Part shown: one piece after another, positions 1-64,000 of the stretch
Position numbering within the stretch: the first letter of the stretch is position 1
Layout: every line of letters starts with the position of its first letter
Assembly: GCA_965200205.1 (NCBI GenBank)
Contig: CBDAUI010000002.1
Location: 319,837-383,836, forward strand
Direction of reading: 5' to 3'
Source of the DNA: Candidatus Poribacteria bacterium
GTDB taxonomy: Bacteria > Poribacteria > WGA-4E > WGA-3G
Length of the DNA stretch: 64,000 bases
Made by a program: the position numbers and the translations under genes
Notes under the pieces: generated by a model
What the model saw: the letters and a program-made list of their open reading frames with translations, nothing else
The model's database searches: none
What the model was told of the DNA's origin: nothing

Positions 1-524
1 GAGAAGGGATAGGTAAAGAGGAAACTCTCACTGCCTGGACTTCAGGTATTCGTCAGCAACTTATTCACGGGAATGCCTCAAATGATGAAACAATCCACGA
101 TTCCGATCCAGTAGAATTTGCCATACCAAGTGAAAGTCATGGATTCTCGCAAGGTGAAAGTAACGGGTTGCTACAAGAGACACTCCCTCCAGATGCCAAC
201 ACATTCATTGATGTTGAATCTTCTGATATTTCTGAGGACTCGTTTCCATTTGATGATATACTCCAAAAAGATCCTGAAACCATCACAGTGGAGACACTTG
301 AAGCATTGGAATCCCTAGAACTCCCAACAGAAGAAAACATTGAGTCACAACTCCGCGAACAACTCAATCCTGAGAGATTTTCACCACAACGACTCAATCA
401 GGCAATGCAAACCCTTAACCAATATGGACCCGAAGAAGGTGTTCGTAGACTCAGAGAATCAGACCCTGAAATTGCCGAAATTGTTGAGAAACGTTTCGCG
501 GTACAGACAGAACCAATTAGATGA
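1..524 (+). CDS. Acidic extracytoplasmic protein, family-A paralog (5' end upstream of window)
   Basis: Frame +3 is open from nt 3 to TGA 522-524. C-terminal RFSPQRLNQAMQTLNQYGPEEGVRRLRESDPEIAEIVEKRF aligns with SFSPNRFNAAMQTLNRYGLKDGLRRLKASDPEVGKHFERF at the end of 12956..13990. Confidence 0.6.
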   Translation, partial: EGIGKEETLTAWTSGIRQQLIHGNASNDETIHDSDPVEFAIPSESHGFSQGESNGLLQETLPPDANTFIDVESSDISEDSFPFDDILQKDPETITVETLEALESLELPTEENIESQLREQLNPERFSPQRLNQAMQTLNQYGPEEGVRRLRESDPEIAEIVEKRFAVQTEPIR

Positions 525-602
525 AAAAGAAGTTTCCTCTATGGAAGTACCCTTCCTAAAGTGGATGACTGAAAAATTTCATCAATAAGGAGAAACAACA
601 GA

Positions 603-1799
603 ATGAACAAACTATTTTACATCATCTTTGGCATCGCGCTAATCATCATAGGCATTATAGGACTACGCTTTGTTCCGCTCAGAGGTTTGGTATCTCCACA
701 GGCAACACATCCACAAAACGATTCAATCGTTAAACCGGAACCGGTTCAGGAAAGCGTCGAATCAACCGATATACCCGAAAAGAGTTCGGCAAACCCCCTT
801 ACCGAAACGGATGCGTTCTCCCGAGCATTTGAGTCAGATGTAGATATAGATAAACTCGAAGCGGAACTCTCCGAAACATTTGGGTCAGACATAGATATGG
901 ACAAACTCAAAGAAGCACTCCGTTCAAAAGACCCTGAACGTGTGAAAGAGGTTATTGAAGAGGCTATGGGTCCAGAGATCGCAGCCGGTATGGCGTACAT
1001 GATGGAAAAGATGGAGGGTTTAGAGGAGGGCGAATTTCCCGATTTCAATGTCCAAGAACTTATGAATATCTTTGCGGGTGAAAACGGTCCCAAGATTGAC
1101 TTGGCGGAAATTTCACAAAAGGCTTTCCGAGAGCATTTTCCCGAAGGCGAGCCTGCGGATTATGAAGCGGAAATGGCGGAACGCATCCATAAAATCGTTT
1201 CCGATACACCCGGCGACTTTCACAAGGTAATGAACGCTGTTACGATGGGTCTCGCCAGAGAACAAGATTTCCAATACTGGGCACTTGCTAACTTTAAAGG
1301 CGAGATAGGTCAACAGATGAAATGGATGACAGATCAGATTCTCGTGGCAGGTGAATTGGAAAACATCCAGTACACTGTCCCGGAAGACATGTCTACATTT
1401 TTACCGACGTTTACGGAAGCTGAAACGGAAGCTTCAATAACACCGACACCAAAATCCGAAACCACAACATCCGCTACGGAATCAACGGAGCCACCACCCG
1501 TCCGTTCAGACGAAAACGGCACGGTTGCCACAGAGACATCTGAAACGGTTTCAACGCCACCGATGTCGGCAGATCGGATAAATTCTATCAGAGACATCTT
1601 ATCTCAAAATGGGACGGATGCGGGACTGTTGAAACTCCTTGAAACCGATACGGACGCAGCAAACTATCTTTTGGAACGTTTTAGCTCATCTACTGAGATA
1701 GAAGAATGGCTTTCTAAACAAGCGACAGAGGTACCACCATCAAAATCCAATCCACGCGAAATCCGTCCGCAACCTTTACCACCGGAGGTACAACCGTGA
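603..1799 (+). CDS. Membrane-anchored acidic protein, distant family-A member
   Basis: AAGGAG 588-593 plus ATG. N-terminal TM helix FYIIFGIALIIIGIIGL, then a D/E/T/S/P-rich body. The tail DRINSIRDILSQNGTDAGLLKLLETD...LLERF loosely matches the family-A tail. The stop overlaps the GTG of the next gene. Confidence 0.65.
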   Translation: MNKLFYIIFGIALIIIGIIGLRFVPLRGLVSPQATHPQNDSIVKPEPVQESVESTDIPEKSSANPLTETDAFSRAFESDVDIDKLEAELSETFGSDIDMDKLKEALRSKDPERVKEVIEEAMGPEIAAGMAYMMEKMEGLEEGEFPDFNVQELMNIFAGENGPKIDLAEISQKAFREHFPEGEPADYEAEMAERIHKIVSDTPGDFHKVMNAVTMGLAREQDFQYWALANFKGEIGQQMKWMTDQILVAGELENIQYTVPEDMSTFLPTFTEAETEASITPTPKSETTTSATESTEPPPVRSDENGTVATETSETVSTPPMSADRINSIRDILSQNGTDAGLLKLLETDTDAANYLLERFSSSTEIEEWLSKQATEVPPSKSNPREIRPQPLPPEVQP

Positions 1800-2653
1800 A
1801 ACAATGGACGAATACCACTGCTCTGAAACATGTTGTTCTGCTTTTATCGTTCATCTTTCTCTCCATCTGCTTCAATGATGTCCTCGTGTCGGCAGAAGAA
1901 AATGGATCTGAAGCGAAGACTGAAAACGAAGCCGTTGGTGACATGCTAAAAGGCATAGAAGATGTAATGACAGAAAGCAAAAAGCGCAGAAAGGCACTGG
2001 AGGAATTGGTCAGAAAACCGTTGACCGAGACGCAAGAGAAATTGCTGCGCCAACTCCTTCAGCAGCCCGGGACGCTGGACGAAATATTATCCAGCGCGCC
2101 GTACTTGGCTTACCTGAAAACGGAAGTTGGAAAGGCGTATAAAGATTTTCCAACTTATGTGGAAGCGATGCCGACACCGAAACAGAAAACCGAGATGCTG
2201 TTCTCTTTGAAGAAAATGTTACCACCGAAAACAAAAGCAGAGGCACTCTCTATTAGCACAGACTACTACTTCAAATTTCGTTCACTATCGGTGAAGGAAC
2301 CGGATATTCTTACTGAAACGAATACGCTTATCCAATTCCAAACCAAACACTTGATGGAACCGTTGATGGCGGTCTATCCGGCAACAGAGTTGTTTGCGCA
2401 CATGTCAGAATTGACACAGATAGCAATGGTCACGAATTTAGAAGGACTGATGCACACTGAGGTCTTTCACGATGTGTGGCAGGAGCATTCAGAAAAGGAC
2501 GGTTCATCAGAAGGGTTGCTGCGGTCTGCAATTACAACGCCTGCTGAATTCGCCCTCGTGCGTTCATTTTTTGAGGACACAGCAGCATTTGAAAAATGGA
2601 TTCAGCCCTCTTTGGAAACAGAAGAGGAATCTGAAGGAGAAAAAAATAGATAA
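1796..2653 (+). CDS. Secreted/anchored protein, family-B paralog 1
   Basis: GTG overlaps the upstream TGA (GTGA), with GGAGG at 1783-1787. Hydrophobic N-terminus. SSAPYLAYLKTEVGKAYKDF and EGLLRSAITTPAEFALVRSFFEDTAAFEKWI are shared with 2841..3629. Confidence 0.7.
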   Translation: MKQWTNTTALKHVVLLLSFIFLSICFNDVLVSAEENGSEAKTENEAVGDMLKGIEDVMTESKKRRKALEELVRKPLTETQEKLLRQLLQQPGTLDEILSSAPYLAYLKTEVGKAYKDFPTYVEAMPTPKQKTEMLFSLKKMLPPKTKAEALSISTDYYFKFRSLSVKEPDILTETNTLIQFQTKHLMEPLMAVYPATELFAHMSELTQIAMVTNLEGLMHTEVFHDVWQEHSEKDGSSEGLLRSAITTPAEFALVRSFFEDTAAFEKWIQPSLETEEESEGEKNR

Positions 2654-2680
2654 TGTAGTGAAAGCGATAGACTGTCTTCT

Positions 2681-2722
2681 AACGCGTCCACGACCACGAG
2701 TATTTTGTGGACGCGTTTTTTA
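2681..2722 (+). terminator. Rho-independent terminator
   Basis: Perfect 11-bp stem AACGCGTCCAC (2681-2691) / GTGGACGCGTT (2707-2717) running into a T-run, 28 nt after the stop. Confidence 0.65.
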
Positions 2723-2840
2723 TGGAAATACCCTTCGCTTCTATCGAAAAAGTAAACTGAGGCATTTCAGAAAAGGTTGCAATCGGATTTGAAACATGTT
2801 ACGATAAGAACACAACCTCAACTTAAAAGGAGCGTTCCAA

Positions 2841-3629
2841 GTGAAAAAGCCTATATTTCTGATTCTTATCGGTATTGGCGTTGTGTTGCTTGTTGTCGGT
2901 GTCGCCTTTGTGGTGCCGTGGTTCGGTCGAATGATGGAGGAGATGGATCAGTTCCATGCGCAGCAAGCGGAGCATAAACGCGAATTAAGAGCGTCCGCAA
3001 ACGAACCGTTGAACGAAGAACAAGAAAAACTGCTGGCACAACTGCTTGAAGTTTCACAAGAGATGGAAACATCTCAAAATGCAAACGATTTGGAAACGGT
3101 CTTGTCGAGTGAACCGTATCTCACCTATCTAAAAACGCAAGTTGGGCAGGATTACACAGATTTTCAGGCGTACATTGACGCGATGCCGACAGAAGGCATG
3201 AAAGCCGTTGCCCTCTCCAGAATTGAAGCCGTTCTCGGCACAGATAAAAACGATGAAGAATTACAGATTTGGCAGAACTACTATTTCGTTGTGCGAGAGT
3301 GGGGGACAACGGTGCAGGATCCGCTTGATAACATGAAAGAACTCAACAAACTCCAGCAGACACACCTCATAGAACCCCTTATGGCGCATAACCCAGAGGA
3401 TTTGTCCTCTAAAATCCTACAGATTGGGATGTCTTCTATGTTTATGACCGATGATAACAAAGTCTTTCAAGATGTTTGGCGTGGACGCTTAGAGACGCAC
3501 GGGGAACAGGAAGGATTGCTGCGGTGTGCCGTTGCATCGCCGAGTGAATTCGCGCTCATGCGTTCGTTTTTTGCGGATATGAACGCATTCCAAACATGGA
3601 TACTTACACGTCCTGAACCTGAAAATTAG
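2841..3629 (+). CDS. Membrane-anchored protein, family-B paralog 2
   Basis: AAGGAG 2827-2832 plus GTG. TM helix IFLILIGIGVVLLVVGVAFVV. SSEPYLTYLKTQVGQDYTDF and EGLLRCAVASPSEFALMRSFFADMNAFQTWI match 1796..2653. Confidence 0.7.
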   Translation: MKKPIFLILIGIGVVLLVVGVAFVVPWFGRMMEEMDQFHAQQAEHKRELRASANEPLNEEQEKLLAQLLEVSQEMETSQNANDLETVLSSEPYLTYLKTQVGQDYTDFQAYIDAMPTEGMKAVALSRIEAVLGTDKNDEELQIWQNYYFVVREWGTTVQDPLDNMKELNKLQQTHLIEPLMAHNPEDLSSKILQIGMSSMFMTDDNKVFQDVWRGRLETHGEQEGLLRCAVASPSEFALMRSFFADMNAFQTWILTRPEPEN

Positions 3630-3658
3630 GAATTGAAAATGAAACTCCTTAAGCAATT

Positions 3659-3706
3659 GGCACCGGATGAGTCGTAGAAAAACGCTCATCAGGTGCCAGT
3701 TTGTTT
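3659..3706 (+). terminator. Probable Rho-independent terminator
   Basis: 13-bp stem with one mismatch, GGCACCGGATGAG (3659-3671) / CTCATCAGGTGCC (3685-3697), followed by GTTTGTTT. Confidence 0.5.
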
Positions 3707-3824
3707 GCAAAGCACGTTTTCCTTCCGTTCTTAAACCGTTCTTAAAATCCCATATCTTTCTCTCAAAGAATCACCAATCTTTTCTCTCCTTACCAGTTAA
3801 AATCTCAATCAAACCGAGATTTCT

Positions 3825-3875
3825 CGATTTATGCACCTTTTTCGATCCCAAATCGGATCATTAATTATAAAAGGG
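3825..3875 (+). promoter_or_regulatory. Conserved 51-nt upstream element, copy 1 (before the ABC-2 permease)
   Basis: CGATTTATGCACCTTTTTCGATCCCAAATCGGATCATTAATTATAAAAGGG. It is 40/51 identical (ungapped hand alignment) to 5414-5464. Confidence 0.45.
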
Positions 3876-3991
3876 TAGAACATATCACTTCACGAAAATT
3901 GGTCACACAAAAACCTGATCTCTGGAAAGTGATTGAAAGAGCACCCACATAGAATTAAACATTAAACGGTTAACTATCAAAAAAGAACAAA

Positions 3992-5404
3992 ATGGAGTTT
4001 GATATGTTAATGACTATGATTCAAAAAGAGGTTATGCATCATATTCTCAGCGTCCGATTCGTCGCGCTGCTTGTGATGTGTCTCCTACTCGTTCCGCTGA
4101 CACTTACTACCAATTACCGAAATTATCGCCAGAATTTAGTGGATTACCAAGAAGCCGTTAAACTCGCAAACATTGAAGAAACTAAGATGAACCCGGGGAT
4201 GCCACTGGATCCAGAACTCGAAGTTTCCAAACTCATCCTCAAACCGTCCCCTTTGAGTGTCTTCGCAAATGGATTAGCAGATGCACTGCCGAGCTATCTC
4301 GGTATAACTCGCAATGGGGTTACACAAGGGGCACCCGCCTTTGTGTCCTCTCTCTCCTATATGTTAGGGCATCTCGATTTTCTGTTCGTCGTCGGTACCG
4401 TCTTCAGTCTCCTCGCGTTGCTGTTTACATTCGATGCGGTTGCGGGGGAACGAGAAGCGGGTACCCTTCGGATTACGTTAGCCAATTCCTTGCCGCGCGA
4501 CCTATTTTTATGGAGCAAATTGATTGGCGGATACGTGGTGTTTATCGTTCCGTTCTTGGTATCATTGCTGTTCGGCTTATTGGTGCTTGTCTGGCAAGGA
4601 TTTCCGCTCGGAGAACCTGAAATTTTTCCGAGGGTTCTCGGTTTATCTATCATCTCGCTGCTCTACATCGGTGTATTTTTCGCAATCGGCACAGTGATTT
4701 CCACTTACTTAGACAATTCTAAAACGGCACTCATCGTTGCCTTTACTATCTGGGTGTTCGCGGTTTTGATTACGCCCCGCGTCGGGTTCCTCGCTGCCAA
4801 ATTTATCGCACCAACGCAAACTTCACAGAGCGTCTATATGGAAAAAACAGCCATGCGCGATGATTTTAAGGCAGCACTCGATAAGGAACAACATAAAATG
4901 GTCATGGAAATGCCCCGCAATGAGAGAGGACACATACACATAAGCGGCGAGATGTCTAAAAAAATTACTGAACGTATGAAACCCTTTGAAGCGGAATACA
5001 GAGCGAAATTCCAGAACTATGCGAACGAATTGGATCGAAATTATAAACGTGAAATCGAACGGCAAGAACAGTTAGGGCAGATGCTCTCTCGAATCACGCC
5101 GACATCTTCCTTAATTTATATCACTACAAACCTGACACAGACCGGAAAGGGAAAAAGAAACACCTATTTTAAAACGGGTAATCGCTATTATGAGATGCTC
5201 TATACAGATTTATTCAGTAAAATTATAGATTATACGCATAGTAGGCAAAACAGACCCGTCCAAATTACACAACCACCATCTTTGGAGATAACGACTTTAG
5301 GAGAAACGCTCCGTCAATCAGCGATAGATGTGATGCTGCTCTGCTTCTTTGCAGTCATATTGACAACCGTGGCGTTTCTGAAATTCTTCCGGTCAGATAT
5401 TTGA
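3992..5404 (+). CDS. ABC-2 family transporter permease with a long coiled-coil segment and terminal TM helix
   Basis: N-terminal TM helix, then a multi-TM core with FDAVAGEREAGTLRITLANSLPR typical of ABC-2/NosY-like permeases. A charged helical stretch (aa about 290-400) and a last TM helix follow. No ATPase gene is adjacent. Confidence 0.65.
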   Translation: MEFDMLMTMIQKEVMHHILSVRFVALLVMCLLLVPLTLTTNYRNYRQNLVDYQEAVKLANIEETKMNPGMPLDPELEVSKLILKPSPLSVFANGLADALPSYLGITRNGVTQGAPAFVSSLSYMLGHLDFLFVVGTVFSLLALLFTFDAVAGEREAGTLRITLANSLPRDLFLWSKLIGGYVVFIVPFLVSLLFGLLVLVWQGFPLGEPEIFPRVLGLSIISLLYIGVFFAIGTVISTYLDNSKTALIVAFTIWVFAVLITPRVGFLAAKFIAPTQTSQSVYMEKTAMRDDFKAALDKEQHKMVMEMPRNERGHIHISGEMSKKITERMKPFEAEYRAKFQNYANELDRNYKREIERQEQLGQMLSRITPTSSLIYITTNLTQTGKGKRNTYFKTGNRYYEMLYTDLFSKIIDYTHSRQNRPVQITQPPSLEITTLGETLRQSAIDVMLLCFFAVILTTVAFLKFFRSDI

Positions 5405-5413
5405 GGCGCAGTA

Positions 5414-5464
5414 CGATCTATGCACCCTTTCTGCCTCAACATCGTATCTTTAATTATAAAAGGG
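5414..5464 (+). promoter_or_regulatory. Conserved 51-nt upstream element, copy 2 (before sigma-propeller gene 1)
   Basis: CGATCTATGCACCCTTTCTGCCTCAACATCGTATCTTTAATTATAAAAGGG. TGCACC (5421-5426) is followed after 16 nt by CGTATC. TATAAAAGGG starts 34 nt after the T of TGCACC, as in the other copies. Confidence 0.45.
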
Positions 5465-5611
5465 CGAAATAACGTTTCAAATTTAAGGGTTTTATTTTAC
5501 TGTCGTGTTTGGTATACTTTCAAATAGGAAAGTGACTCAATATTGAGAGAGCTCGTCTATTTACCGCCCGGTCTGTCTAAGCTCGGCGGAATATAATCAT
5601 GGAGTATTCTG

Positions 5612-8611
5612 ATGGAAAGAGAAAACGATGTTCAACTAATTCGTAGAATTTTATCAGGCAATGATGAGGCGTTTAGTGTTTTAGTCCGAAAGCACCAAAA
5701 GAGTATTCACGCGCTGGCGTGGCGAAAGGTCGGTGATTTTCACATCGCTGAAGAGATTACACAAGACACTTTCCTTCAGGTATACAAGAAACTCGCGCAG
5801 TTAAAGAATCCGAACCAGTTCGCGGGATGGATTTATGTGATTGCCAATCGGCTTTGCCTTAAATGGCTGGAAAAAAATAAATTGGCGATGCAATCATTAG
5901 ACGACACACCTATAGAAGAAATCGAGGAAATCGCTTATACGGACTATGTATCTGAGCAACGGCAAACAGAGGTTGCCGAGGATCGTCACGAACTCGTCAA
6001 AAAACTGCTATCAAAGCTGCCGGAAAGTGAACGCACGGTGGTGACGCTCTTTTATCTTGGAGAGATGACCGCGCAGGAAATCGGGAAATTCTTAGGGGTG
6101 TCGGTCAACACAGTTAAAAGTCGACTTCGCCGGGGCCGCGAGCGTTTACAGGAACGGCAAGAAGAACTGTTGGTTAGCGAAACACTCGGAAGTATCGCCT
6201 TCCCTGCCCAAGTAACTGAGCGTATCATGCAAGAAGTCGCCGATATGAAACCGATACCGCCTCCGGTCGGCAAACCTTTGCTACCGTGGGCGGCTCTTGG
6301 AACTGCTGCTGTCCTTGTCATATTGCTGCTCGGTGCAAGCAACCAATACCTTGCGCGTTTTCAGAAGCCGTACAGTTTTGAAGCACAATCTGAACCGACT
6401 ATTGAAATTATTGACACGCCTATTGTTCTTGATATTGTGGCGAAACCAGCGGTGCGAAATCAAGTGGGTCGCGCTGCCTCCGTCGGTAAAAACAGCGGTA
6501 CCGGCACACAAGTCTCTACAACGACGACAGCATCTGTTACACTGGAAGATTCGGCTAAGTTTTCGACTTCGCAGTGGACACACGGCAGCGCGCCGCCAGG
6601 GGGGCACGTCCTTGACATCTTCGCTACATCCGAAGGGACCGTCTATGCCGTCGCCCCGATAGGCATATACAGATTAAGAACAGACGCGACCGCGTGGACA
6701 CGTATCAACACGGATATTCCAATCGGCAAATCACTAATGCCGATGGCAGAACATGGTGGTATTCTTTACATAGTATCTACCGATGAAATATTTGCTTCAG
6801 GTGATAGCGGTGAAACGTGGCGGACAATGGGTCCCAGGCCCAAGGGACACGCTGTTGGTTTCATCATCATGGATGAAGTAGGGGCGAGGTCACCTCGTTC
6901 CTACACGATGTATCTTGCCTTTAGAGATGAAGGGATTTATCGATCTACTGACGGTGGGACACAATGGAACTTATTTAATGACGGATTGGCAAACAAAACG
7001 ATTTCCACAGTCGCTGCTGTTGGAAAAACAGTATTTGCTGGCACAGCGCGCGGGCTCTATCGTCTCAGTTCAGGCACTTGGCAAAAATTACCGGTGGAGA
7101 CATCAAGAGCCATTTACGCCTTGGCGGTGTCTGAGAATAATCTCTATATTGGGACGGGGCCCGAGCTATTGGGATTCACGCCAATAACGATAGAACAAGA
7201 AGTGCCAAAGAATGAGTCGCATACCCTCAAAATTTTCCATTCGGCTGACTTCGGAGCGTCGTGGACACAAATAACACCGAGTTATAAATCTGACGATTCG
7301 GTGATACCATCTGGTATAAATATATGGGCGGCTGGTGAAACGCTCTTTGTATCGAGTGCTGAGCATCAATATTGTTCAACAGATCATGGACAAACCTGGA
7401 CAGAATCTATAGGAGATTCCGACCTACTTATGACCAATAGGCTTCCAACTGTAACGGTGAACGAGAACACATTTTACAAAGCTGGACCATTCGGTATCTA
7501 TCGCTCAACTGATGGCGGGAAATCGTGGCCCCTACTGATAGATGGGATGGTGGGAACCAGGCTAAAGGATTTGGTTGCGTTCAACAACAAATTATACGCA
7601 CATAATGGTTATGCGGTGTATCAATCAACTGACGAAGGTGTGTCTTGGAAAAAACTCTCAATTTCCGAGGCGACTTTTGGGAAAGTGATTACGATTACAC
7701 ATACAATTACACCTGAATTATCAAAACCGGAAAGCGCGCGTATCTCCCACTCCTTCAATTCAAAATTGGTAGTTGATGGCAATAATCTTTATCTTATTTC
7801 ACCTGAAGATGACAACTTGCAAATTTTCCGCGTATCTACAGATGGCAATATACGCATTCCCGTTCAAAGCATACCCGTTTCTGATAATAAAGCATTATCT
7901 CGTAATTTACGAGCAGATAGCGAGGCAGCAAGAGGGATTGACTCATCTGAGGGTTCTGAAACAGAGCATCACGCAATCGTCCCAATCGTTCCACCGCCTA
8001 TACGTGGAGAGGAAGCGAGAACCAGACTGATCGTAGTCCGTAACGATGTATTCTACGCTGAGCACAGACGGACGCTTTTTAAATGGAGACTTGGCGAATC
8101 GAAATGGACAAACACAGGATTAACAGACATGAGCCAAGAGTCTTATGACAACGACAGCCAGGATATCAAATTAGCGGTTTCGAGAGAAACCGTCTATGTC
8201 GGCAAACGCGATGGTAAACTGTTTCAGTCGCTTGATGAAGGGAGCAGCTGGAGAGATGTTACGCCGAGTCTACCGCTTCACTTTGCCCGTTTCAAAGAGA
8301 TAACCTTTGTCGGTTCAACAGTTTATGTCGCAACTGACGGAGGTGTCTTGAGTTCCGAAACCGGTGAACACTGGCGCGTGCTAACCGATAGTACGGGTAC
8401 ACGTCCGATTATAGACAGATTTGCTGTGGAGGGTCCTACAGTTTATGGTGCTGGCAATGTTGGAGTCTATCGCTTGGATACCGGTAAGCAATGGAAACAA
8501 ATTTCTTCAGAAGCACTCGGTGAAACTGTCGCGCTCGCCGTCATTAACGATAAACTCTATAGTGCTATCAAAGATCAAGGGATATTTCACATCTCGCTTG
8601 CCGAAGAATAA
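5612..8611 (+). CDS. ECF sigma factor fused via one TM helix to a double BNR/Asp-box beta-propeller ectodomain
   Basis: Sigma-70 region 2 (DFHIAEEITQDTFLQVYKKL...GWIYVIANRL) and region 4 (LPESERTVVTLFYLGEMTAQEIGKFLGVSVNTVKSRLRRGRERL). TM helix LLPWAALGTAAVLVILLLGA. Seven clear Asp-boxes: SGDSGETW, STDGGTQW, SADFGASW, STDHGQTW, STDGGKSW, STDEGVSW, SLDEGSSW. Confidence 0.85.
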   Translation: MERENDVQLIRRILSGNDEAFSVLVRKHQKSIHALAWRKVGDFHIAEEITQDTFLQVYKKLAQLKNPNQFAGWIYVIANRLCLKWLEKNKLAMQSLDDTPIEEIEEIAYTDYVSEQRQTEVAEDRHELVKKLLSKLPESERTVVTLFYLGEMTAQEIGKFLGVSVNTVKSRLRRGRERLQERQEELLVSETLGSIAFPAQVTERIMQEVADMKPIPPPVGKPLLPWAALGTAAVLVILLLGASNQYLARFQKPYSFEAQSEPTIEIIDTPIVLDIVAKPAVRNQVGRAASVGKNSGTGTQVSTTTTASVTLEDSAKFSTSQWTHGSAPPGGHVLDIFATSEGTVYAVAPIGIYRLRTDATAWTRINTDIPIGKSLMPMAEHGGILYIVSTDEIFASGDSGETWRTMGPRPKGHAVGFIIMDEVGARSPRSYTMYLAFRDEGIYRSTDGGTQWNLFNDGLANKTISTVAAVGKTVFAGTARGLYRLSSGTWQKLPVETSRAIYALAVSENNLYIGTGPELLGFTPITIEQEVPKNESHTLKIFHSADFGASWTQITPSYKSDDSVIPSGINIWAAGETLFVSSAEHQYCSTDHGQTWTESIGDSDLLMTNRLPTVTVNENTFYKAGPFGIYRSTDGGKSWPLLIDGMVGTRLKDLVAFNNKLYAHNGYAVYQSTDEGVSWKKLSISEATFGKVITITHTITPELSKPESARISHSFNSKLVVDGNNLYLISPEDDNLQIFRVSTDGNIRIPVQSIPVSDNKALSRNLRADSEAARGIDSSEGSETEHHAIVPIVPPPIRGEEARTRLIVVRNDVFYAEHRRTLFKWRLGESKWTNTGLTDMSQESYDNDSQDIKLAVSRETVYVGKRDGKLFQSLDEGSSWRDVTPSLPLHFARFKEITFVGSTVYVATDGGVLSSETGEHWRVLTDSTGTRPIIDRFAVEGPTVYGAGNVGVYRLDTGKQWKQISSEALGETVALAVINDKLYSAIKDQGIFHISLAEE

Positions 8612-8741
8612 CCGATATAGATGTTGACAGACGTTCTGAACACCGTACAGAGCGTTCGGATGTTCATTGCGGCTCCTACTCCCTCTAAAAGAGAAGTGTT
8701 AAGACTCGGATTCAGGCAACATATATATAGCTCATTGTTCG

Positions 8742-8776
8742 CGTTCCCACTGTTCCCGCGGTGGGAACGTTTTTTA
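8742..8776 (+). terminator. Rho-independent terminator
   Basis: 9-bp stem CGTTCCCAC (8742-8750) / GTGGGAACG (8761-8769) followed by TTTTTT. Confidence 0.65.
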
Positions 8777-8819
8777 TTGGGGGTTAATGTGCTAATTTTT
8801 CATTAAAATTCATTTTTTT

Positions 8820-8867
8820 CGATTATGCACCCTTTCCAATCTAAAAATGTGTCACATAATATAAAGG
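8820..8867 (+). promoter_or_regulatory. Conserved upstream element, copy 3 (before sigma-propeller gene 2)
   Basis: CGATTATGCACCCTTTCCAATCTAAAAATGTGTCACATAATATAAAGG. TGCACC is at 8826-8831 and TATAAAGG starts 34 nt later. The downstream ATGTTTCAAGTTAGG matches ACGTTTCAAATTTAAGG after copy 2. Confidence 0.4.
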
Positions 8868-9079
8868 AATAATATAAAATAATGTTTCAAGTTAGGAAAC
8901 TTCAATTTCGTATTCTCTTTGGAAAGAAGCACGAGGAAGCAAAATAGTTATACCCAAGCTTGAGACGATGAAATTAGCAATCCAATACTCCGGAATCTTC
9001 GATATTTTACATCTCTGGCTACCGAACAACGGAGAATTTAAAGGCATCCCAATTTATTTGTCCATCATGGAGGTATCTT

Positions 9080-11977
9080 ATGTTACAAGATGATGTCCAA
9101 TTGATTCGCAGAACTTTATCAGGTGATGAATCTGCATTTGGCCCCTTAGTCCAGAAGCACCAAAAGGGTGTTCACGCGCTTATCTGGCGGAAAATTGGGG
9201 ATTTTCATTATGCTGAAGAACTTACCCAAGATACTTTCCTGCAAGCGTACAAAAAACTCGGGACATTGAAGGATCACAACCATTTTTCTGGGTGGCTCTA
9301 TGTCATCGCCAATCGGCTTTCCATTAATTGGATCCGAAGGCAGAAACGGACGATGCAATCGTTAGAGGCCACTCCGGTCCAAAAGGTTGAGGAATCCTCT
9401 TATAAACATTATATGTTTAATCAACGCGAGACAGGAGCTGCGGAGCAACGCTCTGAAACCGTCAAGAACATTCTTAAAAAACTGCCAGAGAGTGAGCGAA
9501 CGGTGGTAACGCTCTATTATCTCGGCGAGATGACAGCGAAAGAGATTGGCAACTTCTTAGGTGTATCCATAAACACAGTTAAGAGTCGGCTTCGCCGTGG
9601 ACGGGAGCGTCTACAAGAGGCAGAATCCTTAGTCCATGAAGTACTCGGCAGGGTACAATTACCCGCCGATCTGACAGAACGCATTATGCGACAAGTCGCC
9701 GATATTAATCCGATAGTGCCTCCGGCTGGAAAGCCATTGTTACCGTGGGCAGCTTTGGGTACAGCGACAGTTTTGGTGCTGTTGATGTTAGGGACGAGTT
9801 ATCAGTATCTGGCACGCTTTCAGCAGCCCTATAGTTTTGAAGCACAATCTGAACCCACGGTTGAAATCGTTGAGGCACCTATAGTTATTGACACACAAGC
9901 GAAACGGGATTTACGGAACCAAGCGGGACGTTTCGATGCAATGGGTAAAAACCCCGGTGCCGGTCCGCAAGTTTCAGAACCTGTTCTGCTTGCGGCAGCG
10001 CAGATAGAAAAGGAGACGCGGCCATCAGCAAAGCAGCAATGGATACAAGCGAGTGGTCCAGAAGAAGAGCGTTCAGTATCAGATTTATTGGTAAGTTCTT
10101 CGGGAGATGTCTATGCGACTTCAAAAATCGGTATCTACAGATTAGCACCCGATGCTCCGGCGTGGACACCCGTGAGCCCAACTCCACCAGAAGCATCTGT
10201 AGATAACCACGGAATACGGATGGCAGAAGGAAACGATACCTTCTATCTTGTTTTTCCGAATGGCGTGTTCGCTTCAAAAGATAGAGGCGAGACCTGGATA
10301 AAACTTGGCGAGCGTCCGAAGGGAGTTGCTGTTGGCATGGTGGTAACAGATGATGCATTATACCTCGCACTTCGAGATGAAGGCATTTTCCGGTCCACAG
10401 ATGCTGGTAAACAGTGGACACCCCTTAACTACGAAATAGAAGACAGCCGTATTGGTGCAATAGCTGCCGTTGAAAACAGAGTGTTTATCGGGACAAACAA
10501 GGGACTCTATCGTTTGCATTCAGAGACGTGGGTAAAATTACCGGTTACCACGAAAATGGTTCACTCTTTATCTGTCTCCGGAAATAATCTCTATGTCGGG
10601 ACAGGACGCGACCTTTCTCAATTAGACACCCCTGAAGGAAAGCGGGCGCAATTGGAAGAGCTTATGAACAGCATCAATTCCGATGTCCGGAGGTGGGAGG
10701 TTTTCTACTCAACCGATTTGGGTGATTCATGGACCGATATAACGCCAACAAGCGAATCAAACATGATGAAAATCTCGTCGGGTGTTAAAGTTTTGGCAGC
10801 CGGACAGAGTATTCTGATATTAGGAATGGCAAGTTTCCACTCAACCGACGGTGGAAAAACGTGGACAGAATTGGGGCGGGATGCAATGACGTTGGCGGGT
10901 CGAATTCCTGCAGTAGCAGTGAATGAAAAAACCTTCCTCAAGGCCGATGTCCCTGGGCTGATACGCTCAACCGATGGCGGCAAATCGTGGCATTCATTGA
11001 CGAATGGGATAATCAGCACTTCAATACGCAACTTAGTAGGACTGAAAAATGAGTTTTACACAAGTACATCCAAGGGTATTGCAAAATCGGCTGATGGCGG
11101 TGCGTCTTGGAAAAATCTTGACGTGAATTCCGGTGAACTCACCCTGAAACCAGCAGAGAAACCTGACAGTCTGATTTTCCACAAATTAGCAATCGCTGAT
11201 GGTGTACTTTATGGATCTGCAGCGACTTTAGTCCCTGCGCATAAATTGCATATTTACCGTCTCTCGGTGAATCGAAACGGGTTCGTCTCTATCCAAGGGG
11301 TCCCCGCTCTTGCAGCCGCGCCTTCCGCCATGAATATAGTAGATTGGGCAGATAAAACGACCCTTCGCGAAAACTATCCAAGCGCGTTTGCAGTCAGTGG
11401 TGAGACGTTCTATGCGGAATACATGCGGCAGCTGCTCCGGTGGAAACGCGGAGAGTCGGAATGGTTTAATACTGGACTCATAGATACAGACGAATCCTTA
11501 AACAATAAGGGTGACGGTCCGAGGGAGCTTAAACTTGCTGTTTCTGATGAAACCGTCTATGCAGGAAAACGTGATGGTCACCTTTTTCAATCGCTCGACA
11601 GGGGTGATACATGGAAAAACGTGACACCAAACCTACCCTTACGTTTTGAGCGTTTCAACGATATAACCTTCGCGGGTTCAACAGTGTACGTCGCTACTGA
11701 CGCGGGGGTGTTGACATCAGAAGCCGGTGAACGTTGGCACATAATCACGGATACGGAGGGAACACGTACGATCATCAACCAAATAACTGTAGATAACAGG
11801 GTCGTTTATGGTGCAAGTGACGAAACAGCCTATCGCTTGAATCATCGCAACAAATGGGAAAAGATCACGCCAGAAGTGCCAGATAGTGTTACCGCTCTCG
11901 TGGCTAATAACGATAGACTTTATATCACCACTGAACATCGAGGGATGTTCCACATCTCTTTTGAGAAAGGAGAGTAG
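9080..11977 (+). CDS. ECF sigma factor fused via one TM helix to a double BNR/Asp-box beta-propeller ectodomain (paralog 2)
   Basis: Same architecture as 5612..8611. Region 2 DFHYAEELTQDTFLQAYKKL...GWLYVIANRL and region 4 LPESERTVVTLYYLGEMTAKEIGNFLGVSINTVKSRLRRGRERL. TM helix LLPWAALGTATVLVLLMLG. Asp-boxes SKDRGETW, STDAGKQW, STDLGDSW, STDGGKTW, STDGGKSW, SADGGASW, SLDRGDTW. Confidence 0.85.
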   Translation: MLQDDVQLIRRTLSGDESAFGPLVQKHQKGVHALIWRKIGDFHYAEELTQDTFLQAYKKLGTLKDHNHFSGWLYVIANRLSINWIRRQKRTMQSLEATPVQKVEESSYKHYMFNQRETGAAEQRSETVKNILKKLPESERTVVTLYYLGEMTAKEIGNFLGVSINTVKSRLRRGRERLQEAESLVHEVLGRVQLPADLTERIMRQVADINPIVPPAGKPLLPWAALGTATVLVLLMLGTSYQYLARFQQPYSFEAQSEPTVEIVEAPIVIDTQAKRDLRNQAGRFDAMGKNPGAGPQVSEPVLLAAAQIEKETRPSAKQQWIQASGPEEERSVSDLLVSSSGDVYATSKIGIYRLAPDAPAWTPVSPTPPEASVDNHGIRMAEGNDTFYLVFPNGVFASKDRGETWIKLGERPKGVAVGMVVTDDALYLALRDEGIFRSTDAGKQWTPLNYEIEDSRIGAIAAVENRVFIGTNKGLYRLHSETWVKLPVTTKMVHSLSVSGNNLYVGTGRDLSQLDTPEGKRAQLEELMNSINSDVRRWEVFYSTDLGDSWTDITPTSESNMMKISSGVKVLAAGQSILILGMASFHSTDGGKTWTELGRDAMTLAGRIPAVAVNEKTFLKADVPGLIRSTDGGKSWHSLTNGIISTSIRNLVGLKNEFYTSTSKGIAKSADGGASWKNLDVNSGELTLKPAEKPDSLIFHKLAIADGVLYGSAATLVPAHKLHIYRLSVNRNGFVSIQGVPALAAAPSAMNIVDWADKTTLRENYPSAFAVSGETFYAEYMRQLLRWKRGESEWFNTGLIDTDESLNNKGDGPRELKLAVSDETVYAGKRDGHLFQSLDRGDTWKNVTPNLPLRFERFNDITFAGSTVYVATDAGVLTSEAGERWHIITDTEGTRTIINQITVDNRVVYGASDETAYRLNHRNKWEKITPEVPDSVTALVANNDRLYITTEHRGMFHISFEKGE

Positions 11978-12084
11978 GAAATGGGACTCGGCGTAGACGT
12001 GATGATGTTAATTTTCGTGTTCCGAAGCAATTAAGTATCTGGTTTCCACCCGAAAGTTCGCTCGACTTTATACAGGAAATAAAC

Positions 12085-12942
12085 ATGTCAACAATTTTAC
12101 GTGTAACGTTTTTCACACTTTCCGTTTTTTTTATACTTGGCTCCTCAGCTATCTCTGACGATCAGGCGAGCAGTAAAGACGCTGAAGAAGCTGCACGTCA
12201 ATTAATAAGGCGTTCAGAAGTGTTCGCGGAACTGCGTCGAATGTTCCCAAACCCAATCTTAGATGAGGACTTCAAAACCCTAAAACAGGTGACCCGTTCT
12301 AAAGTCTATTTGGATTATCTGAAGTCTGAATTCCCTACAGATGAACCATTTGAGACACTTGAGGCGTTTATTAATGTCGCACCGCCTCCTGTCGAAAAAT
12401 ACCGAGATTTTTTAAATAAACACTTTGAAAACGTAACTGAGGCGGATTTTTTAGGTATTCATCAGTTGACGCTGCTTGAACGGCGTGCAAATATGATGTT
12501 GCTGGCTTCACATGAGACAGGGAATGCCAAGTACCGTCGCGCATCGTCGCAACTATCGGCATTCAAGCTTCTGCCGGACCATTTAAGGCGAAAACTTGAA
12601 ACAATTGATCCTACCACTATTTGGTCATTCCGTCTCAAGCGAGACCACGCAAGACTTTTGTGGGAGTCGCGGTTTCGAGAAGCAGATGGAACAGAACAGA
12701 GGAGGTTCATAGATTTTAGAATGCAATTTGCGTTAGAAACTGAGAAGGCAGACACGGATTGGATACAAGCGAAATTTGAAACCTATGGACAAAATGAAGG
12801 GTTATTATGGATTGCCGTTGAAAACCCAATTCTCATCGGAGAAATTATCGCAAATTTTCCGCCGCCGCGGACAGAACTATTTTTAACTTGGGTTGAACAA
12901 ACGTTTATTTTCAAACTGTTAAGCTTAGATTATACAAAGTAA
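12085..12942 (+). CDS. Secreted protein, family-B paralog 3 (divergent)
   Basis: Signal-like N-terminus VTFFTLSVFFILGSSAIS. KVYLDYLKSEFPTDEPFETLEAFINVAP and NEGLLWIAVENP...LFLTWVEQ are colinear with the family-B motifs. Confidence 0.6.
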   Translation: MSTILRVTFFTLSVFFILGSSAISDDQASSKDAEEAARQLIRRSEVFAELRRMFPNPILDEDFKTLKQVTRSKVYLDYLKSEFPTDEPFETLEAFINVAPPPVEKYRDFLNKHFENVTEADFLGIHQLTLLERRANMMLLASHETGNAKYRRASSQLSAFKLLPDHLRRKLETIDPTTIWSFRLKRDHARLLWESRFREADGTEQRRFIDFRMQFALETEKADTDWIQAKFETYGQNEGLLWIAVENPILIGEIIANFPPPRTELFLTWVEQTFIFKLLSLDYTK

Positions 12943-12955
12943 GGGGTGACATCTT

Positions 12956-13990
12956 ATGTGGAAAGGTTTTCTAATTCTTGGATTACTCCTCACAGTGGTA
13001 GCCGGGTACCTCTTTTGGGCAAGCCATCGCGAACAGAATATGCAGCAGGTCGTGCCGGGTTCCGCTACTGTTGAAGAACGTACAATAGGTGATAGTCCGG
13101 AAATCCGTACTAAAAAGATAGAGACCGATGTTCAAAAAACTCAAGAACTCAGCCAACCGTTGGATCCCGATAGCACATCAGAACCAGAAATGACGGATCG
13201 GGATAAAAAAATAGCAGCACTTGAGAAGACCCCCGAGTATGCAGCTTTTTTAGAAAAGAAATCGGGTAGTTTGTATGATCTGCTTGACTTTTATGCGTCC
13301 CACGGAATAGAGGTTGACAAAAACGCTTACCATGTGTTATTTGACAGGATTTTTAAAGAGAACTTTCCGGGTGAGACCCCAGCATCTGTTGAACCGAAGC
13401 TGCGACAAAAGTTGATTAATCGCCTCAGCGCAAGCGATACAGATGACGATTTGTACGTGGTGATGGATTTTATCGTGGACGAAAAGCATAGCGCTTGGGG
13501 CAGCTTGCATTTTGAAACTGATAGCGTTGCCTACTCTAATTGGGTAATGGGGGTTCTAAATAATCACCAGTCAACCGCAGCCGAGCCTGTTATCGTAGAA
13601 ACAGTGCCAAATATTTTACCTACGGAGGGCGGATCTTCTAATGCGCGTTCATTGGACGATATTGGCGCGACCTCCTCAGAACAACGCCCTATTCCAAGCA
13701 CAGAGCCACCTGTTCTTGAGGCAGGCGATGTACTTACCGAAAGTGGCACCGACATTGACGCAGAATTCCGAGAACTGATCGAATCAACGCTCTCGGAAGC
13801 ACCGAAATTGCCCACTTCGGTTGAATTTGAAAAGCGTCTTCGTGAAAGTTTTTCGCCAAATCGATTTAACGCCGCAATGCAAACCTTGAATCGTTACGGA
13901 CTCAAAGATGGACTTCGTAGACTTAAAGCATCAGACCCAGAGGTTGGGAAACACTTTGAACGCTTCATACAAGCGGAGCAGGAGAATTAA
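12956..13990 (+). CDS. Membrane-anchored acidic protein, family-A paralog
   Basis: AAGGGG plus ATG, 13 nt after the previous stop. TM helix FLILGLLLTVVAGYLFWA, then an acidic/Ser-Thr-Pro-rich middle. The C-terminal 40 aa match the C-terminus of 1..524. Confidence 0.7.
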   Translation: MWKGFLILGLLLTVVAGYLFWASHREQNMQQVVPGSATVEERTIGDSPEIRTKKIETDVQKTQELSQPLDPDSTSEPEMTDRDKKIAALEKTPEYAAFLEKKSGSLYDLLDFYASHGIEVDKNAYHVLFDRIFKENFPGETPASVEPKLRQKLINRLSASDTDDDLYVVMDFIVDEKHSAWGSLHFETDSVAYSNWVMGVLNNHQSTAAEPVIVETVPNILPTEGGSSNARSLDDIGATSSEQRPIPSTEPPVLEAGDVLTESGTDIDAEFRELIESTLSEAPKLPTSVEFEKRLRESFSPNRFNAAMQTLNRYGLKDGLRRLKASDPEVGKHFERFIQAEQEN

Positions 13991-14155
13991 GGATGGAAGG
14001 GATACGGCTTTTCAACAGAGGTTGTCCCCCATCGTGAGTTTCACTGCCTACGTCTGATTATTAAGAGTCTTTCTGAAAGGGGTGCCCCTTTTCTGATTGA
14101 GTTCACTAAAAAAAGAAAATTGTCCAAACTTTAATCAACCGAGGTCAAAACAATT

Positions 14156-16564
14156 ATGAAATTAAAATTAATCCCTTTTCTGTTTGCGTTCATGGTGCCT
14201 CTTTCCGTCCTCTCGCAAACAGGTGACATTCAAGGGACTGTCTATCAACGAAGCACGGAGACTCCTTTGGCAAGTGCTGACGTGCATATTACCGAAACAG
14301 GACAGACGCAAAAAACTGATGAAAACGGTGTCTTTCAATTCACAGAACTCGCCGAAGGCACCTACACTTTTATTGTTACTCACTCGTTTGAACCGCAACC
14401 TACAGAAATCTCCGTTACGATCAGCAGCGGTGATACCACCGAAATCAAAATATACTTAGGCGAGGCAGTTAAATTAGAAACAATTGTTGTAGAAGGGAAA
14501 CGCCTACCCCCCACGATCAGTCGCACGGAGATTCGTGGGAGTGAACTGCTACGTATTCCCGGTGCTGCCAACGATGCGCTCAAGGGTCTGACGACGCTTC
14601 CGAGCATCGGTATTCCAAATGATTACTTCGGGGTCCTGTATATCCGTGGCAGTGAGCCGGGATCAAATTTGTATTATCTCGACCGAACACCACTCGGCTA
14701 TCCGTTCCACTGGGGCGGCTTACTGTCAACGATCAGCTCAGAAACGATTGAAACAATTGGCATCTACCCAGGCGGATACGGCGCGGAATTCGGGTTGGAT
14801 TCGCAATCTGTGCTTGACATCCGAGCACGGGATAGTCTTGACGAACGGTTGAATGGAAAATTTAATCTCAATATATTTTATTCTGAGGGATTGCTTGAAG
14901 GGAAAATAGGCAAAAATGGGTATATTTCTGTCTCAGGACGGCGGAGTTACTATGATCTCATCGCCGGACCGCTTTATGAAAGCCAGACAGGTAACACACA
15001 ACAGTTTCCTTTCTCTTCTGATTATCAATTCAAATTTGCTTATCCGATCACCGAACGTCACTATCTAACAATTAATGCCTTCGCTGCGACCGACCATTTT
15101 CATTTTGAAGCAGAAGAACCAGACGATGAAGTAGACATTGCCCCAATTGACTTTACTACCTTTTTTAATAACGGTTTCAACGGACAGGGTATCCATCTCC
15201 GTTCAAACTTCACCGACGATCTCACATCCTATTTGTCCTTTACCCGCTCATTCAATTATCTTGATATAGACGCAGATATCATTTCCTCAGAGACTATCGT
15301 TACAGATGAACAGGGTGAACTCATCGCTGAATCTAAAGATTTCATTAAGTATAACGTAAAGGTTAACGTCCCCGTCTATACCCTCCGCGAAGACGTGTCC
15401 TACAAACTAACGCCTACACTCCAACTTGAACCCGGGTTTCTCCTGGCGTTCAGTCCGGCAAACAGTACGGAGCATGCCAGTTTTCCGGCATTTGAAGAAG
15501 AAGTGCCAGATGACGAGACGGTGAGCGAACTGCTTGAAACAGATCCAACAAAAGTAAGATTTGATGATGATGGAAATGCCCGGATACGCAGTACGAAAAC
15601 AAGAGATTACGAATTCGGACACGATTTACAACGTGCTGAAGGTTATCTCCAAACACGATACGACCCGCTGCCAATGCTTTCAGTTGCTTTAGGGGTTCGG
15701 CTTGATTACTTAGATGTGATAGAGCAGCTTTCGGTTCAACCGCGTGGGAGTATTAGTATCAAACTCCCGATCGGTTCTAACCTCCGGTTTGCTTACGGGC
15801 ACTACGAGCAGAGTCCGCAACTTTCTCAGCTCCTATCAGAGGATGGGAATCCTGCTTTGAAATCGAGTCTTGCACGTCACTATATCATGGAGTTGGAACA
15901 TGAACTCTCCTCTCAAACAGAATTTAGGTTCGCTACTTATTACAAAGATACCCGAAACTTGATAACCGAGGATGACGTATCCAATTTCCTCAATCAAGGG
16001 ACTGCTATTGTCGGTGGGATAGAGGCGTTTCTACGGCATCGGATTCCAGATAAGTTCTTTGGCTGGATTTCCTATGCCTACACGCACGCAGAGCGACGAG
16101 AAAATCCTGATGTTGTGTACCAACCGTATCTTTTTGATAACACACATATCGTTAGCATTGTGGCAAACTATAACTTCAATCCCGATTTCGAGATTGGTGC
16201 GAAGTGGCAGTACCTAAGCGGAACATCCGAGGCACCAATTAGTACATTGATTCTTATTCAAGACCCTGTGACGCGCGGGTTAAATCCACTCTTCGCAGGT
16301 CTCGACCGGGCTTTGAGTGCCGAACTGACACCCTATCACAAATTAGATTTACGCATCAGCCATAAATGGAACATTCGGGGTGTGAAGATCGGAGGATTTA
16401 TCGAAGTGCTGAATGTCTACAATCGTAAAAATACGATCAAGTTTATACTTGAAGAAGGGACATTTGAGGTTCAGGGTGAGGAACTTGAAATTGAAGAGCG
16501 GGAAGTTGGGGAAGGCAGTCAACTTCCGTTGCTGCCGTATTTTGGATTGACGCTTGAATTTTGA
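14156..16564 (+). CDS. TonB-dependent receptor-like outer-membrane protein with an N-terminal carboxypeptidase-regulatory-like domain
   Basis: Signal peptide MKLKLIPFLFAFMVPLSVLSQ. Beta-sandwich GDIQGTVYQ...ENGVFQFTELAEGTYTFIV. Plug-like TIVVEGKR...ELLRIPGAANDALKGLTTLPS. Roughly 650-aa barrel ending in ...GLTLEF (terminal Phe). Confidence 0.8.
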   Translation: MKLKLIPFLFAFMVPLSVLSQTGDIQGTVYQRSTETPLASADVHITETGQTQKTDENGVFQFTELAEGTYTFIVTHSFEPQPTEISVTISSGDTTEIKIYLGEAVKLETIVVEGKRLPPTISRTEIRGSELLRIPGAANDALKGLTTLPSIGIPNDYFGVLYIRGSEPGSNLYYLDRTPLGYPFHWGGLLSTISSETIETIGIYPGGYGAEFGLDSQSVLDIRARDSLDERLNGKFNLNIFYSEGLLEGKIGKNGYISVSGRRSYYDLIAGPLYESQTGNTQQFPFSSDYQFKFAYPITERHYLTINAFAATDHFHFEAEEPDDEVDIAPIDFTTFFNNGFNGQGIHLRSNFTDDLTSYLSFTRSFNYLDIDADIISSETIVTDEQGELIAESKDFIKYNVKVNVPVYTLREDVSYKLTPTLQLEPGFLLAFSPANSTEHASFPAFEEEVPDDETVSELLETDPTKVRFDDDGNARIRSTKTRDYEFGHDLQRAEGYLQTRYDPLPMLSVALGVRLDYLDVIEQLSVQPRGSISIKLPIGSNLRFAYGHYEQSPQLSQLLSEDGNPALKSSLARHYIMELEHELSSQTEFRFATYYKDTRNLITEDDVSNFLNQGTAIVGGIEAFLRHRIPDKFFGWISYAYTHAERRENPDVVYQPYLFDNTHIVSIVANYNFNPDFEIGAKWQYLSGTSEAPISTLILIQDPVTRGLNPLFAGLDRALSAELTPYHKLDLRISHKWNIRGVKIGGFIEVLNVYNRKNTIKFILEEGTFEVQGEELEIEEREVGEGSQLPLLPYFGLTLEF

Positions 16565-16634
16565 TTTTAATTGATTTTTTTCATAGCCTTCAGATTAAAT
16601 AAATCCTGTAGGCTATTTTTATTGGAGCAAAGAA

Positions 16635-18476
16635 ATGGATACCAACAACACACATTCCCCCAACACAGCATCAGAATCTCGCCCGTCTGCGCTAAAGACG
16701 CTGCGCCATTTTTTCTTTGTCGCGTGGCGCGCCAGCCGATTCGGCGCAATCGCGCAAGCACTCCTAACACTTGTACACGGGTGTATTCCGATAGGGATCC
16801 TCTGGGCAAGCCGGGAACTGGTGAACCTCATCGCCGCTTTTCTCGATCAGGAAGCAGATTTAAGCTTAGAAACCGCAGCACCATGGGTGGCAGCACTTGT
16901 GCTTTTGGCAATGTTCAGAAATATAGCAGGCACTTGTGATGGCTATCTGCAATGGAAGATGAAAAACCTTATCGGACTCCACCAGCAGGGTGCCTTACTT
17001 GAGGCAATAACGCATATCGACTTTGCCGTTTTTGATCAACCGCAGACGTACGATCTGATACAACGCGCGCGACAGGCACTGGGGCATCGGCTCACGAACC
17101 TGCTGCGATTTATAACGGAGATTGGGCAACTCTGCGTGACATTGGCAGGGTACGGGGTCCTCCTATGGATAGCGGATCCACTGCTGGTACTCGTAGTCGT
17201 GTTACCCGCGCTACCCTCCGCTTGGATTAAAGTTAGAGCAGCCGAAGAAAGATACAGCCACGATTACGCAGCGACACCTGTACGGCGTATGATGGATTAT
17301 ATGCTGAGTTTATTGCTCGGCACTTCCTCCGGACAGGAAGTGCGACTCTACGGTCTTTTCAATCTGCTTTTCGGACGCTGGCGAACGAACCACCAAAAAT
17401 GGAAGGAAGAATCGCTTGCAAAGATCTGGACGGAAGCGAGAGCCTCTATCGGTACAACTATCGCTGAAATGATTGCTTATGCAGTCGCGATTGGCATCCT
17501 CGCTGCACGTATTGTGGACGGCAACCTCACGCTTGGAGATTATGTGGTTCTTACCGGTGCCGCTGCGTTCTTCCAGGGAGATTTGGAGGGATTGCTTAGA
17601 CAAATACAAAAAATACTTGAAGACGTACCCTTGTTGCGTGATTTGCATCTCCTCTTAGAACGCGGAAAAACCGCGCGTACGCAGTCAGGAACCGAGATAT
17701 TCCCGCAGCCCCTACAGCATGGCGTAGAGGTCCGCAATTTACGCTTCAACTATCCGGGAGCGACCAACGATGTGTTACAAGACATAAACTTTCATGTGCA
17801 TCCCGGCGAGATCATTAGCATCGTAGGGGTTAACGGTGCCGGCAAATCGACACTTATTAAACTACTGCTCGGATTATACCAGCCCAATGATGGCACAATC
17901 CGCTATGATGAGAAAAATATCGCCGCAATTGCCCCGGAACAGATAGCCCTTAACTGTGCCGCCGTTTTCCAAGACTTTGCGAGATTCCGCAGACCTGTGC
18001 GTGAGGAATTGGTGCCAGGGCCCCCGAACCTCCACATTGACGACGCGGCACTCAGGCGCGTCATCAATGCGGTTGGCATCGAGGAACGTTTTCAAACCTT
18101 GCCGCGCGGCTTGGATACATTCTTGGACCCTTCACTCGGCGAAGAAGGTGAAGGTGCAGAGTTATCTGGTGGTGAATGGCAAAAAGTCGCACTTGCGCGG
18201 GCTTTGGTCAGGAATCCGCAAGTTCTCGTCCTTGACGAACCGACTGCAGCGTTGGACCCACAAGCCGAAGTCGAACTCTATCAACGTTTTGTTGAACTTG
18301 CGGCGGGACGGATGACATTCCTGATTTCACACCGAATCGGCTCCGCGCGTCTCGCTGATCGGATCTTGGTGTTAGATGAAGGACGTATTGTTGAAGACGG
18401 CACACACGAGGCATTACTTGCCCAAAATGGACTCTACGCCAGATTTTTTCAAGCACAAGCACACTGGTATCAATAG
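16635..18476 (+). CDS. ABC exporter, fused permease/ATP-binding half-transporter (1 of 2)
   Basis: N-terminal multi-TM domain. Walker A GVNGAGKST, signature LSGGEWQKVALARAL, Walker B VLVLDEPTAALD, H-loop LISHR. Confidence 0.9.
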   Translation: MDTNNTHSPNTASESRPSALKTLRHFFFVAWRASRFGAIAQALLTLVHGCIPIGILWASRELVNLIAAFLDQEADLSLETAAPWVAALVLLAMFRNIAGTCDGYLQWKMKNLIGLHQQGALLEAITHIDFAVFDQPQTYDLIQRARQALGHRLTNLLRFITEIGQLCVTLAGYGVLLWIADPLLVLVVVLPALPSAWIKVRAAEERYSHDYAATPVRRMMDYMLSLLLGTSSGQEVRLYGLFNLLFGRWRTNHQKWKEESLAKIWTEARASIGTTIAEMIAYAVAIGILAARIVDGNLTLGDYVVLTGAAAFFQGDLEGLLRQIQKILEDVPLLRDLHLLLERGKTARTQSGTEIFPQPLQHGVEVRNLRFNYPGATNDVLQDINFHVHPGEIISIVGVNGAGKSTLIKLLLGLYQPNDGTIRYDEKNIAAIAPEQIALNCAAVFQDFARFRRPVREELVPGPPNLHIDDAALRRVINAVGIEERFQTLPRGLDTFLDPSLGEEGEGAELSGGEWQKVALARALVRNPQVLVLDEPTAALDPQAEVELYQRFVELAAGRMTFLISHRIGSARLADRILVLDEGRIVEDGTHEALLAQNGLYARFFQAQAHWYQ

Positions 18477-18505
18477 GAATCGCTCACAAAAATGGAACCG
18501 CCTGT

Positions 18506-18532
18506 CTTGACCGAACCGCAAGGAATAATTAA
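18506..18532. repeat. 27-nt direct repeat, copy 1 (CTTGACCGAACCGCAAGGAATAATTAA)
   Basis: Identical to 18611-18637. Confidence 0.9.
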
Positions 18533-18610
18533 TCAGGATAATTCCAAAAACCGAGTTCGGAATGGAATGGAGAACGGCTCTACGGAAGTGGATAGCAAAT
18601 ACCAATTCGA

Positions 18611-18637
18611 CTTGACCGAACCGCAAGGAATAATTAA
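18611..18637. repeat. 27-nt direct repeat, copy 2, supplying the RBS region of 18641..20527
   Basis: Identical to 18506-18532. It ends 3 nt before the ATG at 18641 and contains an AAGGA Shine-Dalgarno. Confidence 0.9.
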
Positions 18638-18640
18638 AAA

Positions 18641-20527
18641 ATGCGAAACGTTAATGGAAAATGGAAGACATGGAGATCGGCTGCGAAAGAGAGTATCATC
18701 GCATACTTCCGGACTTTTGTGATTGTCTGGCGGAGTGGCGCGCTCTCACTTTTAGGGATGATGTTTTTCACACTCTCCCTCGGCGTTCTACCTGTAGGTG
18801 AGTTTTTCGTGACGGAATACCTGGTCAATGCAATCACCGCTGCTATAGGCGATGCTAACTGGTGGCAGCAGGTTGTTCCCTGGTTGCTTGGTCTGCTCGG
18901 TCTACACATCTATAGTACGCTTGCAGACCAATTGCGAGAACCCTTACGTCTCAACGTCCGAGAAAACATCGAAATTTGGATTAGTGAGGGTATCGCACGG
19001 AAATCCAATACAATAGAGTTGGTCGAGTTCCAAACGCCAGAATTCCAAAACGCGCTTGCCCGCGCGCGCACGATGTCCGGTGACGAACTTGAAGAAATTG
19101 TCTGGTGGATTGTTGACAGCATCCAACAATTAATCAGCGTCACCGCGCTCGGTATCGTGCTGTGGAGCCTCCATCCGTTATTAGCACTGTTGCCTATGGT
19201 GACCGGTATAGCGTCTTGGTGGAGTGGTTCACGCTTTGCCGTTGATGTTTACAGCCTTGATGTCGAACAGACCCCACAGCGACGGGAGCGAGATGCGTTA
19301 GAAGGTATTCTAACGGATCGCGGCGCAGGTAAGGAAATACGGTTATACCAAGCACAGGACCTCTGGATAAGACGCTGGCGGAAGTTATGGAGAGAACTTA
19401 TACAAGAACAACAGACAATTGAACGGCGTAAATTTTGGGCGCATCTTGCGATTGGTATCTCACGCGCCTTGTTGTACGCGTGTTCGCTTATACTTTTACT
19501 GCTTGCGGTCTTTCGTGGAGGACTTACTGTCGGTAGGTATATCGCTGCAATCAACGCCATCGTCAACTTAGATGGCATCTGGGACAGCGTCGCCGGTTAC
19601 TTCCTATTGATTGCGGACGATATGCGCCGTTTGTCAGGAGATTTGTATGCGTTTTTGGATCGTGATACCAAAATAGTAAGTAAAGTGCCTTCAACACCTC
19701 AGAAAACACCCAATCTGACAGCCTCACAAGAACCTTCACATCTTAACCAAGAACTCGACTCGGACAGTTTTTTGAAAGGCACGAGTTCTTGGTTAAAGGT
19801 AGAAGATGTTTCGTTTTTCTATCCAAATGCGCAAGAACCGGTGCTTCGTCAGGTAAATCTAACGTTGAATAAGGGGGAGCGAGTGGCACTCGTTGGACCC
19901 AACGGTGCGGGGAAATCTACATTGGCACGCCTGCTGCTTGGGCTTTACCGACCCCACACAGGCGTAATTCATGTCGGAGATATACCTTTAAACGAAGAAG
20001 AGCGTCAGCAGTGGCTAACACATTGTAGTGCGGTGTTTCAAGATTTCACGTGCTATCACTTGACGGCACGCGAGAATATTATCTTTGGAGACTTAGAACA
20101 TCCTGAACGTATGGAAACGGCATCAACCGCGGGTGGGGCAGCGTCGGTTATTAATGGGCTTGGCGCAGGTTACGAAACGATACTCGGTCCCACTTTTGGA
20201 GGACGCGATCTCTCTGGCGGCGAGTGGCAGCGCATCGCAACGGCGCGGGGTTTTATGCGCGAAACACCATGGTTGGTTGTCCTCGATGAACCGACTGCAG
20301 CACTCGACCCGTTAGCCGAACAAGCGATCTATGAACGATTTATTCGACGAAGCAGCGGACGCACATCACTTATAATTTCGCATCGTTTGTCTTCAGTCCG
20401 CACCTGTGATCGCATCCTTGTCCTTGATAACGGCACAATTGTTGAAGACGGGGACCATGAAACCTTATTGGCAAATGATGGACTCTATGCGCAGTTCTTC
20501 AGAGCACAAGCACAGTGGTATGTTTGA
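18641..20527 (+). CDS. ABC exporter, fused permease/ATP-binding half-transporter (2 of 2)
   Basis: Multi-TM N-terminal domain. Walker A GPNGAGKST, signature LSGGEWQRIATARGF, Walker B LVVLDEPTAALD, IISHRL. Confidence 0.9.
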   Translation: MRNVNGKWKTWRSAAKESIIAYFRTFVIVWRSGALSLLGMMFFTLSLGVLPVGEFFVTEYLVNAITAAIGDANWWQQVVPWLLGLLGLHIYSTLADQLREPLRLNVRENIEIWISEGIARKSNTIELVEFQTPEFQNALARARTMSGDELEEIVWWIVDSIQQLISVTALGIVLWSLHPLLALLPMVTGIASWWSGSRFAVDVYSLDVEQTPQRRERDALEGILTDRGAGKEIRLYQAQDLWIRRWRKLWRELIQEQQTIERRKFWAHLAIGISRALLYACSLILLLLAVFRGGLTVGRYIAAINAIVNLDGIWDSVAGYFLLIADDMRRLSGDLYAFLDRDTKIVSKVPSTPQKTPNLTASQEPSHLNQELDSDSFLKGTSSWLKVEDVSFFYPNAQEPVLRQVNLTLNKGERVALVGPNGAGKSTLARLLLGLYRPHTGVIHVGDIPLNEEERQQWLTHCSAVFQDFTCYHLTARENIIFGDLEHPERMETASTAGGAASVINGLGAGYETILGPTFGGRDLSGGEWQRIATARGFMRETPWLVVLDEPTAALDPLAEQAIYERFIRRSSGRTSLIISHRLSSVRTCDRILVLDNGTIVEDGDHETLLANDGLYAQFFRAQAQWYV

Positions 20528-20638
20528 GGATATTTTTTTTACAAAACTATCAAGACAATTTTATACCAAAACAACTTGTCCCTATTCATCCAACCTGATA
20601 CTTTAAACTCAACATGCATTGCAAGGAGGAGCGGAGAA

Positions 20639-21892
20639 TTGAAATTATACGAAGGATTTTCAACCGGACTTGCGGTTATTCTCCAAGAAAAATTGCGATC
20701 GGCACTCACAATGCTCGGTATCGTCATTGGTATCGCTGCTGTGCTGGCAATGCTCGCTATTGGTGATGGTGCGAAACGCATCGTCATGCAAGAGTTTGAA
20801 AAGTACGGCAGTCATTTTACGGTCTCTCGGAATCCCTGGATCTGGCGCGGCGACCGAGTTTTTCCAAACCGTAGCGGTGAACACCTGAAATACGAAGATG
20901 TTTTGGCGATTGAAGCCGAATGCCCTGCTGTTGAATCTGTGATACCAAGTATCGCTGATGAAGTGCTGGCGCAGTCTGAAGATGGCGCAACAAAATGGAC
21001 GGAGTATGATGGTGTCAATTCTTATTTTCCTATAGGAATGCAGTGGCAGATTCAACACGGACGTTTCTTTTCCGAGGGGGAATTCAATCATCGACGAAAA
21101 GTCTGTATACTCGGCACGGAGGTCGCAACAGAACTGTTTGGAAATCAGAACCCGATCGGCAAGGAAATTAAACTTTCACTACAAGGCGGAAGACCTGACC
21201 GTTTTATCGTCTTAGGCGTTATGGCGAAACGCGGCACAAGCCTTCAATACGGATTCAGTTGGGACGATATTGTGTTCATACCTTTGACAACCGCGCAAGA
21301 CAGATTTAAAGGGACACACCGTATCAATTATATTAGCGTCAGAGCAATAGATGCCGATTCCATCGAAAAAGCTGCTGAGGAAGTAAGAGCCGTTTTAAGA
21401 AAACGTCATCGGAATCAAGACAATTTTCTTGATATTAATTTTCATACCGCAGCTGTAAAGGAACTCAATAAAATCAGTCGCATTATTAAAATTATGCTGA
21501 GCAGTATTGCTGGATTTTCATTGTTTGTTGGAAGTATTGGCATTATGAACATGATGCTGGTTTCAGTGAACCAGCGTACACGAGAAATTGGTATCCGTCG
21601 CGCCATTGGAGCCAAACGACGTGATATTCTCTTACAGTTTCTGATTGAAGCGGCTGTGATGTGCGGTATCGGGGGTTTATTGGGTATTGGACTTGGCATC
21701 GGGATTGGATATGCCTGTTCAAACATCGCCGTCAAAATCGTTAAGGTTGTTCCGCAATGGCCAGTTGTTATCTCACCACAGTGGATGGCAGTTTCTGTTG
21801 GCATTTCCACTTGTATCGGTATCCTCTTCGGACTCTATCCAGCGGTAAGAGCGTCCCAAATTTCGCCAATTGAGGCATTGAGAACAGAATGA
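20639..21892 (+). CDS. MacB/FtsX-type ABC transporter permease (no cognate ATPase adjacent)
   Basis: LRSALTMLGIVIGIAAVLAMLAIGDG first TM helix, a large periplasmic domain, and a C-terminal FtsX-like bundle (REIGIRRAIGAKRRDILLQFLIEA...). Start placed at TTG 20639 (AGGAGG at 20624-20629); the ORF is open from TTG 20576. Confidence 0.8.
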   Translation: MKLYEGFSTGLAVILQEKLRSALTMLGIVIGIAAVLAMLAIGDGAKRIVMQEFEKYGSHFTVSRNPWIWRGDRVFPNRSGEHLKYEDVLAIEAECPAVESVIPSIADEVLAQSEDGATKWTEYDGVNSYFPIGMQWQIQHGRFFSEGEFNHRRKVCILGTEVATELFGNQNPIGKEIKLSLQGGRPDRFIVLGVMAKRGTSLQYGFSWDDIVFIPLTTAQDRFKGTHRINYISVRAIDADSIEKAAEEVRAVLRKRHRNQDNFLDINFHTAAVKELNKISRIIKIMLSSIAGFSLFVGSIGIMNMMLVSVNQRTREIGIRRAIGAKRRDILLQFLIEAAVMCGIGGLLGIGLGIGIGYACSNIAVKIVKVVPQWPVVISPQWMAVSVGISTCIGILFGLYPAVRASQISPIEALRTE

Positions 21893-22029
21893 TACCGAAG
21901 ACTTCATACCGTTTATTGAACGGAGTGCCGGACGTACCTCCCTCGGTGTTAATCTCACACCGTCTCTCCTCGGTGCACACTTGCGATTGAATCGTTGTAA
22001 TTGATAACGGAACGATTGTCAAGATTTGA
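21891..22029 (+). pseudogene. Relic of the 3' end of a third ABC exporter gene (frameshift plus in-frame stop)
   Basis: Reads DTEDFIPFIERSAGRTSL, then after a +1 shift SVLISHRLSSVHTCD*IVVIDNGTIVKI*. This is colinear with ERFIRRSSGRTSLIISHRLSSVRTCDRILVLDNGTIVEDG of 18641..20527. Confidence 0.6.
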
Positions 22030-22133
22030 AGATATTTTCTTTTTATACGATTTTTTGTGGAATTGTGTAAGTTTTTATTCTCAAGTCGCGTCACTATATA
22101 CCAAATAAGGCACTCTCTTTTTCGAGGCGTTTG

Positions 22134-23699
22134 ATGAGAAATAACAATGCTGAACTGATTCAACGTACCCTTGAAGGCGATGATGCTGCTTTTGCATGCT
22201 TGGTTAAGAAGTACCAGAAGCGGGTTCACGCACTTGCATGGCGGAAGATAGGGGATTTCCATATCGCTGAAGATATTACGCAGGAGACGTTTCTACAAGT
22301 CTATCGGAAATTAGCGACGCTGAAAGATCCGAATCAGTTTCCGGGGTGGCTTTATGTCATCGCCAATCGCCGCTGCCTCGCGTGGCTCCGAAAGAAACGG
22401 ATCCAGACGGAACAATTGGAGGAAGTGGATATAACAATGACTGAGAGTACTTCATACTCCAGACACGTCGCTGCAGAGCAGTCAGAAAATGCAACCGAAA
22501 CTAAACGTGAACTGGTTAAAAACTTATTGGCGAAGTTGAAGGAAAGCGATCGCACCGTTCTGACGCTCTACTACTTCGGTGAAATGACCTACGCGGAGAT
22601 AAGTGAGTTTTTAGGCGTATCCGTCAATACCGTCGCGACGCGTGTTCACCGTGCCCGAGAACGCTTAAAGCAGTACGAACCCCTGATTCAAGAGGCACTC
22701 GGCAGTTTCCAACTGTCTCCGACTTTAACAGAGAACATTATGCGCGAAATTCCGCGTATCAAACCCTTACCACCTACCGGCAGCAACCCACCGGTCATTC
22801 CATGGGCAATCGCGACTTCAACTGTTATTCTCGTTGTGATGATGCTCGGCATCAGCAACCAATACTTAGCACGTTTCCAGCAGCCCTACAGTTTTGATGC
22901 CACATCTGAAATGACAGTCGAGATTATTGACACCGCTATTGTCCTTGATATCACATCAAAGCCTGATGTGCGAAATCAGGTTGGGGCGGCTGCTATCGCT
23001 GGTGAAGGTGGTACTGACGGATCGCAGACTTCTAAGACGCTTTTGGGGACCGCTATAGAACAAAATTTCGCTTTTTTTCGAAGGCAAACGGATCCAATAA
23101 CAATCGGGAAGTCGATGACATGGGTGCATGGAGGCGATAAATGGGACCCCTCAATGGCAATAGTCCGGACAGAATTCAACGGTGGAATCACATACAGCTC
23201 AAAAGAATACGCCGGTCCCCAAACAATACCAGAACTGATGAACGTATTCGATGAAATTTACGACCTTAAGCACTCAGACACGACAGTGACTGTATTTTCA
23301 AGGGAAAGTATCGCTGAAATCAATCCGCACGAGGTGTGGGGGTTACACGCGTGGCAGGAATTGCTTTCAAAGAAAGGTATCTCCAGTCAATTCACGCTTA
23401 CAGAGATAGATGCACGATATCCCCGAAATACATGGCTTCAACGCCTTTTAGAGAGAAGCATCATTATAGAAAACCTCGCGGATTATTTTTTTATTATGGC
23501 ACACCGGTATCAGTTGGCATTTTTGGAGGACAATCCGTATCTCTGGGAAACCGAAATTCAGGATGTCTCATTGACAAAAGCATGGGAAGCCTATAAAACC
23601 GAGAGTGTGTCATTGACAAAGGCATGGGAAGCCTATAAAACCGTCTATATTGATGAGTTGATAAGATACTATACCGAGCGTCGGAAATCCAGAGATTAA
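22134..23699 (+). CDS. ECF sigma factor fused via one TM helix to an uncharacterised ~250-aa ectodomain
   Basis: Region 2 DFHIAEDITQETFLQVYRKL...GWLYVIANRR and region 4 LKESDRTVLTLYYFGEMTYAEISEFLGVSVNTVATRVHRARERL. TM helix VIPWAIATSTVILVVMMLGI. It has the shared juxtamembrane module but no Asp-boxes. ATG 22134 is preferred over TTG 22131. Confidence 0.85.
   Translation: MRNNNAELIQRTLEGDDAAFACLVKKYQKRVHALAWRKIGDFHIAEDITQETFLQVYRKLATLKDPNQFPGWLYVIANRRCLAWLRKKRIQTEQLEEVDITMTESTSYSRHVAAEQSENATETKRELVKNLLAKLKESDRTVLTLYYFGEMTYAEISEFLGVSVNTVATRVHRARERLKQYEPLIQEALGSFQLSPTLTENIMREIPRIKPLPPTGSNPPVIPWAIATSTVILVVMMLGISNQYLARFQQPYSFDATSEMTVEIIDTAIVLDITSKPDVRNQVGAAAIAGEGGTDGSQTSKTLLGTAIEQNFAFFRRQTDPITIGKSMTWVHGGDKWDPSMAIVRTEFNGGITYSSKEYAGPQTIPELMNVFDEIYDLKHSDTTVTVFSRESIAEINPHEVWGLHAWQELLSKKGISSQFTLTEIDARYPRNTWLQRLLERSIIIENLADYFFIMAHRYQLAFLEDNPYLWETEIQDVSLTKAWEAYKTESVSLTKAWEAYKTVYIDELIRYYTERRKSRD
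23565..23642 (+). repeat. In-frame 42-nt tandem duplication inside the sigma-fusion gene
   Basis: 36-nt cores at 23565-23600 and 23607-23642 differ at 2 positions. They encode VSLTKAWEAYKT twice. Confidence 0.85.
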
Positions 23700-23789
23700 T
23701 ATTCTGTCCAGTTTAAAGCCGTAGGTACGTCGAGTTGGTCTACCTTTACTCTCACGAACTTGTTGGGCTTCTCTTCGCTCAACCTGGGG

Positions 23790-23810
23790 AACACCGTTTT
23801 TGCTCGGGGT
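23790..23810. repeat. Dispersed element P3, inverted copy
   Basis: AACACCGTTTTTGCTCGGGGT is the reverse complement (one extra base) of ACCCCAGCAAAAACGGTGTT at 43697-43716. Confidence 0.6.
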
Positions 23811-23826
23811 ATTTGCTCGGGGTATT
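23801..23826. repeat. 13-nt tandem repeat x2 (TGCTCGGGGTATT)
   Basis: Read directly at 23801-23813 and 23814-23826. Confidence 0.85.
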
Positions 23827-23840
23827 TGATAGGGTATTCC

Positions 23841-23880
23841 TGCGGATTTCTGTGGATCTCTGCGGATTTCTGCGGATTTC
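23841..23880. repeat. 10-nt tandem repeat x4 (TGCGGATTTC; one variant TGTGGATCTC)
   Basis: Read directly; four contiguous units. Confidence 0.85.
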
Positions 23881-24010
23881 TTCTAAGCAAAAACACCTAC
23901 AAACCGTAATTTTGGTGTGGACATTCCACTATTTTCAACTTATATGAGGGAAAATAACGGAAATATTATTGTTTGACAAATGCTCTGGAAACAGAGGAAA
24001 GGATACACAA

Positions 24011-25327
24011 ATGAAAGCAGTCCTGACAGTGGCAATAGTGCTAAGTATTCTATTAACTTCTGCTTATGCAGATACACCCACAGAAAAGTCGAATGAAGAC
24101 TCTCCTACCAAACAAAACAAGAAAAACATAGAACTTTGCACGCAAAATTTAGTTACGATTGGCAAAGCACTTCAAACCTACCGAAAAGAGCACGGGAAAC
24201 TTCCACTGTGGCTTTCAACTATGCATGGTAAATACCTGGCGGACGAAAACAATCTTCTCTGTCCCGCAGATGAAAATGGTGGTAAGCCAAGTTATTACCG
24301 TAGGACTGATCCGGAATTGCCCGTAAGTTACGACTACGCACAGTTCGATGCCGGTTTTCAGGAATTGACAGCCGAGAAACACTATATTTATGGTGATGTC
24401 ATACCGATAGTCCGTTGCGGGCATCACGCGAATGAAGATTTTACGTGTTTAAACTTAAATCTCTCTGCTGACATTTATCGGTCAACCGCTGCTTGGGCAA
24501 TATACGAACCAGAGGCGATGTATGGAGGTTTTGAAAAAGCAATTGCGACGCTTGAAGTCAAACTGCAGAACACTCCAGATGATAAACGGATCTTCGAGTT
24601 GTATCCTGCACTCGTCCGTCTCTACGTCAAAACCGGGCAAGAACAAAAAGTCGATATTCTTATCAACAATTTCAAGGCAGTCATGGACTCCGAACACATT
24701 AAAGACAACTTCACCCTCGGTGATATGCTTGAGATGGTGGGTCGGCATAGGGATGCGCTTCAGGTCTATGAGGGATTGGAAAAACAGGGATCGAAAAACC
24801 GATATATTTTCCAGAAACTTGCCCAAGTTCATGAAAAACTCGGCAATGTAGAGATAGCGAAGGCGTATCACATCAAGTTTGATCCAGTGTTAGCGTTGAT
24901 AGGGAAATCTGTTCCTGATTTTTCTGCGACTGACTTTGATGGTAAACCGATCTCACTTCGCGATTACCGCGGAAAAGTCGTTTTGCTCGATTTTTGGGCA
25001 GTATGGTGTTCACCGTGTATTGACGAAATTCCAAATATCAAAAAGGTTTACGATACCTATAAGAATGCAGGATTTGAGGTCATCGGTATCAGCCTTGATC
25101 ATCATAAAGACAAAGTTCGGGATTATATCAAAGCGAATAACATTCGTTGGCGGCAGATTGTTAGTGGGAAAGGTTGGGACAGTCCAGTTTCACGACAGTA
25201 TAACATTCGTTCGATTCCGGCACCGTTGCTCATTGACCGCGAAGGCAGACTCATCTCACATAACGCAAGAGGGGCAGATTTGGAGAGACTCGTGGCGGAA
25301 GCGGTGCGGGATAAATCGACGGACTAA
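24011..25327 (+). CDS. Secreted TPR-like / TlpA-ResA family thiol:disulfide oxidoreductase
   Basis: Signal peptide MKAVLTVAIVLSILLTSAYA, a helical repeat middle, and a C-terminal thioredoxin fold with WCSPC (DFWAVWCSPCIDEIP). ATG 24011 (GGAAAGGA upstream) is preferred over TTG 23969. Confidence 0.8.
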   Translation: MKAVLTVAIVLSILLTSAYADTPTEKSNEDSPTKQNKKNIELCTQNLVTIGKALQTYRKEHGKLPLWLSTMHGKYLADENNLLCPADENGGKPSYYRRTDPELPVSYDYAQFDAGFQELTAEKHYIYGDVIPIVRCGHHANEDFTCLNLNLSADIYRSTAAWAIYEPEAMYGGFEKAIATLEVKLQNTPDDKRIFELYPALVRLYVKTGQEQKVDILINNFKAVMDSEHIKDNFTLGDMLEMVGRHRDALQVYEGLEKQGSKNRYIFQKLAQVHEKLGNVEIAKAYHIKFDPVLALIGKSVPDFSATDFDGKPISLRDYRGKVVLLDFWAVWCSPCIDEIPNIKKVYDTYKNAGFEVIGISLDHHKDKVRDYIKANNIRWRQIVSGKGWDSPVSRQYNIRSIPAPLLIDREGRLISHNARGADLERLVAEAVRDKSTD

Positions 25328-25378
25328 ACCTGAAAGGCACTACTAATAGGCGTTATCTTACAAGATAGATACCGTTCT

Positions 25379-26260
25379 CTACTCCGATTTAAGATTTTTC
25401 GCCAAGATTTCAATCAGTTCGGCTAAAGTCGGGAATTCGTCGCGCGCCTCTGGTGGGAGATCGGCGAGGTGTGTGTCGCCAACAAATCGGTATATATCTG
25501 CCGCGCCTGTTAAGATATTCGGTGTCAATCCGACGTGTTCAAAAGTCGCGGCGATCTCTTCCATCTCACCTATCCAACGTTTCGCCTTCGGTGGCATACC
25601 CGGCAGACCTCTCTCCATCCGCTCAAAAAGTGCCGATTGACTCAACTGAAACTCCGCAGTGAGTGCCTCCGAGACACCTAAAAGAGATGCAGCCGTAAGC
25701 AATTCCGTGCAGAGCGCGGTGAGTCCTTTTGTCAAAGACGCATAACACATCTTAATCGCAGAGGCGAGTCCTATCTCATCACCGAGCGTGCGGACATCTA
25801 AACCGTGGTTGTTGAGTTCGGAGAATGTTTCGAGGTTTGGTCCTGATGCATAGAAACGCGTCGCGCCCGGCGTGCGGGGTGGCGGACCGATGATGGATGC
25901 ATCGACGAAAGTGCCGCCTGCTGCGGTGATAATGCCCCCTAATTCTCGAACTGTCTGTGGTGCGATGGCGTTGCAGTCGGTGTATGTCAGCGTTGTGTCT
26001 GTCTGTTTTAGTGTTTCTGCGATGAGTTGTACAGCGGATTTCGCCTGCGCAGGCACCATGATTGAGAGGATAAGGTCGGCTTCCATAACAAATTGTGGGT
26101 ACGTGGGTACATCTTCAATACCTGCTTTCTCTGCAAGTTCACGCGTCCGTTGGCTTCTTCCTTGTAGGCAGGTTATAACGCGCAAACCGTTTTCACGAAG
26201 GACGTTCCCGACAGTGTGCCCCATATCACCGGGGCTTAAAATTCCGACTGTGTTGGGCAT
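25379..26260 (-). CDS. NAD(P)-dependent oxidoreductase, 6-phosphogluconate/3-hydroxyisobutyrate dehydrogenase-like
   Basis: N-terminal Rossmann segment VGILSPGDMGHTVG. Length and helical C-terminal domain fit this family. Confidence 0.65.
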   Translation of the reverse strand: MPNTVGILSPGDMGHTVGNVLRENGLRVITCLQGRSQRTRELAEKAGIEDVPTYPQFVMEADLILSIMVPAQAKSAVQLIAETLKQTDTTLTYTDCNAIAPQTVRELGGIITAAGGTFVDASIIGPPPRTPGATRFYASGPNLETFSELNNHGLDVRTLGDEIGLASAIKMCYASLTKGLTALCTELLTAASLLGVSEALTAEFQLSQSALFERMERGLPGMPPKAKRWIGEMEEIAATFEHVGLTPNILTGAADIYRFVGDTHLADLPPEARDEFPTLAELIEILAKNLKSE

Positions 26261-26369
26261 AATAGGGTGCGGCTCCTTTTTCGTTTTCGGTTACTATACG
26301 AAAGAAAGGTTCAGTTGTCAAGGTTAAGTTGATATTGATATTTTCAACGGTTTAAGGTATTCTATATTT

Positions 26370-26639
26370 ATGGCACTTTTCAAAAAACGCATACCGGAGG
26401 AACTTATGCGTGAATCTAAAACCTACCAATACCTATGTGAGAAAATTCTTAAAGAGACTACGATCGAAAACACTTTAGCTTTGTTGGCAGATCAATTTCA
26501 GGCAGAGGCTGTAAACGCTTTAACACCTGCGCTTCAGCGTGTCAACGATTTGCAAAAACTTAAGCAATTACATCTCGCAGCTGCGAAGGTCCCAAACATT
26601 GAGACGTTCGCGCAAATGCTAAATGAACGCAATAAGTAG
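26370..26639 (+). CDS. Small hypothetical protein (89 aa)
   Basis: ATG-initiated ORF in the intergenic space upstream of the methyltransferase. Helical, with no motif I can name confidently. Confidence 0.35.
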   Translation: MALFKKRIPEELMRESKTYQYLCEKILKETTIENTLALLADQFQAEAVNALTPALQRVNDLQKLKQLHLAAAKVPNIETFAQMLNERNK

Positions 26640-26706
26640 TTTTGGACTTGATGGATTGTGATATGTTGTATTAGATTATGGCAAACCGCGATAAGTGGAG
26701 TACACG

Positions 26707-27942
26707 ATGAACGTTGAGAACCGAACGCTTTTTATTTCTGACAATCTTGACATTATGCGCGGGATAGACACCGATTGCATAGATTTGATTTATCTTGATC
26801 CACCTTTTAACTCTAAAAAGCAGTGGAAAGCCCCGATCGGTTCGCCCGCCGAAGGTGCTACATTCAAAGACATCTGGACGGATGAAGATGTCAAAGATGG
26901 CTGGTATAGCGAGATCGCTGAAAACTATCCACATATTCATCAGATCATATTGGCAGCTGAGCATACCTATGATCACTCTATGATGATTTATCTCATGGCG
27001 ATGGGGATCCGTCTCATTGAGATGAAACGGATATTGAAACCCGCCGGGTGCATTTACCTACACTGCGATCCGACTGCGAGTCATTACCTGAAACTCGTGA
27101 TGGATTCGATTTTCGGGAAAAATAACTTCCAAAGCGAAGTAATCTGGGGTTATCGGACACAGGGCGTTAGCAAGTCAAGTTGGCCTAAGAAACATGAGGT
27201 GCTCTTGCATTACAGTGGCGGTTTGAAACCGACATTTCATCCGCAAATGCAAAGAATCTACTACCAGAAACCGTTTCGCCACACCAAAATAGATGAAGAC
27301 GGTAACCACTATGCCGATGTATATGTGCGCGATGTCTGGGACGACGACCCAGAGACGAGAGCTCTCATCAGCCAATCGAAAGAACGCACCGGGTGGCCAA
27401 CGCAAAAACCACTCGCACTCCTTCATCGGATCATCAAAGCCTCAACAAATGAAGGTGATATGGTATTAGACCCCTTCTGCGGTTGTGCAACTGCCTGCGT
27501 CGCAGCCGAGCAACTCAACCGACACTGGAGCGGTATTGATGTATCGCCATCCGCAGAAGTTATCACGAAAATTCGGCTTGACGAAGCCAGCCAACAAGGC
27601 TCTTTGTTCTCATCTATTCAGATGTCAGATGTTATCGTGACGAGCGAAGCACCCATAAGAACGGATACAGACGCAGCCGCAGAGCAACAAAAACTACGGC
27701 TACCGAACTACCGAGTCCACAAGAATACGCTTTACGGCATCCAAGAGGGTTACTGCAACGGTTGTCGAAGGCATTTTGAAATCCGGAACCTCACCGTTGA
27801 TCACATTCGACCGCAGATTGACGGTGGCACTGACCATATAAAGAATCTACAACTGCTTTACGCTACGTGCAATTCAACGAAAGGCACAGGCACACAATCA
27901 CAGCTTATTGAAAGACTCAAAGAACAAAGCGTACTGAGATAG
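26707..27942 (+). CDS. Beta-class (N6-adenine or N4-cytosine) DNA methyltransferase fused to a C-terminal HNH nuclease
   Basis: Motif IV DPPF (IDLIYLDPPFNSKK) precedes motif I (VLDPFCGCATACVAAEQL). The C-terminus carries an HNH domain, CNGCRRHFEIRNLTVDHIRPQIDGGTDHIKNLQLLYATCNSTKG. GGAG 26697-26700 plus ATG 26707. Confidence 0.85.
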   Translation: MNVENRTLFISDNLDIMRGIDTDCIDLIYLDPPFNSKKQWKAPIGSPAEGATFKDIWTDEDVKDGWYSEIAENYPHIHQIILAAEHTYDHSMMIYLMAMGIRLIEMKRILKPAGCIYLHCDPTASHYLKLVMDSIFGKNNFQSEVIWGYRTQGVSKSSWPKKHEVLLHYSGGLKPTFHPQMQRIYYQKPFRHTKIDEDGNHYADVYVRDVWDDDPETRALISQSKERTGWPTQKPLALLHRIIKASTNEGDMVLDPFCGCATACVAAEQLNRHWSGIDVSPSAEVITKIRLDEASQQGSLFSSIQMSDVIVTSEAPIRTDTDAAAEQQKLRLPNYRVHKNTLYGIQEGYCNGCRRHFEIRNLTVDHIRPQIDGGTDHIKNLQLLYATCNSTKGTGTQSQLIERLKEQSVLR

Positions 27943-28004
27943 CAAGTCCGAAATTTAACTATAGGACTTGTTGTTTCAAATTTGCACACAGAAACAATAA
28001 AAGA

Positions 28005-28529
28005 TTAACTGTGATACCAGCCCCAAGCCCACAATGCTCTATCCAAAGTACGCATATTAAAGCCGTTCCTATTGGCAATATCACGCGTAAATTCGCAATA
28101 CGACTGCCAAAAGAATTTTGTATAACTCCCGGAAAAACCGATAGATTTCTTGGCGTACCGATCTGCCATCGGAAACGGCTTTTTATCATATAAATGCAAC
28201 ACAACAGACGCACGCGGCACACGCATCCCGCTAAGATTATCCATAAGGATCGATATTTTCTTCCAATCGTCCTTAGCATCAAACGCGCCTCTGGTAATCG
28301 CACGAATCTCCGAATCCGTGTTTTTTTCTATAAGCGTAATCCTACGCCCAGACTTCCACTCCTGTACATCAATTAATTCTTTCCTCGTCATCTCGCCACA
28401 CTTTTGAATCTCATCGGCAAGCCCAATAAGATGGTCTTCTCTTTCACGCCCCCGGAGCGTCTGAACACCCCTATATACACTTGCCCAGTATCCAATTTCC
28501 GTTTCCGAAAACTGCAAAATCAAATCCAT
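28005..28529 (-). CDS. Hypothetical protein, weak HhH/OGG-fold-like motif
   Basis: Starts 21 nt after the metalloprotease-like gene. LSGMRVPRASVVLHLYDKKPFPMADRYA recalls helix-hairpin-helix glycosylase-fold proteins (weak recollection). Confidence 0.55.
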   Translation of the reverse strand: MDLILQFSETEIGYWASVYRGVQTLRGREREDHLIGLADEIQKCGEMTRKELIDVQEWKSGRRITLIEKNTDSEIRAITRGAFDAKDDWKKISILMDNLSGMRVPRASVVLHLYDKKPFPMADRYAKKSIGFSGSYTKFFWQSYCEFTRDIANRNGFNMRTLDRALWAWGWYHS

Positions 28530-28550
28530 AATAACACCTCCCAGAATTGG

Positions 28551-29204
28551 CTACCTTTCGTCCACATCAAGGGTATATCCAAAAGCGTTTGATAGACGCA
28601 CTACAAATAGTTTATCTTCCGATTCAACTGACAAGTACCAATCCCTCAAATACTCTTTGAGATAGCCTTTAGAAGTGGGAAAATTGCGAACGGCATTCCA
28701 TCCAGTAGGTGTGTCCTCAAAGATTGGTAAAAATTGGTATGCTACCACAGCGTTTTTTTCTCTTTGGTATTCGTCTTCGCGTAGCATATCCTCGTTATCT
28801 AAGAGCCATGAATGAAGGGATACTCCATCTGGTAATTTACCTTTAAGTCGAGATTGCTGTCGGTGTGCATATTCAACAAATTTGTCTGCATAATCAGCCC
28901 AATGGGGATATGGTGGATCTGTGCGCCAACTTTCTCCCATGCAGTGCAGTGTGAACGCAGATGCAAGTTCACAGATTGCCTCATGAAACCAATTGTTAGG
29001 ATTTTCTCTCAGATTATCATGTTTAGAGATAACATGACAGAATTCATGTGCAAACTGGTAGGCATATTGATCCCAACATGTGTCTCGAGCAGAAAGTTTT
29101 ATAGTATATCGTGTTTCAGTTGGTGAGCGATAAAGACAAATAGGATCCTCATCTATAGGTCCTGGTATAACACGAATATCTACATCAAAAGGTTTTCTAA
29201 ACAA
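28551..29204 (-). CDS. Gluzincin-like zinc metalloprotease (HExxH...E)
   Basis: FAHEFCHV is followed 17 residues later by WFHEAICE. The only in-frame start is TTG at 29204, but the frame stays open 108 nt further upstream. Confidence 0.6.
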   Translation of the reverse strand: MFRKPFDVDIRVIPGPIDEDPICLYRSPTETRYTIKLSARDTCWDQYAYQFAHEFCHVISKHDNLRENPNNWFHEAICELASAFTLHCMGESWRTDPPYPHWADYADKFVEYAHRQQSRLKGKLPDGVSLHSWLLDNEDMLREDEYQREKNAVVAYQFLPIFEDTPTGWNAVRNFPTSKGYLKEYLRDWYLSVESEDKLFVVRLSNAFGYTLDVDER

Positions 29205-29407
29205 CCGGAATATGTGAGCTGCAGTGTTTCTAAGTAACCTTTCAACATCCGCCCGGGGACCTTTGCCCCAATTAGAAGGTGAACAATATGTGCATTGTGC
29301 TGTATTTGATTTTCAGTGTTCATTTTACTCCTAAATAAAAATTGTCGTGAACATTTATCAAGCCCAAAACCGCTTATTGCGTTCTTTTCTGATGAATGAG
29401 AGCAAAA

Positions 29408-30097
29408 CTATTCGTTAGTTTCCTCGTGGGGTTCGCTTTCCGATTGCGGTTTGGTGTCAAGAAGTTTTTGTAGGACAACCGCCGGTAGTGAAACCTTTTC
29501 AAAACTCATAGCATAGCATAAATCCGAACGATCCGGCTGTAATGCACTTTCGTTGCTACAATGTTCTAAATTTATTCCAATGACCTCTCCAAAAAGTGAT
29601 TTTACAGAAAGGACAGTCTCCTTTTTAAAGAAAATAAACGGGGAATAAAATCCGCGTTTTTCGGAAAAAGCAAATTTTAAGTTTAAGTTAGAAAGGACAA
29701 TCGGTTCGAGACCTGGGATAAGTAAGATGATAGTCCTATAATCAAAATCCTCAGACTGACACTCTATTTCATAACGATGAATTGTAGATTCCCGTTGTTC
29801 ATCTATTTCGACACCATTCTCGAATTGATAGTATGGGTATTTGTCAATTGCAATGACATGCCCGCCAAAATTCACATTCAGTTCTTCATTAATCTCTCGG
29901 GCTTTTTCGTCAAAAATGGATTTATATTCGCGGTGAACATTAGGACAAAAATAATGCTCTTTTGAGAACTTAAACTCGAGAAGGTCTCCATTCAAAACAG
30001 GGATTTTGAAATCTTTGGTTTCTTTGCCAAAATACTCAAAATCTTCCGGTGTTCTTCGATCTGTAAGCTGGATTCTAACCAGTAGAACGTCAACCAT
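29408..30097 (-). CDS. Hypothetical protein (229 aa), AT-rich
   Basis: GGAGG plus ATG. No recognisable motif. About 33-38% GC in hand-counted lines. Confidence 0.6.
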   Translation of the reverse strand: MVDVLLVRIQLTDRRTPEDFEYFGKETKDFKIPVLNGDLLEFKFSKEHYFCPNVHREYKSIFDEKAREINEELNVNFGGHVIAIDKYPYYQFENGVEIDEQRESTIHRYEIECQSEDFDYRTIILLIPGLEPIVLSNLNLKFAFSEKRGFYSPFIFFKKETVLSVKSLFGEVIGINLEHCSNESALQPDRSDLCYAMSFEKVSLPAVVLQKLLDTKPQSESEPHEETNE

Positions 30098-30156
30098 AAT
30101 AAAAATCCTCCAAAGAGAGAATGGCAGTACATTAGTGAGTTGAAGCGTGTTGATGC

Positions 30157-30372
30157 TTAGGTATCATTCTCGGAATTGAAAAGGATACCTATCAATTCTT
30201 CCGCACTTTTTTCACTGCAAAGAGTTCCGGGGGCAACCCTCTGCACTGTTGTATTACAATAAACTAAATGTTTTTCACCGGATGCCATACGTATATCCAC
30301 AGTATCTCCTAATTGAATAGCGGACTCAATATAACGAGTGTCTATATAACCCGAACCTAAAAATAATCTCAT
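30157..30372 (-). CDS. Hypothetical small protein (71 aa)
   Basis: Strong SD (AAGGAGGA) 6 nt before the ATG. Confidence 0.5.
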   Translation of the reverse strand: MRLFLGSGYIDTRYIESAIQLGDTVDIRMASGEKHLVYCNTTVQRVAPGTLCSEKSAEELIGILFNSENDT

Positions 30373-30411
30373 TGCTTATCCTCCTTTATCATCTTCTCCT
30401 TTGAGAAAGAG

Positions 30412-30519
30412 ATGCTCGCGCTGGAAGCCGAATTAAAAGCGAAAGTGAAAGAGCTGCGCGCCTTCTATGCGGAATATCGGCAAAAGTGGGACAGACTTGA
30501 AAATATCCGCTACGTTTGA
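30412..30519 (+). other. GC-rich 35-codon coiled-coil ORF, possible gene relic
   Basis: MLALEAELKAKVKELRAFYAEYRQKWDRLENIRYV*. GC-rich against AT-rich flanks, and it overlaps the 3' end of the opposite-strand gene by 10 nt. Confidence 0.25.
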
Positions 30520-30863
30520 GATATTAACTTAGCCCATTCGTCTCCATACTTTTTAAAAACTTCAACAATTTCAGCATTGATTGGTATCCTGCGAGGCGAA
30601 CTACAATGCCAATCTTTGACTGTGAACATAACAAGAAAATATCCAGTACCTTCACCTTGTACTTCCTCCGGGATTACCTCAAGCCAGACTAATAAATTAG
30701 TAGGAACTTGAAATTTATTACAAATTTCGTTAGCAAGTATTTCAGCATTTAGGATAATCCCAACACGGGACTTAGGAGTTTCTGTCACGATCACGACATT
30801 GTGAAATATTTCCACATCGCATTCAAATCTCTCTTTGTCTACGCCTATAGTTTCATAGATCAT
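30510..30863 (-). CDS. Hypothetical protein (117 aa), AT-rich
   Basis: Start moved to ATG 30863 (GAAAGG upstream); the ORF is open to 30935. No recognisable motif. Confidence 0.5.
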   Translation of the reverse strand: MIYETIGVDKERFECDVEIFHNVVIVTETPKSRVGIILNAEILANEICNKFQVPTNLLVWLEVIPEEVQGEGTGYFLVMFTVKDWHCSSPRRIPINAEIVEVFKKYGDEWAKLISQT

Positions 30864-31220
30864 TATTTTTCCTTTCTTCAAAATTAGAGGTTGACACATA
30901 CCGGAGAACTCTGTTAAAATACAAACGCCAAACACCGATATGCATCATAACACCTCAATTGGTTTTGGTAATCTGGGGATGGCAACCGCCCCCATAAGTA
31001 TCAATTTTAGAAAAACACATCCTCGGGATCAGGTGCGGTGGCATTGTAGGTTGGGTTGAACGGATGCCACCAAAAACGTGAAAATCACAGAAAAACACAA
31101 CTTCCTTCAGGTGCGCCGCATTCACAAGAGACCGAGTGAAACCCAACGCTTTGATTTGAAACTTCCGCGATGCTGAGTGTAAAGTTGAGTTTCACTCCGT
31201 TCTTGAATAGATATGGCAGT

Positions 31221-32463
31221 CTAGTAGTCTGTCATAATTAGTTTGATAGTTAATCTAAAATCTGGTATCCTTAGACTCAAGTCCATAAACCTGATAACTT
31301 GGAGTCTCTTATGCCAGCGAAACAATATCCCGTTATACTTGACCAGAGCCAACGCGATTATCTCCTTGAGTTGATCACTTCTGGCACTGAGTCGGCACGA
31401 AAACTGACCCGGAGCCGTATCTTATTGAAAGCCGATGAAGGCGAGTTTGGGCCCGCCTATCCTGATAAAGACATAAAAGAAGCTGTTGAAGTCTCCCTAC
31501 CTACTATTCAAAGAACTCGTAAAACCTTCGTGCTTGAGGGACTCACAGCTGCACTGACACCTAAAAAGCGTTCAAAGCCATCAAGACCGAAAAAGTTTGA
31601 TGGCGAAAAAGAAGCACATCTGATCGCTTTAGTTTGTTCACCACCGCCGGAGGGTTTCTCAAGATGGACGCTGCGTTTATTAGCTGATAAAATGGTGGAA
31701 CTCCACCATTTTTCAAGCGTTTCTCATGAAACGATAAGACGCACGCTAAAAAAAACGAACTTAGACCTTGGCTAAAACAGCAATGGTGTATTCCACCGAA
31801 AGCCTCGGCAGAGTTCGTCGCTGCGATGGAAAACGTCTTAGACCTTTATCAGCGTCCCGAAACTATCGCATATCCTTTGGTTTGTGTCGATGAAACGAGT
31901 AAACAACACATTCAAGAAGTTCGGCAGCCCCTGGGCATCGTTGAAGGTTCACCGCGTCGATATGATGCTGAATACAAACGCAATGGTGTTAGCAATCTAT
32001 TCATGATTTTCGCACCTCTTTTGGGGTTTCGACATGTTGAAGTCACCGACCAACGAACAAGTATAGATTTCGCTCATATCTGTAGAGATTTAGTAGATGT
32101 ACATTTCCGAGATGCGGCAAAGATTATGCTTGTTTGCGACAATCTGAATACGCATAAGCCGTCTTCGTTGTATAAAGCTTTTCCGCCTGATGAAGCTCGG
32201 CGTATTGCTGAAAAGATTACGTTTCACTATACACCCAAGCATGGGAGTTGGCTGAACATGGCGGAGATTGAACTCTCCGTGCTGTCTCGGCAATGTCTTT
32301 CAAGAAGGATAGCCGACCAAGACGCTCTAAAACATGAGATCCAGACATGGCAAACTCAAAGAAATGAGCAATCTGTGACTGTGAAGTGGCAATTTACCAC
32401 GGATGACGCACGTATCAAACTCAACAAATTATATCCATCACTTTAGATGTGACAGACTACTAG
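31221..32463 (+). mobile_element. IS630-family insertion sequence (1243 bp)
   Basis: Terminal inverted repeats CTAGTAGTCTGTCATA (31221-31236) and TGTGACAGACTACTAG (32448-32463) match 15/16. Flanks are consistent with a CTAG target and TA duplication. The element encodes a DDE transposase. Confidence 0.9.
31311..32446 (+). CDS. IS630-family transposase, two frames joined by a -1 frameshift at A8 (31748-31755)
   Basis: orfA has an HTH N-terminus (MPAKQYPVILDQSQRDYLLELITSG...). After slipping on A AAA AAA the -1 frame reads KKNELRPWLKQQWCIPP. DDE residues lie in VCVDETS, LVCDNLNTH and SWLNMAEIE. Confidence 0.85.
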
Positions 32464-32654
32464 CATCATCTTGTAATAAAGTGTATTGTTTCGGAGAGAG
32501 AGTGATTAATTCGCGGATTTCTTCAATAAGTTGGTCAATATCTGTCATTTCCTTTCCTCGACATGTAACTCCATGTTATCCAGCAAATCAAATGAAAGTT
32601 TACAAAGTCAATTTTATAGTAAAGCCCACAATTAATTGGACACCCAAAGATCAA

Positions 32655-32671
32655 CGGGGTTACAAACCCCG
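32655..32671. repeat. Palindromic element P1, truncated copy
   Basis: CGGGGTT-aca-AACCCCG, followed by CC; related to 37472-37500. Confidence 0.5.
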
Positions 32672-32730
32672 CCGGTAAGGAGTTGGTTTTGTGTTTTCTA
32701 AAGTGTCCATATAGCTTTGGATTTTACTAT

Positions 32731-32756
32731 AAACTCCTTATCAGGGGGACTTTAAG
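32731..32756. repeat. Hairpin element P2 (…CTCCTTATCAGGGGGACTTTAAG)
   Basis: Shares CCTTATCAGGGGGAC with 46977-46991. Confidence 0.6.
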
Positions 32757-32953
32757 AAGTAGTACGTAAGCCCTATTTCTTAAGGAGATCTCACATCAAT
32801 TATCTATGGTCGCGCCTCTTATCGGGCAAATCATATAAATCACAGTTCAAAATGCGCATAGGCTTGTGTGAGCAGTATCTCCTTTGCCAATTCCAAAGCT
32901 TGCATGGCTTGTGTACGACTGACAGACGGAAAATCCTCTAAAAAATGGCAACG

Positions 32954-34222
32954 CTAATATAACTCCCGCAGCACTTGAAAATAATCAGGAAACGTCTTGC
33001 TGACACACTCAGGATTGTTAATCCGAATCCCACTGACTTTTAAACCGACGAGTGAAAACGCCATTGCCACGCGGTGGTCTTCGTAGGTATCAATCGCAGC
33101 AGGGATAATCGTTGCTGGGGAGATTTCGAGTCCGTCTCGGTGTTCAACAACAGGCACGCCTAATTTCCTGAGTTCTGTCACCATCGCATGAATCCGATCA
33201 GTCTCTTGCCAGCGTGTATGCTCAATGTTTCGGATACTCACTTTGTTGTCTGCGAAGGGTGCGATCGCTGCGAGCGTCAAGGACGTATCCGAAATCGTCC
33301 GCATATCCACATCGATCCCTTTCAACTGCTCTGGACCGATGACTGTGATACCTGCCTCAGAGACAGCGACGTGACACCCCATCTTTTCTAAGAGTCGAAC
33401 GAACTGGACATCGCCTTGTGCGGAATCCATGTTCAGGTGTTGAACAGTGACACGTCCACCTGTGATTGCAGCAGCGGCGAAAAAGTAGGAGGCGTTAGAG
33501 GCATCTGGTTCAATGTTATAGACACGCGGCTGGTACTGCTGTCCACCTTCAATCCTGAAATGTTTATAGCCGTTGTTGGTGACGTGTGCACCGAAAGCCG
33601 CCATCACAGCCAACGTGATGTCAATATAAGGCATCTCGCGGTTGCCGATCACCTCAATCTCGATACCCGTTTTCGCATAGGGTGCAATGAGAAGTAGCGC
33701 GGTTAAAAACTGACTGCTCTTACGCACGTCAAGTCGGGTTTTTCCGCCGGTGAGTCCATCCGCTTTGATAATAACAGGGAGATGTCCGTTCTCAAATTGC
33801 GTACGCGCGGAGACACCGATTTGTCGGAGTGCGTCAAGTAAGTCGGCGATCGGACGCCCGTGGCGCATCGGTTCGTCGCCATCAATAACGAATCTGCCGT
33901 GTCCGAGCGAAACATAGGCAGTAAGGGAGCGTGAAGTCGTACCTGAGTTCCCGATATACAGTTCCGCACCGGGCACCGGAATCTCGCCACCGTTTCCATG
34001 CACAGCAAACGTTGCTCGCTTCTCATCCGCGTCGATTTCGACGCCGAGTTTCCGGAGTGATGCCGACATATAGCGTGTATCATCACTAAAGAGGGCACCC
34101 GTCAACGTCGAGGCACCGTTTGCCAGCGCCGCAACTAACAGCGCGCGGTTGGTATAACTCTTAGAACCCGGCACTCGTATCGTTGCATCAAGCGGTTTGG
34201 CAATCGGTTGAATTTCAATCAT
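32954..34222 (-). CDS. aroA: 3-phosphoshikimate 1-carboxyvinyltransferase (EPSP synthase)
   Basis: IRVPGSKSYTNRALLVAALANGAS and an overall two-domain 422-aa architecture. ATGA overlap with the upstream gene. Confidence 0.92.
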   Translation of the reverse strand: MIEIQPIAKPLDATIRVPGSKSYTNRALLVAALANGASTLTGALFSDDTRYMSASLRKLGVEIDADEKRATFAVHGNGGEIPVPGAELYIGNSGTTSRSLTAYVSLGHGRFVIDGDEPMRHGRPIADLLDALRQIGVSARTQFENGHLPVIIKADGLTGGKTRLDVRKSSQFLTALLLIAPYAKTGIEIEVIGNREMPYIDITLAVMAAFGAHVTNNGYKHFRIEGGQQYQPRVYNIEPDASNASYFFAAAAITGGRVTVQHLNMDSAQGDVQFVRLLEKMGCHVAVSEAGITVIGPEQLKGIDVDMRTISDTSLTLAAIAPFADNKVSIRNIEHTRWQETDRIHAMVTELRKLGVPVVEHRDGLEISPATIIPAAIDTYEDHRVAMAFSLVGLKVSGIRINNPECVSKTFPDYFQVLRELY

Positions 34223-35118
34223 TCGGTAAGTCCTAATTCTGCCAACAATTCACGGAGTTCCGCTTTATCGGAATCTTTAAGCGGTAGCAACGGACTCGTC
34301 GTCCGCGCACTGCAGATCCCCAGAATTTCCAGACACGCCTTCATACCGCTGACACCTTGTCCGTAGGTATACATTTGGCTTAGCCGTAGCATCCACTTTT
34401 GTAAACGGTGGACTTCATCGATGTCGCGCGCCTTCGCAGCGTTGTAGAGGGCGACCGATTCTTTCGGCGCGACGTTTGAAATTGAGACAACACCACCGTC
34501 CGCACCGAACAGCAAGGCGGCACCGAGTGCGACATGCGAACCGAGGAAGATAGAGAAATCTGTCCGATCTCCGAGCAGTGCTAAGAGATTCAGACAGTTC
34601 GTCCAATCGCCGGTACTGTCCTTCGTCCCGACGATATTTTTACAGGTATCTGCGAGTTCAACGATGACGTGCGGTTTGATGAAGGTTTTAACAGTCGAAG
34701 GGATATTATAGATGAAAACAGGGAGGTCAGTACTCGCAGCGACTGTCTGATAGAATTCGATGAGGTCCGCGTCATCGGTGGACGGGTAATAATAGCCGGG
34801 TGTCGCAGCGACTGCGTCAACGCCGAACTGTTCAGCGATTTCAATGTTCTGGATAACACGTTGCGCGCTTGTATCCATCACACAACAGATAACCGGGACG
34901 CGGCCGCCGACCGCCTTCGTCGCGATGTCCAATGCCCGTTCGCGTTCTCTATTTGTTAACGTCGTAAATTCACCGGAACTCCCGAGTAGATAGATACCGT
35001 GAATGCCGTTGTTAATCAGGCGGTTGAGTTGATTAACGAACCCGCGCTCATCAACACGCTCTTTCTCGTCGATCGGTGTTACTGTCGGTGAAAAAATACC
35101 TTCAAATCGGGTAGCCAT
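34219..35118 (-). CDS. Dihydrodipicolinate synthase / N-acetylneuraminate lyase family aldolase
   Basis: GIFSPTVTPIDE...GIHGIYLLGSSGEFTTLTNRER, typical of the DHDPS family. The specific substrate cannot be determined. Confidence 0.8.
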   Translation of the reverse strand: MATRFEGIFSPTVTPIDEKERVDERGFVNQLNRLINNGIHGIYLLGSSGEFTTLTNRERERALDIATKAVGGRVPVICCVMDTSAQRVIQNIEIAEQFGVDAVAATPGYYYPSTDDADLIEFYQTVAASTDLPVFIYNIPSTVKTFIKPHVIVELADTCKNIVGTKDSTGDWTNCLNLLALLGDRTDFSIFLGSHVALGAALLFGADGGVVSISNVAPKESVALYNAAKARDIDEVHRLQKWMLRLSQMYTYGQGVSGMKACLEILGICSARTTSPLLPLKDSDKAELRELLAELGLTE

Positions 35119-35246
35119 GAGTTTCTCCAGTGAGGGTAATCATTATTTTTTTCGTATTCCAAAACCGGTAGGCACTGTTTGTAACTGTGCCAGATTTCAT
35201 GCCTTATAGTAAAATCCGAAAATAAATGAACACTTTTACGAAGATA

Positions 35247-35280
35247 ACCCCCCTAACCCCCCTTATCAGGGGGGAATAAG
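35247..35280. repeat. Hairpin element P2 (ACCCCCCTAACCCCCCTTATCAGGGGGGAATAAG)
   Basis: Stem CCCCCC / GGGGGG with loop TTATCA. The CCCTAA prefix is shared with 46962-46996. Confidence 0.7.
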
Positions 35281-35637
35281 ATGGGAATCGCTTCAACTTG
35301 ATGTGTTTCAATAATTATGGGCTTGAGTATAAAAGACGTTCCGATAAAATAATCCATTGAGAATTAGGTTTTTAGTCTAACAGAATCCGATTTAGATGTC
35401 AAGCGAAGAAGTACGCAGTTTTGGGTTTGCAAATTACACCCAGATCGTGCTATTATTAACACGAGTTGCCACCTTGTAGCATAATCTTTTAGATTGTGCC
35501 TGAAAAGGTTCTCCGCAAACTAAAAGTTCGCGCTACAAAATGCTTGAATAAAGGACGTTTTTCAGTGAAAAATGAGGTCTGCAGGTCTAATATCTTGTAA
35601 ATAGCAACTTGGGTTATAAATAGGGACACATCGCCGA

Positions 35638-37449
35638 ATGAATATCCGCGCACAATTGACGTTCAGGTACATCATCATCGTCCTTTTGGTGTTATTTGCG
35701 ATGTACCTCTATCTCGGCACGGCACTCAAAGGCTTCCTTAGCACTCGGATTACCGCAGATTTGGAAGTTCACGCGATATTGACGCGCGAAATTCTCATCG
35801 AAAAATTACCCGCTAAAGATAACTTTACATACAACGCGATAGACCCGCTCATTGACAGGCTCGGAGAAACCAGCGGTGCTCGGTTGACGTTCATCGACAT
35901 GGAGGGTACTGTTTGGGGCGACACCGAACGGGATGGCGCAGCACTCCGTGCGATGGACAATCACCTGACACGACCGGAGGTGCAGGACGCACTCCAGTTC
36001 GGTAGCGGGATTCGCGACAGATACAGCGACACAACGCAGACAGAATTCCGTTACTATGCGATGCCGATATACCAGCAAACCGCATCCGCTGAAGAGGCCG
36101 ACTTAATAGGTATTTTCCGCGTCGCACTCCCGATGAAAACCGTCAACACGGCAATCGACACCCTCCGGCAGATCGTTCTGTTCGCAAGTATCGCCGGATT
36201 AATCCTTGTGATTGTGTTCAGTATTTTTTCGACGGGTGCGATTATAAAACCGATTGAGAAATTAACACAGATGACGCAATCTCTCGCGGCTGGTCGGATT
36301 GACTCGCGTGTACCTGTCGATTCTAAAAATGAGCTCGGACGACTCTCACGCAATTTCAACCTTATGGCAGACCGGGTCCAGGAACAGATTGACCAGATCT
36401 CTGAAGAACACCGACGCTTGGAAACCATTCTCACAACTATGGGTGAAGGCGTACTCCTCGTGAACGGTGCTTTTGAAATTACCTACGCCAACCCGACTGC
36501 GATCTCTATGTTGTCCCTCCCGGAAGCACATATCGGAAAAGCGTTGATTGAAATCAATCGCATCCCGAGGTTACAGACGCTCCTCCAGATGGCAGAACAG
36601 ACCGAGACTGTAGCGTTCGCAGAAATCCGTCTTGGCAACATAACGGAACCGGAAGCAGAGGTAACGGTTGTCCCTGTTGCTGCGGGTGAAGAGTATGTTA
36701 TCGTCATTCACGATGTAACCAAAGAGCGACAGTTAGAGCGGATACGCGCCGATTTTGTTGCAAACGTCTCACACGAACTCCGTACGCCGCTCACAACGAT
36801 CCGAGGTTACGCCGAAACGTTGCTTAATGAGGATGCGACACGAACGAAGGTACAAGAGCAGTTCGTTGTGAAAATTCTTAACCACGCGTCTCGGCTTTCA
36901 AGATTGGTCTCGGAGCTCCTCGAGCTCTCAAGGCTTGAGTCTGGCGATGTCGAATTGAGACGCACACTGTGCCACCTGAACACCTTCTATGCGCCGATTT
37001 TAGATGTATTTGAACCTATCTTGGAAGCGTCCGAATTGGTTTTAAGATGGGATATCCCGGAAGGGCTGCCACAGGTGCGTGTAGATCAGCAGCTTTTCAT
37101 GCAAGTGCTTGTGAATCTGATAGACAACGCCATCAAATACACGCCGGATGGCGGCGAAATTACGGTTTCAGCAGAGACGCGTCCCGATGAAACGGCTGAA
37201 GAATCCGATATAAATTCAGGAGAGATTGTCATGCATGTCCAAGATACCGGCATCGGTATCCCGATGGAATCCCAATCCCGTGTGTTTGAGCGGTTCTATC
37301 GTGTGGATAAAGGACGCGCAAGAGAGATGGGAGGAACAGGATTGGGTTTGGCGATCACGAAACACATTGTGCTACGTCATAACGGACGGATCTGGTTGGA
37401 CAGCACTTTGGGACGTGGGAGTACATTCCACGTAGCGATTCCGTTATAG
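35638..37449 (+). CDS. Sensor histidine kinase, PhoR-like (TM-HAMP-PAS-HisKA-HATPase)
   Basis: H-box SHELRTPLTTIRGYAE, N-box LIDNAIKYTP, DTGIGIP, GGTGLGLAI. Two N-terminal TM helices. No response regulator is adjacent. Confidence 0.9.
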   Translation: MNIRAQLTFRYIIIVLLVLFAMYLYLGTALKGFLSTRITADLEVHAILTREILIEKLPAKDNFTYNAIDPLIDRLGETSGARLTFIDMEGTVWGDTERDGAALRAMDNHLTRPEVQDALQFGSGIRDRYSDTTQTEFRYYAMPIYQQTASAEEADLIGIFRVALPMKTVNTAIDTLRQIVLFASIAGLILVIVFSIFSTGAIIKPIEKLTQMTQSLAAGRIDSRVPVDSKNELGRLSRNFNLMADRVQEQIDQISEEHRRLETILTTMGEGVLLVNGAFEITYANPTAISMLSLPEAHIGKALIEINRIPRLQTLLQMAEQTETVAFAEIRLGNITEPEAEVTVVPVAAGEEYVIVIHDVTKERQLERIRADFVANVSHELRTPLTTIRGYAETLLNEDATRTKVQEQFVVKILNHASRLSRLVSELLELSRLESGDVELRRTLCHLNTFYAPILDVFEPILEASELVLRWDIPEGLPQVRVDQQLFMQVLVNLIDNAIKYTPDGGEITVSAETRPDETAEESDINSGEIVMHVQDTGIGIPMESQSRVFERFYRVDKGRAREMGGTGLGLAITKHIVLRHNGRIWLDSTLGRGSTFHVAIPL

Positions 37450-37537
37450 ACAGGACTGACGCAGCACCCACTGCAGGCGGGGTTTCAAACCCCGCCTGCA
37501 CTGCATACGGCATTCCACGTGGCGATTCCGTTATAGA
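37424..37537. repeat. 27-nt direct repeat pair flanking a 60-nt palindromic insert
   Basis: CATTCCACGTAGCGATTCCGTTATAGA (37424-37450, the kinase 3' end plus stop) is repeated at 37511-37537 with one mismatch. Confidence 0.85.
37472..37500. terminator. Palindromic element P1 / bidirectional terminator-like hairpin
   Basis: Perfect 13-bp stem TGCAGGCGGGGTT / AACCCCGCCTGCA with loop TCA, between convergent genes. Confidence 0.6.
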
Positions 37538-37551
37538 TTGACCTTTACGGA

Positions 37552-38241
37552 TTAAATTTTCCACGTCTCTTGTGTGTACGCCATCTCCCAGAAGAGATAC
37601 TCATAACGGCTGCTCGTCAAAAAATAGCCTTTAATCCGCGTTTTTTGTGCAACACTATATTCTTGCGTCAGGTTGTTGAGTAGACCCCTCAGCGACGCGC
37701 CTAACGACAGAAATTCAGCGGAGGCGTACATATCGATCCACTCCTGATAGAGCGGTTCAGGTGAACCTCCGGCTTTGGCGAGCGTTGTGCCGATTTCCGC
37801 GTAACCCCACTGGCAGGGTAGCACACCGGCGATGAGTTCCGCCAAAGTACCGATTTCCGCGACGTTCAGCAGATGCCGCGTATACGCGTGCGTTGTCGGT
37901 GCCATTGACGCGGCTTCCATTTCCGCAGCGGAGATACCAAACTTTTCGCAGTATCCACGGTGCAAGTCCATCTCTGTGTTCAACGTCTCGTTGAGCAGCT
38001 GCGAAAACATCGCCATCGTCGGTTCATCGTGTGCCTTGATGACACCGTGCGCGAACACGCGGCTATAGTCAAGCAAAAAAAGGTAATCTTGAATCAGGTA
38101 GAACTTAAACTTCTCTGTAGGGAGACTGCCGTCAGCGATGCCACGGACGAACGGATGTTTAAGATCCGCTTCCCAAATATGTGCAGCGACGCGTCTAAGT
38201 TCATCGGTAAATTGCTTGTTTTGTGTCATACGTATTATCAA
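37552..38241 (-). CDS. tenA: Thiaminase II / aminopyrimidine aminohydrolase
   Basis: FTDELRRVAAHIWEADLKHPFVRGIADGSLPTEKFKFYLIQDYLFL, characteristic of the TenA family. Confidence 0.85.
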   Translation of the reverse strand: MIIRMTQNKQFTDELRRVAAHIWEADLKHPFVRGIADGSLPTEKFKFYLIQDYLFLLDYSRVFAHGVIKAHDEPTMAMFSQLLNETLNTEMDLHRGYCEKFGISAAEMEAASMAPTTHAYTRHLLNVAEIGTLAELIAGVLPCQWGYAEIGTTLAKAGGSPEPLYQEWIDMYASAEFLSLGASLRGLLNNLTQEYSVAQKTRIKGYFLTSSRYEYLFWEMAYTQETWKI

Positions 38242-38264
38242 ACTCCCCTAAAGTATGCTATAAT
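38235..38264 (+). promoter_or_regulatory. Putative sigma-70 promoter with extended -10
   Basis: TTATCA (38235-38240), 18-nt spacer, TGcTATAAT (TATAAT at 38259-38264), 43 nt before the ATG at 38307. Confidence 0.4.
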
Positions 38265-38306
38265 GTTTTGCTGTATATCATACCCTAACGGAACAAGGAT
38301 GTCAAA

Positions 38307-39206
38307 ATGTTTGAAAAACTCGGAATCGTAACCAATATCTGGGCTGAAGAGATGGCAAACGGTGCACGCTTTGATGACCTGATGGTGGAATTCGGTGCGA
38401 ACGGATTCAGAGATATGGAAGTCCGTGAAGGCGACTATCTCCGGAACTCCGAATTCGGGGAACTCATCCAAGGGATTGAATCCACGATGCCCGCGTACAC
38501 CGATACCGAATTCAGAGTCATCTCTGACGCTGTCTGGACTGAAAAGCCGTTCCAAACGGAACATCGTACACTTTTCGAGGCGTTCGCCGATTTTGCCCGG
38601 AAAGCGGAGGGGCTCACCTTAAGTTATGCCATGTCGCACCCTTGGCTTTCATCGCCAGTCGATCGTGAAGCAGATACACAGCAAATCATCAAGGCAAAAA
38701 AGTTAGCATACCTGTTCTGTCCGCAAAGACCGAGACTCCGACTCGTAGACCTCGACACCGAAGGCGATATTGACGAACCCGCGGCGATCGCTAACCTCAA
38801 ACACTACGCTGCGCTGCTACCGGACTCTCCGATGGTCTTCGCTGTAGAGAACGCTCGCCAGACCGCTACACTCACCTTGGAATTAGCAGTCGCGGGTGGT
38901 GCGAAACTTACTTATGACGAAACAAACACCTATCGCGCCGATGGTACAACACTGAACGATCCCGACGAATTCTGGGCAACTGTCAGAATGACGGATCTCA
39001 CGTCGGTACATTTCAAACAGAAAAACGGAGATGGTGTTCTCTCAGAAGTCGGCGACGGTTATGTCAATTTTCGTGCGATTGCGGAACACCTAAAAACAGG
39101 AAACTATACCGGCGACCTGCTCCTTGAGAACACACCGACTTCACATTCTTTGCGTGATGCCCTGCGGAGTCGGGAATATCTTCTTTTGTTTGAGCGTCTG
39201 TCTTAA
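38307..39206 (+). CDS. Putative xylose-isomerase-like TIM-barrel protein
   Basis: Length and N-terminal pattern (LGIVTNIW...GFRDMEVREGDYL) resemble sugar-phosphate isomerase/epimerase-fold proteins. This is a weak call. Confidence 0.4.
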   Translation: MFEKLGIVTNIWAEEMANGARFDDLMVEFGANGFRDMEVREGDYLRNSEFGELIQGIESTMPAYTDTEFRVISDAVWTEKPFQTEHRTLFEAFADFARKAEGLTLSYAMSHPWLSSPVDREADTQQIIKAKKLAYLFCPQRPRLRLVDLDTEGDIDEPAAIANLKHYAALLPDSPMVFAVENARQTATLTLELAVAGGAKLTYDETNTYRADGTTLNDPDEFWATVRMTDLTSVHFKQKNGDGVLSEVGDGYVNFRAIAEHLKTGNYTGDLLLENTPTSHSLRDALRSREYLLLFERLS

Positions 39207-39268
39207 CCTTGTCACAGGTGTGCTTTCAAGCATTCTTGGGGCAACTTCGGTTTCTGCAATTTCTCGCC

Positions 39269-40120
39269 CTAAAAGGATGGCTCGCTTGATTGTTCGGCTT
39301 CTGTTTTCGGTTCTTCGGGCGGTGTGGGTGCTTTATCTTCAGATTCTTCCGCTGCGGTAACCGGGACTTCGCTCTCCTGAGCAGCTGTGGTGAGCTGCTT
39401 GATCCGTTCACAGAGGTCGTTAAGTAACTGCGGTGTGGTTTCCGCTGCCTTGAGTTCTGCTGAAAGTTGTGTCCATTGCATCTCGCTCATATCGTTTCGG
39501 GATTCCACACTGTATTTGCGTTTAATGTAATTCCAGAGGTCTGCCTTGGTAACCCCTTTTTTCGAGAGGGGTTCTTCGAGATTATTCGCAATGGCGAAGG
39601 CAGCTTTTTGGGCTTGCACGATATTACCACTACCGAGTTGTGCTTGGGGTTGTGCTGCTGAATTACCGCTTCCGGCTTTCCGATTCAGATAGAAGTTGAG
39701 TACCTCACGGATGACCGGCACAGGAATCAACTGTTTAATGGCGTTCCGCTGTGCTTTGTGGATCGCCTTCGTAAATGCGAACGGATCTGGACGACTACCG
39801 TTCATTTTCGGCTGTTCATAAGCACCAAAGCGCGATGAACCGGTGATTGTATCGATTGCCTTAGCCGTCGCAATCCAAGAGTTGTCGCGTTCTTCGTAAT
39901 TAACCTCTTCAACCTGGATACCGCCGCGACGATTCGCAGCTTCGTTGATACCTGCCAAAGTCAGACCTTCAACGGTGCGTCCGCCCTGTTTAAAGGAATA
40001 GACGTAATCCTGAATCGTTTGACCTGTCATGAGTTCAACAATTGCTTGGTCGTCAACTTGATCAACGACATCATATTCAGCGGTAACAGGGACTATTTCG
40101 TCCTTTTTTTCTTCAGCCAT
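39269..40120 (-). CDS. Hypothetical protein with a low-complexity acidic tail
   Basis: 283-aa ATG ORF standing alone between convergent and divergent neighbours. The N-terminal domain is ...GLTLAGINEAANRRGGIQV...FTKAIHKAQRNAIKQLIP. Confidence 0.55.
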   Translation of the reverse strand: MAEEKKDEIVPVTAEYDVVDQVDDQAIVELMTGQTIQDYVYSFKQGGRTVEGLTLAGINEAANRRGGIQVEEVNYEERDNSWIATAKAIDTITGSSRFGAYEQPKMNGSRPDPFAFTKAIHKAQRNAIKQLIPVPVIREVLNFYLNRKAGSGNSAAQPQAQLGSGNIVQAQKAAFAIANNLEEPLSKKGVTKADLWNYIKRKYSVESRNDMSEMQWTQLSAELKAAETTPQLLNDLCERIKQLTTAAQESEVPVTAAEESEDKAPTPPEEPKTEAEQSSEPSF

Positions 40121-40331
40121 GATATTCTCCGAAATTGATAATTTGTTCCCGATTCAGATGCATGTTGTGCAGGAACGGTTTGCTTTATGATACGATTTTA
40201 TAGCCAATTTGTCAACTGAAATATCCGAAACATTTGCGTTCACCCCAACTGACGCGCCTAATCCAAATTTACATTATATATGATAACATATTTAATCAAA
40301 AAATGCAAATTTATTTCTCGACACGAAAAAC

Positions 40332-40360
40332 TTGATTTACAACGCTAATGCTGCTACAAT
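40332..40360 (+). promoter_or_regulatory. Putative sigma-70 promoter
   Basis: TTGATT (40332-40337), 17-nt spacer, TACAAT (40355-40360), 33 nt before the ATG at 40394. Confidence 0.5.
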
Positions 40361-40393
40361 AACAGGAAATTTCGGTTGGTGTGTTGGTGAACG

Positions 40394-41986
40394 ATGGCGA
40401 CCTCACTACTTCAGATGCAGGCGATAACGAAAGATTTCCCAGGCGTGCGCGCTTTGGACAACGCCTCCTTCGAGGTACGTCCGGGTGAGATTCATGCGCT
40501 CTGTGGTGAAAACGGTGCCGGTAAATCGACGCTCATTAAAATTCTCGGCGGCGTTTATCCGTTCGATACCTACAGCGGCGAAATGCGTATCAACGGGATT
40601 GAGCAGCAGTTCCATTCTGTTCGCGACGCAGAACGCGCCGGAATCGCCATTATCCACCAAGAATTGGCACTCATCCCTGAGATGACCGTCGCAGAGAACA
40701 TCTATCTCGGTAGGGAACCGCGACGGTTCGGCATCATTGATAGGCATCGCCTCTACCACGAGGCAGGCGAACTGCTCTCACAGTTTGGGTTGACACTCCC
40801 TTTAGAGAAACCGATCTACGAACTCGGCATCGGACAGCAACAACTCGTGGAGATCGCAAAGGCTTTAGGGCGCAGCTTGCAAGCCCATATTGATCAGCGG
40901 CGCAGTTTACAAACTGATGCCGACGGGTCTGGCAATGCGCTGCTCCTTGTACTTGACGAGCCGACAGCCGCGTTGACCGAAAGCGAGGTGGACATCCTCC
41001 GCGAGATTCTTAATCGGCTTCGCGAAAACGGTGTCGCTTGTATCTATATCACGCATAAGCTCAAGGAGATTTTTCAAATCGCTGACCGTGTAACCGTGCT
41101 ACGCGACGGTAAAACGGTCGCGACGCAATCCGTTAAATCCGATGGATGTACTGAAGATGTGCTAATTTCACAGATGGTCGGCAGGGAATTGACGACGCTT
41201 TTCCCCGAAAGGCAAACTGAATACAGTTCTGATCGTAAGGAGATCGCGCTACGGGTCGAGAATCTAAGTACCTATCCATCAGAACCGCCACGGCTCGAAA
41301 ATGTCAGCTTTGAAGTGCGGCGCGGTGAGATCCTCGGTATCGCAGGTCTCATGGGTGCCGGTAGGACGGAACTGATCGGTACGATCTTTGGTGCTTACGC
41401 TGGCAAGTGGGATGGTGAGGTCTTCATAGAAGATGAACCTGTCCAGATTCAGACACCGCACGCGTCGATACAACACGGTATGGGTCTTGTCAGCGAGGAT
41501 CGGAAACGCTACGGGCTGCTGATGGATGTCGATGTTGTCCATAATATGACGCTGGCGAGTCTCGGTTTATCGGCGGACCTCGTATCTTATGGTATAATTA
41601 ACCACAACGCCGCGTCGGATAAAAGTGCACACTATGTCGAGAGGCTTCAGATTAAAACAACCTCGCTTGGGGTGCCTGTGAACCACCTCAGCGGTGGGAA
41701 TCAACAGAAGGTCGTTTTGGGCAAATGGTTGATGACGCACCCGAAAGTACTGTTCCTTGACGAACCGACGCGCGGCATTGATGTCGGTGCCAAAGCAGAG
41801 ATACACGCACTGATGGCGCAACTTGCACACGAAGGGGTCGCTATCGTCTTTGTATCGTCCGAACTGCCAGAGATCTTGGGCATGAGCGACCGCATCTTGG
41901 TGCTACATGAAGGCAGCGTCACAGGTGAATTTATCAACCATAACCTGACACAAGAGGAGATTCTAAGGTGCGCAGCTGGGGCGTGA
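40394..41986 (+). CDS. Sugar-importer-type ABC ATP-binding protein with two NBDs (RbsA/XylG/MglA-like)
   Basis: NBD1: GENGAGKST, LVLDEPTAAL. NBD2: GLMGAGRTE, LSGGNQQKVVLGKWL, LFLDEPTRGIDVGAK. There is an extra ~22-aa insert before Walker B of NBD1. Confidence 0.88.
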   Translation: MATSLLQMQAITKDFPGVRALDNASFEVRPGEIHALCGENGAGKSTLIKILGGVYPFDTYSGEMRINGIEQQFHSVRDAERAGIAIIHQELALIPEMTVAENIYLGREPRRFGIIDRHRLYHEAGELLSQFGLTLPLEKPIYELGIGQQQLVEIAKALGRSLQAHIDQRRSLQTDADGSGNALLLVLDEPTAALTESEVDILREILNRLRENGVACIYITHKLKEIFQIADRVTVLRDGKTVATQSVKSDGCTEDVLISQMVGRELTTLFPERQTEYSSDRKEIALRVENLSTYPSEPPRLENVSFEVRRGEILGIAGLMGAGRTELIGTIFGAYAGKWDGEVFIEDEPVQIQTPHASIQHGMGLVSEDRKRYGLLMDVDVVHNMTLASLGLSADLVSYGIINHNAASDKSAHYVERLQIKTTSLGVPVNHLSGGNQQKVVLGKWLMTHPKVLFLDEPTRGIDVGAKAEIHALMAQLAHEGVAIVFVSSELPEILGMSDRILVLHEGSVTGEFINHNLTQEEILRCAAGA

Positions 41987-42018
41987 AATCCGCTCAGCCC
42001 GAATTTGATGAGAGACCG

Positions 42019-42510
42019 ATGGAAAACAGAAGCAATAACTTTAAAACAGAGAGTCCAAAAGAGACGCAAGCACTCGGGGAGAAGGTTGGTAAAACCCTCA
42101 AGCAAGGCGATGTCATCGCACTTATCGGTGACCTCGGAACCGGTAAAACCTGTTTGACCCAAGGCATCGCTCGCGGTGTCGGCATCGCATCGGATGAAGT
42201 TGTCAACAGTCCTTCCTACATCCTGATTAACGAATACAGGGGCAGAATCCCGATCTACCACATCGACCTGTATCGGCTTGAGGACAGTGCCGAGATTGCC
42301 GAACTCGGGCTCAGCGAATATATTGAAAGCGACGGGATTTGCATCATCGAGTGGGCAGAACGGATGGCGGAGGCACTGCCTGACACCGCTATCAAAATCC
42401 GTATAACGTTGACGGAAGTTAGCAATAACGAGATGCTTGCACAGACGCTACAAAGTTCTGAAGATGAAAACATCCGACACATCGAAATCCAATATCCTAT
42501 ATCTCGATAG
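42019..42510 (+). CDS. tsaE: tRNA t6A37 biosynthesis ATPase TsaE
   Basis: LIGDLGTGKTCLTQGIARG P-loop, SPSYILINEY, IYHIDLYRL. ATG 42019 is preferred over the upstream alternative start that overlaps the ABC gene. Confidence 0.85.
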   Translation: MENRSNNFKTESPKETQALGEKVGKTLKQGDVIALIGDLGTGKTCLTQGIARGVGIASDEVVNSPSYILINEYRGRIPIYHIDLYRLEDSAEIAELGLSEYIESDGICIIEWAERMAEALPDTAIKIRITLTEVSNNEMLAQTLQSSEDENIRHIEIQYPISR

Positions 42511-43639
42511 CGGTTCAGGCATCGGCGGCGGACAACGGAGCCTTCTACTTCTGCTAAAGTTGTTGGACAAGGCGCGTTTCAGACCTTTTGTCGGGTGTCT
42601 CGGTGACAGTGACTTCGCAGTGGAGGTTGAGAAGACGGGCGCAAGCGTCGTCCCGCTCTCTCTGCCCGCTGCACACAATAAAACCGATAAGGTGAAGCGA
42701 TTCACCATCAGCGATCTGCTTGAGGATTTTCGACAGCTCCGTGTAATTTTTCAACTGCATCAGGCAGTCAAGCGGCATGCGATTGATCTGATTCATGCCA
42801 ACTCGCTTTCGGTGGCACTCCTCGGCGGAGTTGTTGCGAGGCTTCATCGGATTCCGATCCTGATGCACAAACGTTACGCCACCTCTTATGGCGTTCTCGA
42901 CAGAATCTGCGAAAGGCTTCTCCATCGTGTAATTCTCGTCTCGGAAGCAACCCGTTGGCGTTTCGCACCCGCAGCGAAACAGACGTTAATTTACAACGGC
43001 GTGGATTTGGACGCATTTCAGGCATCGCAGGAAGAGATCGAAACGTTTCGGAATGAACGCTTTCCGGATGGAACGCAACCTGATGCGCTCGTCGGAGTCG
43101 TAACGCGGATTACACCAGAGAAAGGTATCCACTTCTTGGTCCGGGCGATGCACGAACTCAAGGGAAAAGTAGATGTCCGGTTGCTGATTGTCGGGGGTCC
43201 CTATTTCCAAAAAGATGTTGAATATATGGGGACGCTCAAACAGGAAGTCGCAGAGTTAGGTGTTGAAGATTCGGTCATCTTCACCGGCTTCTTGTCGGAT
43301 ACACGTATCGTAACGAGTCTACTTGACATCGTGTTGGTGCCGTCAATTATTCCGGAGGCGTGTCCACGGACCATCATCGAAGCGATGGCAGTCGGTAAAC
43401 CGGTTATCGCAACACCGCTCGGCGGCAGCAAAGAACTCGTCACACCTGAAACTGGTCTTTTAGTGCCACCCGAAGATGCCTCAGCTGTTGCTGAGGCGAT
43501 TGCAACACTCGTATCAGATCGGGAACGATTAAAAGAAATGGGCAGAGCCTCGCGAAGTCGTGCCGTGGAACTATTTAGCAGCGAAAAGAATACCATTTTG
43601 ACAGAGGCTGTCTATACCGAACTCTTAACTATTAATTGA
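42464..43639 (+). CDS. GT4-family (GT-B fold) glycosyltransferase
   Basis: N-terminal ILYLDSGSGIGGGQRS and C-terminal EACPRTIIEAMAVGKPVIATPLGGSKELV. Confidence 0.85.
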   Translation: MKTSDTSKSNILYLDSGSGIGGGQRSLLLLLKLLDKARFRPFVGCLGDSDFAVEVEKTGASVVPLSLPAAHNKTDKVKRFTISDLLEDFRQLRVIFQLHQAVKRHAIDLIHANSLSVALLGGVVARLHRIPILMHKRYATSYGVLDRICERLLHRVILVSEATRWRFAPAAKQTLIYNGVDLDAFQASQEEIETFRNERFPDGTQPDALVGVVTRITPEKGIHFLVRAMHELKGKVDVRLLIVGGPYFQKDVEYMGTLKQEVAELGVEDSVIFTGFLSDTRIVTSLLDIVLVPSIIPEACPRTIIEAMAVGKPVIATPLGGSKELVTPETGLLVPPEDASAVAEAIATLVSDRERLKEMGRASRSRAVELFSSEKNTILTEAVYTELLTIN

Positions 43640-43689
43640 AGGTGGCATCGTAAGTTTCGGGGTCCCCAAGAAAGGTAGGGTTTTTGCTT

Positions 43690-43720
43690 AAGAAACACCC
43701 CAGCAAAAACGGTGTTTCTT
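43690..43720 (+). terminator. Hairpin element P3 / putative terminator
   Basis: 10-bp stem AAGAAACACC / GGTGTTTCTT with an 11-nt loop, 50 nt after the stop. The first 21 nt are identical to 63553-63573. Confidence 0.5.
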
Positions 43721-43722
43721 CA

Positions 43723-43854
43723 CTGTTTGGAACTGCGCCGGATTTTACCGCGGTCCTCCAAAAGGAAAGGTAGGTGCTGTTTAGAACTGCGCCGGATTTT
43801 ACCGCGGTCCTCCAAAAGGTAGGTGCTGTTTGGAACTGCGCCGGATTTTACCGC
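43723..43854. repeat. Tandem repeat, about 2.6 units of 49-54 nt
   Basis: Units at 43723-43776 (54 nt), 43777-43825 (49 nt) and 43826-43854 (partial). Consensus CTGTTTGGAACTGCGCCGGATTTTACCGCGGTCCTCCAAAAGG(AAAGG)TAGGTG. Confidence 0.85.
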
Positions 43855-43902
43855 ATTGAGCATAACCCTTAATCAGAATTGGTATAAAATTGAGGAACTA
43901 TT

Positions 43903-44922
43903 ATGAGAGGAAAAACAGTCACTCCGCCGGAGGGAGCACAAGTAGGCGATGGGCAAGTCCGACAGGTATCGAAACTGTTTGGTGAAGCCATCGGCGATAC
44001 CAACGAATGGATAGAGATCCACCGAACCGGCGATGAGTGGGAAGTGAACCTGATTCAAACCACCTTGAACGCGCAAAAAATCCGATGCCGACCCGTCGAA
44101 TTAAAAGCGGAAGGTCAGACCGTACTACTCGTGGAACCGGAGCATGAGGTGGAAGCGATGGAACTCGTCAGTCGTATCGGTGTCGCTGTCGCGGATAGCG
44201 AAATGACGACGCAATCCGAAGAGGTCGCAGAGGCACTCAAACAGCGCGACATGACCGTCGTTCAGGAGGACACAAGCCGACAATCTGCGCCAGAGGATTC
44301 ATCGGAACTCATAATGTCGGAACGCGAAGGCATCGGCAGTGTCGTCTATATCGCCGGACACGGCTATGAAATCCGCGTCGGTCCCGAACCGTACGCCGTT
44401 GTTGCCGAGAAGGATTGGGAGGAGTTCACAGACTTTAGCGCGCAACGCCAAGAGTTCGTCATTCTCCTCCGACACGAGTATCCCGACCTTTTAAAATGGA
44501 TTCAAGAGGAGAAACTTCTCGCCGAATTTATCCGTCTTATTGAGATGACGTACCAAGAGGGCGCACCGACACCCGCGACGCATCGGCACAGTGCCGACGC
44601 TGAAGAATTGGTGGATACAACACCGTACCATCCGCTTGCGCAACTGAGTCTCACAGTCGCCGTGGTTTCGCTGATTGCCGTGCTTTTCCAGGTCCCGTGG
44701 GTTGTCAATCTTGTGTTCGCGTTTATAGCAGTTGTATCGGCAGTTGTCGCGAAATATCAGATTGATGCGAGTGAAGGGAGATATGTCGGTATTCCGATGG
44801 CACTGAGTGCGATTGTGCTTGCGTGTCTTGTCGTTATGTTTGCGTGGTGGTTGGAACAGCGTCCGGAACCTGTGGAACAGCCGGAAACCCCGCCCGTTCG
44901 TGAAATGATTGAGGATCGGTAG
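43903..44922 (+). CDS. Hypothetical membrane protein
   Basis: GAGGA plus ATG. Soluble acidic N-terminal two-thirds, then C-terminal hydrophobic helices (LSLTVAVVSLIAVLF, VVNLVFAFIAVVSAVVA, IPMALSAIVLACLVVMFAWW). Confidence 0.6.
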   Translation: MRGKTVTPPEGAQVGDGQVRQVSKLFGEAIGDTNEWIEIHRTGDEWEVNLIQTTLNAQKIRCRPVELKAEGQTVLLVEPEHEVEAMELVSRIGVAVADSEMTTQSEEVAEALKQRDMTVVQEDTSRQSAPEDSSELIMSEREGIGSVVYIAGHGYEIRVGPEPYAVVAEKDWEEFTDFSAQRQEFVILLRHEYPDLLKWIQEEKLLAEFIRLIEMTYQEGAPTPATHRHSADAEELVDTTPYHPLAQLSLTVAVVSLIAVLFQVPWVVNLVFAFIAVVSAVVAKYQIDASEGRYVGIPMALSAIVLACLVVMFAWWLEQRPEPVEQPETPPVREMIEDR

Positions 44923-44939
44923 CAGGTAGGGATAGCACC

Positions 44940-45158
44940 ATGAAAACAATGACGTATAAAGGCTATACAGCGGAAATCCACTATAGTGGCGAAGATGGAT
45001 GTTTTGTTGGTCGTATTGTCAATATTGATGCTATATCCGGTTTCCACGGTGATACCGATGATGAGCTGCGTGTTGCGTTTGAGGACATGGTAGACCTTTA
45101 TATTAGAACCCGCGAGGCACCGGAGAACCCTCGGCAAAAGCCCTACGTCCAGCTTTAA
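44940..45158 (+). CDS. HicB-family antitoxin-like protein, truncated (no DNA-binding tail)
   Basis: MKTMTYKGYTAEIHYSGEDGCFVGRIVNIDAISGFHGDTDDELRVAFEDMVDLYI matches the N-terminal HicB-like fold. It is 72 aa and has no adjacent HicA. Confidence 0.65.
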   Translation: MKTMTYKGYTAEIHYSGEDGCFVGRIVNIDAISGFHGDTDDELRVAFEDMVDLYIRTREAPENPRQKPYVQL

Positions 45159-45222
45159 TGGAAATGGAGATCGTGCGGTCCACTTATCAGATCCGTCTAT
45201 CATACCCGCCATATTTTCCAAT

Positions 45223-45585
45223 TTATAAATCAATAACCCTTCCAGCCTTTATCTCTTCAAGTGCTTCATCGCGTAGATAATCGAGTTTGCCTGCTTTTAT
45301 ATTTTCTTCGAGCTGTTTATCCCAAGCGTCCTCACGTGCCTCCAAGGCTTCGCGGAGTTTGACTGCGAGGGTCTTTAAGAGTTCTGTTTTTGTCTTCGCC
45401 TCACATACTACCTCGGGAATATCAGGAATCCATCCGCGCCATCCAACAGACTTTTTTATTTGATGTGCAGTATAGGGCTCCTCAAAAACTTGATCCATTA
45501 TCTCGACAGACTGAAATCGTGTGTTCTTATCTTCTTGTTCTGGCACACTATCGGCTGCGATCTGTTCGGTTGCGATACGTGTCAT
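45223..45585 (-). CDS. Orphan antitoxin-like protein (UPF0150/HicB-like N-domain plus helical tail)
   Basis: AGGAGG plus ATG at 45585. GWRGWIPDIPEVVCEAKTKTELLKTLAVKLREALE...WDKQLEENIKAGKLDYLRDEALEEIKAGR parallels 50112..50423. Confidence 0.65.
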   Translation of the reverse strand: MTRIATEQIAADSVPEQEDKNTRFQSVEIMDQVFEEPYTAHQIKKSVGWRGWIPDIPEVVCEAKTKTELLKTLAVKLREALEAREDAWDKQLEENIKAGKLDYLRDEALEEIKAGRVIDL

Positions 45586-45883
45586 AGATTCATCCTCCTG
45601 ATAGGGAGCGATTTTCATTTTCTCAGGACTTACGCAATTTTGACTGTCGCCCGTTCTGTTAGATGAAAATTTCCGTAAAACGGAGTGTTCTCCTGACACA
45701 ATCTGGAAGATTGTGGTACAAAGGAGCATCATGCGTAAGTCCTATATAATATACAACGCATTGTCCGCAAAGTCAAAATTTTTTGTATAACGACCTCGGC
45801 TGATATACGATAGCGGCGTTTCATCTCTGTTGTAAAAGGCAAGATTTTTTATGCAGAAGACGTAGTGAACAGAAAATTTTCAG

Positions 45884-45912
45884 TTGACACCTCAATAGGT
45901 ATGTGGTAAAGT
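45884..45912 (+). promoter_or_regulatory. Putative sigma-70 promoter
   Basis: TTGACA (45884-45889), 17-nt spacer, TAAAGT (45907-45912), 38 nt before the ATG at 45951. Confidence 0.5.
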
Positions 45913-45950
45913 TAACAACCAAGAAGCGTAAGAAAAAGTAGGGATAACAC

Positions 45951-46205
45951 ATGAAAACAATGACTTACAGAGGCTATACCGCGGAAATTATCTATAGTGA
46001 CGAAGATGCGTGTTTTGTTGGGCATGTTGTTGACCCTGGCGATGATATTGTTGGTTTTCACGGGGATACCGATGAAGAACTACGCGTTGCCTTTGAAGGG
46101 GTTGTTGATCTCTATATTGAAGCATTGCAGGAACCGGAAAATCCACCGCAAAAACACATCGCGGGGAGATTGCTATCTCGCCTGCGTCAAGCACTCCATC
46201 TATAG
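45951..46205 (+). CDS. HicB-family antitoxin-like protein, second truncated copy
   Basis: MKTMTYRGYTAEIIYSDEDACFVGHVVDPGDDIVGFHGDTDEELRVAFEGVVDLYI. DNA homology with 44940 starts about 12 nt upstream of the ATG (GTAGGGATA.CAC). Confidence 0.65.
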   Translation: MKTMTYRGYTAEIIYSDEDACFVGHVVDPGDDIVGFHGDTDEELRVAFEGVVDLYIEALQEPENPPQKHIAGRLLSRLRQALHL

Positions 46206-46224
46206 CAATAGAGCGTTTATTCCG

Positions 46225-46929
46225 ATGAAAACATGTCTCACTGTTTTCGCGAAACAACCAATACCGAATCGGGTCAAGACGCGACTTATACCGCCGCTTT
46301 CACCAGAACAGGCGGCGACACTCTATACCGCATTCCTTATAGACTGGTGTGAGGCACTTGCAGAACTCGTGGACGTGGACATCGTGATTGCATACACACC
46401 ACCCGAAGCACAACCCGATCTACAGGCATTAATCGGAGACGATGCCACTTATATCCCGCAAATAGGCGACGATCTCGGAGAACGGCTCACTTCAGCAACG
46501 CAGTGGGCAGCGGAACATGGATACACAAAAATTCTGATCGTCGGATCCGACAGTCCGACGCTACCGATTTTGTATGTCTCCGAAGCCATCACACGGCTTA
46601 ACACACAAGATGTCGTTATCGGACCGAGTGTAGATGGTGGGTATTACCTCATCGGTTTCGCCGTGGAGAATTTAACAACGATAGTGCCACTCGTATTTTC
46701 AGAGGTTGCCTGGAGCACAGCGGATGTCCTTCAACAGACAATAACACGTGTCCAATCAGCAGCGGCGACGCTTGGACTCCTACCACCATGGTATGATATT
46801 GATAACGCTGAAGATTTGGCATTTCTACATGCACATATATCGGCACAGCGACTTGCAGGCGATACGGTGCAAGCCGTTAGAACAGAATCTATATTGGCAG
46901 AACTTTTTTCACAAAAAGAGTTTATGTAA
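46225..46929 (+). CDS. DUF2064-type nucleotidyltransferase-fold (glycosyltransferase-like) protein
   Basis: CLTVFAKQPIPNRVKTRL, ILIVGSDSPTLP, VVIGPSVDGGYYLIGF. ATG 46225 was chosen; the longer ORF from 45997 overlaps the HicB-like gene. Confidence 0.7.
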   Translation: MKTCLTVFAKQPIPNRVKTRLIPPLSPEQAATLYTAFLIDWCEALAELVDVDIVIAYTPPEAQPDLQALIGDDATYIPQIGDDLGERLTSATQWAAEHGYTKILIVGSDSPTLPILYVSEAITRLNTQDVVIGPSVDGGYYLIGFAVENLTTIVPLVFSEVAWSTADVLQQTITRVQSAAATLGLLPPWYDIDNAEDLAFLHAHISAQRLAGDTVQAVRTESILAELFSQKEFM

Positions 46930-46961
46930 ATTTAGCACGCGGTAGTAGACTTTACTTTTTA

Positions 46962-46996
46962 AACCCCCTAAATCCCCCTTATCAGGGGGACTTATG
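46962..46996. repeat. Hairpin element P2 (AACCCCCTAAATCCCCCTTATCAGGGGGACTTATG)
   Basis: Stem CCCCC / GGGGG with loop TTATCA, intergenic. Confidence 0.7.
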
Positions 46997-47044
46997 AACC
47001 GTTGTGTAAACCCTACTTAAATTGAAGGAAAAGGAGGCTTGGTA

Positions 47045-47776
47045 ATGGGACAATTAGATGGAAAGGTTGCGATTGTAACGGGTGGGAACCGAGGTATCGG
47101 TAAGGGGATCGCGAGAGGGCTTGCTGCTGAAGGCGCGAGCCTGACGATCGCCGCAAGGAATGCCGAACTTCTCGAACAGACCGCTAACGAATTACGCGAA
47201 ACCGGCACAAAGGTGTTGGATGTTCCGACTGATGTAACGGACGAGGCACAGATCAAGGCACTCTTTGAAAAGTCGATGTCGGAACATGGACGTTTGGACA
47301 TCCTCGTAAATAATGCTGGTGCGTTCAATGCCGGTCCTATAGATGAGCTCTCAACAGCGGATTGGGATTGGGTTGTCGGTGTGAACCTTCGCGCGCCGTT
47401 TCTCTGCACGCGTGAGGCATTCGGTATTATGAAAGCACAAGGTGAAGGTGGACGTATCATCAACGTCGGCAGTATCTCGTCGCATCGGGTGCGTCCGCGT
47501 ACCGCGCCCTATAGTGCGACTAAATTCGGTATCTGGGGACTGACACAGGTAACGGCACTTGAAGGGAGACCACACGGGATTACGGCGAGTTGTTTGAAAC
47601 CCGGTAACACCTATGTGGAACGCATCCAGAACCGTTCGGAGGCACCCATCGAACCGATGATGGACGTTGACGCTCTCGCACAAGCCGCTGTCCTGATGGC
47701 GACCCTACCACCGAATATCAATATGTTAGACGCGACCGTTCTGCCTGTCGGTCAACTCTATGTTGGACGCGGCTAA
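47045..47776 (+). CDS. Short-chain dehydrogenase/reductase
   Basis: TGGNRGIGKGIA, NNAG, YSATK. AAGGAGG at 47031-47037. Confidence 0.9.
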   Translation: MGQLDGKVAIVTGGNRGIGKGIARGLAAEGASLTIAARNAELLEQTANELRETGTKVLDVPTDVTDEAQIKALFEKSMSEHGRLDILVNNAGAFNAGPIDELSTADWDWVVGVNLRAPFLCTREAFGIMKAQGEGGRIINVGSISSHRVRPRTAPYSATKFGIWGLTQVTALEGRPHGITASCLKPGNTYVERIQNRSEAPIEPMMDVDALAQAAVLMATLPPNINMLDATVLPVGQLYVGRG

Positions 47777-47796
47777 CGCGTAACTGGAGAGAACCC

Positions 47797-49023
47797 ATGA
47801 AAATGAATCGGGATCAATTCATAGAAGATGGCTATCTCGTGCTACGGGAAGTCGTGCCACCAGAAGAGCTGAACGCGCTTCGTGAGAGTTATGAGCTGAT
47901 GGTATCGCGTCAGCGAGAAATCTGGTCAAAAGAACGCGCCCCAAATGATCCGCTGGGTGGCGTATGGGAGACTTCGCCGCAACCGCGCCTCCTGCTCGGA
48001 CGCGATCCGCTTGCAAAACACGTTGATGAAAAGACAGCGAGCGCAGTCGAAATTTGGGCGCACGAAAATATGCAAGGTGCCAGCACTGCATTGCTCGGCG
48101 AGGAAGATGCCGGTGTCACAGAGATGATGCTCATGTGTAATCCGGTCCGAGACTGCGGACCCGCGACTTGGCACCGAGATCACCACCCTATTGATACCGC
48201 ACCCCTACAAGGTTATATTGACGACATCGTGGAGACGGGACCGCGCTATGTGCAGTGGAACCTCTCACTCTATGATGACAATGTATTGTGGGTGCTGCCC
48301 GGTAGCCATTTACGGGTGAATACTGAAGCGGAAAACCGACAGTTGTTAGCGGATCCAAAAGTCCCGTTACCGAATGCCGTTCAGACACATCTTAACGCAG
48401 GTGATGGTGTCGTCTATATTCTGCCGATTTTACACTGGGGAAGCAACTACAGTCGGAAGATGCGGCGCACGATTCACGGTGGTTTCTCAAACCATACCCA
48501 CTATCAAGCATTTGATTACATAGACTACTTGTCCCCGAAAGTACAAGATAGGTTCTATCGCTGGAACGAACGAAGTCATCAGATGCAAGCGTGGACAGAA
48601 GACGCGCTACGAGCCGTCATGAAAAAAAATCCGACTGCCTACTCTGCAGCACTTGAGAATCTGCATCCGGGAAGAGGCGAAAAGGGGAAAATGCTCTCGA
48701 CGGTCTTTCTCTGCAAAGCCGCCTGTTTTATCGTTTTAGAACACGGTTGTGAACTCGCAGACATTCCTGATGACCTTAAGAATCGCGGCAAAGGTTTCCA
48801 CGCAATTACGCTTAATTGGGGACCCCCGTTCGCTAAACGGTTCACGAAGGAAGAGGCGGTAACCCTATGGGAGCGTTTTAAACCGGTTGACGCGCTTCTC
48901 AAGACCGACGAAGAGTTGTATCTCCCCGGTTTCCAATCGGGTCCGATGCACTACTATTTTAATGAGATGCCAGCAAACTTCGGTGTTGCCGATTTCATTG
49001 AGACGTGGGGATTAAAGCCGTAA
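47797..49023 (+). CDS. Phytanoyl-CoA dioxygenase (PhyH) family Fe(II)/2-oxoglutarate oxygenase
   Basis: FIEDGYLVLREVVPPEELNALRE N-terminus, WHRDH, and a later HGG. Confidence 0.7.
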   Translation: MKMNRDQFIEDGYLVLREVVPPEELNALRESYELMVSRQREIWSKERAPNDPLGGVWETSPQPRLLLGRDPLAKHVDEKTASAVEIWAHENMQGASTALLGEEDAGVTEMMLMCNPVRDCGPATWHRDHHPIDTAPLQGYIDDIVETGPRYVQWNLSLYDDNVLWVLPGSHLRVNTEAENRQLLADPKVPLPNAVQTHLNAGDGVVYILPILHWGSNYSRKMRRTIHGGFSNHTHYQAFDYIDYLSPKVQDRFYRWNERSHQMQAWTEDALRAVMKKNPTAYSAALENLHPGRGEKGKMLSTVFLCKAACFIVLEHGCELADIPDDLKNRGKGFHAITLNWGPPFAKRFTKEEAVTLWERFKPVDALLKTDEELYLPGFQSGPMHYYFNEMPANFGVADFIETWGLKP

Positions 49024-49806
49024 ACCGAGCATCCCGCTGAGATAGAGATATGCCTCTTCGGTATAACGCGGCAGGTTTTCCGGGTCTTCAACTTCTAATT
49101 CCAACGTCAGATCGCCTTGGTAACCTTCTGTTTGGAGGGTCTCGATAATCTGCTTGAGATTGAGTTCGCCGCGCCCGATACCGACGGATACGGCACCGAT
49201 ATGGTCCTTGAGATGTACGGCATAGATACGGGAACCGAATTGACGGATTGCGGCGAGTGTGTCTACGCCGGACGTATGGAAATGCCCGGTATCGATGCAG
49301 ACACCGACCCGTTCGTCTGGAATAGCGTCTAAAATCTTTTGGAAGTCTTCTGCTTGTTCAAGTACGTTGCCGTGATGCGGTTCGAGCGTTAGTTTGATTT
49401 CGCTTTCTGCCGGTATACGTTCCAATACCTCGCGAACACAGGCGATCACCCGATCTAAGGCACCGGATTCTGTTCTCCGCTGTGCACCGCTTGTGGTCAG
49501 GTGTGTTGCACCGAGTCCCCCAGCGATTTCGACACACCTCGCGATTGCGTTTGCGCGTGCGTCAACATCGGTGTTGTCGTGTCCGCCCCATCCCGGCGGA
49601 TAGAGTCCAGCACACTTCATTCCAGATGCGTCAACCTTCGCCTTCATCGTGTCTATATCAAATGCGAGCGCAGCATCGACACTCCATATAAGGGGTCCGT
49701 GGATTTCCATGAGACGGTAGCCGATCTGCGGCGCGTATTCCAAAGTTGCAGCGACTTCATCTTCAGCGTAACCTCGGTAACAGATAGAAGCACAAATAAT
49801 GTCCAT
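49012..49806 (-). CDS. Xylose-isomerase-like TIM-barrel sugar-phosphate isomerase/epimerase
   Basis: LTLEPHHGNVL..., VCIDTGHFHTSGVD, AVHLKDH. Confidence 0.8.
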   Translation of the reverse strand: MDIICASICYRGYAEDEVAATLEYAPQIGYRLMEIHGPLIWSVDAALAFDIDTMKAKVDASGMKCAGLYPPGWGGHDNTDVDARANAIARCVEIAGGLGATHLTTSGAQRRTESGALDRVIACVREVLERIPAESEIKLTLEPHHGNVLEQAEDFQKILDAIPDERVGVCIDTGHFHTSGVDTLAAIRQFGSRIYAVHLKDHIGAVSVGIGRGELNLKQIIETLQTEGYQGDLTLELEVEDPENLPRYTEEAYLYLSGMLGLRL

Positions 49807-49857
49807 AAAATCCTCTTTCTATTTCCTCAGAAAATATCAAGGAACTATACAGTTTAA

Positions 49858-50127
49858 TCAATCGTTTATTAGTCGCATGTATGCGTCGTGTATTCCGATC
49901 CAAAACCAGAAGAAAGTGCCTTCTCTTTCATAAGCGACGGTACGATACTTAGGACCAACCCGTGCCGACCAATAGATACCAACTTTTTTTAACGTTAAAG
50001 ACGGATGCCATGGATTCTGTTTTAGTAGTTCAAAGTTTTTGTCAGCAAGTTGTTGAACATGACGAGGGAGGTCTTCGTAATGTTTCCGAAAACGCTGCGT
50101 TTTTACGTGTTTTATATCTCTTCGCAT
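49858..50127 (-). CDS. RelE/ParE-superfamily toxin
   Basis: 89 aa. FRKHYEDLP...LLKQNPWHPSLTLKKV...WSARVGPKYRTVAY...FWFWIGIHDAY. Overlaps the upstream antitoxin gene by 16 nt. Confidence 0.7.
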   Translation of the reverse strand: MRRDIKHVKTQRFRKHYEDLPRHVQQLADKNFELLKQNPWHPSLTLKKVGIYWSARVGPKYRTVAYEREGTFFWFWIGIHDAYMRLIND

Positions 50128-50423
50128 TTACCTGCTCGAAAATCAGCGAGTGCCTCTTTCGCGAATCGTTCAAGTTTTCCTGCCTTAACGTCTGCCTCAA
50201 ACTGTTTATCCCACATTTCTGCTTCAGTTTTATATGCCTCTAAACGTTTGTGCAGCTCAATTTCCAACACTTTTAACAATTCATCTTTCGTTTTTCTTTC
50301 ACAATTTACCTCTGGAAGTTCTTGTATCCACCCAATCCATCCAGCACCGTTCTGCTCGGTATGAACTGTATAGGTTTCATCAAACCCTTGTTCGTGAATT
50401 TCAATTGTATGAAGATGGCCCAT
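50112..50423 (-). CDS. Antitoxin (UPF0150/HicB-like N-domain plus helical C-tail)
   Basis: GWIGWIQELPEVNCERKTKDELLKVLEIELHKRLE...WDKQFEADVKAGKLERFAKEALADFRAGK. First gene of a two-gene operon with the toxin. Confidence 0.7.
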   Translation of the reverse strand: MGHLHTIEIHEQGFDETYTVHTEQNGAGWIGWIQELPEVNCERKTKDELLKVLEIELHKRLEAYKTEAEMWDKQFEADVKAGKLERFAKEALADFRAGKCEEI

Positions 50424-50498
50424 GTCTAACTCCTTTGATGTAATAGATCAGATATATCCATTATATCTTCTAAAAAGACCAATTGTCAAACAATTCCC

Positions 50499-50526
50499 TT
50501 GAAAAATTGAGTAGAAAGAGTATAAT
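50499..50526 (+). promoter_or_regulatory. Putative sigma-70 promoter
   Basis: TTGAAA (50499-50504), 16-nt spacer, TATAAT (50521-50526), upstream of the GTG at 50563. Confidence 0.5.
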
Positions 50527-50562
50527 AAACAGTATAATCCGTAGACTTGGAGTACACAAACA

Positions 50563-50973
50563 GTGATTCGACAAATCGAGATAGTTTTACCTGAATATGC
50601 GCGCGGTTTTCATCTCGTCACAGATGAAATTATGAACGCAATTGACGAATTGCCTAAAGAGGGTATCCTGCACCTATTTATCAAGCACACCTCAGCAGGA
50701 TTGACGATCAACGAAAACGACGATCCGACGGTTCGCGAAGACTTCGCTAACAGTTTTGACCGACTTGTCAAAGAGCGTGAACCGTTCTATAAACACACAA
50801 TAGAAGGCGACGATGATATGCCTGCACATATTAAAGCGTCGCTCGTCGGTTTCGCTGTCTCTATCCCGATTACCAACCATCACCTCAATTTGGGAATATG
50901 GCAGGGGATTTATCTTTGCGAATTCCGAAATCAGGGAGGCAGACGAAAAGTACTCGCGACGCTCTATTCTTAG
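50563..50973 (+). CDS. yjbQ: YjbQ/UPF0047 family secondary thiamine-phosphate synthase
   Basis: LHLFIKHTSAGLTINENDDPTVREDF, DDMPAHIKASLVG, LGIWQGIYLCEFR. Confidence 0.85.
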   Translation: MIRQIEIVLPEYARGFHLVTDEIMNAIDELPKEGILHLFIKHTSAGLTINENDDPTVREDFANSFDRLVKEREPFYKHTIEGDDDMPAHIKASLVGFAVSIPITNHHLNLGIWQGIYLCEFRNQGGRRKVLATLYS

Positions 50974-51021
50974 TGTTCACCCAAACCGTAGGGCGAGGTT
51001 GCCTCGCCCACTGCCAAAAAA

Positions 51022-51780
51022 CTATAATTCGCTATAGAGTTCGGCGTGTCGTTTCAGCACCGCCTCTGAATCTGGTGGATTGATGACCTCTATGGAGACA
51101 AACCCGTTATATCCGTCTTCCGCGAGAAGTGTGAGTGAATCGCGTTCCGTGTCTGGCATCGGACCGCTGTCTCCGAAATTAACGTGTGCGTGTCGGACTT
51201 TGCCGCGTAGATGAACATAAGCCACATTGACCGGCTCTCCGTGTCGGACATGATGCGCAGCGTGCCAATTGACATAGGTATTTTGCGCTTCAGTGCGGTG
51301 CAGTGTCTCTGCAACGTAACTGCCGATGAGGTTGCCGTGTGTCTCTAAACAGAGTGCAACGCCTGCGTCACCTGCCAACCCATCGCATTCACGGATCCCG
51401 TCGGCTTCCCAATCCAAAGTTTCGGAGACTTCAACCGGCGTGTCCGGCACCCTATCCCCAAAGATACGGATATTCGCCGCGCCCATAGTCGCCGCGAGAT
51501 CAATGTAACGCTTGAGGAGTTCGACCTGTTCGGCGCGTTTGTTGGCATCCGGATCGATAAATCGGACACCCGTTGCGATGCAGGAGAGGTCAATCCCGCT
51601 ATCAACGAATTGGGAGCGCGCGTCGCGGAGTTGTTGCGGCGTAGAATCCAATTCCACACCGTGTCCGTGATCCCACTCGACACGGAGTTCCAAGTGTTTG
51701 TAATCATACTGTTTCGCTTTGTCAATCAGTTCCGCTAACGTTAGTGGCGGACAGACGGACGACATAAATCCAAATTGCAT
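51022..51780 (-). CDS. Xylose-isomerase-like TIM-barrel protein
   Basis: HLELRVEW..., AANIRIFGD, LCLETHGN, and a histidine-rich C-terminal half. Confidence 0.75.
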   Translation of the reverse strand: MQFGFMSSVCPPLTLAELIDKAKQYDYKHLELRVEWDHGHGVELDSTPQQLRDARSQFVDSGIDLSCIATGVRFIDPDANKRAEQVELLKRYIDLAATMGAANIRIFGDRVPDTPVEVSETLDWEADGIRECDGLAGDAGVALCLETHGNLIGSYVAETLHRTEAQNTYVNWHAAHHVRHGEPVNVAYVHLRGKVRHAHVNFGDSGPMPDTERDSLTLLAEDGYNGFVSIEVINPPDSEAVLKRHAELYSEL

Positions 51781-51802
51781 GTAAAGCCTCCAGCTTTATG
51801 GG

Positions 51803-54800
51803 TTAATCTGTGATTTTAACAGATGAACTGCCGTTTCCTTTTTTACTAACTTCAATTTTGACGGGTAAACGTCTTGTTAATTCTTTGATATGGCTGATGA
51901 GGAAGATGCTCCGTCCCTGCATGCGGAGTCCTTCGAGTGCTGCGATAGCGGTGTCAAGCGTTTCGCTATCAAGGGTTCCGAACCCTTCGTCGAGGAACAG
52001 CGAGTTGAGTTGTGCGCGTCCGCTACTGAGTTCGGAGAGCGCGAGTGCCAATGCGAGACTCGTCAAGAACGATTCACCACCGGAGAGTGTCTGAACAGGT
52101 CGTTCTTCATTCGCGTTCCAGCGATCGATGACGGTCAAGTTGCCGATGCTCTCAACTTTAAGTTCGTAGCGATCTGAAGTGAGGTATCGGAGCTGCTCGT
52201 TTGCTAAAGTCCCCATTTGCCTGAACATAATCTCCAGTGCGAAATCGCGTAAGGCATTGGCGGGAATTGTCTCTTGTAACCGCTGCCAGCGTTCTAATTC
52301 TTGCTGCGCTGCGCCGAGTTCATCACCGAGAGCCTCACGTTTTTCAAGCGCATCTTTCAAGTCGTTGATTTTCTGCTGTTGCGCGCCAATCTCTTGCTGT
52401 GCTTCTTGAAGTTGCGCTTCGATTCCTTCGAGTTGCATCTCAATTCGACCTAATGTCTCTGGGTCATAAGGCGTTTCCTCAAACCGAGTCTGTAACTCAG
52501 TAATCTCTAACGCGAGCCGTTGCATTTCATCCTCGTGCCTATCAATTCGGTCAGTTAAGTCTTGTATCTGGTCATCATCTCGGAAGGCGTCATTGTGTGC
52601 TTCTGGCGCGTCAAACCCTTCTTTTTTTAGTTTATTGAAGTAAACTTCGCGTGATGCATCCAACTTTTCAGCAGACGTATTAAACTGTTTCTTGCCAATG
52701 TCATGAGCTGTCTGTTTTTGCGTCAGCAAATTTTGACTGTTCTGTAATTGCTGTTCAGCACTATCGCGCGCGCTCTCTTTTGCCTGTAGATCGGCTTGTA
52801 ATGCTTCAATAGCGGCATTAATATCATCTTCGGTGTCAAGTCCACCGGTTTTCTCACGAGCAGTAGATAGAAATCCTTCCTTTTCACGCAGATATTCATC
52901 TTTTTCGTTTTTCAACGTTTCATGGTTGGTTTTCAAGCTCTGAAGTGTCCCTTCGTCTGATTCAATATTGGCGTTAAGCACCTGAAGTTGTGTCTCAGCT
53001 GTGTCGCGTTCATCTTCACGCACCTCGACCGCTTCAATTTTATCTTCAAATTGCTTAACAGCCTTTTTAGGTGTAACACCGTGAAAGGTATCGGGCATGG
53101 ATTCCCAAAAACGTTCCTCTGTCGCTTTAATATCCGCTTGCAAATCCGCAATTGTATTGTTGAGGCTTTCGAGCTGCGTTTCGGTTTCACTCAAGGCTTT
53201 CGTCTCGCGTTTGATGTCCTTCTCACAAGTTTCGAGTTGCTGTGATACCATTTCGTAAGCGTGTGATGCCTTCGTTCGTTCCTGCTCGGCCTCTCCGAGG
53301 GCTGCAATAGCAGTATCAGCGTTCTCAATCTGGTCTATTATCCAATTGGAGAATGCTTTATAGTCCTGTATAACTATAGATTCGGAATCTGTCTGTTTAG
53401 ACATCGTCTTGATTTTAAAGTCCTGATCGACTATCGAGTCGAATGCCCTATTGAAGTCTGAAGAGATCTGCTCCCATTGTTTGTCAAGCGATTTCGCTTT
53501 GTCTTGGAGAACTTTTGCTTCTGAAACAATCTCTGAACCTTGGTTGACAGCGTTCTCTTGATCCTGTTGCATTTGTATCTGCCTCATTTTCAAAGCCTGT
53601 ATCTGATTTTGCTCTGTTTTCATCTCGGCTTTCGCATTTTCTAAGGCGTTTTTAGCATCCTGGAGCCGTTCCTCATTTTCAGGTTCCACAACACCAGCAT
53701 ACGGATGCTCTATAGCTCCACATACCAAGCACGGTTCTCCGGTGTGAAGATGTTGCCGGAGTTGATTAATCGGATATGTCAACATCTCGAACCTTAGTGC
53801 CTCTTCACAACGTTCAACTGCCTTTGCAGCATGCTGACACACCTCTGTTTGTTCTTGCAGCTCTGCTTCAATTTGCATAAGTTCTGCACCCCGTGTTGAT
53901 ACGGTGTCACTTAAGTCGCTCGCCTGATCTGAGATGTTCTCCAAATCCTCCAATGTCTCTGCACAACTCTGCATGATCGGATATGCCCGGGCTGCTTGCT
54001 GTTTTCGATCTGTCCATTCCTCGCGGGTCCCGGTAGTCAGTAGTTCGTTCAATTGCGTCGTAGCATCTGCTAACGTCGTCTCTGCTGCTGCTTTTTCCGA
54101 GAGATGCTCTTCCTGAGTTTTAGATAATTTCTCAATTTCCGTTCTTAACGAGGATACTGTCTTTTCAGCATTCGTTTTGTTTGTCTGCTCTGTTTTCAAC
54201 TGCTTTTCTTGAGATTCGAGTTGGTCCAAAAGACGGGTAGTTCGAGTGAGACGTTGCTGCCGATCCGACGGAAGCGGATTATCTTCCAAAAAATGTTGGG
54301 CATCATCAATCTGTCCTTGTAAATCGGTCTGCTCCGTCTGTTTATCCGTTAATTGGTTTTCCAAAGCATCAATCTGCTTGTTTACAGTTACCAATTTTGG
54401 TGTCCGCTTATCCGCTTCAGCAAATTGTTCGGCTGCTCGTTCTACATCAGCCTTTGCCGCAGTGTAGAGGGGCATTTTTTCGTTTCGTTCTTCAGACGCA
54501 GTTTGATATGCGGCTTCCTTCTCGTCATAGATAATTTGATCATCTCCAACTTGTGCTTCTGCGTCAGTTTCCTCATCTTTCGCGACACGGAGTGTTTTCT
54601 TAGATTCTTCAAACTCCGATTGTGCATTATTAAATTCCCGTTTTTCTGTGTGTAGACGCTGGGCGCGATTTGCGCCTTCGAGTTCTGCCTGAAACACATC
54701 AATTTCTGACTGTTGTGCTAAAAGTTCCTCTCGTCGTTTCTTCGAGGACTGTAGTTGCTTGAAGTCCTCAGTCCGTTTTGCCTCACGTGCTTTTTCCTCT

Positions 54801-55540
54801 TGTGTCTGCTGGATTTCTTCACCTAATCGTTCCGCATCTTTTTGTAGTCTATTGAGTTCTGTTTCAGCATCTGTGACCTGTTCACGAGAAGCTTCTGGAA
54901 TTTTATTTAATTTATCGTAGACTTCGGCGTTCGCAGCCTCAACCTCACTAACTTTGTCATTTAACGCTTGTTTCAGGACATCGTAGATACTGACCCCTGC
55001 AGTCGCCTCCAAAATTGTGCGTCTCTCTTCGTTGCTCGCTTTCAAAAACGCAGCGAATTCGCCCTGTGCTAACATCACTGATCGTCTGAAGGCATCGAAA
55101 TCCAGCCCTAAAATGGATTCCACCTCTTCGCTGACCGTGTTTTGGCTGGAACCGAGAGATTTGCCACGTGTTGATAACCTATCTGTGATTAACTTTGCAT
55201 CATCTGCATAGCGTAATTCCACCTTTGGCGAACCATTATGCTTAGCCGACCAAGTCGCGAGGTACCGGGTGCCGTTCGCCATAAAGATCACTTCGGTGAA
55301 TCCGTTTTTTTCGCCATGACTGATGAGATGATTCGGATTTTGGTTCCCACTCCCACTCAAGCGAGGTGTTTTTCCGTAGAGTGCGACGCAGATCGCATCC
55401 AACAGCGTTGTTTTTCCAGCACCCGTCGGACCGGTGATCGCCACAAGCGAGGCATCATCCAACGGTGATTTCTCAAAATCAATCTCAACTGGGTCACGGA
55501 AACTATTTAGGTTCTTAAGTTTCAGTTTACATATCTTCAT
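51803..55540 (-). CDS. sbcC: SbcC/Rad50-family DNA repair ATPase
   Basis: Walker A ITGPTGAGKTTLLDAI, about 900 aa of coiled coil with zinc hook GEPCLVCG, signature LSGGESFLTSLALALAL, Walker B LFLDEGFGTLD. Confidence 0.9.
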   Translation of the reverse strand: MKICKLKLKNLNSFRDPVEIDFEKSPLDDASLVAITGPTGAGKTTLLDAICVALYGKTPRLSGSGNQNPNHLISHGEKNGFTEVIFMANGTRYLATWSAKHNGSPKVELRYADDAKLITDRLSTRGKSLGSSQNTVSEEVESILGLDFDAFRRSVMLAQGEFAAFLKASNEERRTILEATAGVSIYDVLKQALNDKVSEVEAANAEVYDKLNKIPEASREQVTDAETELNRLQKDAERLGEEIQQTQEEKAREAKRTEDFKQLQSSKKRREELLAQQSEIDVFQAELEGANRAQRLHTEKREFNNAQSEFEESKKTLRVAKDEETDAEAQVGDDQIIYDEKEAAYQTASEERNEKMPLYTAAKADVERAAEQFAEADKRTPKLVTVNKQIDALENQLTDKQTEQTDLQGQIDDAQHFLEDNPLPSDRQQRLTRTTRLLDQLESQEKQLKTEQTNKTNAEKTVSSLRTEIEKLSKTQEEHLSEKAAAETTLADATTQLNELLTTGTREEWTDRKQQAARAYPIMQSCAETLEDLENISDQASDLSDTVSTRGAELMQIEAELQEQTEVCQHAAKAVERCEEALRFEMLTYPINQLRQHLHTGEPCLVCGAIEHPYAGVVEPENEERLQDAKNALENAKAEMKTEQNQIQALKMRQIQMQQDQENAVNQGSEIVSEAKVLQDKAKSLDKQWEQISSDFNRAFDSIVDQDFKIKTMSKQTDSESIVIQDYKAFSNWIIDQIENADTAIAALGEAEQERTKASHAYEMVSQQLETCEKDIKRETKALSETETQLESLNNTIADLQADIKATEERFWESMPDTFHGVTPKKAVKQFEDKIEAVEVREDERDTAETQLQVLNANIESDEGTLQSLKTNHETLKNEKDEYLREKEGFLSTAREKTGGLDTEDDINAAIEALQADLQAKESARDSAEQQLQNSQNLLTQKQTAHDIGKKQFNTSAEKLDASREVYFNKLKKEGFDAPEAHNDAFRDDDQIQDLTDRIDRHEDEMQRLALEITELQTRFEETPYDPETLGRIEMQLEGIEAQLQEAQQEIGAQQQKINDLKDALEKREALGDELGAAQQELERWQRLQETIPANALRDFALEIMFRQMGTLANEQLRYLTSDRYELKVESIGNLTVIDRWNANEERPVQTLSGGESFLTSLALALALSELSSGRAQLNSLFLDEGFGTLDSETLDTAIAALEGLRMQGRSIFLISHIKELTRRLPVKIEVSKKGNGSSSVKITD

Positions 55541-56709
55541 TCGGACTCCTCAACCATCTCAACTAATTCATTAAATGTTTGCATCAAAGTATCGTCGGGG
55601 GGTTCACCATCGAATTTTGTTCTATGAAACTGATCGAAAATTTCTTCAGGACGCTTCATGTCTTCAACAGAGATTTTCGGTCCTTCTGTCGCCTCCGGCA
55701 GTTCGAGTTCAACGCTTAAAACAGTACCGCCCCGGTTGCCAAACGTCTGCCGAATTTCATCGCTGATGCCGACTCTCGGTGCGGTTAATTCCAATTTCAC
55801 TTGGATATATTTTCCGTCCCAGTCTCCAGTCATCGCGTCTGATGTTACCGATGCTTCGTCACCCTCGACGGTACACAATTCTTTGAAAACGGGAATCTTG
55901 ATTTTCTCATCTCGGATAAGCGTGCCATCTTCAGAGAGTTCCAGCAGGTAGACAACCTTGCGATAACCGGTTTCGTTGAATCTCAAGGGCATCGGTGAAC
56001 CCGAATACCGAACCGGATAATCCGCGCCTTTGATCGTCTGCGGTCTGTGGAGGTGTCCGAGAGCGACATAACTGACATCTTTAGGAAAATCGCTGACGTG
56101 GGTAGCCGTTGCGCCTCCGATCTGTACATTCCGTTCCGAATCGCCTACTTGTCCGCCTTCGACGAAGAGGTGTCCCATCAAAATTTTCGGGAGTTCTGCT
56201 GGCATCAGAGAAACGCAGTCTGCATAGAGTGCCTTGAACCGTTCCCGATATCGTTCGTTCCGCTCTACCTCTGTTTCATACGAGAGATGACGGAGATCGC
56301 TTTCGGAGAGGAACGGGACAGCTGCGACTGCAACCCGTGGATCGTCAGGCGGTAAAGAGACGACACATTTCGTCGGTTCATCCGCTGTTCCGACGACATA
56401 AATCCTGCCCATCTCAAGGAACTCGCGCGGTGCCTCCAGATGGCGCGGCGAGTCGTGATTACCAGCGGTAATCACCGTGTATGCGTCCGTTTCACTAAAA
56501 AGACGGTAGAGAAATCGGTAGTAGAGATTCGTTGATTCGGAGGAGGGAAGTGCCGTATCGAAGATGTCGCCTGAAACGAGGAGGAGTTCGACCTGATGTT
56601 CTTGGATCTTCTCAAGGAGCCAATCCAGAAACTGTTCGTGTTCATCCGTGCGTTGACGTTCATGTAACCGTTGACCGATATGCCAATCGGCGGTGTGCAG
56701 TATTCTCAT
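55537..56709 (-). CDS. sbcD: SbcD/Mre11-family nuclease
   Basis: MRILHTADWHIG, GDIFD, GNHD. 4-nt overlap with sbcC. Confidence 0.9.
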   Translation of the reverse strand: MRILHTADWHIGQRLHERQRTDEHEQFLDWLLEKIQEHQVELLLVSGDIFDTALPSSESTNLYYRFLYRLFSETDAYTVITAGNHDSPRHLEAPREFLEMGRIYVVGTADEPTKCVVSLPPDDPRVAVAAVPFLSESDLRHLSYETEVERNERYRERFKALYADCVSLMPAELPKILMGHLFVEGGQVGDSERNVQIGGATATHVSDFPKDVSYVALGHLHRPQTIKGADYPVRYSGSPMPLRFNETGYRKVVYLLELSEDGTLIRDEKIKIPVFKELCTVEGDEASVTSDAMTGDWDGKYIQVKLELTAPRVGISDEIRQTFGNRGGTVLSVELELPEATEGPKISVEDMKRPEEIFDQFHRTKFDGEPPDDTLMQTFNELVEMVEESE

Positions 56710-56888
56710 ATTTTTATCCGGTTACCATCCCTTCAAAAATTGTTGTAAGAATCTAATATGTACTATCATAGCAGATAGAAGGACCTCTTTTCAAGCAAAT
56801 TAATTCGTTGCGAAAAAAGATGGTACATGATAGGTTAAAACCGATGATTTAGCGATTGCAACACAGCGGAAAATAAGGAGTTAGCCCT

Positions 56889-58088
56889 ATGAAAGATAAT
56901 GGACGAACCTTAACCGCAGAACTCAAAGAGATGCAAGTCTATGGAGAGACACGCGTCGGATGGGATGCAAACGTACCGGTCAATGAAACCGTTGATGCGG
57001 ATGGAAACGTTCCGTCTAGCGGTAGAGGCTTCGGTGTCGCGGATCCGAACTCGCCGAAACGCCGGGTCTACGATGATCCAGAAGTCGAAGCACTCCGCGA
57101 AAAGCTCCGTGAACAGAACGGGATACGTGGACTCGAAATCTGCGATCCGCATGAACTCAAGAGAGCCGCTCGTATCTTCCATCGGGACGGGTTCGTTGTG
57201 GTGCGCGACCTCCTCACGCCGGAACAGTTAGCACGTTGGCGAGACGGCTGCGCCGAAGCACTTCGCGATATCCTCTCTATACCGGGACAGGACGGTAGAA
57301 AATATGTAGCCGAAACAGGACGGCTACCACACCGCTATAGCTACGGCACCTCTTCCGCGTCAAGACAGATGCTGCATCACCCTGCGTGGGCAAGTATGGT
57401 GGACCTACCGACAACGACACCGCTCGTCACGGAGATTTTCGGGTCTTCAGATTATCGAGTATGGGGTTCAGGCGGCGATCTCTGTCTTCCCGGTGCGGTT
57501 GAGTATCAGCATCTGCATTCCGATGGTAGGGACCCACAACACCTTTCTGAAGAACGCATCGCCCAAGCGGAACGACTCGGTGTTCAACTCCAGAGAGACG
57601 ATAAGGGGAACCTTGATGTGCCGTCCCAAAAACTGATTATGGAGATGACACCACCGATGGTTACCATTAATTTCGTCATGTGTGATCTCACTTGGGAGAA
57701 CGGACCGATCCGCCAGATTCCGGGAACACATACCTTGCAACAGTATCCGCCGGGTCCGGCTGAAGAACCCGATTGGATGAAGCATTCGACGCTCGTCGGT
57801 GCCACTGCTGGGTCTGGTGTGTTCCGGGATAACCGAGCATGGCACGGCGCAACACCGAATCTGTCGAAGGAGATCCGCGCCCTTCCGAACGTTGAGTACG
57901 CCGCACCGTGGTGGACACCGCAAATGTTCAGTAGGATTATGCCACACGAAGTCTGGGAGACATTGACACCGTACGCTCAGAAATTGTGTGAATGGATCAA
58001 GGCGGAGCCGGGCATCTGGCCAGCAGGTGCAGGCATTATGCACCCGCTTGCAAGCAAGCGCGAAGCCGCAAAGAAATCAAAGGGTTAA
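56889..58088 (+). CDS. PhyH-family Fe(II)/2-oxoglutarate oxygenase-like protein
   Basis: AAGGAG plus ATG. FHRDGFVVVRDLLTPEQLARWRD, HLHSDG, WHGATPN. Confidence 0.65.
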   Translation: MKDNGRTLTAELKEMQVYGETRVGWDANVPVNETVDADGNVPSSGRGFGVADPNSPKRRVYDDPEVEALREKLREQNGIRGLEICDPHELKRAARIFHRDGFVVVRDLLTPEQLARWRDGCAEALRDILSIPGQDGRKYVAETGRLPHRYSYGTSSASRQMLHHPAWASMVDLPTTTPLVTEIFGSSDYRVWGSGGDLCLPGAVEYQHLHSDGRDPQHLSEERIAQAERLGVQLQRDDKGNLDVPSQKLIMEMTPPMVTINFVMCDLTWENGPIRQIPGTHTLQQYPPGPAEEPDWMKHSTLVGATAGSGVFRDNRAWHGATPNLSKEIRALPNVEYAAPWWTPQMFSRIMPHEVWETLTPYAQKLCEWIKAEPGIWPAGAGIMHPLASKREAAKKSKG

Positions 58089-58106
58089 GTCTTAATCGAA
58101 CCCGTT

Positions 58107-58135
58107 TGCAGGCGGGGTTTGTAACCTCGTCTGCA
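58107..58135. repeat. Palindromic element P1, second copy
   Basis: TGCAGGCGGGGTT-tgt-AACCTCGTCTGCA. The two changes relative to 37472-37500 preserve G-U pairing. Located 19 nt after the stop. Confidence 0.65.
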
Positions 58136-58154
58136 TTGGAAAAGGAGACGACAG

Positions 58155-59195
58155 ATGTTAAACTGGGGCGTTATGGGAGCAGGCGGTATCGCTTATGTGT
58201 TCTGCAACGGCATGCGTTTCACAGATACTGGACAGATACTCGCTGTGGCAAGTCGGACGCAGGAACGTAGGGATAGACTCGCCACCGATTTCGGTATCTC
58301 TCGGCAATACGATGACTACGCGGACCTCTTGACAGATGATGATATTGATGCCGTCTATATTGCGACAATCCACCCGTTACATGCGGAGTGGGCGGTCAAA
58401 TGTGCCGAAGCGGGGAAACACCTACTGGTCGAAAAACCGATCAGCATGAACCATACCGAAACCGAGACGATGGTAAACGCCGCACGGGAAAACGATGTCT
58501 TTCTTATGGAAGCCTTTATGTACCGGTGCCACCCGCAGATCGCAAAAATGGTCGAACTGATACAAGAGGGTGCAATCGGTGATGTTCTATCGATTCGTGC
58601 GACGTTCGGTTATCGCTCAAGTTTCAATCCACAGAGCCGTCTCTACAACCGTGAAATGGGCGGTGGTGGTATCCTCGACATCGGGTGTTATACCGCCTCA
58701 ATGGCACGGAAAATCGCAGGTGCAGCGGCGAATAAACTGTTCCTGGATCCGGTCTCCGTTAAAGGGAATGGAAAAATCGGTCCGACAGGTGTGGATCACA
58801 TCGCAGCGGCGACGCTAAAATTTGAGAACGATATTATCGCTGAGATTGTTTGTGCAGTCGAATGCGCTTACGGCAGTAATGTTATTATCTATGGCACGGA
58901 GGGAACGCTAACGATTCCGAACCCGTGGTTGCCGTCGTCTCCATGTCGCGGTGCAAGGACACCGTTGCCACCCGATACAACCTTCCCTGCAACGCAGCTG
59001 ATTGTTCAATCGCCTGGAAGTCGAGAAGCCACCGAAGTGACGGTCACGGCTGATAGGGACCTATTCACCTACGAAGCCGATACGGTTGCAGCGCATACCG
59101 CAGACCGACAAGCACCGGCGATGTCTTGGGCAGACACACTCGGCAACATGCAACTCCTTGACGCTTGGCGTGAAGAGGTAGGCGTTGTTCAGTAA
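58155..59195 (+). CDS. Gfo/Idh/MocA family oxidoreductase
   Basis: N-terminal Rossmann WGVMGAGGIA and the LLVEKP motif. Confidence 0.88.
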   Translation: MLNWGVMGAGGIAYVFCNGMRFTDTGQILAVASRTQERRDRLATDFGISRQYDDYADLLTDDDIDAVYIATIHPLHAEWAVKCAEAGKHLLVEKPISMNHTETETMVNAARENDVFLMEAFMYRCHPQIAKMVELIQEGAIGDVLSIRATFGYRSSFNPQSRLYNREMGGGGILDIGCYTASMARKIAGAAANKLFLDPVSVKGNGKIGPTGVDHIAAATLKFENDIIAEIVCAVECAYGSNVIIYGTEGTLTIPNPWLPSSPCRGARTPLPPDTTFPATQLIVQSPGSREATEVTVTADRDLFTYEADTVAAHTADRQAPAMSWADTLGNMQLLDAWREEVGVVQ

Positions 59196-59244
59196 CAGAC
59201 AGGCACAAATATAGAATTCGTGTTTTCCATCGAAGAAAAAAGAA

Positions 59245-60144
59245 ATGACACAAAAAAGGTTACTCTTAATTTTGTTAATAGCACTATTCGTATCGCCTCG
59301 CGTCCTGTTTGGAGAGTCGTGGGGATATAGCGAGAACCGGATTGCCATCAGTGCAGATGGCAACAGTGCACCTGATATGCAGAGGCAGAGGGGACGAACT
59401 GCGGATCCCGATGATTGGGCAGCAACGCCTGCTGCTTTGGCGATACTTGCCAAACTGAGGTTTCAGGATAAACTCGTACATTATTCGTATAATAACTTTA
59501 TCGAGGCTCCGGCAGGACCCGATGAAAAGAACCAGATGAAAATCAGCGTAGACGGTGCCATTCAACGCTGGAATTTCGATCCACATCTTTTCTTTGATGT
59601 GACAAAAGACCTTGCTGGTGCCAAAAATCATTTGAAAACCGAATTGGCAAAGTCAACCGCTGCAGATCCACTTTACTATATTCACATGGGTCCAGCAGAA
59701 TTTTTCTATCAAACAGTAAAGGAAGTCGTTGACGAAGGGAAGGGCGCGGCTTTGGCGCACGTGTACATCGTGTCTCACAGTGGATATAACAACAATCACT
59801 TACGCCGTCAAACGCATCACACCATTAAACAAGCCATCGAGTACAGTAATAACATGTTGAACTACAAGAAAATCAAAGATCAGAATGGAGCATCGGATCC
59901 GCATATCCTTTGGAATTCAAAAAAAGATTACTCGCCGTGGTATTGGCTGCGAGATCATAGTGATCCGAATCTGAATTGGTTGTACGAGAGAATGAGAGCA
60001 CATAGGGGTGGCGTAGCAGATATTTCTGATGCTGGAATGGTATATTGGCTTCTACTTGGAGATGAGGATGGTAACCCATCAAAATTCAAAGCGTTCATAG
60101 GACAGGGAATTCCAACAGCACCGGCCACCGAGCAAAACGAGTGA
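59245..60144 (+). CDS. Secreted hypothetical protein
   Basis: Signal peptide LLLILLIALFVSPRVLFG. No firm motif. Confidence 0.6.
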   Translation: MTQKRLLLILLIALFVSPRVLFGESWGYSENRIAISADGNSAPDMQRQRGRTADPDDWAATPAALAILAKLRFQDKLVHYSYNNFIEAPAGPDEKNQMKISVDGAIQRWNFDPHLFFDVTKDLAGAKNHLKTELAKSTAADPLYYIHMGPAEFFYQTVKEVVDEGKGAALAHVYIVSHSGYNNNHLRRQTHHTIKQAIEYSNNMLNYKKIKDQNGASDPHILWNSKKDYSPWYWLRDHSDPNLNWLYERMRAHRGGVADISDAGMVYWLLLGDEDGNPSKFKAFIGQGIPTAPATEQNE

Positions 60145-60326
60145 CAGAAGACGTGGAGATGTATATCGCAGTATATGAAAATATTCATAGTCAGAGATTT
60201 AAATAACATCTGTTGCACGTGTGATAACTAACTGGTCTTGTTCCGTCACAAAATCCTTGCAAGTTTTTCTAATTGATTGTATACTGCTTATGGCAGAAAC
60301 AATACTTGACGAAAAAGGAACACTTG

Positions 60327-60779
60327 ATGAATATCCTCGTTCTACACGGACCGAATTTACATCTCTTGGGAAAACGTCAACCGGAGATCTACGGACACGA
60401 AACTTTAGCGGACATCAACACGACGCTCGATCAGCACGCCGCAGCATCGCAACACCCTGTCGTTCTTAAAATCTTTCAATCGAACCATGAAGGCGAACTC
60501 GTTACTATCATCGGAGATCATATTGACTGGGCAGATGGTATCTTGATTAATCCTGCAGCGTATACACATACCAGCGTCGCTATCCGAGATGCACTCGCTA
60601 CCGTCGCAGTGCCTGTCATTGAGATTCATCTCTCTAACATCTATGCCCGTGAAGAATTCCGGCATCATTCATACATATCGGCGATTGCAGTTGGCGTTAT
60701 CGGCGGTTTCGGGTCCCATAGCTATAAACTTGCTCTTGAGGCAATGATCCATATCTTACGACAAACTGAAGAAAATTAA
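60327..60779 (+). CDS. aroQ: Type II 3-dehydroquinate dehydratase
   Basis: [72 protein letters not shown] 60327 chosen. Confidence 0.9.
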
Positions 60780-60850
60780 AAAACGCGCAGCCTGAAACGA
60801 AGTGGAAGGCGGGGTACGGAGGTGGTCCTGAAACCCCTGACGAACCTTAT

Positions 60851-60874
60851 CGAACCGCAAGGAAAATTTAAAAA
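60851..60874 (+). promoter_or_regulatory. Dispersed leader/RBS cassette (CGAACCGCAAGGAAAATTTAAAAA)
   Basis: Core shared with 18615-18640 and 63589-63610, each directly abutting an ATG. Confidence 0.5.
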
Positions 60875-62020
60875 ATGGAAAAAAACCGATTTATACCGTT
60901 TAGTCGTCCTTGGATTGATGACACCGAAATCGAAGCAGTTAGCCAAGTGCTTGCATCCAAATGGATCAGCACCGGCACGAGGGTCCGTGAATTTGAACGC
61001 GCCTTCGCCGAATATCTCGGGGTCAAACACGCCATCGCTGTCAGTTCCTGTACCGCTGCGCTCCATCTGAGTCTGGTTGTTGCCGGTATCGGCACCGACG
61101 ACGAAGTCATCACAACGCCTTATACCTTCACTGCGACAGCCGAAGCGATCCGATACGTCGGTGCGAAACCGGTTTTCGTGGACATCCAACCCGATACGTT
61201 GAATATCGACACCGGCAAAATTGAAGCGGCGATAACCGATCGGACGAAGGCGATACTCCCTGTTCACATCGCCGGTATCCCGTGCGATATGACGACGCTT
61301 CAAGAGATATGCCATACGCACAACCTGACGCTCATTGACGACGCTGCGCACGCCATCCCGACGGAATATAAGGGACAATATATCGGGAATCTCGGCGACC
61401 TGTCCGCTTTTAGTTTCTACGCGAACAAGAACCTCACGACAGGCGAAGGCGGCATGATTACGACGAACAGCGACGCATTCGCTGAACCGCTCCGTACGAT
61501 GCGACTCCACGGGATCAATAAAGACGCTTGGTCACGTCAATCGCAACGCAATATCTGGCACTACGACATCGCGACCGAAGGCTATAAATACAACATGACC
61601 GATATCCAAGCGGCGATGGGAGTGTGTCAACTCATGAAGCTCAACAAACAGCACGAACGCCGCCGGAATTTTGCGCATATCTATCAGACGGAACTGGCGA
61701 AATTTCCACAGATTGACACGCCTGTGGCACCTGATAACCCACGCGAACACGCTTGGCATCTCTACATTATCCAACTCAACACCGGCAACCGAGACGCATT
61801 CGTGGAAGCCTTACGTGAGGCGAACATCGAATGCAGTGTCCACTATATTCCTTTGCATCTCTTCGATTTCTATCAGGAGCGTTATGGTTACCGTATCGGC
61901 GATTTTCCGTGTGCTGAGGCGGCGTTTGAACGCGTTGTGAGTCTCCCGCTCCACCCCGGATTAACCGAAGATGATGTCCACATTGTGATTAATACCATCG
62001 GTAAAATTTTAGCGTCGTAA
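60875..62020 (+). CDS. DegT/DnrJ/EryC1/StrS family PLP-dependent sugar aminotransferase
   Basis: IPFSRPWIDDTEIEAV, AVSSCTAALHL, FSFYANKNLTTGEGGMI. Confidence 0.9.
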   Translation: MEKNRFIPFSRPWIDDTEIEAVSQVLASKWISTGTRVREFERAFAEYLGVKHAIAVSSCTAALHLSLVVAGIGTDDEVITTPYTFTATAEAIRYVGAKPVFVDIQPDTLNIDTGKIEAAITDRTKAILPVHIAGIPCDMTTLQEICHTHNLTLIDDAAHAIPTEYKGQYIGNLGDLSAFSFYANKNLTTGEGGMITTNSDAFAEPLRTMRLHGINKDAWSRQSQRNIWHYDIATEGYKYNMTDIQAAMGVCQLMKLNKQHERRRNFAHIYQTELAKFPQIDTPVAPDNPREHAWHLYIIQLNTGNRDAFVEALREANIECSVHYIPLHLFDFYQERYGYRIGDFPCAEAAFERVVSLPLHPGLTEDDVHIVINTIGKILAS

Positions 62021-62075
62021 TTGCGCAGCGGAACCCGTTGCTGTTCTAAAATTCAACAGGCTTATTGGATGGACG

Positions 62076-62642
62076 ATGGAGACACCTACACCCCCGACTC
62101 CCAAACTCTACCAAATCATCCCCTCCGAAGTCTGCTTCTCGTGTGATGTCTGTTGCCGGTTTTTAGAGGTGGACAGTCCGCTTGCACCTATTTTCACCGA
62201 ACCAGAAAAAGCGCGAGTCGTAGCAGTAGGTGCAGATTCAACGCTGTTTCGTCCACAGGCAGATGGTCAAAGCACACAGATCCACCTAAAACCGTACAAA
62301 GATTTCTATATCTGTCCCTTTTTTGAATCGGAGACGAGCCGTTGTACCATCTATCCGATCCGTCCGCTCGACTGCCAACTCTATCCGTTCGCGATTATGT
62401 TCAGCGAAGACGGTAACGAGGTCGTACTCGGCATAGATACGCTCTGTCCATTCGGTGAGGAACACTTTGAGACGGAAACATTTCAGCAGCATATCCGAGA
62501 AGTCATTGCTTACGTTGAATCGGAAGCGGTTACGGAACAGATCGCCGCAAACTGGAGCCTCATCGGTGACTACCAAGATACTGTGATAATTGTTCACACT
62601 TTGACGCAATTAAGAAATGCGACTTCAGCCACTCACACTTAA
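62076..62642 (+). CDS. YkgJ-family cysteine-cluster protein
   Basis: CFSCDVCCRF and CPFFESETSRCTIYPIRPLDCQLYPF. Confidence 0.7.
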   Translation: METPTPPTPKLYQIIPSEVCFSCDVCCRFLEVDSPLAPIFTEPEKARVVAVGADSTLFRPQADGQSTQIHLKPYKDFYICPFFESETSRCTIYPIRPLDCQLYPFAIMFSEDGNEVVLGIDTLCPFGEEHFETETFQQHIREVIAYVESEAVTEQIAANWSLIGDYQDTVIIVHTLTQLRNATSATHT

Positions 62643-63585
62643 CGACAAACCGATTTTTGACAGATACGCGCACCGGACACGCACGCGCTTGTCTCATTAC
62701 GCTTTCGCACCGATCTACGTCTGGCGCGAACACTTCGAGTTTTATTGGACACTATTTTCGGATTATCTCTGCGTTTTCGCAAGGCAGGCAGACGACTATT
62801 TCATGCCGATCCTGCCGATACCGATAGAGATGGAAGATCCCAGGTATCTGAAAGTGGTTAAGGAGGCACATCAATTCATGTTGACTGCCAGTCGGAACCC
62901 GCACATTGCCAGAATAGAAAATGTGCCACAGGAGATGATCTCTTTCTTTGAAACGGAGGGGTTTTGCGTGAGTTTGAAGGAGACGGAATACCTTTACGAA
63001 ACGACAGCACTTGCAGAACTGCGTGGCGATCGTTACAAGCAGCAACGGCACGCCTATAACGTTTACGTCGCTCAGTATCCGTCAGCGAAATTGCATCCGT
63101 ATTGTCCCGCGGATCAGGACGAATGCCTTATACTTTACGAAAGATGGCGCGAGGCGCGATCGGAAAAATATGACAATCCGCTCTACAACGCGATGCTCGA
63201 CGATTCACAGTCGGCACACCGAATCGGGGTTTCGGACGCGGAGGCACTCGGTCTCGTTGGTAGAGTTGTCCGTATCAACGGGGACATCAAGGGGTATACC
63301 TTCGGCTATCCATTAAATACCGATACCTTCTGTATCCTGTTTGAGATTACGGACCTCAGTATAACCGGATTGGCACAGTTCATCTACCGAGAATTCTGCA
63401 AGGAATTGGCGGATACCTATAAATGGGTCAACGCTATGGACGATTCTGGGTTAGAGAATCTAAAACGCGTCAAACGTTCCTATCACCCTTGCCAATTGAT
63501 TCCATCATACAATATTGTTCTGTCTACTTTGATTTCGGACGTGGAAACCGCGAAGAAACACCCCAGCAAAAACCCCCTACGATAA
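62617..63585 (+). CDS. DUF2156-like (lysyl-PG synthase C-terminal domain-like) protein
   Basis: N-terminal LTLNDKPIFDRY...LSHYAFAPIYVWREHFEFYW. The last ~12 codons run into dispersed repeat P3. Confidence 0.6.
   Translation: MRLQPLTLNDKPIFDRYAHRTRTRLSHYAFAPIYVWREHFEFYWTLFSDYLCVFARQADDYFMPILPIPIEMEDPRYLKVVKEAHQFMLTASRNPHIARIENVPQEMISFFETEGFCVSLKETEYLYETTALAELRGDRYKQQRHAYNVYVAQYPSAKLHPYCPADQDECLILYERWREARSEKYDNPLYNAMLDDSQSAHRIGVSDAEALGLVGRVVRINGDIKGYTFGYPLNTDTFCILFEITDLSITGLAQFIYREFCKELADTYKWVNAMDDSGLENLKRVKRSYHPCQLIPSYNIVLSTLISDVETAKKHPSKNPLR
63553..63573. repeat. Dispersed element P3, half copy
   Basis: AAGAAACACCCCAGCAAAAAC is identical to 43690-43710. Confidence 0.75.
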
Positions 63586-63610
63586 CGCTACCGCAAGGAA
63601 AATCAAAAAT

Positions 63611-64000
63611 ATGAGAGCGGCGCTTGTTTTCCTCAACGGCTATTACGATACAAGGTATCTCGATTTCTACCGTCAAGAAATTGAAGACGCAATGGCGAAC
63701 CGTTTTCCGACTATCTGTGCGGATGGTGGCGTTCGGATATTTGATACGTTAAATCGGTGTGGAGAGACACGGCTTATTCCTGATGTTCTCATTGGGGACA
63801 TGGATTCAGTTGCTAAAGCAGAAACAGAAGCGAAGCATATCGTTCAGGAATGGGTTGGGCAGACAGATAAGGATTGGACCGATGGTCAACTTGCTGTCGA
63901 TTATGCGCTCCAAGAATACGGATGCCGGCACATCGTTATTTATGGCGGTTTACCGCGTCCTGCGGCATACCAGACAGACCACTTCCTCGGTAACCTTAAA
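63611..64000 (+). CDS. thiN: Thiamine pyrophosphokinase (3' end beyond window)
   Basis: My own translation gives MRAALVFLNGYYD...ICADGG...LIGDMDS...DKDWTDGQLA...GGLPRP...DHFLGN. The frame is open to the window end. Confidence 0.75.
   Translation, partial: MRAALVFLNGYYDTRYLDFYRQEIEDAMANRFPTICADGGVRIFDTLNRCGETRLIPDVLIGDMDSVAKAETEAKHIVQEWVGQTDKDWTDGQLAVDYALQEYGCRHIVIYGGLPRPAAYQTDHFLGNLK

Follow-up and report, generated by a model that had tools for sequence, protein, structure and literature searches.

The stretch of Candidatus Poribacteria DNA analysed here (the window, 64,000 nucleotides) encodes two proteins, P1 and P2, in which an ECF sigma factor, a transmembrane helix and a predicted extracytoplasmic beta-propeller region form a single polypeptide. 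The fusion is no artefact and is subject to selection, and both proteins belong to a large Poribacteria-wide family in which one sigma–transmembrane–juxtamembrane chassis carries many alternative sensor domains. As to function, we favour with modest confidence a reading in which P1 and P2 would be autoregulating single-chain transmembrane sensors whose sigma domain is freed by regulated proteolysis, with a glycan as the probable ligand.

Continuous sigma–propeller fusions in P1 and P2

The frames of P1 and P2 run without interruption from the sigma domain through the propellers, at the coordinates of the original prediction (Table 1). Aligned end to end, the two proteins share 47% identity, and the sigma domain is the best-conserved part (65% identity vs 40% for the ectodomain). 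The architecture that had been predicted for both, with a sigma domain, a transmembrane helix and an Asp-box ectodomain, was recovered by Pfam, hydropathy, motif counts and AlphaFold2.

The best 120 database clusters related to P1, drawn from many independent assemblies, are all 980–1012 aa long, with 100% coverage of P1 and 76–83% identity. Among the 150 best representatives at the 50% identity level, 58 possess the N-terminal sigma domain, with ectodomain identity reaching down to 29%. All 38 related genome loci, which include complete chromosomes and one single-cell genome, and every named protein belong to Candidatus Poribacteria.

The original prediction had named a stop or frameshift between the sigma and transmembrane parts as a sign of an artefactual fusion. 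Both parts lie in one continuous frame, and the existence of more than 100 independent full-length clusters argues that the fusion is not an artefact. Nothing was found in favour of an assembly error or frameshift having joined a sigma gene to the gene of a downstream secreted propeller. The same frame in these clusters, in the 38 loci and in three paralogues within the window already refutes that explanation, to which we give next to no credence.

Table 1 Features of the window discussed in the text, in order of position.
Feature	Position (nt)	Strand	Evidence
ECF-type promoter-like motif before the ABC-2 permease gene: TGCACCTTTTTCGATCCCAAATCGGATC, then ATTAATTATAAAAGGG	3832..3859	+	motif search
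ABC-2 family permease, 470 aa, six hydrophobic segments	3992..5404	+	Pfam ABC2_membrane_2, 4.6e-31
P1 promoter motif, ECF-type (sigma-W-like), TGCACC-N16-CGTATC	5421..5448	+	motif search, alignment of related loci
GTTTGGTATACT block, invariant, within the P1 5' leader (~190 nt)	5507..5518	+	alignment
P1, fused ECF sigma factor, 999 aa	5612..8611	+	ORF, Pfam, NCBIfam, homologue clusters, AlphaFold2
P1 ECF sigma domain (sigma-2 + sigma-4), cytoplasmic (predicted), aa 1–181	5612..6154	+	Pfam, NCBIfam, pLDDT 80–90
P1 linker, two short helices, aa 185–210, motif (Q/F)xP..(L/V)TExIM	6164..6241	+	AlphaFold2, alignment
P1 transmembrane helix, aa ~222–245; conserved K221, P222, P225, G241	6275..6346	+	hydropathy, conservation, AlphaFold2
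P1 juxtamembrane segment, aa 246–290, SNQYLARFQKPYSFEAQSEPTIEIIDTPIVLD..KPAVRNQVGR, predicted disordered	6347..6481	+	conservation, AlphaFold2
P1 Asp-box beta-propeller region, extracytoplasmic (predicted), aa 320–999, 14 blades, GH74-like tandem	6569..8608	+	Pfam, motif, AlphaFold2, Foldseek, profile search
Intrinsic-terminator-like hairpin after P1, 13-bp stem then T run	8741..8770	+	sequence
P2 promoter motif, ECF-type, TGCACC-N16-TGTGTC	8826..8853	+	motif search
P2, fused ECF sigma factor, 965 aa: sigma aa 1–181, TM aa ~218–241, propellers aa ~320–965	9080..11977	+	ORF, Pfam, NCBIfam
P3, third chassis member, 521 aa; shares the sigma, linker, TM and juxtamembrane parts of P1 and P2 but ends in a different C-terminal domain	22134..23699	+	sequence comparison
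ResA/TlpA-like thioredoxin-fold protein, secreted	23969..25327	+	homology

A complete ECF-type sigma domain

As first proposed, sigma-70 regions 2 and 4 are complete in both proteins, with Pfam matches to Sigma70_r2 (P1 aa 24–90, P2 aa 23–91) and Sigma70_r4_2 (P1 aa 127–179, P2 aa 128–178). The NCBIfam sigma70-ECF model TIGR02937 scored 94.8 bits for P1 and 95.7 bits for P2 against a cut-off of 42.9. In the AlphaFold2 model of P1, a helical sigma-2 (aa 1–90) and a helical sigma-4 (aa 120–181) flank a disordered linker (aa 91–118). The domain thus has the composition of an ECF (group 4) sigma factor, with sigma-2 and sigma-4 only, a short linker and neither region 1.1 nor region 3. The nearest solved sigma factor to P1 is SigW of B. 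subtilis (5wuq, 1.3e-22), and the scores of P1 and P2 fall far below those required of SigW equivalogs (PRK09641, 106.7 and 108.2 bits vs 209; TIGR02948, 90.7 and 98.2 vs 243). Many positions of regions 2 and 4 are near-invariant among 60 family members. P1 contains only two cysteines, C82 and C588, and P2 none; C82 is the only cysteine that is near-invariant among the 60 members.

A GH74-like double propeller

The ectodomain of each protein comprises ~680 aa of Asp-box beta-propeller. Exactly seven S-x-D-x-G-x-x-W boxes were found in P1 (396, 445, 544, 589, 632, 672 and 873) and seven in P2 (399, 439, 544, 588, 630, 670 and 838), the number originally predicted. The AlphaFold2 model contains 14 four-stranded blades by our own count, with disordered inserts in the P1 propeller region at aa 687–714 and 753–802; this blade number and the best fold match, GH74, fit the earlier guess of two propellers. 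Pfam matched the ectodomains to BNR, Sortilin-Vps10, PSII_BNR and DUF6242, and none to WD40. The first three had been expected, but the Sortilin-Vps10 and PSII_BNR matches are Asp-box fragments only, the former spanning model positions 2–59 (P1) and 3–67 (P2) of 446. Sortilin structures matched weakly in the profile search (4e-5), and a Sortilin/Vps10 identity, with its ten-bladed propeller and 10CC cysteine-rich module, does not fit: the ectodomains contain one cysteine (P1) and none (P2).

The best Foldseek matches were GH74 xyloglucanases (E 1e-20, target-normalised TM 0.55–0.58). More specifically, all of the best 20 matches were GH74 structures (target-normalised TM 0.36–0.58), and GH74 was also found by the profile search (3.3e-17). 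The modelled P1 ectodomain shares with xyloglucanases such as 2cn2, 6mgl and 1sqj the arrangement that characterises GH74, two tandem seven-bladed propellers, as well as the Asp-box repeats. In contrast to P1 and P2, the xyloglucanases are soluble secreted enzymes with a pair of catalytic Asp residues in conserved motifs. The motif of the N-terminal one, ARTD(I/V)GGAYRW, was confirmed in 1sqj, 3a0f, 6p2m and 7kn8, while in the equivalent blades of our family, VYAVAPIGIYRL and VYGAGNVGVYRL, the residue at the position of this catalytic Asp varies, in motif and profile alignments at 14–16% identity (hhalign probability 28%). Of the acidic residues in the ectodomain, none but the Asp-box aspartates reaches 90% conservation among the 60 members. 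The propellers therefore probably have a GH74 fold without GH74 catalysis.

The GH74 xyloglucanases being the best fold and profile matches, together with a match to the NCBIfam 'F510_1955 family glycosylhydrolase' (114–119 bits, below the cut-off of 175), could point to a protein acting chiefly as a periplasmic GH74-like glycoside hydrolase, whose sigma-like part is a degenerate anchor remnant without a transcriptional role. We consider this very improbable. Beyond the missing catalytic Asp motif and the lack of conserved acidic residues outside the Asp-boxes, it is at odds with the sigma domain being the best-conserved part, with its near-invariant region 2 and 4 positions, with the conserved ECF-type promoter before the genes and with the non-enzymatic LRR, Kelch and WD40 domains borne by the same chassis.

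Membrane helix, linker and search for an anti-sigma factor

The single hydrophobic helix anticipated for each protein was confirmed as one clear transmembrane-like peak. In P1, the only Kyte-Doolittle peak above the cut-off lies at aa ~221–245, and AlphaFold2 places a helix at aa 228–247. In P2, the strongest peak lies at aa ~218–240, with a weaker one (1.51) near aa 568 inside the propeller region. The topology would be that of an N-in transmembrane helix with the propellers outside the membrane.

About 40 aa lie between sigma-4 and the membrane in P1 and P2. This stretch includes two linker helices (P1 aa 185–194 and 201–210, pLDDT ~76–84 in AlphaFold2), in which L192, T202 and I205 are near-invariant, and a conserved proline-rich spacer, KPxPPPxGKP, between sigma-4 and the transmembrane helix. 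The linker aligns locally, though weakly, with RsiW residues 42–75 (RsiW helix 4; shuffle p 0.004–0.018), and its helices may be what remains of an RsiW-like anti-sigma factor. Its length leaves no room for a class I anti-sigma domain, and no anti-sigma domain is detectable. P1, P2 and P3 gave no Pfam match to FecR, RskA or zf-HC2 (E <= 0.1 or 0.001), and the ZAS-like element HxxxCxxC is absent between the sigma domain and the transmembrane helix of P1 and P2. The segment from the linker through the juxtamembrane part has no Pfam match, and for the juxtamembrane part the PDB gave no match either.

The original prediction also held that nt 1–25,000 contain no anti-sigma ORF, and this was upheld. 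Scanning all ORFs of at least 200 aa in nt 1–25,400 revealed no canonical anti-sigma gene. The sole hydrophobic segment of the unannotated neighbours is confined to residues 1–25, which leaves them without a cytoplasmic domain, and they contain no HxxxCxxC motif. Furthermore, the intergenic gaps are too short to hold another gene. No protease gene was found adjacent to the fused sigmas.

The absence of both an anti-sigma domain and an adjoining protease gene, as well as the conserved spacer, would suit a sigma factor that is never freed, an option already raised in the original prediction. The proline-rich linker of ~40 aa would then allow RNA polymerase to be recruited at the membrane, as in ToxR- and CadC-type membrane-bound regulators, and the ligand would alter oligomerisation or conformation without proteolysis. 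We regard both this anchored activity and its suggested trigger as unlikely. To our knowledge, no sigma factor functions while membrane-anchored, and the conserved helix-breaking Pro and Gly residues in the transmembrane helix, followed by a conserved disordered segment, are the features expected of a proteolysis substrate. IutY, the only characterised fused sigma, is freed by proteolysis (PMC8999054).

One chassis with many ectodomains

The first ~300 aa, comprising the sigma domain, linker helices, transmembrane helix and juxtamembrane motif, form a chassis common to the Poribacteria paralogues. Across the phylum, it carries BNR, LRR, Kelch, WD40 (as in member P0410), thioredoxin-like and other ectodomains. 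Among the 166 sigma-bearing members of at least 600 aa, 165 have a transmembrane-like peak and 158 the motif [FY]QxPY[SN][FL]. The juxtamembrane segment is kept in paralogues with unrelated ectodomains, which we count in favour of a common transduction or cleavage module.

The window itself holds three such proteins. P1 and P2 are present as originally predicted, but the count of two did not include P3, whose C-terminal domain has no Pfam match. The ResA/TlpA-like protein of Table 1 is a free-standing homologue of the ectodomain in another class of the fused-sigma family.

In a cluster of 10 members (P0168), the sigma domain, linker helix and propellers are kept, while the transmembrane and juxtamembrane parts are absent. 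This speaks against a general need for a membrane step, since a propeller can evidently be coupled to the sigma without one. This cluster, the conservation of the linker helices, which are modelled at fairly high confidence, and the proposed precedents ECF41, ECF42 and ECF57 would be in line with propellers or linker helices that control the sigma by contact or conformation, the anchor serving mainly for localisation. For ECF57, the extensions consist of WD40-like repeats whose proposed mode of action is protein interaction (PMC8999054). However, in 165 of the 166 members a transmembrane helix and ~70 disordered residues part the propellers from the sigma domain, making direct contact across the membrane impossible, and the unrelated ectodomains on one chassis make a specific sigma–propeller interface unlikely. 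We hold such control by contact to be rather improbable.

The Candidatus Poribacteria source of the window is a sponge-associated bacterium. Our literature search found no paper linking Poribacteria to ECF sigma factors.

A conserved promoter motif and neighbouring genes

The window contains three copies of an ECF-type promoter motif, starting at 3832, 5421 and 8826; none lies upstream of P3. Related loci hold 37 copies against 0.05 expected from shuffles, every one of them upstream of a gene and in its coding orientation. The genes behind them encode fused ECFs (BNR and LRR type), ABC-2 permeases, PF06439 proteins and proteins resembling the P3 C-terminus, and in other Poribacteria loci the motif precedes secreted 3-keto-disaccharide-hydrolase-like proteins. 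Sequence conservation across related loci starts sharply at the P1 motif. The sigma-W consensus of B. subtilis is TGAAAC-N16-CGTA. Judged only by its position and its resemblance to sigma-W promoters, TGCACC-N16-CGTATC would be the cognate promoter of the fused sigmas.

A permease homologue lies upstream of the fused ECF in about 30 of the 38 Poribacteria loci (own count), and the motif precedes ABC-2 permease genes in related loci L001, L003, L019 (twice) and L027. The ABC-2 permease is a probable member of the regulon. In the P1 leader, the GTTTGGTATACT block is identical in 15 of 15 aligned leaders and could represent the extended -10 element of a second promoter of the housekeeping type. 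The leader revealed no covariation supporting an RNA structure and no Rfam match.

Comparison with known systems

The one-polypeptide sigma/anti-sigma/sensor described in the original prediction is an already catalogued class, represented by IutY, ECF48/52/53 and ECF57 (PMC8999054), and the novelty claimed there is unsupported or overstated. The architecture of P1 and P2 is a variation of this known design, and the principle itself is not new. IutY of Pseudomonas putida (ECF243) likewise combines an N-terminal ECF sigma, one transmembrane helix and a periplasmic sensor in one chain, and its sigma has been demonstrated to be freed by Prc and then RseP through regulated intramembrane proteolysis (PMC8999054). 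Its full FecR-type anti-sigma domain, its FecR periplasmic domain and its input from a TonB-dependent siderophore receptor set it apart: P1 and P2 have neither FecR nor another anti-sigma Pfam domain, reach the membrane within ~40 aa of sigma-4 and carry a ~680-aa double propeller.

The same proteolytic route is expected for ECF48/52/53 of Actinobacteria, which also join an ECF sigma to the membrane; SCO4117 adds an extracytoplasmic carbohydrate-binding domain (PMC8999054). In these proteins, the anti-sigma element is a zinc finger (ZAS-like) and the transmembrane helices number one or two, while P1 and P2 come from a different phylum, have a different ectodomain fold and lack HxxxCxxC. ECF57 (formerly ECF01-Gob) of Planctomycetes resembles P1 and P2 in its multiple copies per genome and long propeller-repeat C-terminal extensions (PMC8999054, PMC7826278). 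Its repeats are, however, WD40-like rather than Asp-box/BNR, and two conserved cysteines link its sigma-2 and sigma-4, where the chassis family keeps C82 only. Planctomycetes also duplicate ECF sigma cores with swapped, unrelated C-terminal extensions ('gene sequestration'; PMC7671368). This is the pattern of the Poribacteria chassis, except that the duplicated unit is sigma-2 and sigma-4 in Planctomycetes and also spans the linker, transmembrane helix and juxtamembrane motif here.

The SigW–RsiW pair (ECF30) is similar in offering the nearest solved sigma, a comparable promoter architecture and the weak linker–RsiW alignment. Here, however, sigma and anti-sigma are encoded as distinct proteins, and RsiW combines a ZAS anti-sigma domain with an ectodomain of small size. 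Regulated intramembrane proteolysis serves to eliminate RsiW.

The nearest functional analogues are the Bacteroides hybrid two-component sensors BT4663 and BT4673, periplasmic sensors that follow GH74 among the Foldseek matches (E 2e-16 to 6e-13, TM 0.22–0.30). They combine glycan-binding double seven-bladed propellers outside the membrane with a cytoplasmic transcription module in one chain, but the signal leaves them through a histidine kinase, receiver and AraC module rather than a sigma. The likeness is at fold level only, as P1 and P2 have no Pfam match to Reg_prop repeats or a kinase module.

Proposed mechanism of signal transduction

Of the two modes of control considered in the original prediction, proteolytic release of the sigma domain is reasonable to infer by analogy with IutY, which is freed by Prc and RseP (PMC8999054). 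The fold resemblance and the carbohydrate-related regulon candidates suggest a glycan as the ligand class. In the resting state, membrane tethering would keep the sigma domain from productive binding to RNA polymerase. Binding of a ligand in the periplasm, for which a glycan is the most plausible candidate, to the propeller cleft would make the conserved juxtamembrane segment accessible to a site-1 protease, after which a site-2 intramembrane protease would cut the Pro/Gly-containing transmembrane helix. The freed sigma domain would then direct RNA polymerase to TGCACC-N16-CGTATC promoters. Its targets would include the neighbouring ABC-2 permease gene and the sigma genes themselves, which would thus be positively autoregulated, and in sister genomes the genes of secreted 3-keto-disaccharide-hydrolase-like proteins.

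Architecture of P1 and P2

The P1 and P2 genes are uninterrupted reading frames on the plus strand. Both proteins begin with Sigma70_r2 followed by Sigma70_r4_2 (Pfam), the two domains expected at the outset, and score about twice the cut-off of the NCBIfam ECF superfamily model TIGR02937. In P1, a single Kyte-Doolittle peak rises above the chosen cut-off, at aa ~221-245; in P2, the top peak lies at aa ~218-240, and a weaker one (1.51) near aa 568 falls within the propeller region. Each protein carries exactly seven Asp-boxes of the form S-x-D-x-G-x-x-W. Together, these results confirm the tandem architecture of sigma domain, transmembrane (TM) helix and Asp-box propellers put forward in the original prediction. 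The two proteins are 47% identical end to end, with 65% identity in the sigma part and 40% in the ectodomain, the part C-terminal of the TM helix. NCBI labels proteins of this type 'sigma-70 family RNA polymerase sigma factor'. A GGAG eight bases 5' of the start codon and the orthologue N-terminus MERENDVQLI are both conserved, supporting the start-codon calls. A terminator with a 13-bp stem closes the P1 gene, and P1 and P2 are therefore separate tandem transcription units.

Distribution of the family

A search of 5.8 billion proteins yielded more than 7,400 matches at E <= 1e-10. The 120 top-ranked clusters all have lengths of 980-1012 aa, align over 100% of P1 and share 76-83% identity with it; several pairs among them share a long contig and are hence paralogues. 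When the non-sigma part alone (aa 200-999) served as query in a word-index-free search, 305 representatives at 50% identity were obtained (E <= 1e-30), and 58 of the best 150 carry a sigma domain at ~1-185, with ectodomain identity down to 29%. All 38 retrieved genome loci, with complete chromosomes and the WGA-3G single-cell genome among their sources, belong to Candidatus Poribacteria, as does every named protein among the family matches. An artefactual fusion of sigma domain and propellers is ruled out by more than 100 full-length clusters, the 38 loci and the 58 of 150 sigma-bearing representatives.

Predicted structure and function of the propellers

P1 was modeled with AlphaFold2 from a 60-sequence alignment (mean pLDDT 72.7), and its segments are listed in the table. 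Foldseek comparison with the PDB placed GH74 xyloglucanases at the top (E 1e-20 to 1e-16, target-normalised TM <= 0.58, 14-16% identity). Behind them came the hybrid two-component systems BT4673 and BT4663 of Bacteroides, with their periplasmic double-propeller sensors. When 20 ectodomains were combined into a profile, GH74 was again the best match (3.3e-17), then Ycf48 (1.5e-6) and sortilin (4e-5). Since GH74 leads in both comparisons, the Pfam labels 'Sortilin/Ycf48' reflect common Asp-box blades. The earlier assignment to Sortilin/Ycf48-like propellers thus holds for the blades, of which the model has 14, while the overall fold is predicted to be GH74-like.

With such a fold, the proteins could also be read, though with little likelihood, as anchored enzymes. 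The N-terminal catalytic Asp of GH74, D35 in 1sqj, is part of the motif ARTD(I/V)GGAYRW, which was verified in four solved GH74 enzymes. Two blades of the family show an analogous pattern, VYAVAPIGIYRL at aa 344-355 and VYGAGNVGVYRL at aa 944-955; hhalign favours the latter, in the last blades, as the GH74 N-terminal blade with only 28% probability, and the HMMER alignment covered only Asp-box fragments. At neither candidate site is an Asp conserved, the residue being variable in these low-confidence alignments. Furthermore, in a comparison of 60 diverse members, no acidic residue of the ectodomain other than the structural aspartates of the Asp-boxes reaches 90% conservation. Because the residue at the Asp position varies and no other ectodomain acid is conserved, we consider with moderate confidence, judging from the N-terminal GH74 catalytic position, that the propellers are binding rather than hydrolytic domains.

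A shared chassis with exchanged ectodomains

A tblastn search with the P1 sigma domain located a third fused ECF, P3, overlooked in the original prediction, which had counted two such proteins. P3 and P1 share 58% identity in the sigma domain and 77.5% in the 40 residues following the TM helix. The remainder of P3 is unrelated to P1, has no Pfam match and shows no similarity to the neighbouring ORF 2841-3629; an AlphaFold2 model from database homologues was unusable, with a mean pLDDT of only 47. The P3 gene directly follows a MacB-like permease gene. Full-length P3 orthologues are mostly 508-515 aa long, and their consensus has one copy of the peptide SLTKAWEAYKT, which is repeated in P3.

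The shared first ~300 residues are here called the chassis. After the sigma domain comes a linker bearing the motif (Q/F)xP..(L/V)TExIM, followed by the proline-rich spacer KPxPPPxGKP, the TM helix and the extracytoplasmic juxtamembrane motif SNQYLxRFQxPYSFEAxSEPTIEIxDxPIVLD..KPxVRNQxGR. The TM peak is present in 165, and the juxtamembrane motif in 158, of the 166 sigma-bearing members that are at least 600 aa long. Across the related loci and a second database search, at least nine ectodomain classes occur on this chassis: GH74-like BNR propellers and shorter BNR regions, leucine-rich repeats (LRR), AhpC/TSA thioredoxin-like domains, Kelch propellers, WD40/PD40 repeats, CarboxypepD_reg domains, an HXXSHH domain, a TonB-receptor-barrel-like segment, and domains without a Pfam match or of unknown fold.

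The exception is a cluster from outside the window, P0168 (10 members, 935-943 aa), which lacks both TM helix and juxtamembrane motif; here the Asp-box propellers, presumably cytoplasmic, follow straight on the sigma domain and linker helix of the family. For at least this TM-less branch, the direct junction makes regulation of the sigma domain in cis by its C-terminal extension a live option.

Two of the ectodomain types, the thioredoxin-like and the P3 C-terminal, have free-standing counterparts nearby. More specifically, the thioredoxin-fold protein downstream of P3 and the ectodomain of the family's 714-716-aa class are homologues, so that the former is the free-standing counterpart of a sensor domain. 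The P3 C-terminal domain also occurs in N-anchored proteins of 250-350 aa, encoded between the ABC-2 permease and fused ECF genes in most sister loci. In two related loci, P3-C-terminus-like gene copies (L002 8889-9476 and L011 14899-15540) contain two in-frame stop codons each and look like decaying paralogues.

Absence of an anti-sigma gene

Among all ORFs of >= 200 aa from nt 1 to 26 kb, no separate anti-sigma gene was found. Five unannotated neighbours (603-1799, 1796-2653, 2841-3629, 12085-12942 and 12956-13990) have their sole hydrophobic segment at residues 1-25 and hence no cytoplasmic domain, and none contains an HxxxCxxC motif. Intergenic gaps measure 107-468 nt. The claim that no anti-sigma ORF lies near the genes is thereby borne out. 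The ABC-2 permease was considered as a PrsW-like site-1 protease or anti-sigma factor and rejected, with no supporting domain in Pfam or NCBIfam. The products of these five genes around the sigma genes, and of the partial gene where the window begins, are N-terminally anchored, acidic and mostly helical, without Pfam or NCBIfam matches. Common motifs define two or more groups of paralogues among them, one with 1796, 2841 and 12085 and one with 12956 and the partial gene, and homologues of some recur in L007, L019 and L023.

The stretch between sigma-4 and the membrane is only ~40 residues long in P1 and P2; it has no Pfam match and gave nothing significant against the PDB. A weak match of the linker-TM-juxtamembrane profile to a Notch3 TM peptide in the PDB was dismissed as hydrophobic composition only. 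The ~40-residue linker aligns locally with residues 42-75 of B. subtilis RsiW (...VEAPADFTANVMAKL..., against ...VQLPADLTERIMRQV... in P2; shuffle p 0.004-0.018 for three paralogues). RsiW is the anti-sigma partner of SigW, the closest solved sigma. This similarity suggests that the chassis may descend from a SigW/RsiW-like pair after loss of the zinc-binding anti-sigma core.

A common promoter motif

In sister loci, conservation 5' of P1-type genes sets in sharply at TTATGCACCCTTTC-N-TCAAAATCGTATCTTTAATTATA, ~190 nt ahead of the ATG. Read as TGCACC-N16-CGTATC, this element resembles an ECF promoter and is similar to the sigma-W consensus TGAAAC-N16-CGTA. The strict pattern occurs twice in the window (0.02 expected) and 37 times in the related loci (0.05 expected), in each case preceding a gene and on its coding strand. 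Behind it lie, as a candidate regulon, fused ECFs of BNR and LRR type, ABC-2 permease genes, genes for secreted ~250-aa proteins with PF06439 (3-keto-disaccharide hydrolase, lectin-like) and genes for P3-C-terminus-like proteins. The promoters before the fused BNR-type and LRR-type genes examined are near-identical; upstream of P3 the motif was not found. A relaxed -10 (CGGATC) adds a third copy in the window, upstream of the ABC-2 permease gene.

By our count, an ABC-2 permease gene precedes the fused ECF in ~30 of the 38 loci; downstream, several loci have an MsbA/HlyB-like ABC exporter gene pair and a few a MacB-like permease gene. The secreted ~250-aa proteins with the motif are encoded upstream of fused ECF genes in L001, L006, L011, L012, L013, L023 and L027, and PF06439 was present in both that were scanned (L006, L001). 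The equivalent window position lacks this gene.

Within the conserved ~190-nt leader of P1-type genes, GTTTGGTATACT is invariant (window; L002-L032) and could represent the extended -10 element of an additional promoter, one of housekeeping type; a sigma-70 promoter scan did not pick it up. Rfam gave no match on 5380-9100. A riboswitch or attenuator in the leader was dropped as a candidate, with 18 RNAalifold pairs showing no compensatory change and no Rfam match.

Other features of the window

Further genes are listed in the table. Homologues of the outer-membrane-type protein at 14156-16564 lie near fused ECF genes in L007, L019 and L023. The methylase/HNH gene and the low-GC stretch after it may form a mobile or restriction-modification island.

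Features of the window (nt) and segments of the P1 model (aa)
Position	Feature	Details
1-~540	Partial gene	Frame +3; left edge
603-1799	Anchored acidic protein
1796-2653	Anchored acidic protein
2841-3629	Anchored acidic protein
3832	Relaxed promoter motif
3992-5404	ABC-2 permease gene
5421	Strict promoter motif
5507-5518	GTTTGGTATACT	Proposed proximal promoter
5612-8611	P1	+; 999 aa
8741-8770	Terminator
8826	Strict promoter motif
9080-11977	P2	+; 965 aa
12085-12942	Anchored acidic protein
12956-13990	Anchored acidic protein
14156-16564	Outer-membrane-type protein	N-terminal CarboxypepD_reg, TonB-dependent receptor Plug; STN signalling domain not seen
22134-23699	P3	521 aa
23564-23643	42-nt in-frame tandem duplication	1.9 copies, 94% match; in P3 C-terminal domain
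23969-25327	Secreted ResA/TlpA-like thioredoxin-fold protein	Signal peptide, WCxxC
26695-27942	N6/N4 DNA methylase fused to HNH nuclease
28000-32500	Low-GC stretch	0.41 vs ~0.46-0.50; three ORFs without Pfam match
31826-32446	DDE_3 transposase
35638-37449	HAMP-PAS-HisKA-HATPase sensor histidine kinase	No response-regulator domain beside it among scanned ORFs
51803-56709	SbcC/SbcD-like nuclease pair	Minus strand; 1244 aa (AAA_23/SbcC_Walker_B) and 389 aa (Metallophos); coincides with strong negative AT skew (-0.24 to -0.26)
P1 aa 1-90	Sigma-2	Confident
P1 aa 91-118	Disordered linker
P1 aa 120-181	Sigma-4	Confident
P1 aa 185-194, 201-210	Two short helices	pLDDT ~76-84
P1 aa 228-247	Helix, the TM segment	Low confidence
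P1 aa 248-318	Disordered
P1 aa 320-999	Beta strands	Four-stranded blades, by our count
P1 aa 687-714, 753-802	Two disordered inserts	Inside propeller region

Discussion

Fused transmembrane ECFs have been catalogued as ECF243 (IutY), ECF48, ECF52 and ECF53, and ECF57 carries propeller-repeat (WD40-like) extensions (PMC8999054). The membrane-tethered ECF is thus an established design, and the novelty originally claimed for a one-polypeptide sigma/sensor was overstated. P1 and P2 differ from these groups in lacking the FecR domain of IutY/ECF243, the ZAS motif of ECF48/52/53 and the WD40 repeats and cysteine pair of ECF57, and they score below the SigW equivalog cut-offs. In planctomycetal ECFs, a 'duplication and gene sequestration' pattern has been described (PMC7671368); the Poribacteria chassis mirrors its duplicated sigma cores with other extensions, whereas here the duplicated unit also takes in the membrane anchor and juxtamembrane motif. 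In an incomplete literature set, we found no paper linking Poribacteria to ECF sigma factors or ECF extensions to BNR repeats. What appears undescribed is the GH74-like double-propeller sensor on an ECF, the absence of any recognisable anti-sigma domain in a fused ECF, the conserved juxtamembrane module, and phylum-wide sensor swapping on one chassis behind one promoter type.

We infer an N-in topology with the propellers outside the cytoplasmic membrane, because the N-terminus lacks a signal peptide and needs access to RNA polymerase. IutY is the only fused sigma studied experimentally (PMC8999054), and by analogy with it and with SigW/RsiW a release mechanism is plausible and, of the readings considered, the most likely. 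Ligand binding to the propellers would open the conserved, disordered juxtamembrane segment to a site-1 protease, a site-2 protease would then cut the Pro-/Gly-containing TM helix, and the freed sigma domain would act on TGCACC-N16-CGTATC promoters, its own included. Less probably, the tethered sigma could be active at the membrane without release, or its C-terminal extension could regulate it in cis. The architecture and the missing anti-sigma gene were both correctly called at first. For the proposed release, a glycan is the most plausible ligand, given the fold common to GH74 and hybrid two-component sensors, the lost catalytic motif and the carbohydrate-related regulon candidates.

Tentatively, the family could be viewed as a plug-and-play receptor repertoire, in which recombination has joined one chassis to nine or more classes of extracytoplasmic domains, many also free-standing and secreted nearby. 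The chassis would then possibly be a streamlined SigW/RsiW-like descendant without an anti-sigma domain, inhibited by tethering alone.

The current understanding of ECF regulation is not overturned by these findings. A family without a recognisable anti-sigma domain poses a clean question, namely whether tethering alone is enough to silence a sigma factor, and likewise whether intramembrane proteolysis is enough to switch it on. The compact chassis, swappable sensors and defined promoter might also serve synthetic biology as an orthogonal one-protein sensor. On the tentative receptor-repertoire reading, and if the promoter similarity holds across classes, many host- or matrix-derived cues (sponge glycans, proteins) would feed into one autoregulated regulon. 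For sponge symbiosis, 'eukaryote-like' extracellular repeats (LRR, Kelch, WD40, BNR) are here tied directly to transcription, and the chassis family offers testable candidates for host-matrix sensing by an uncultivated symbiont.
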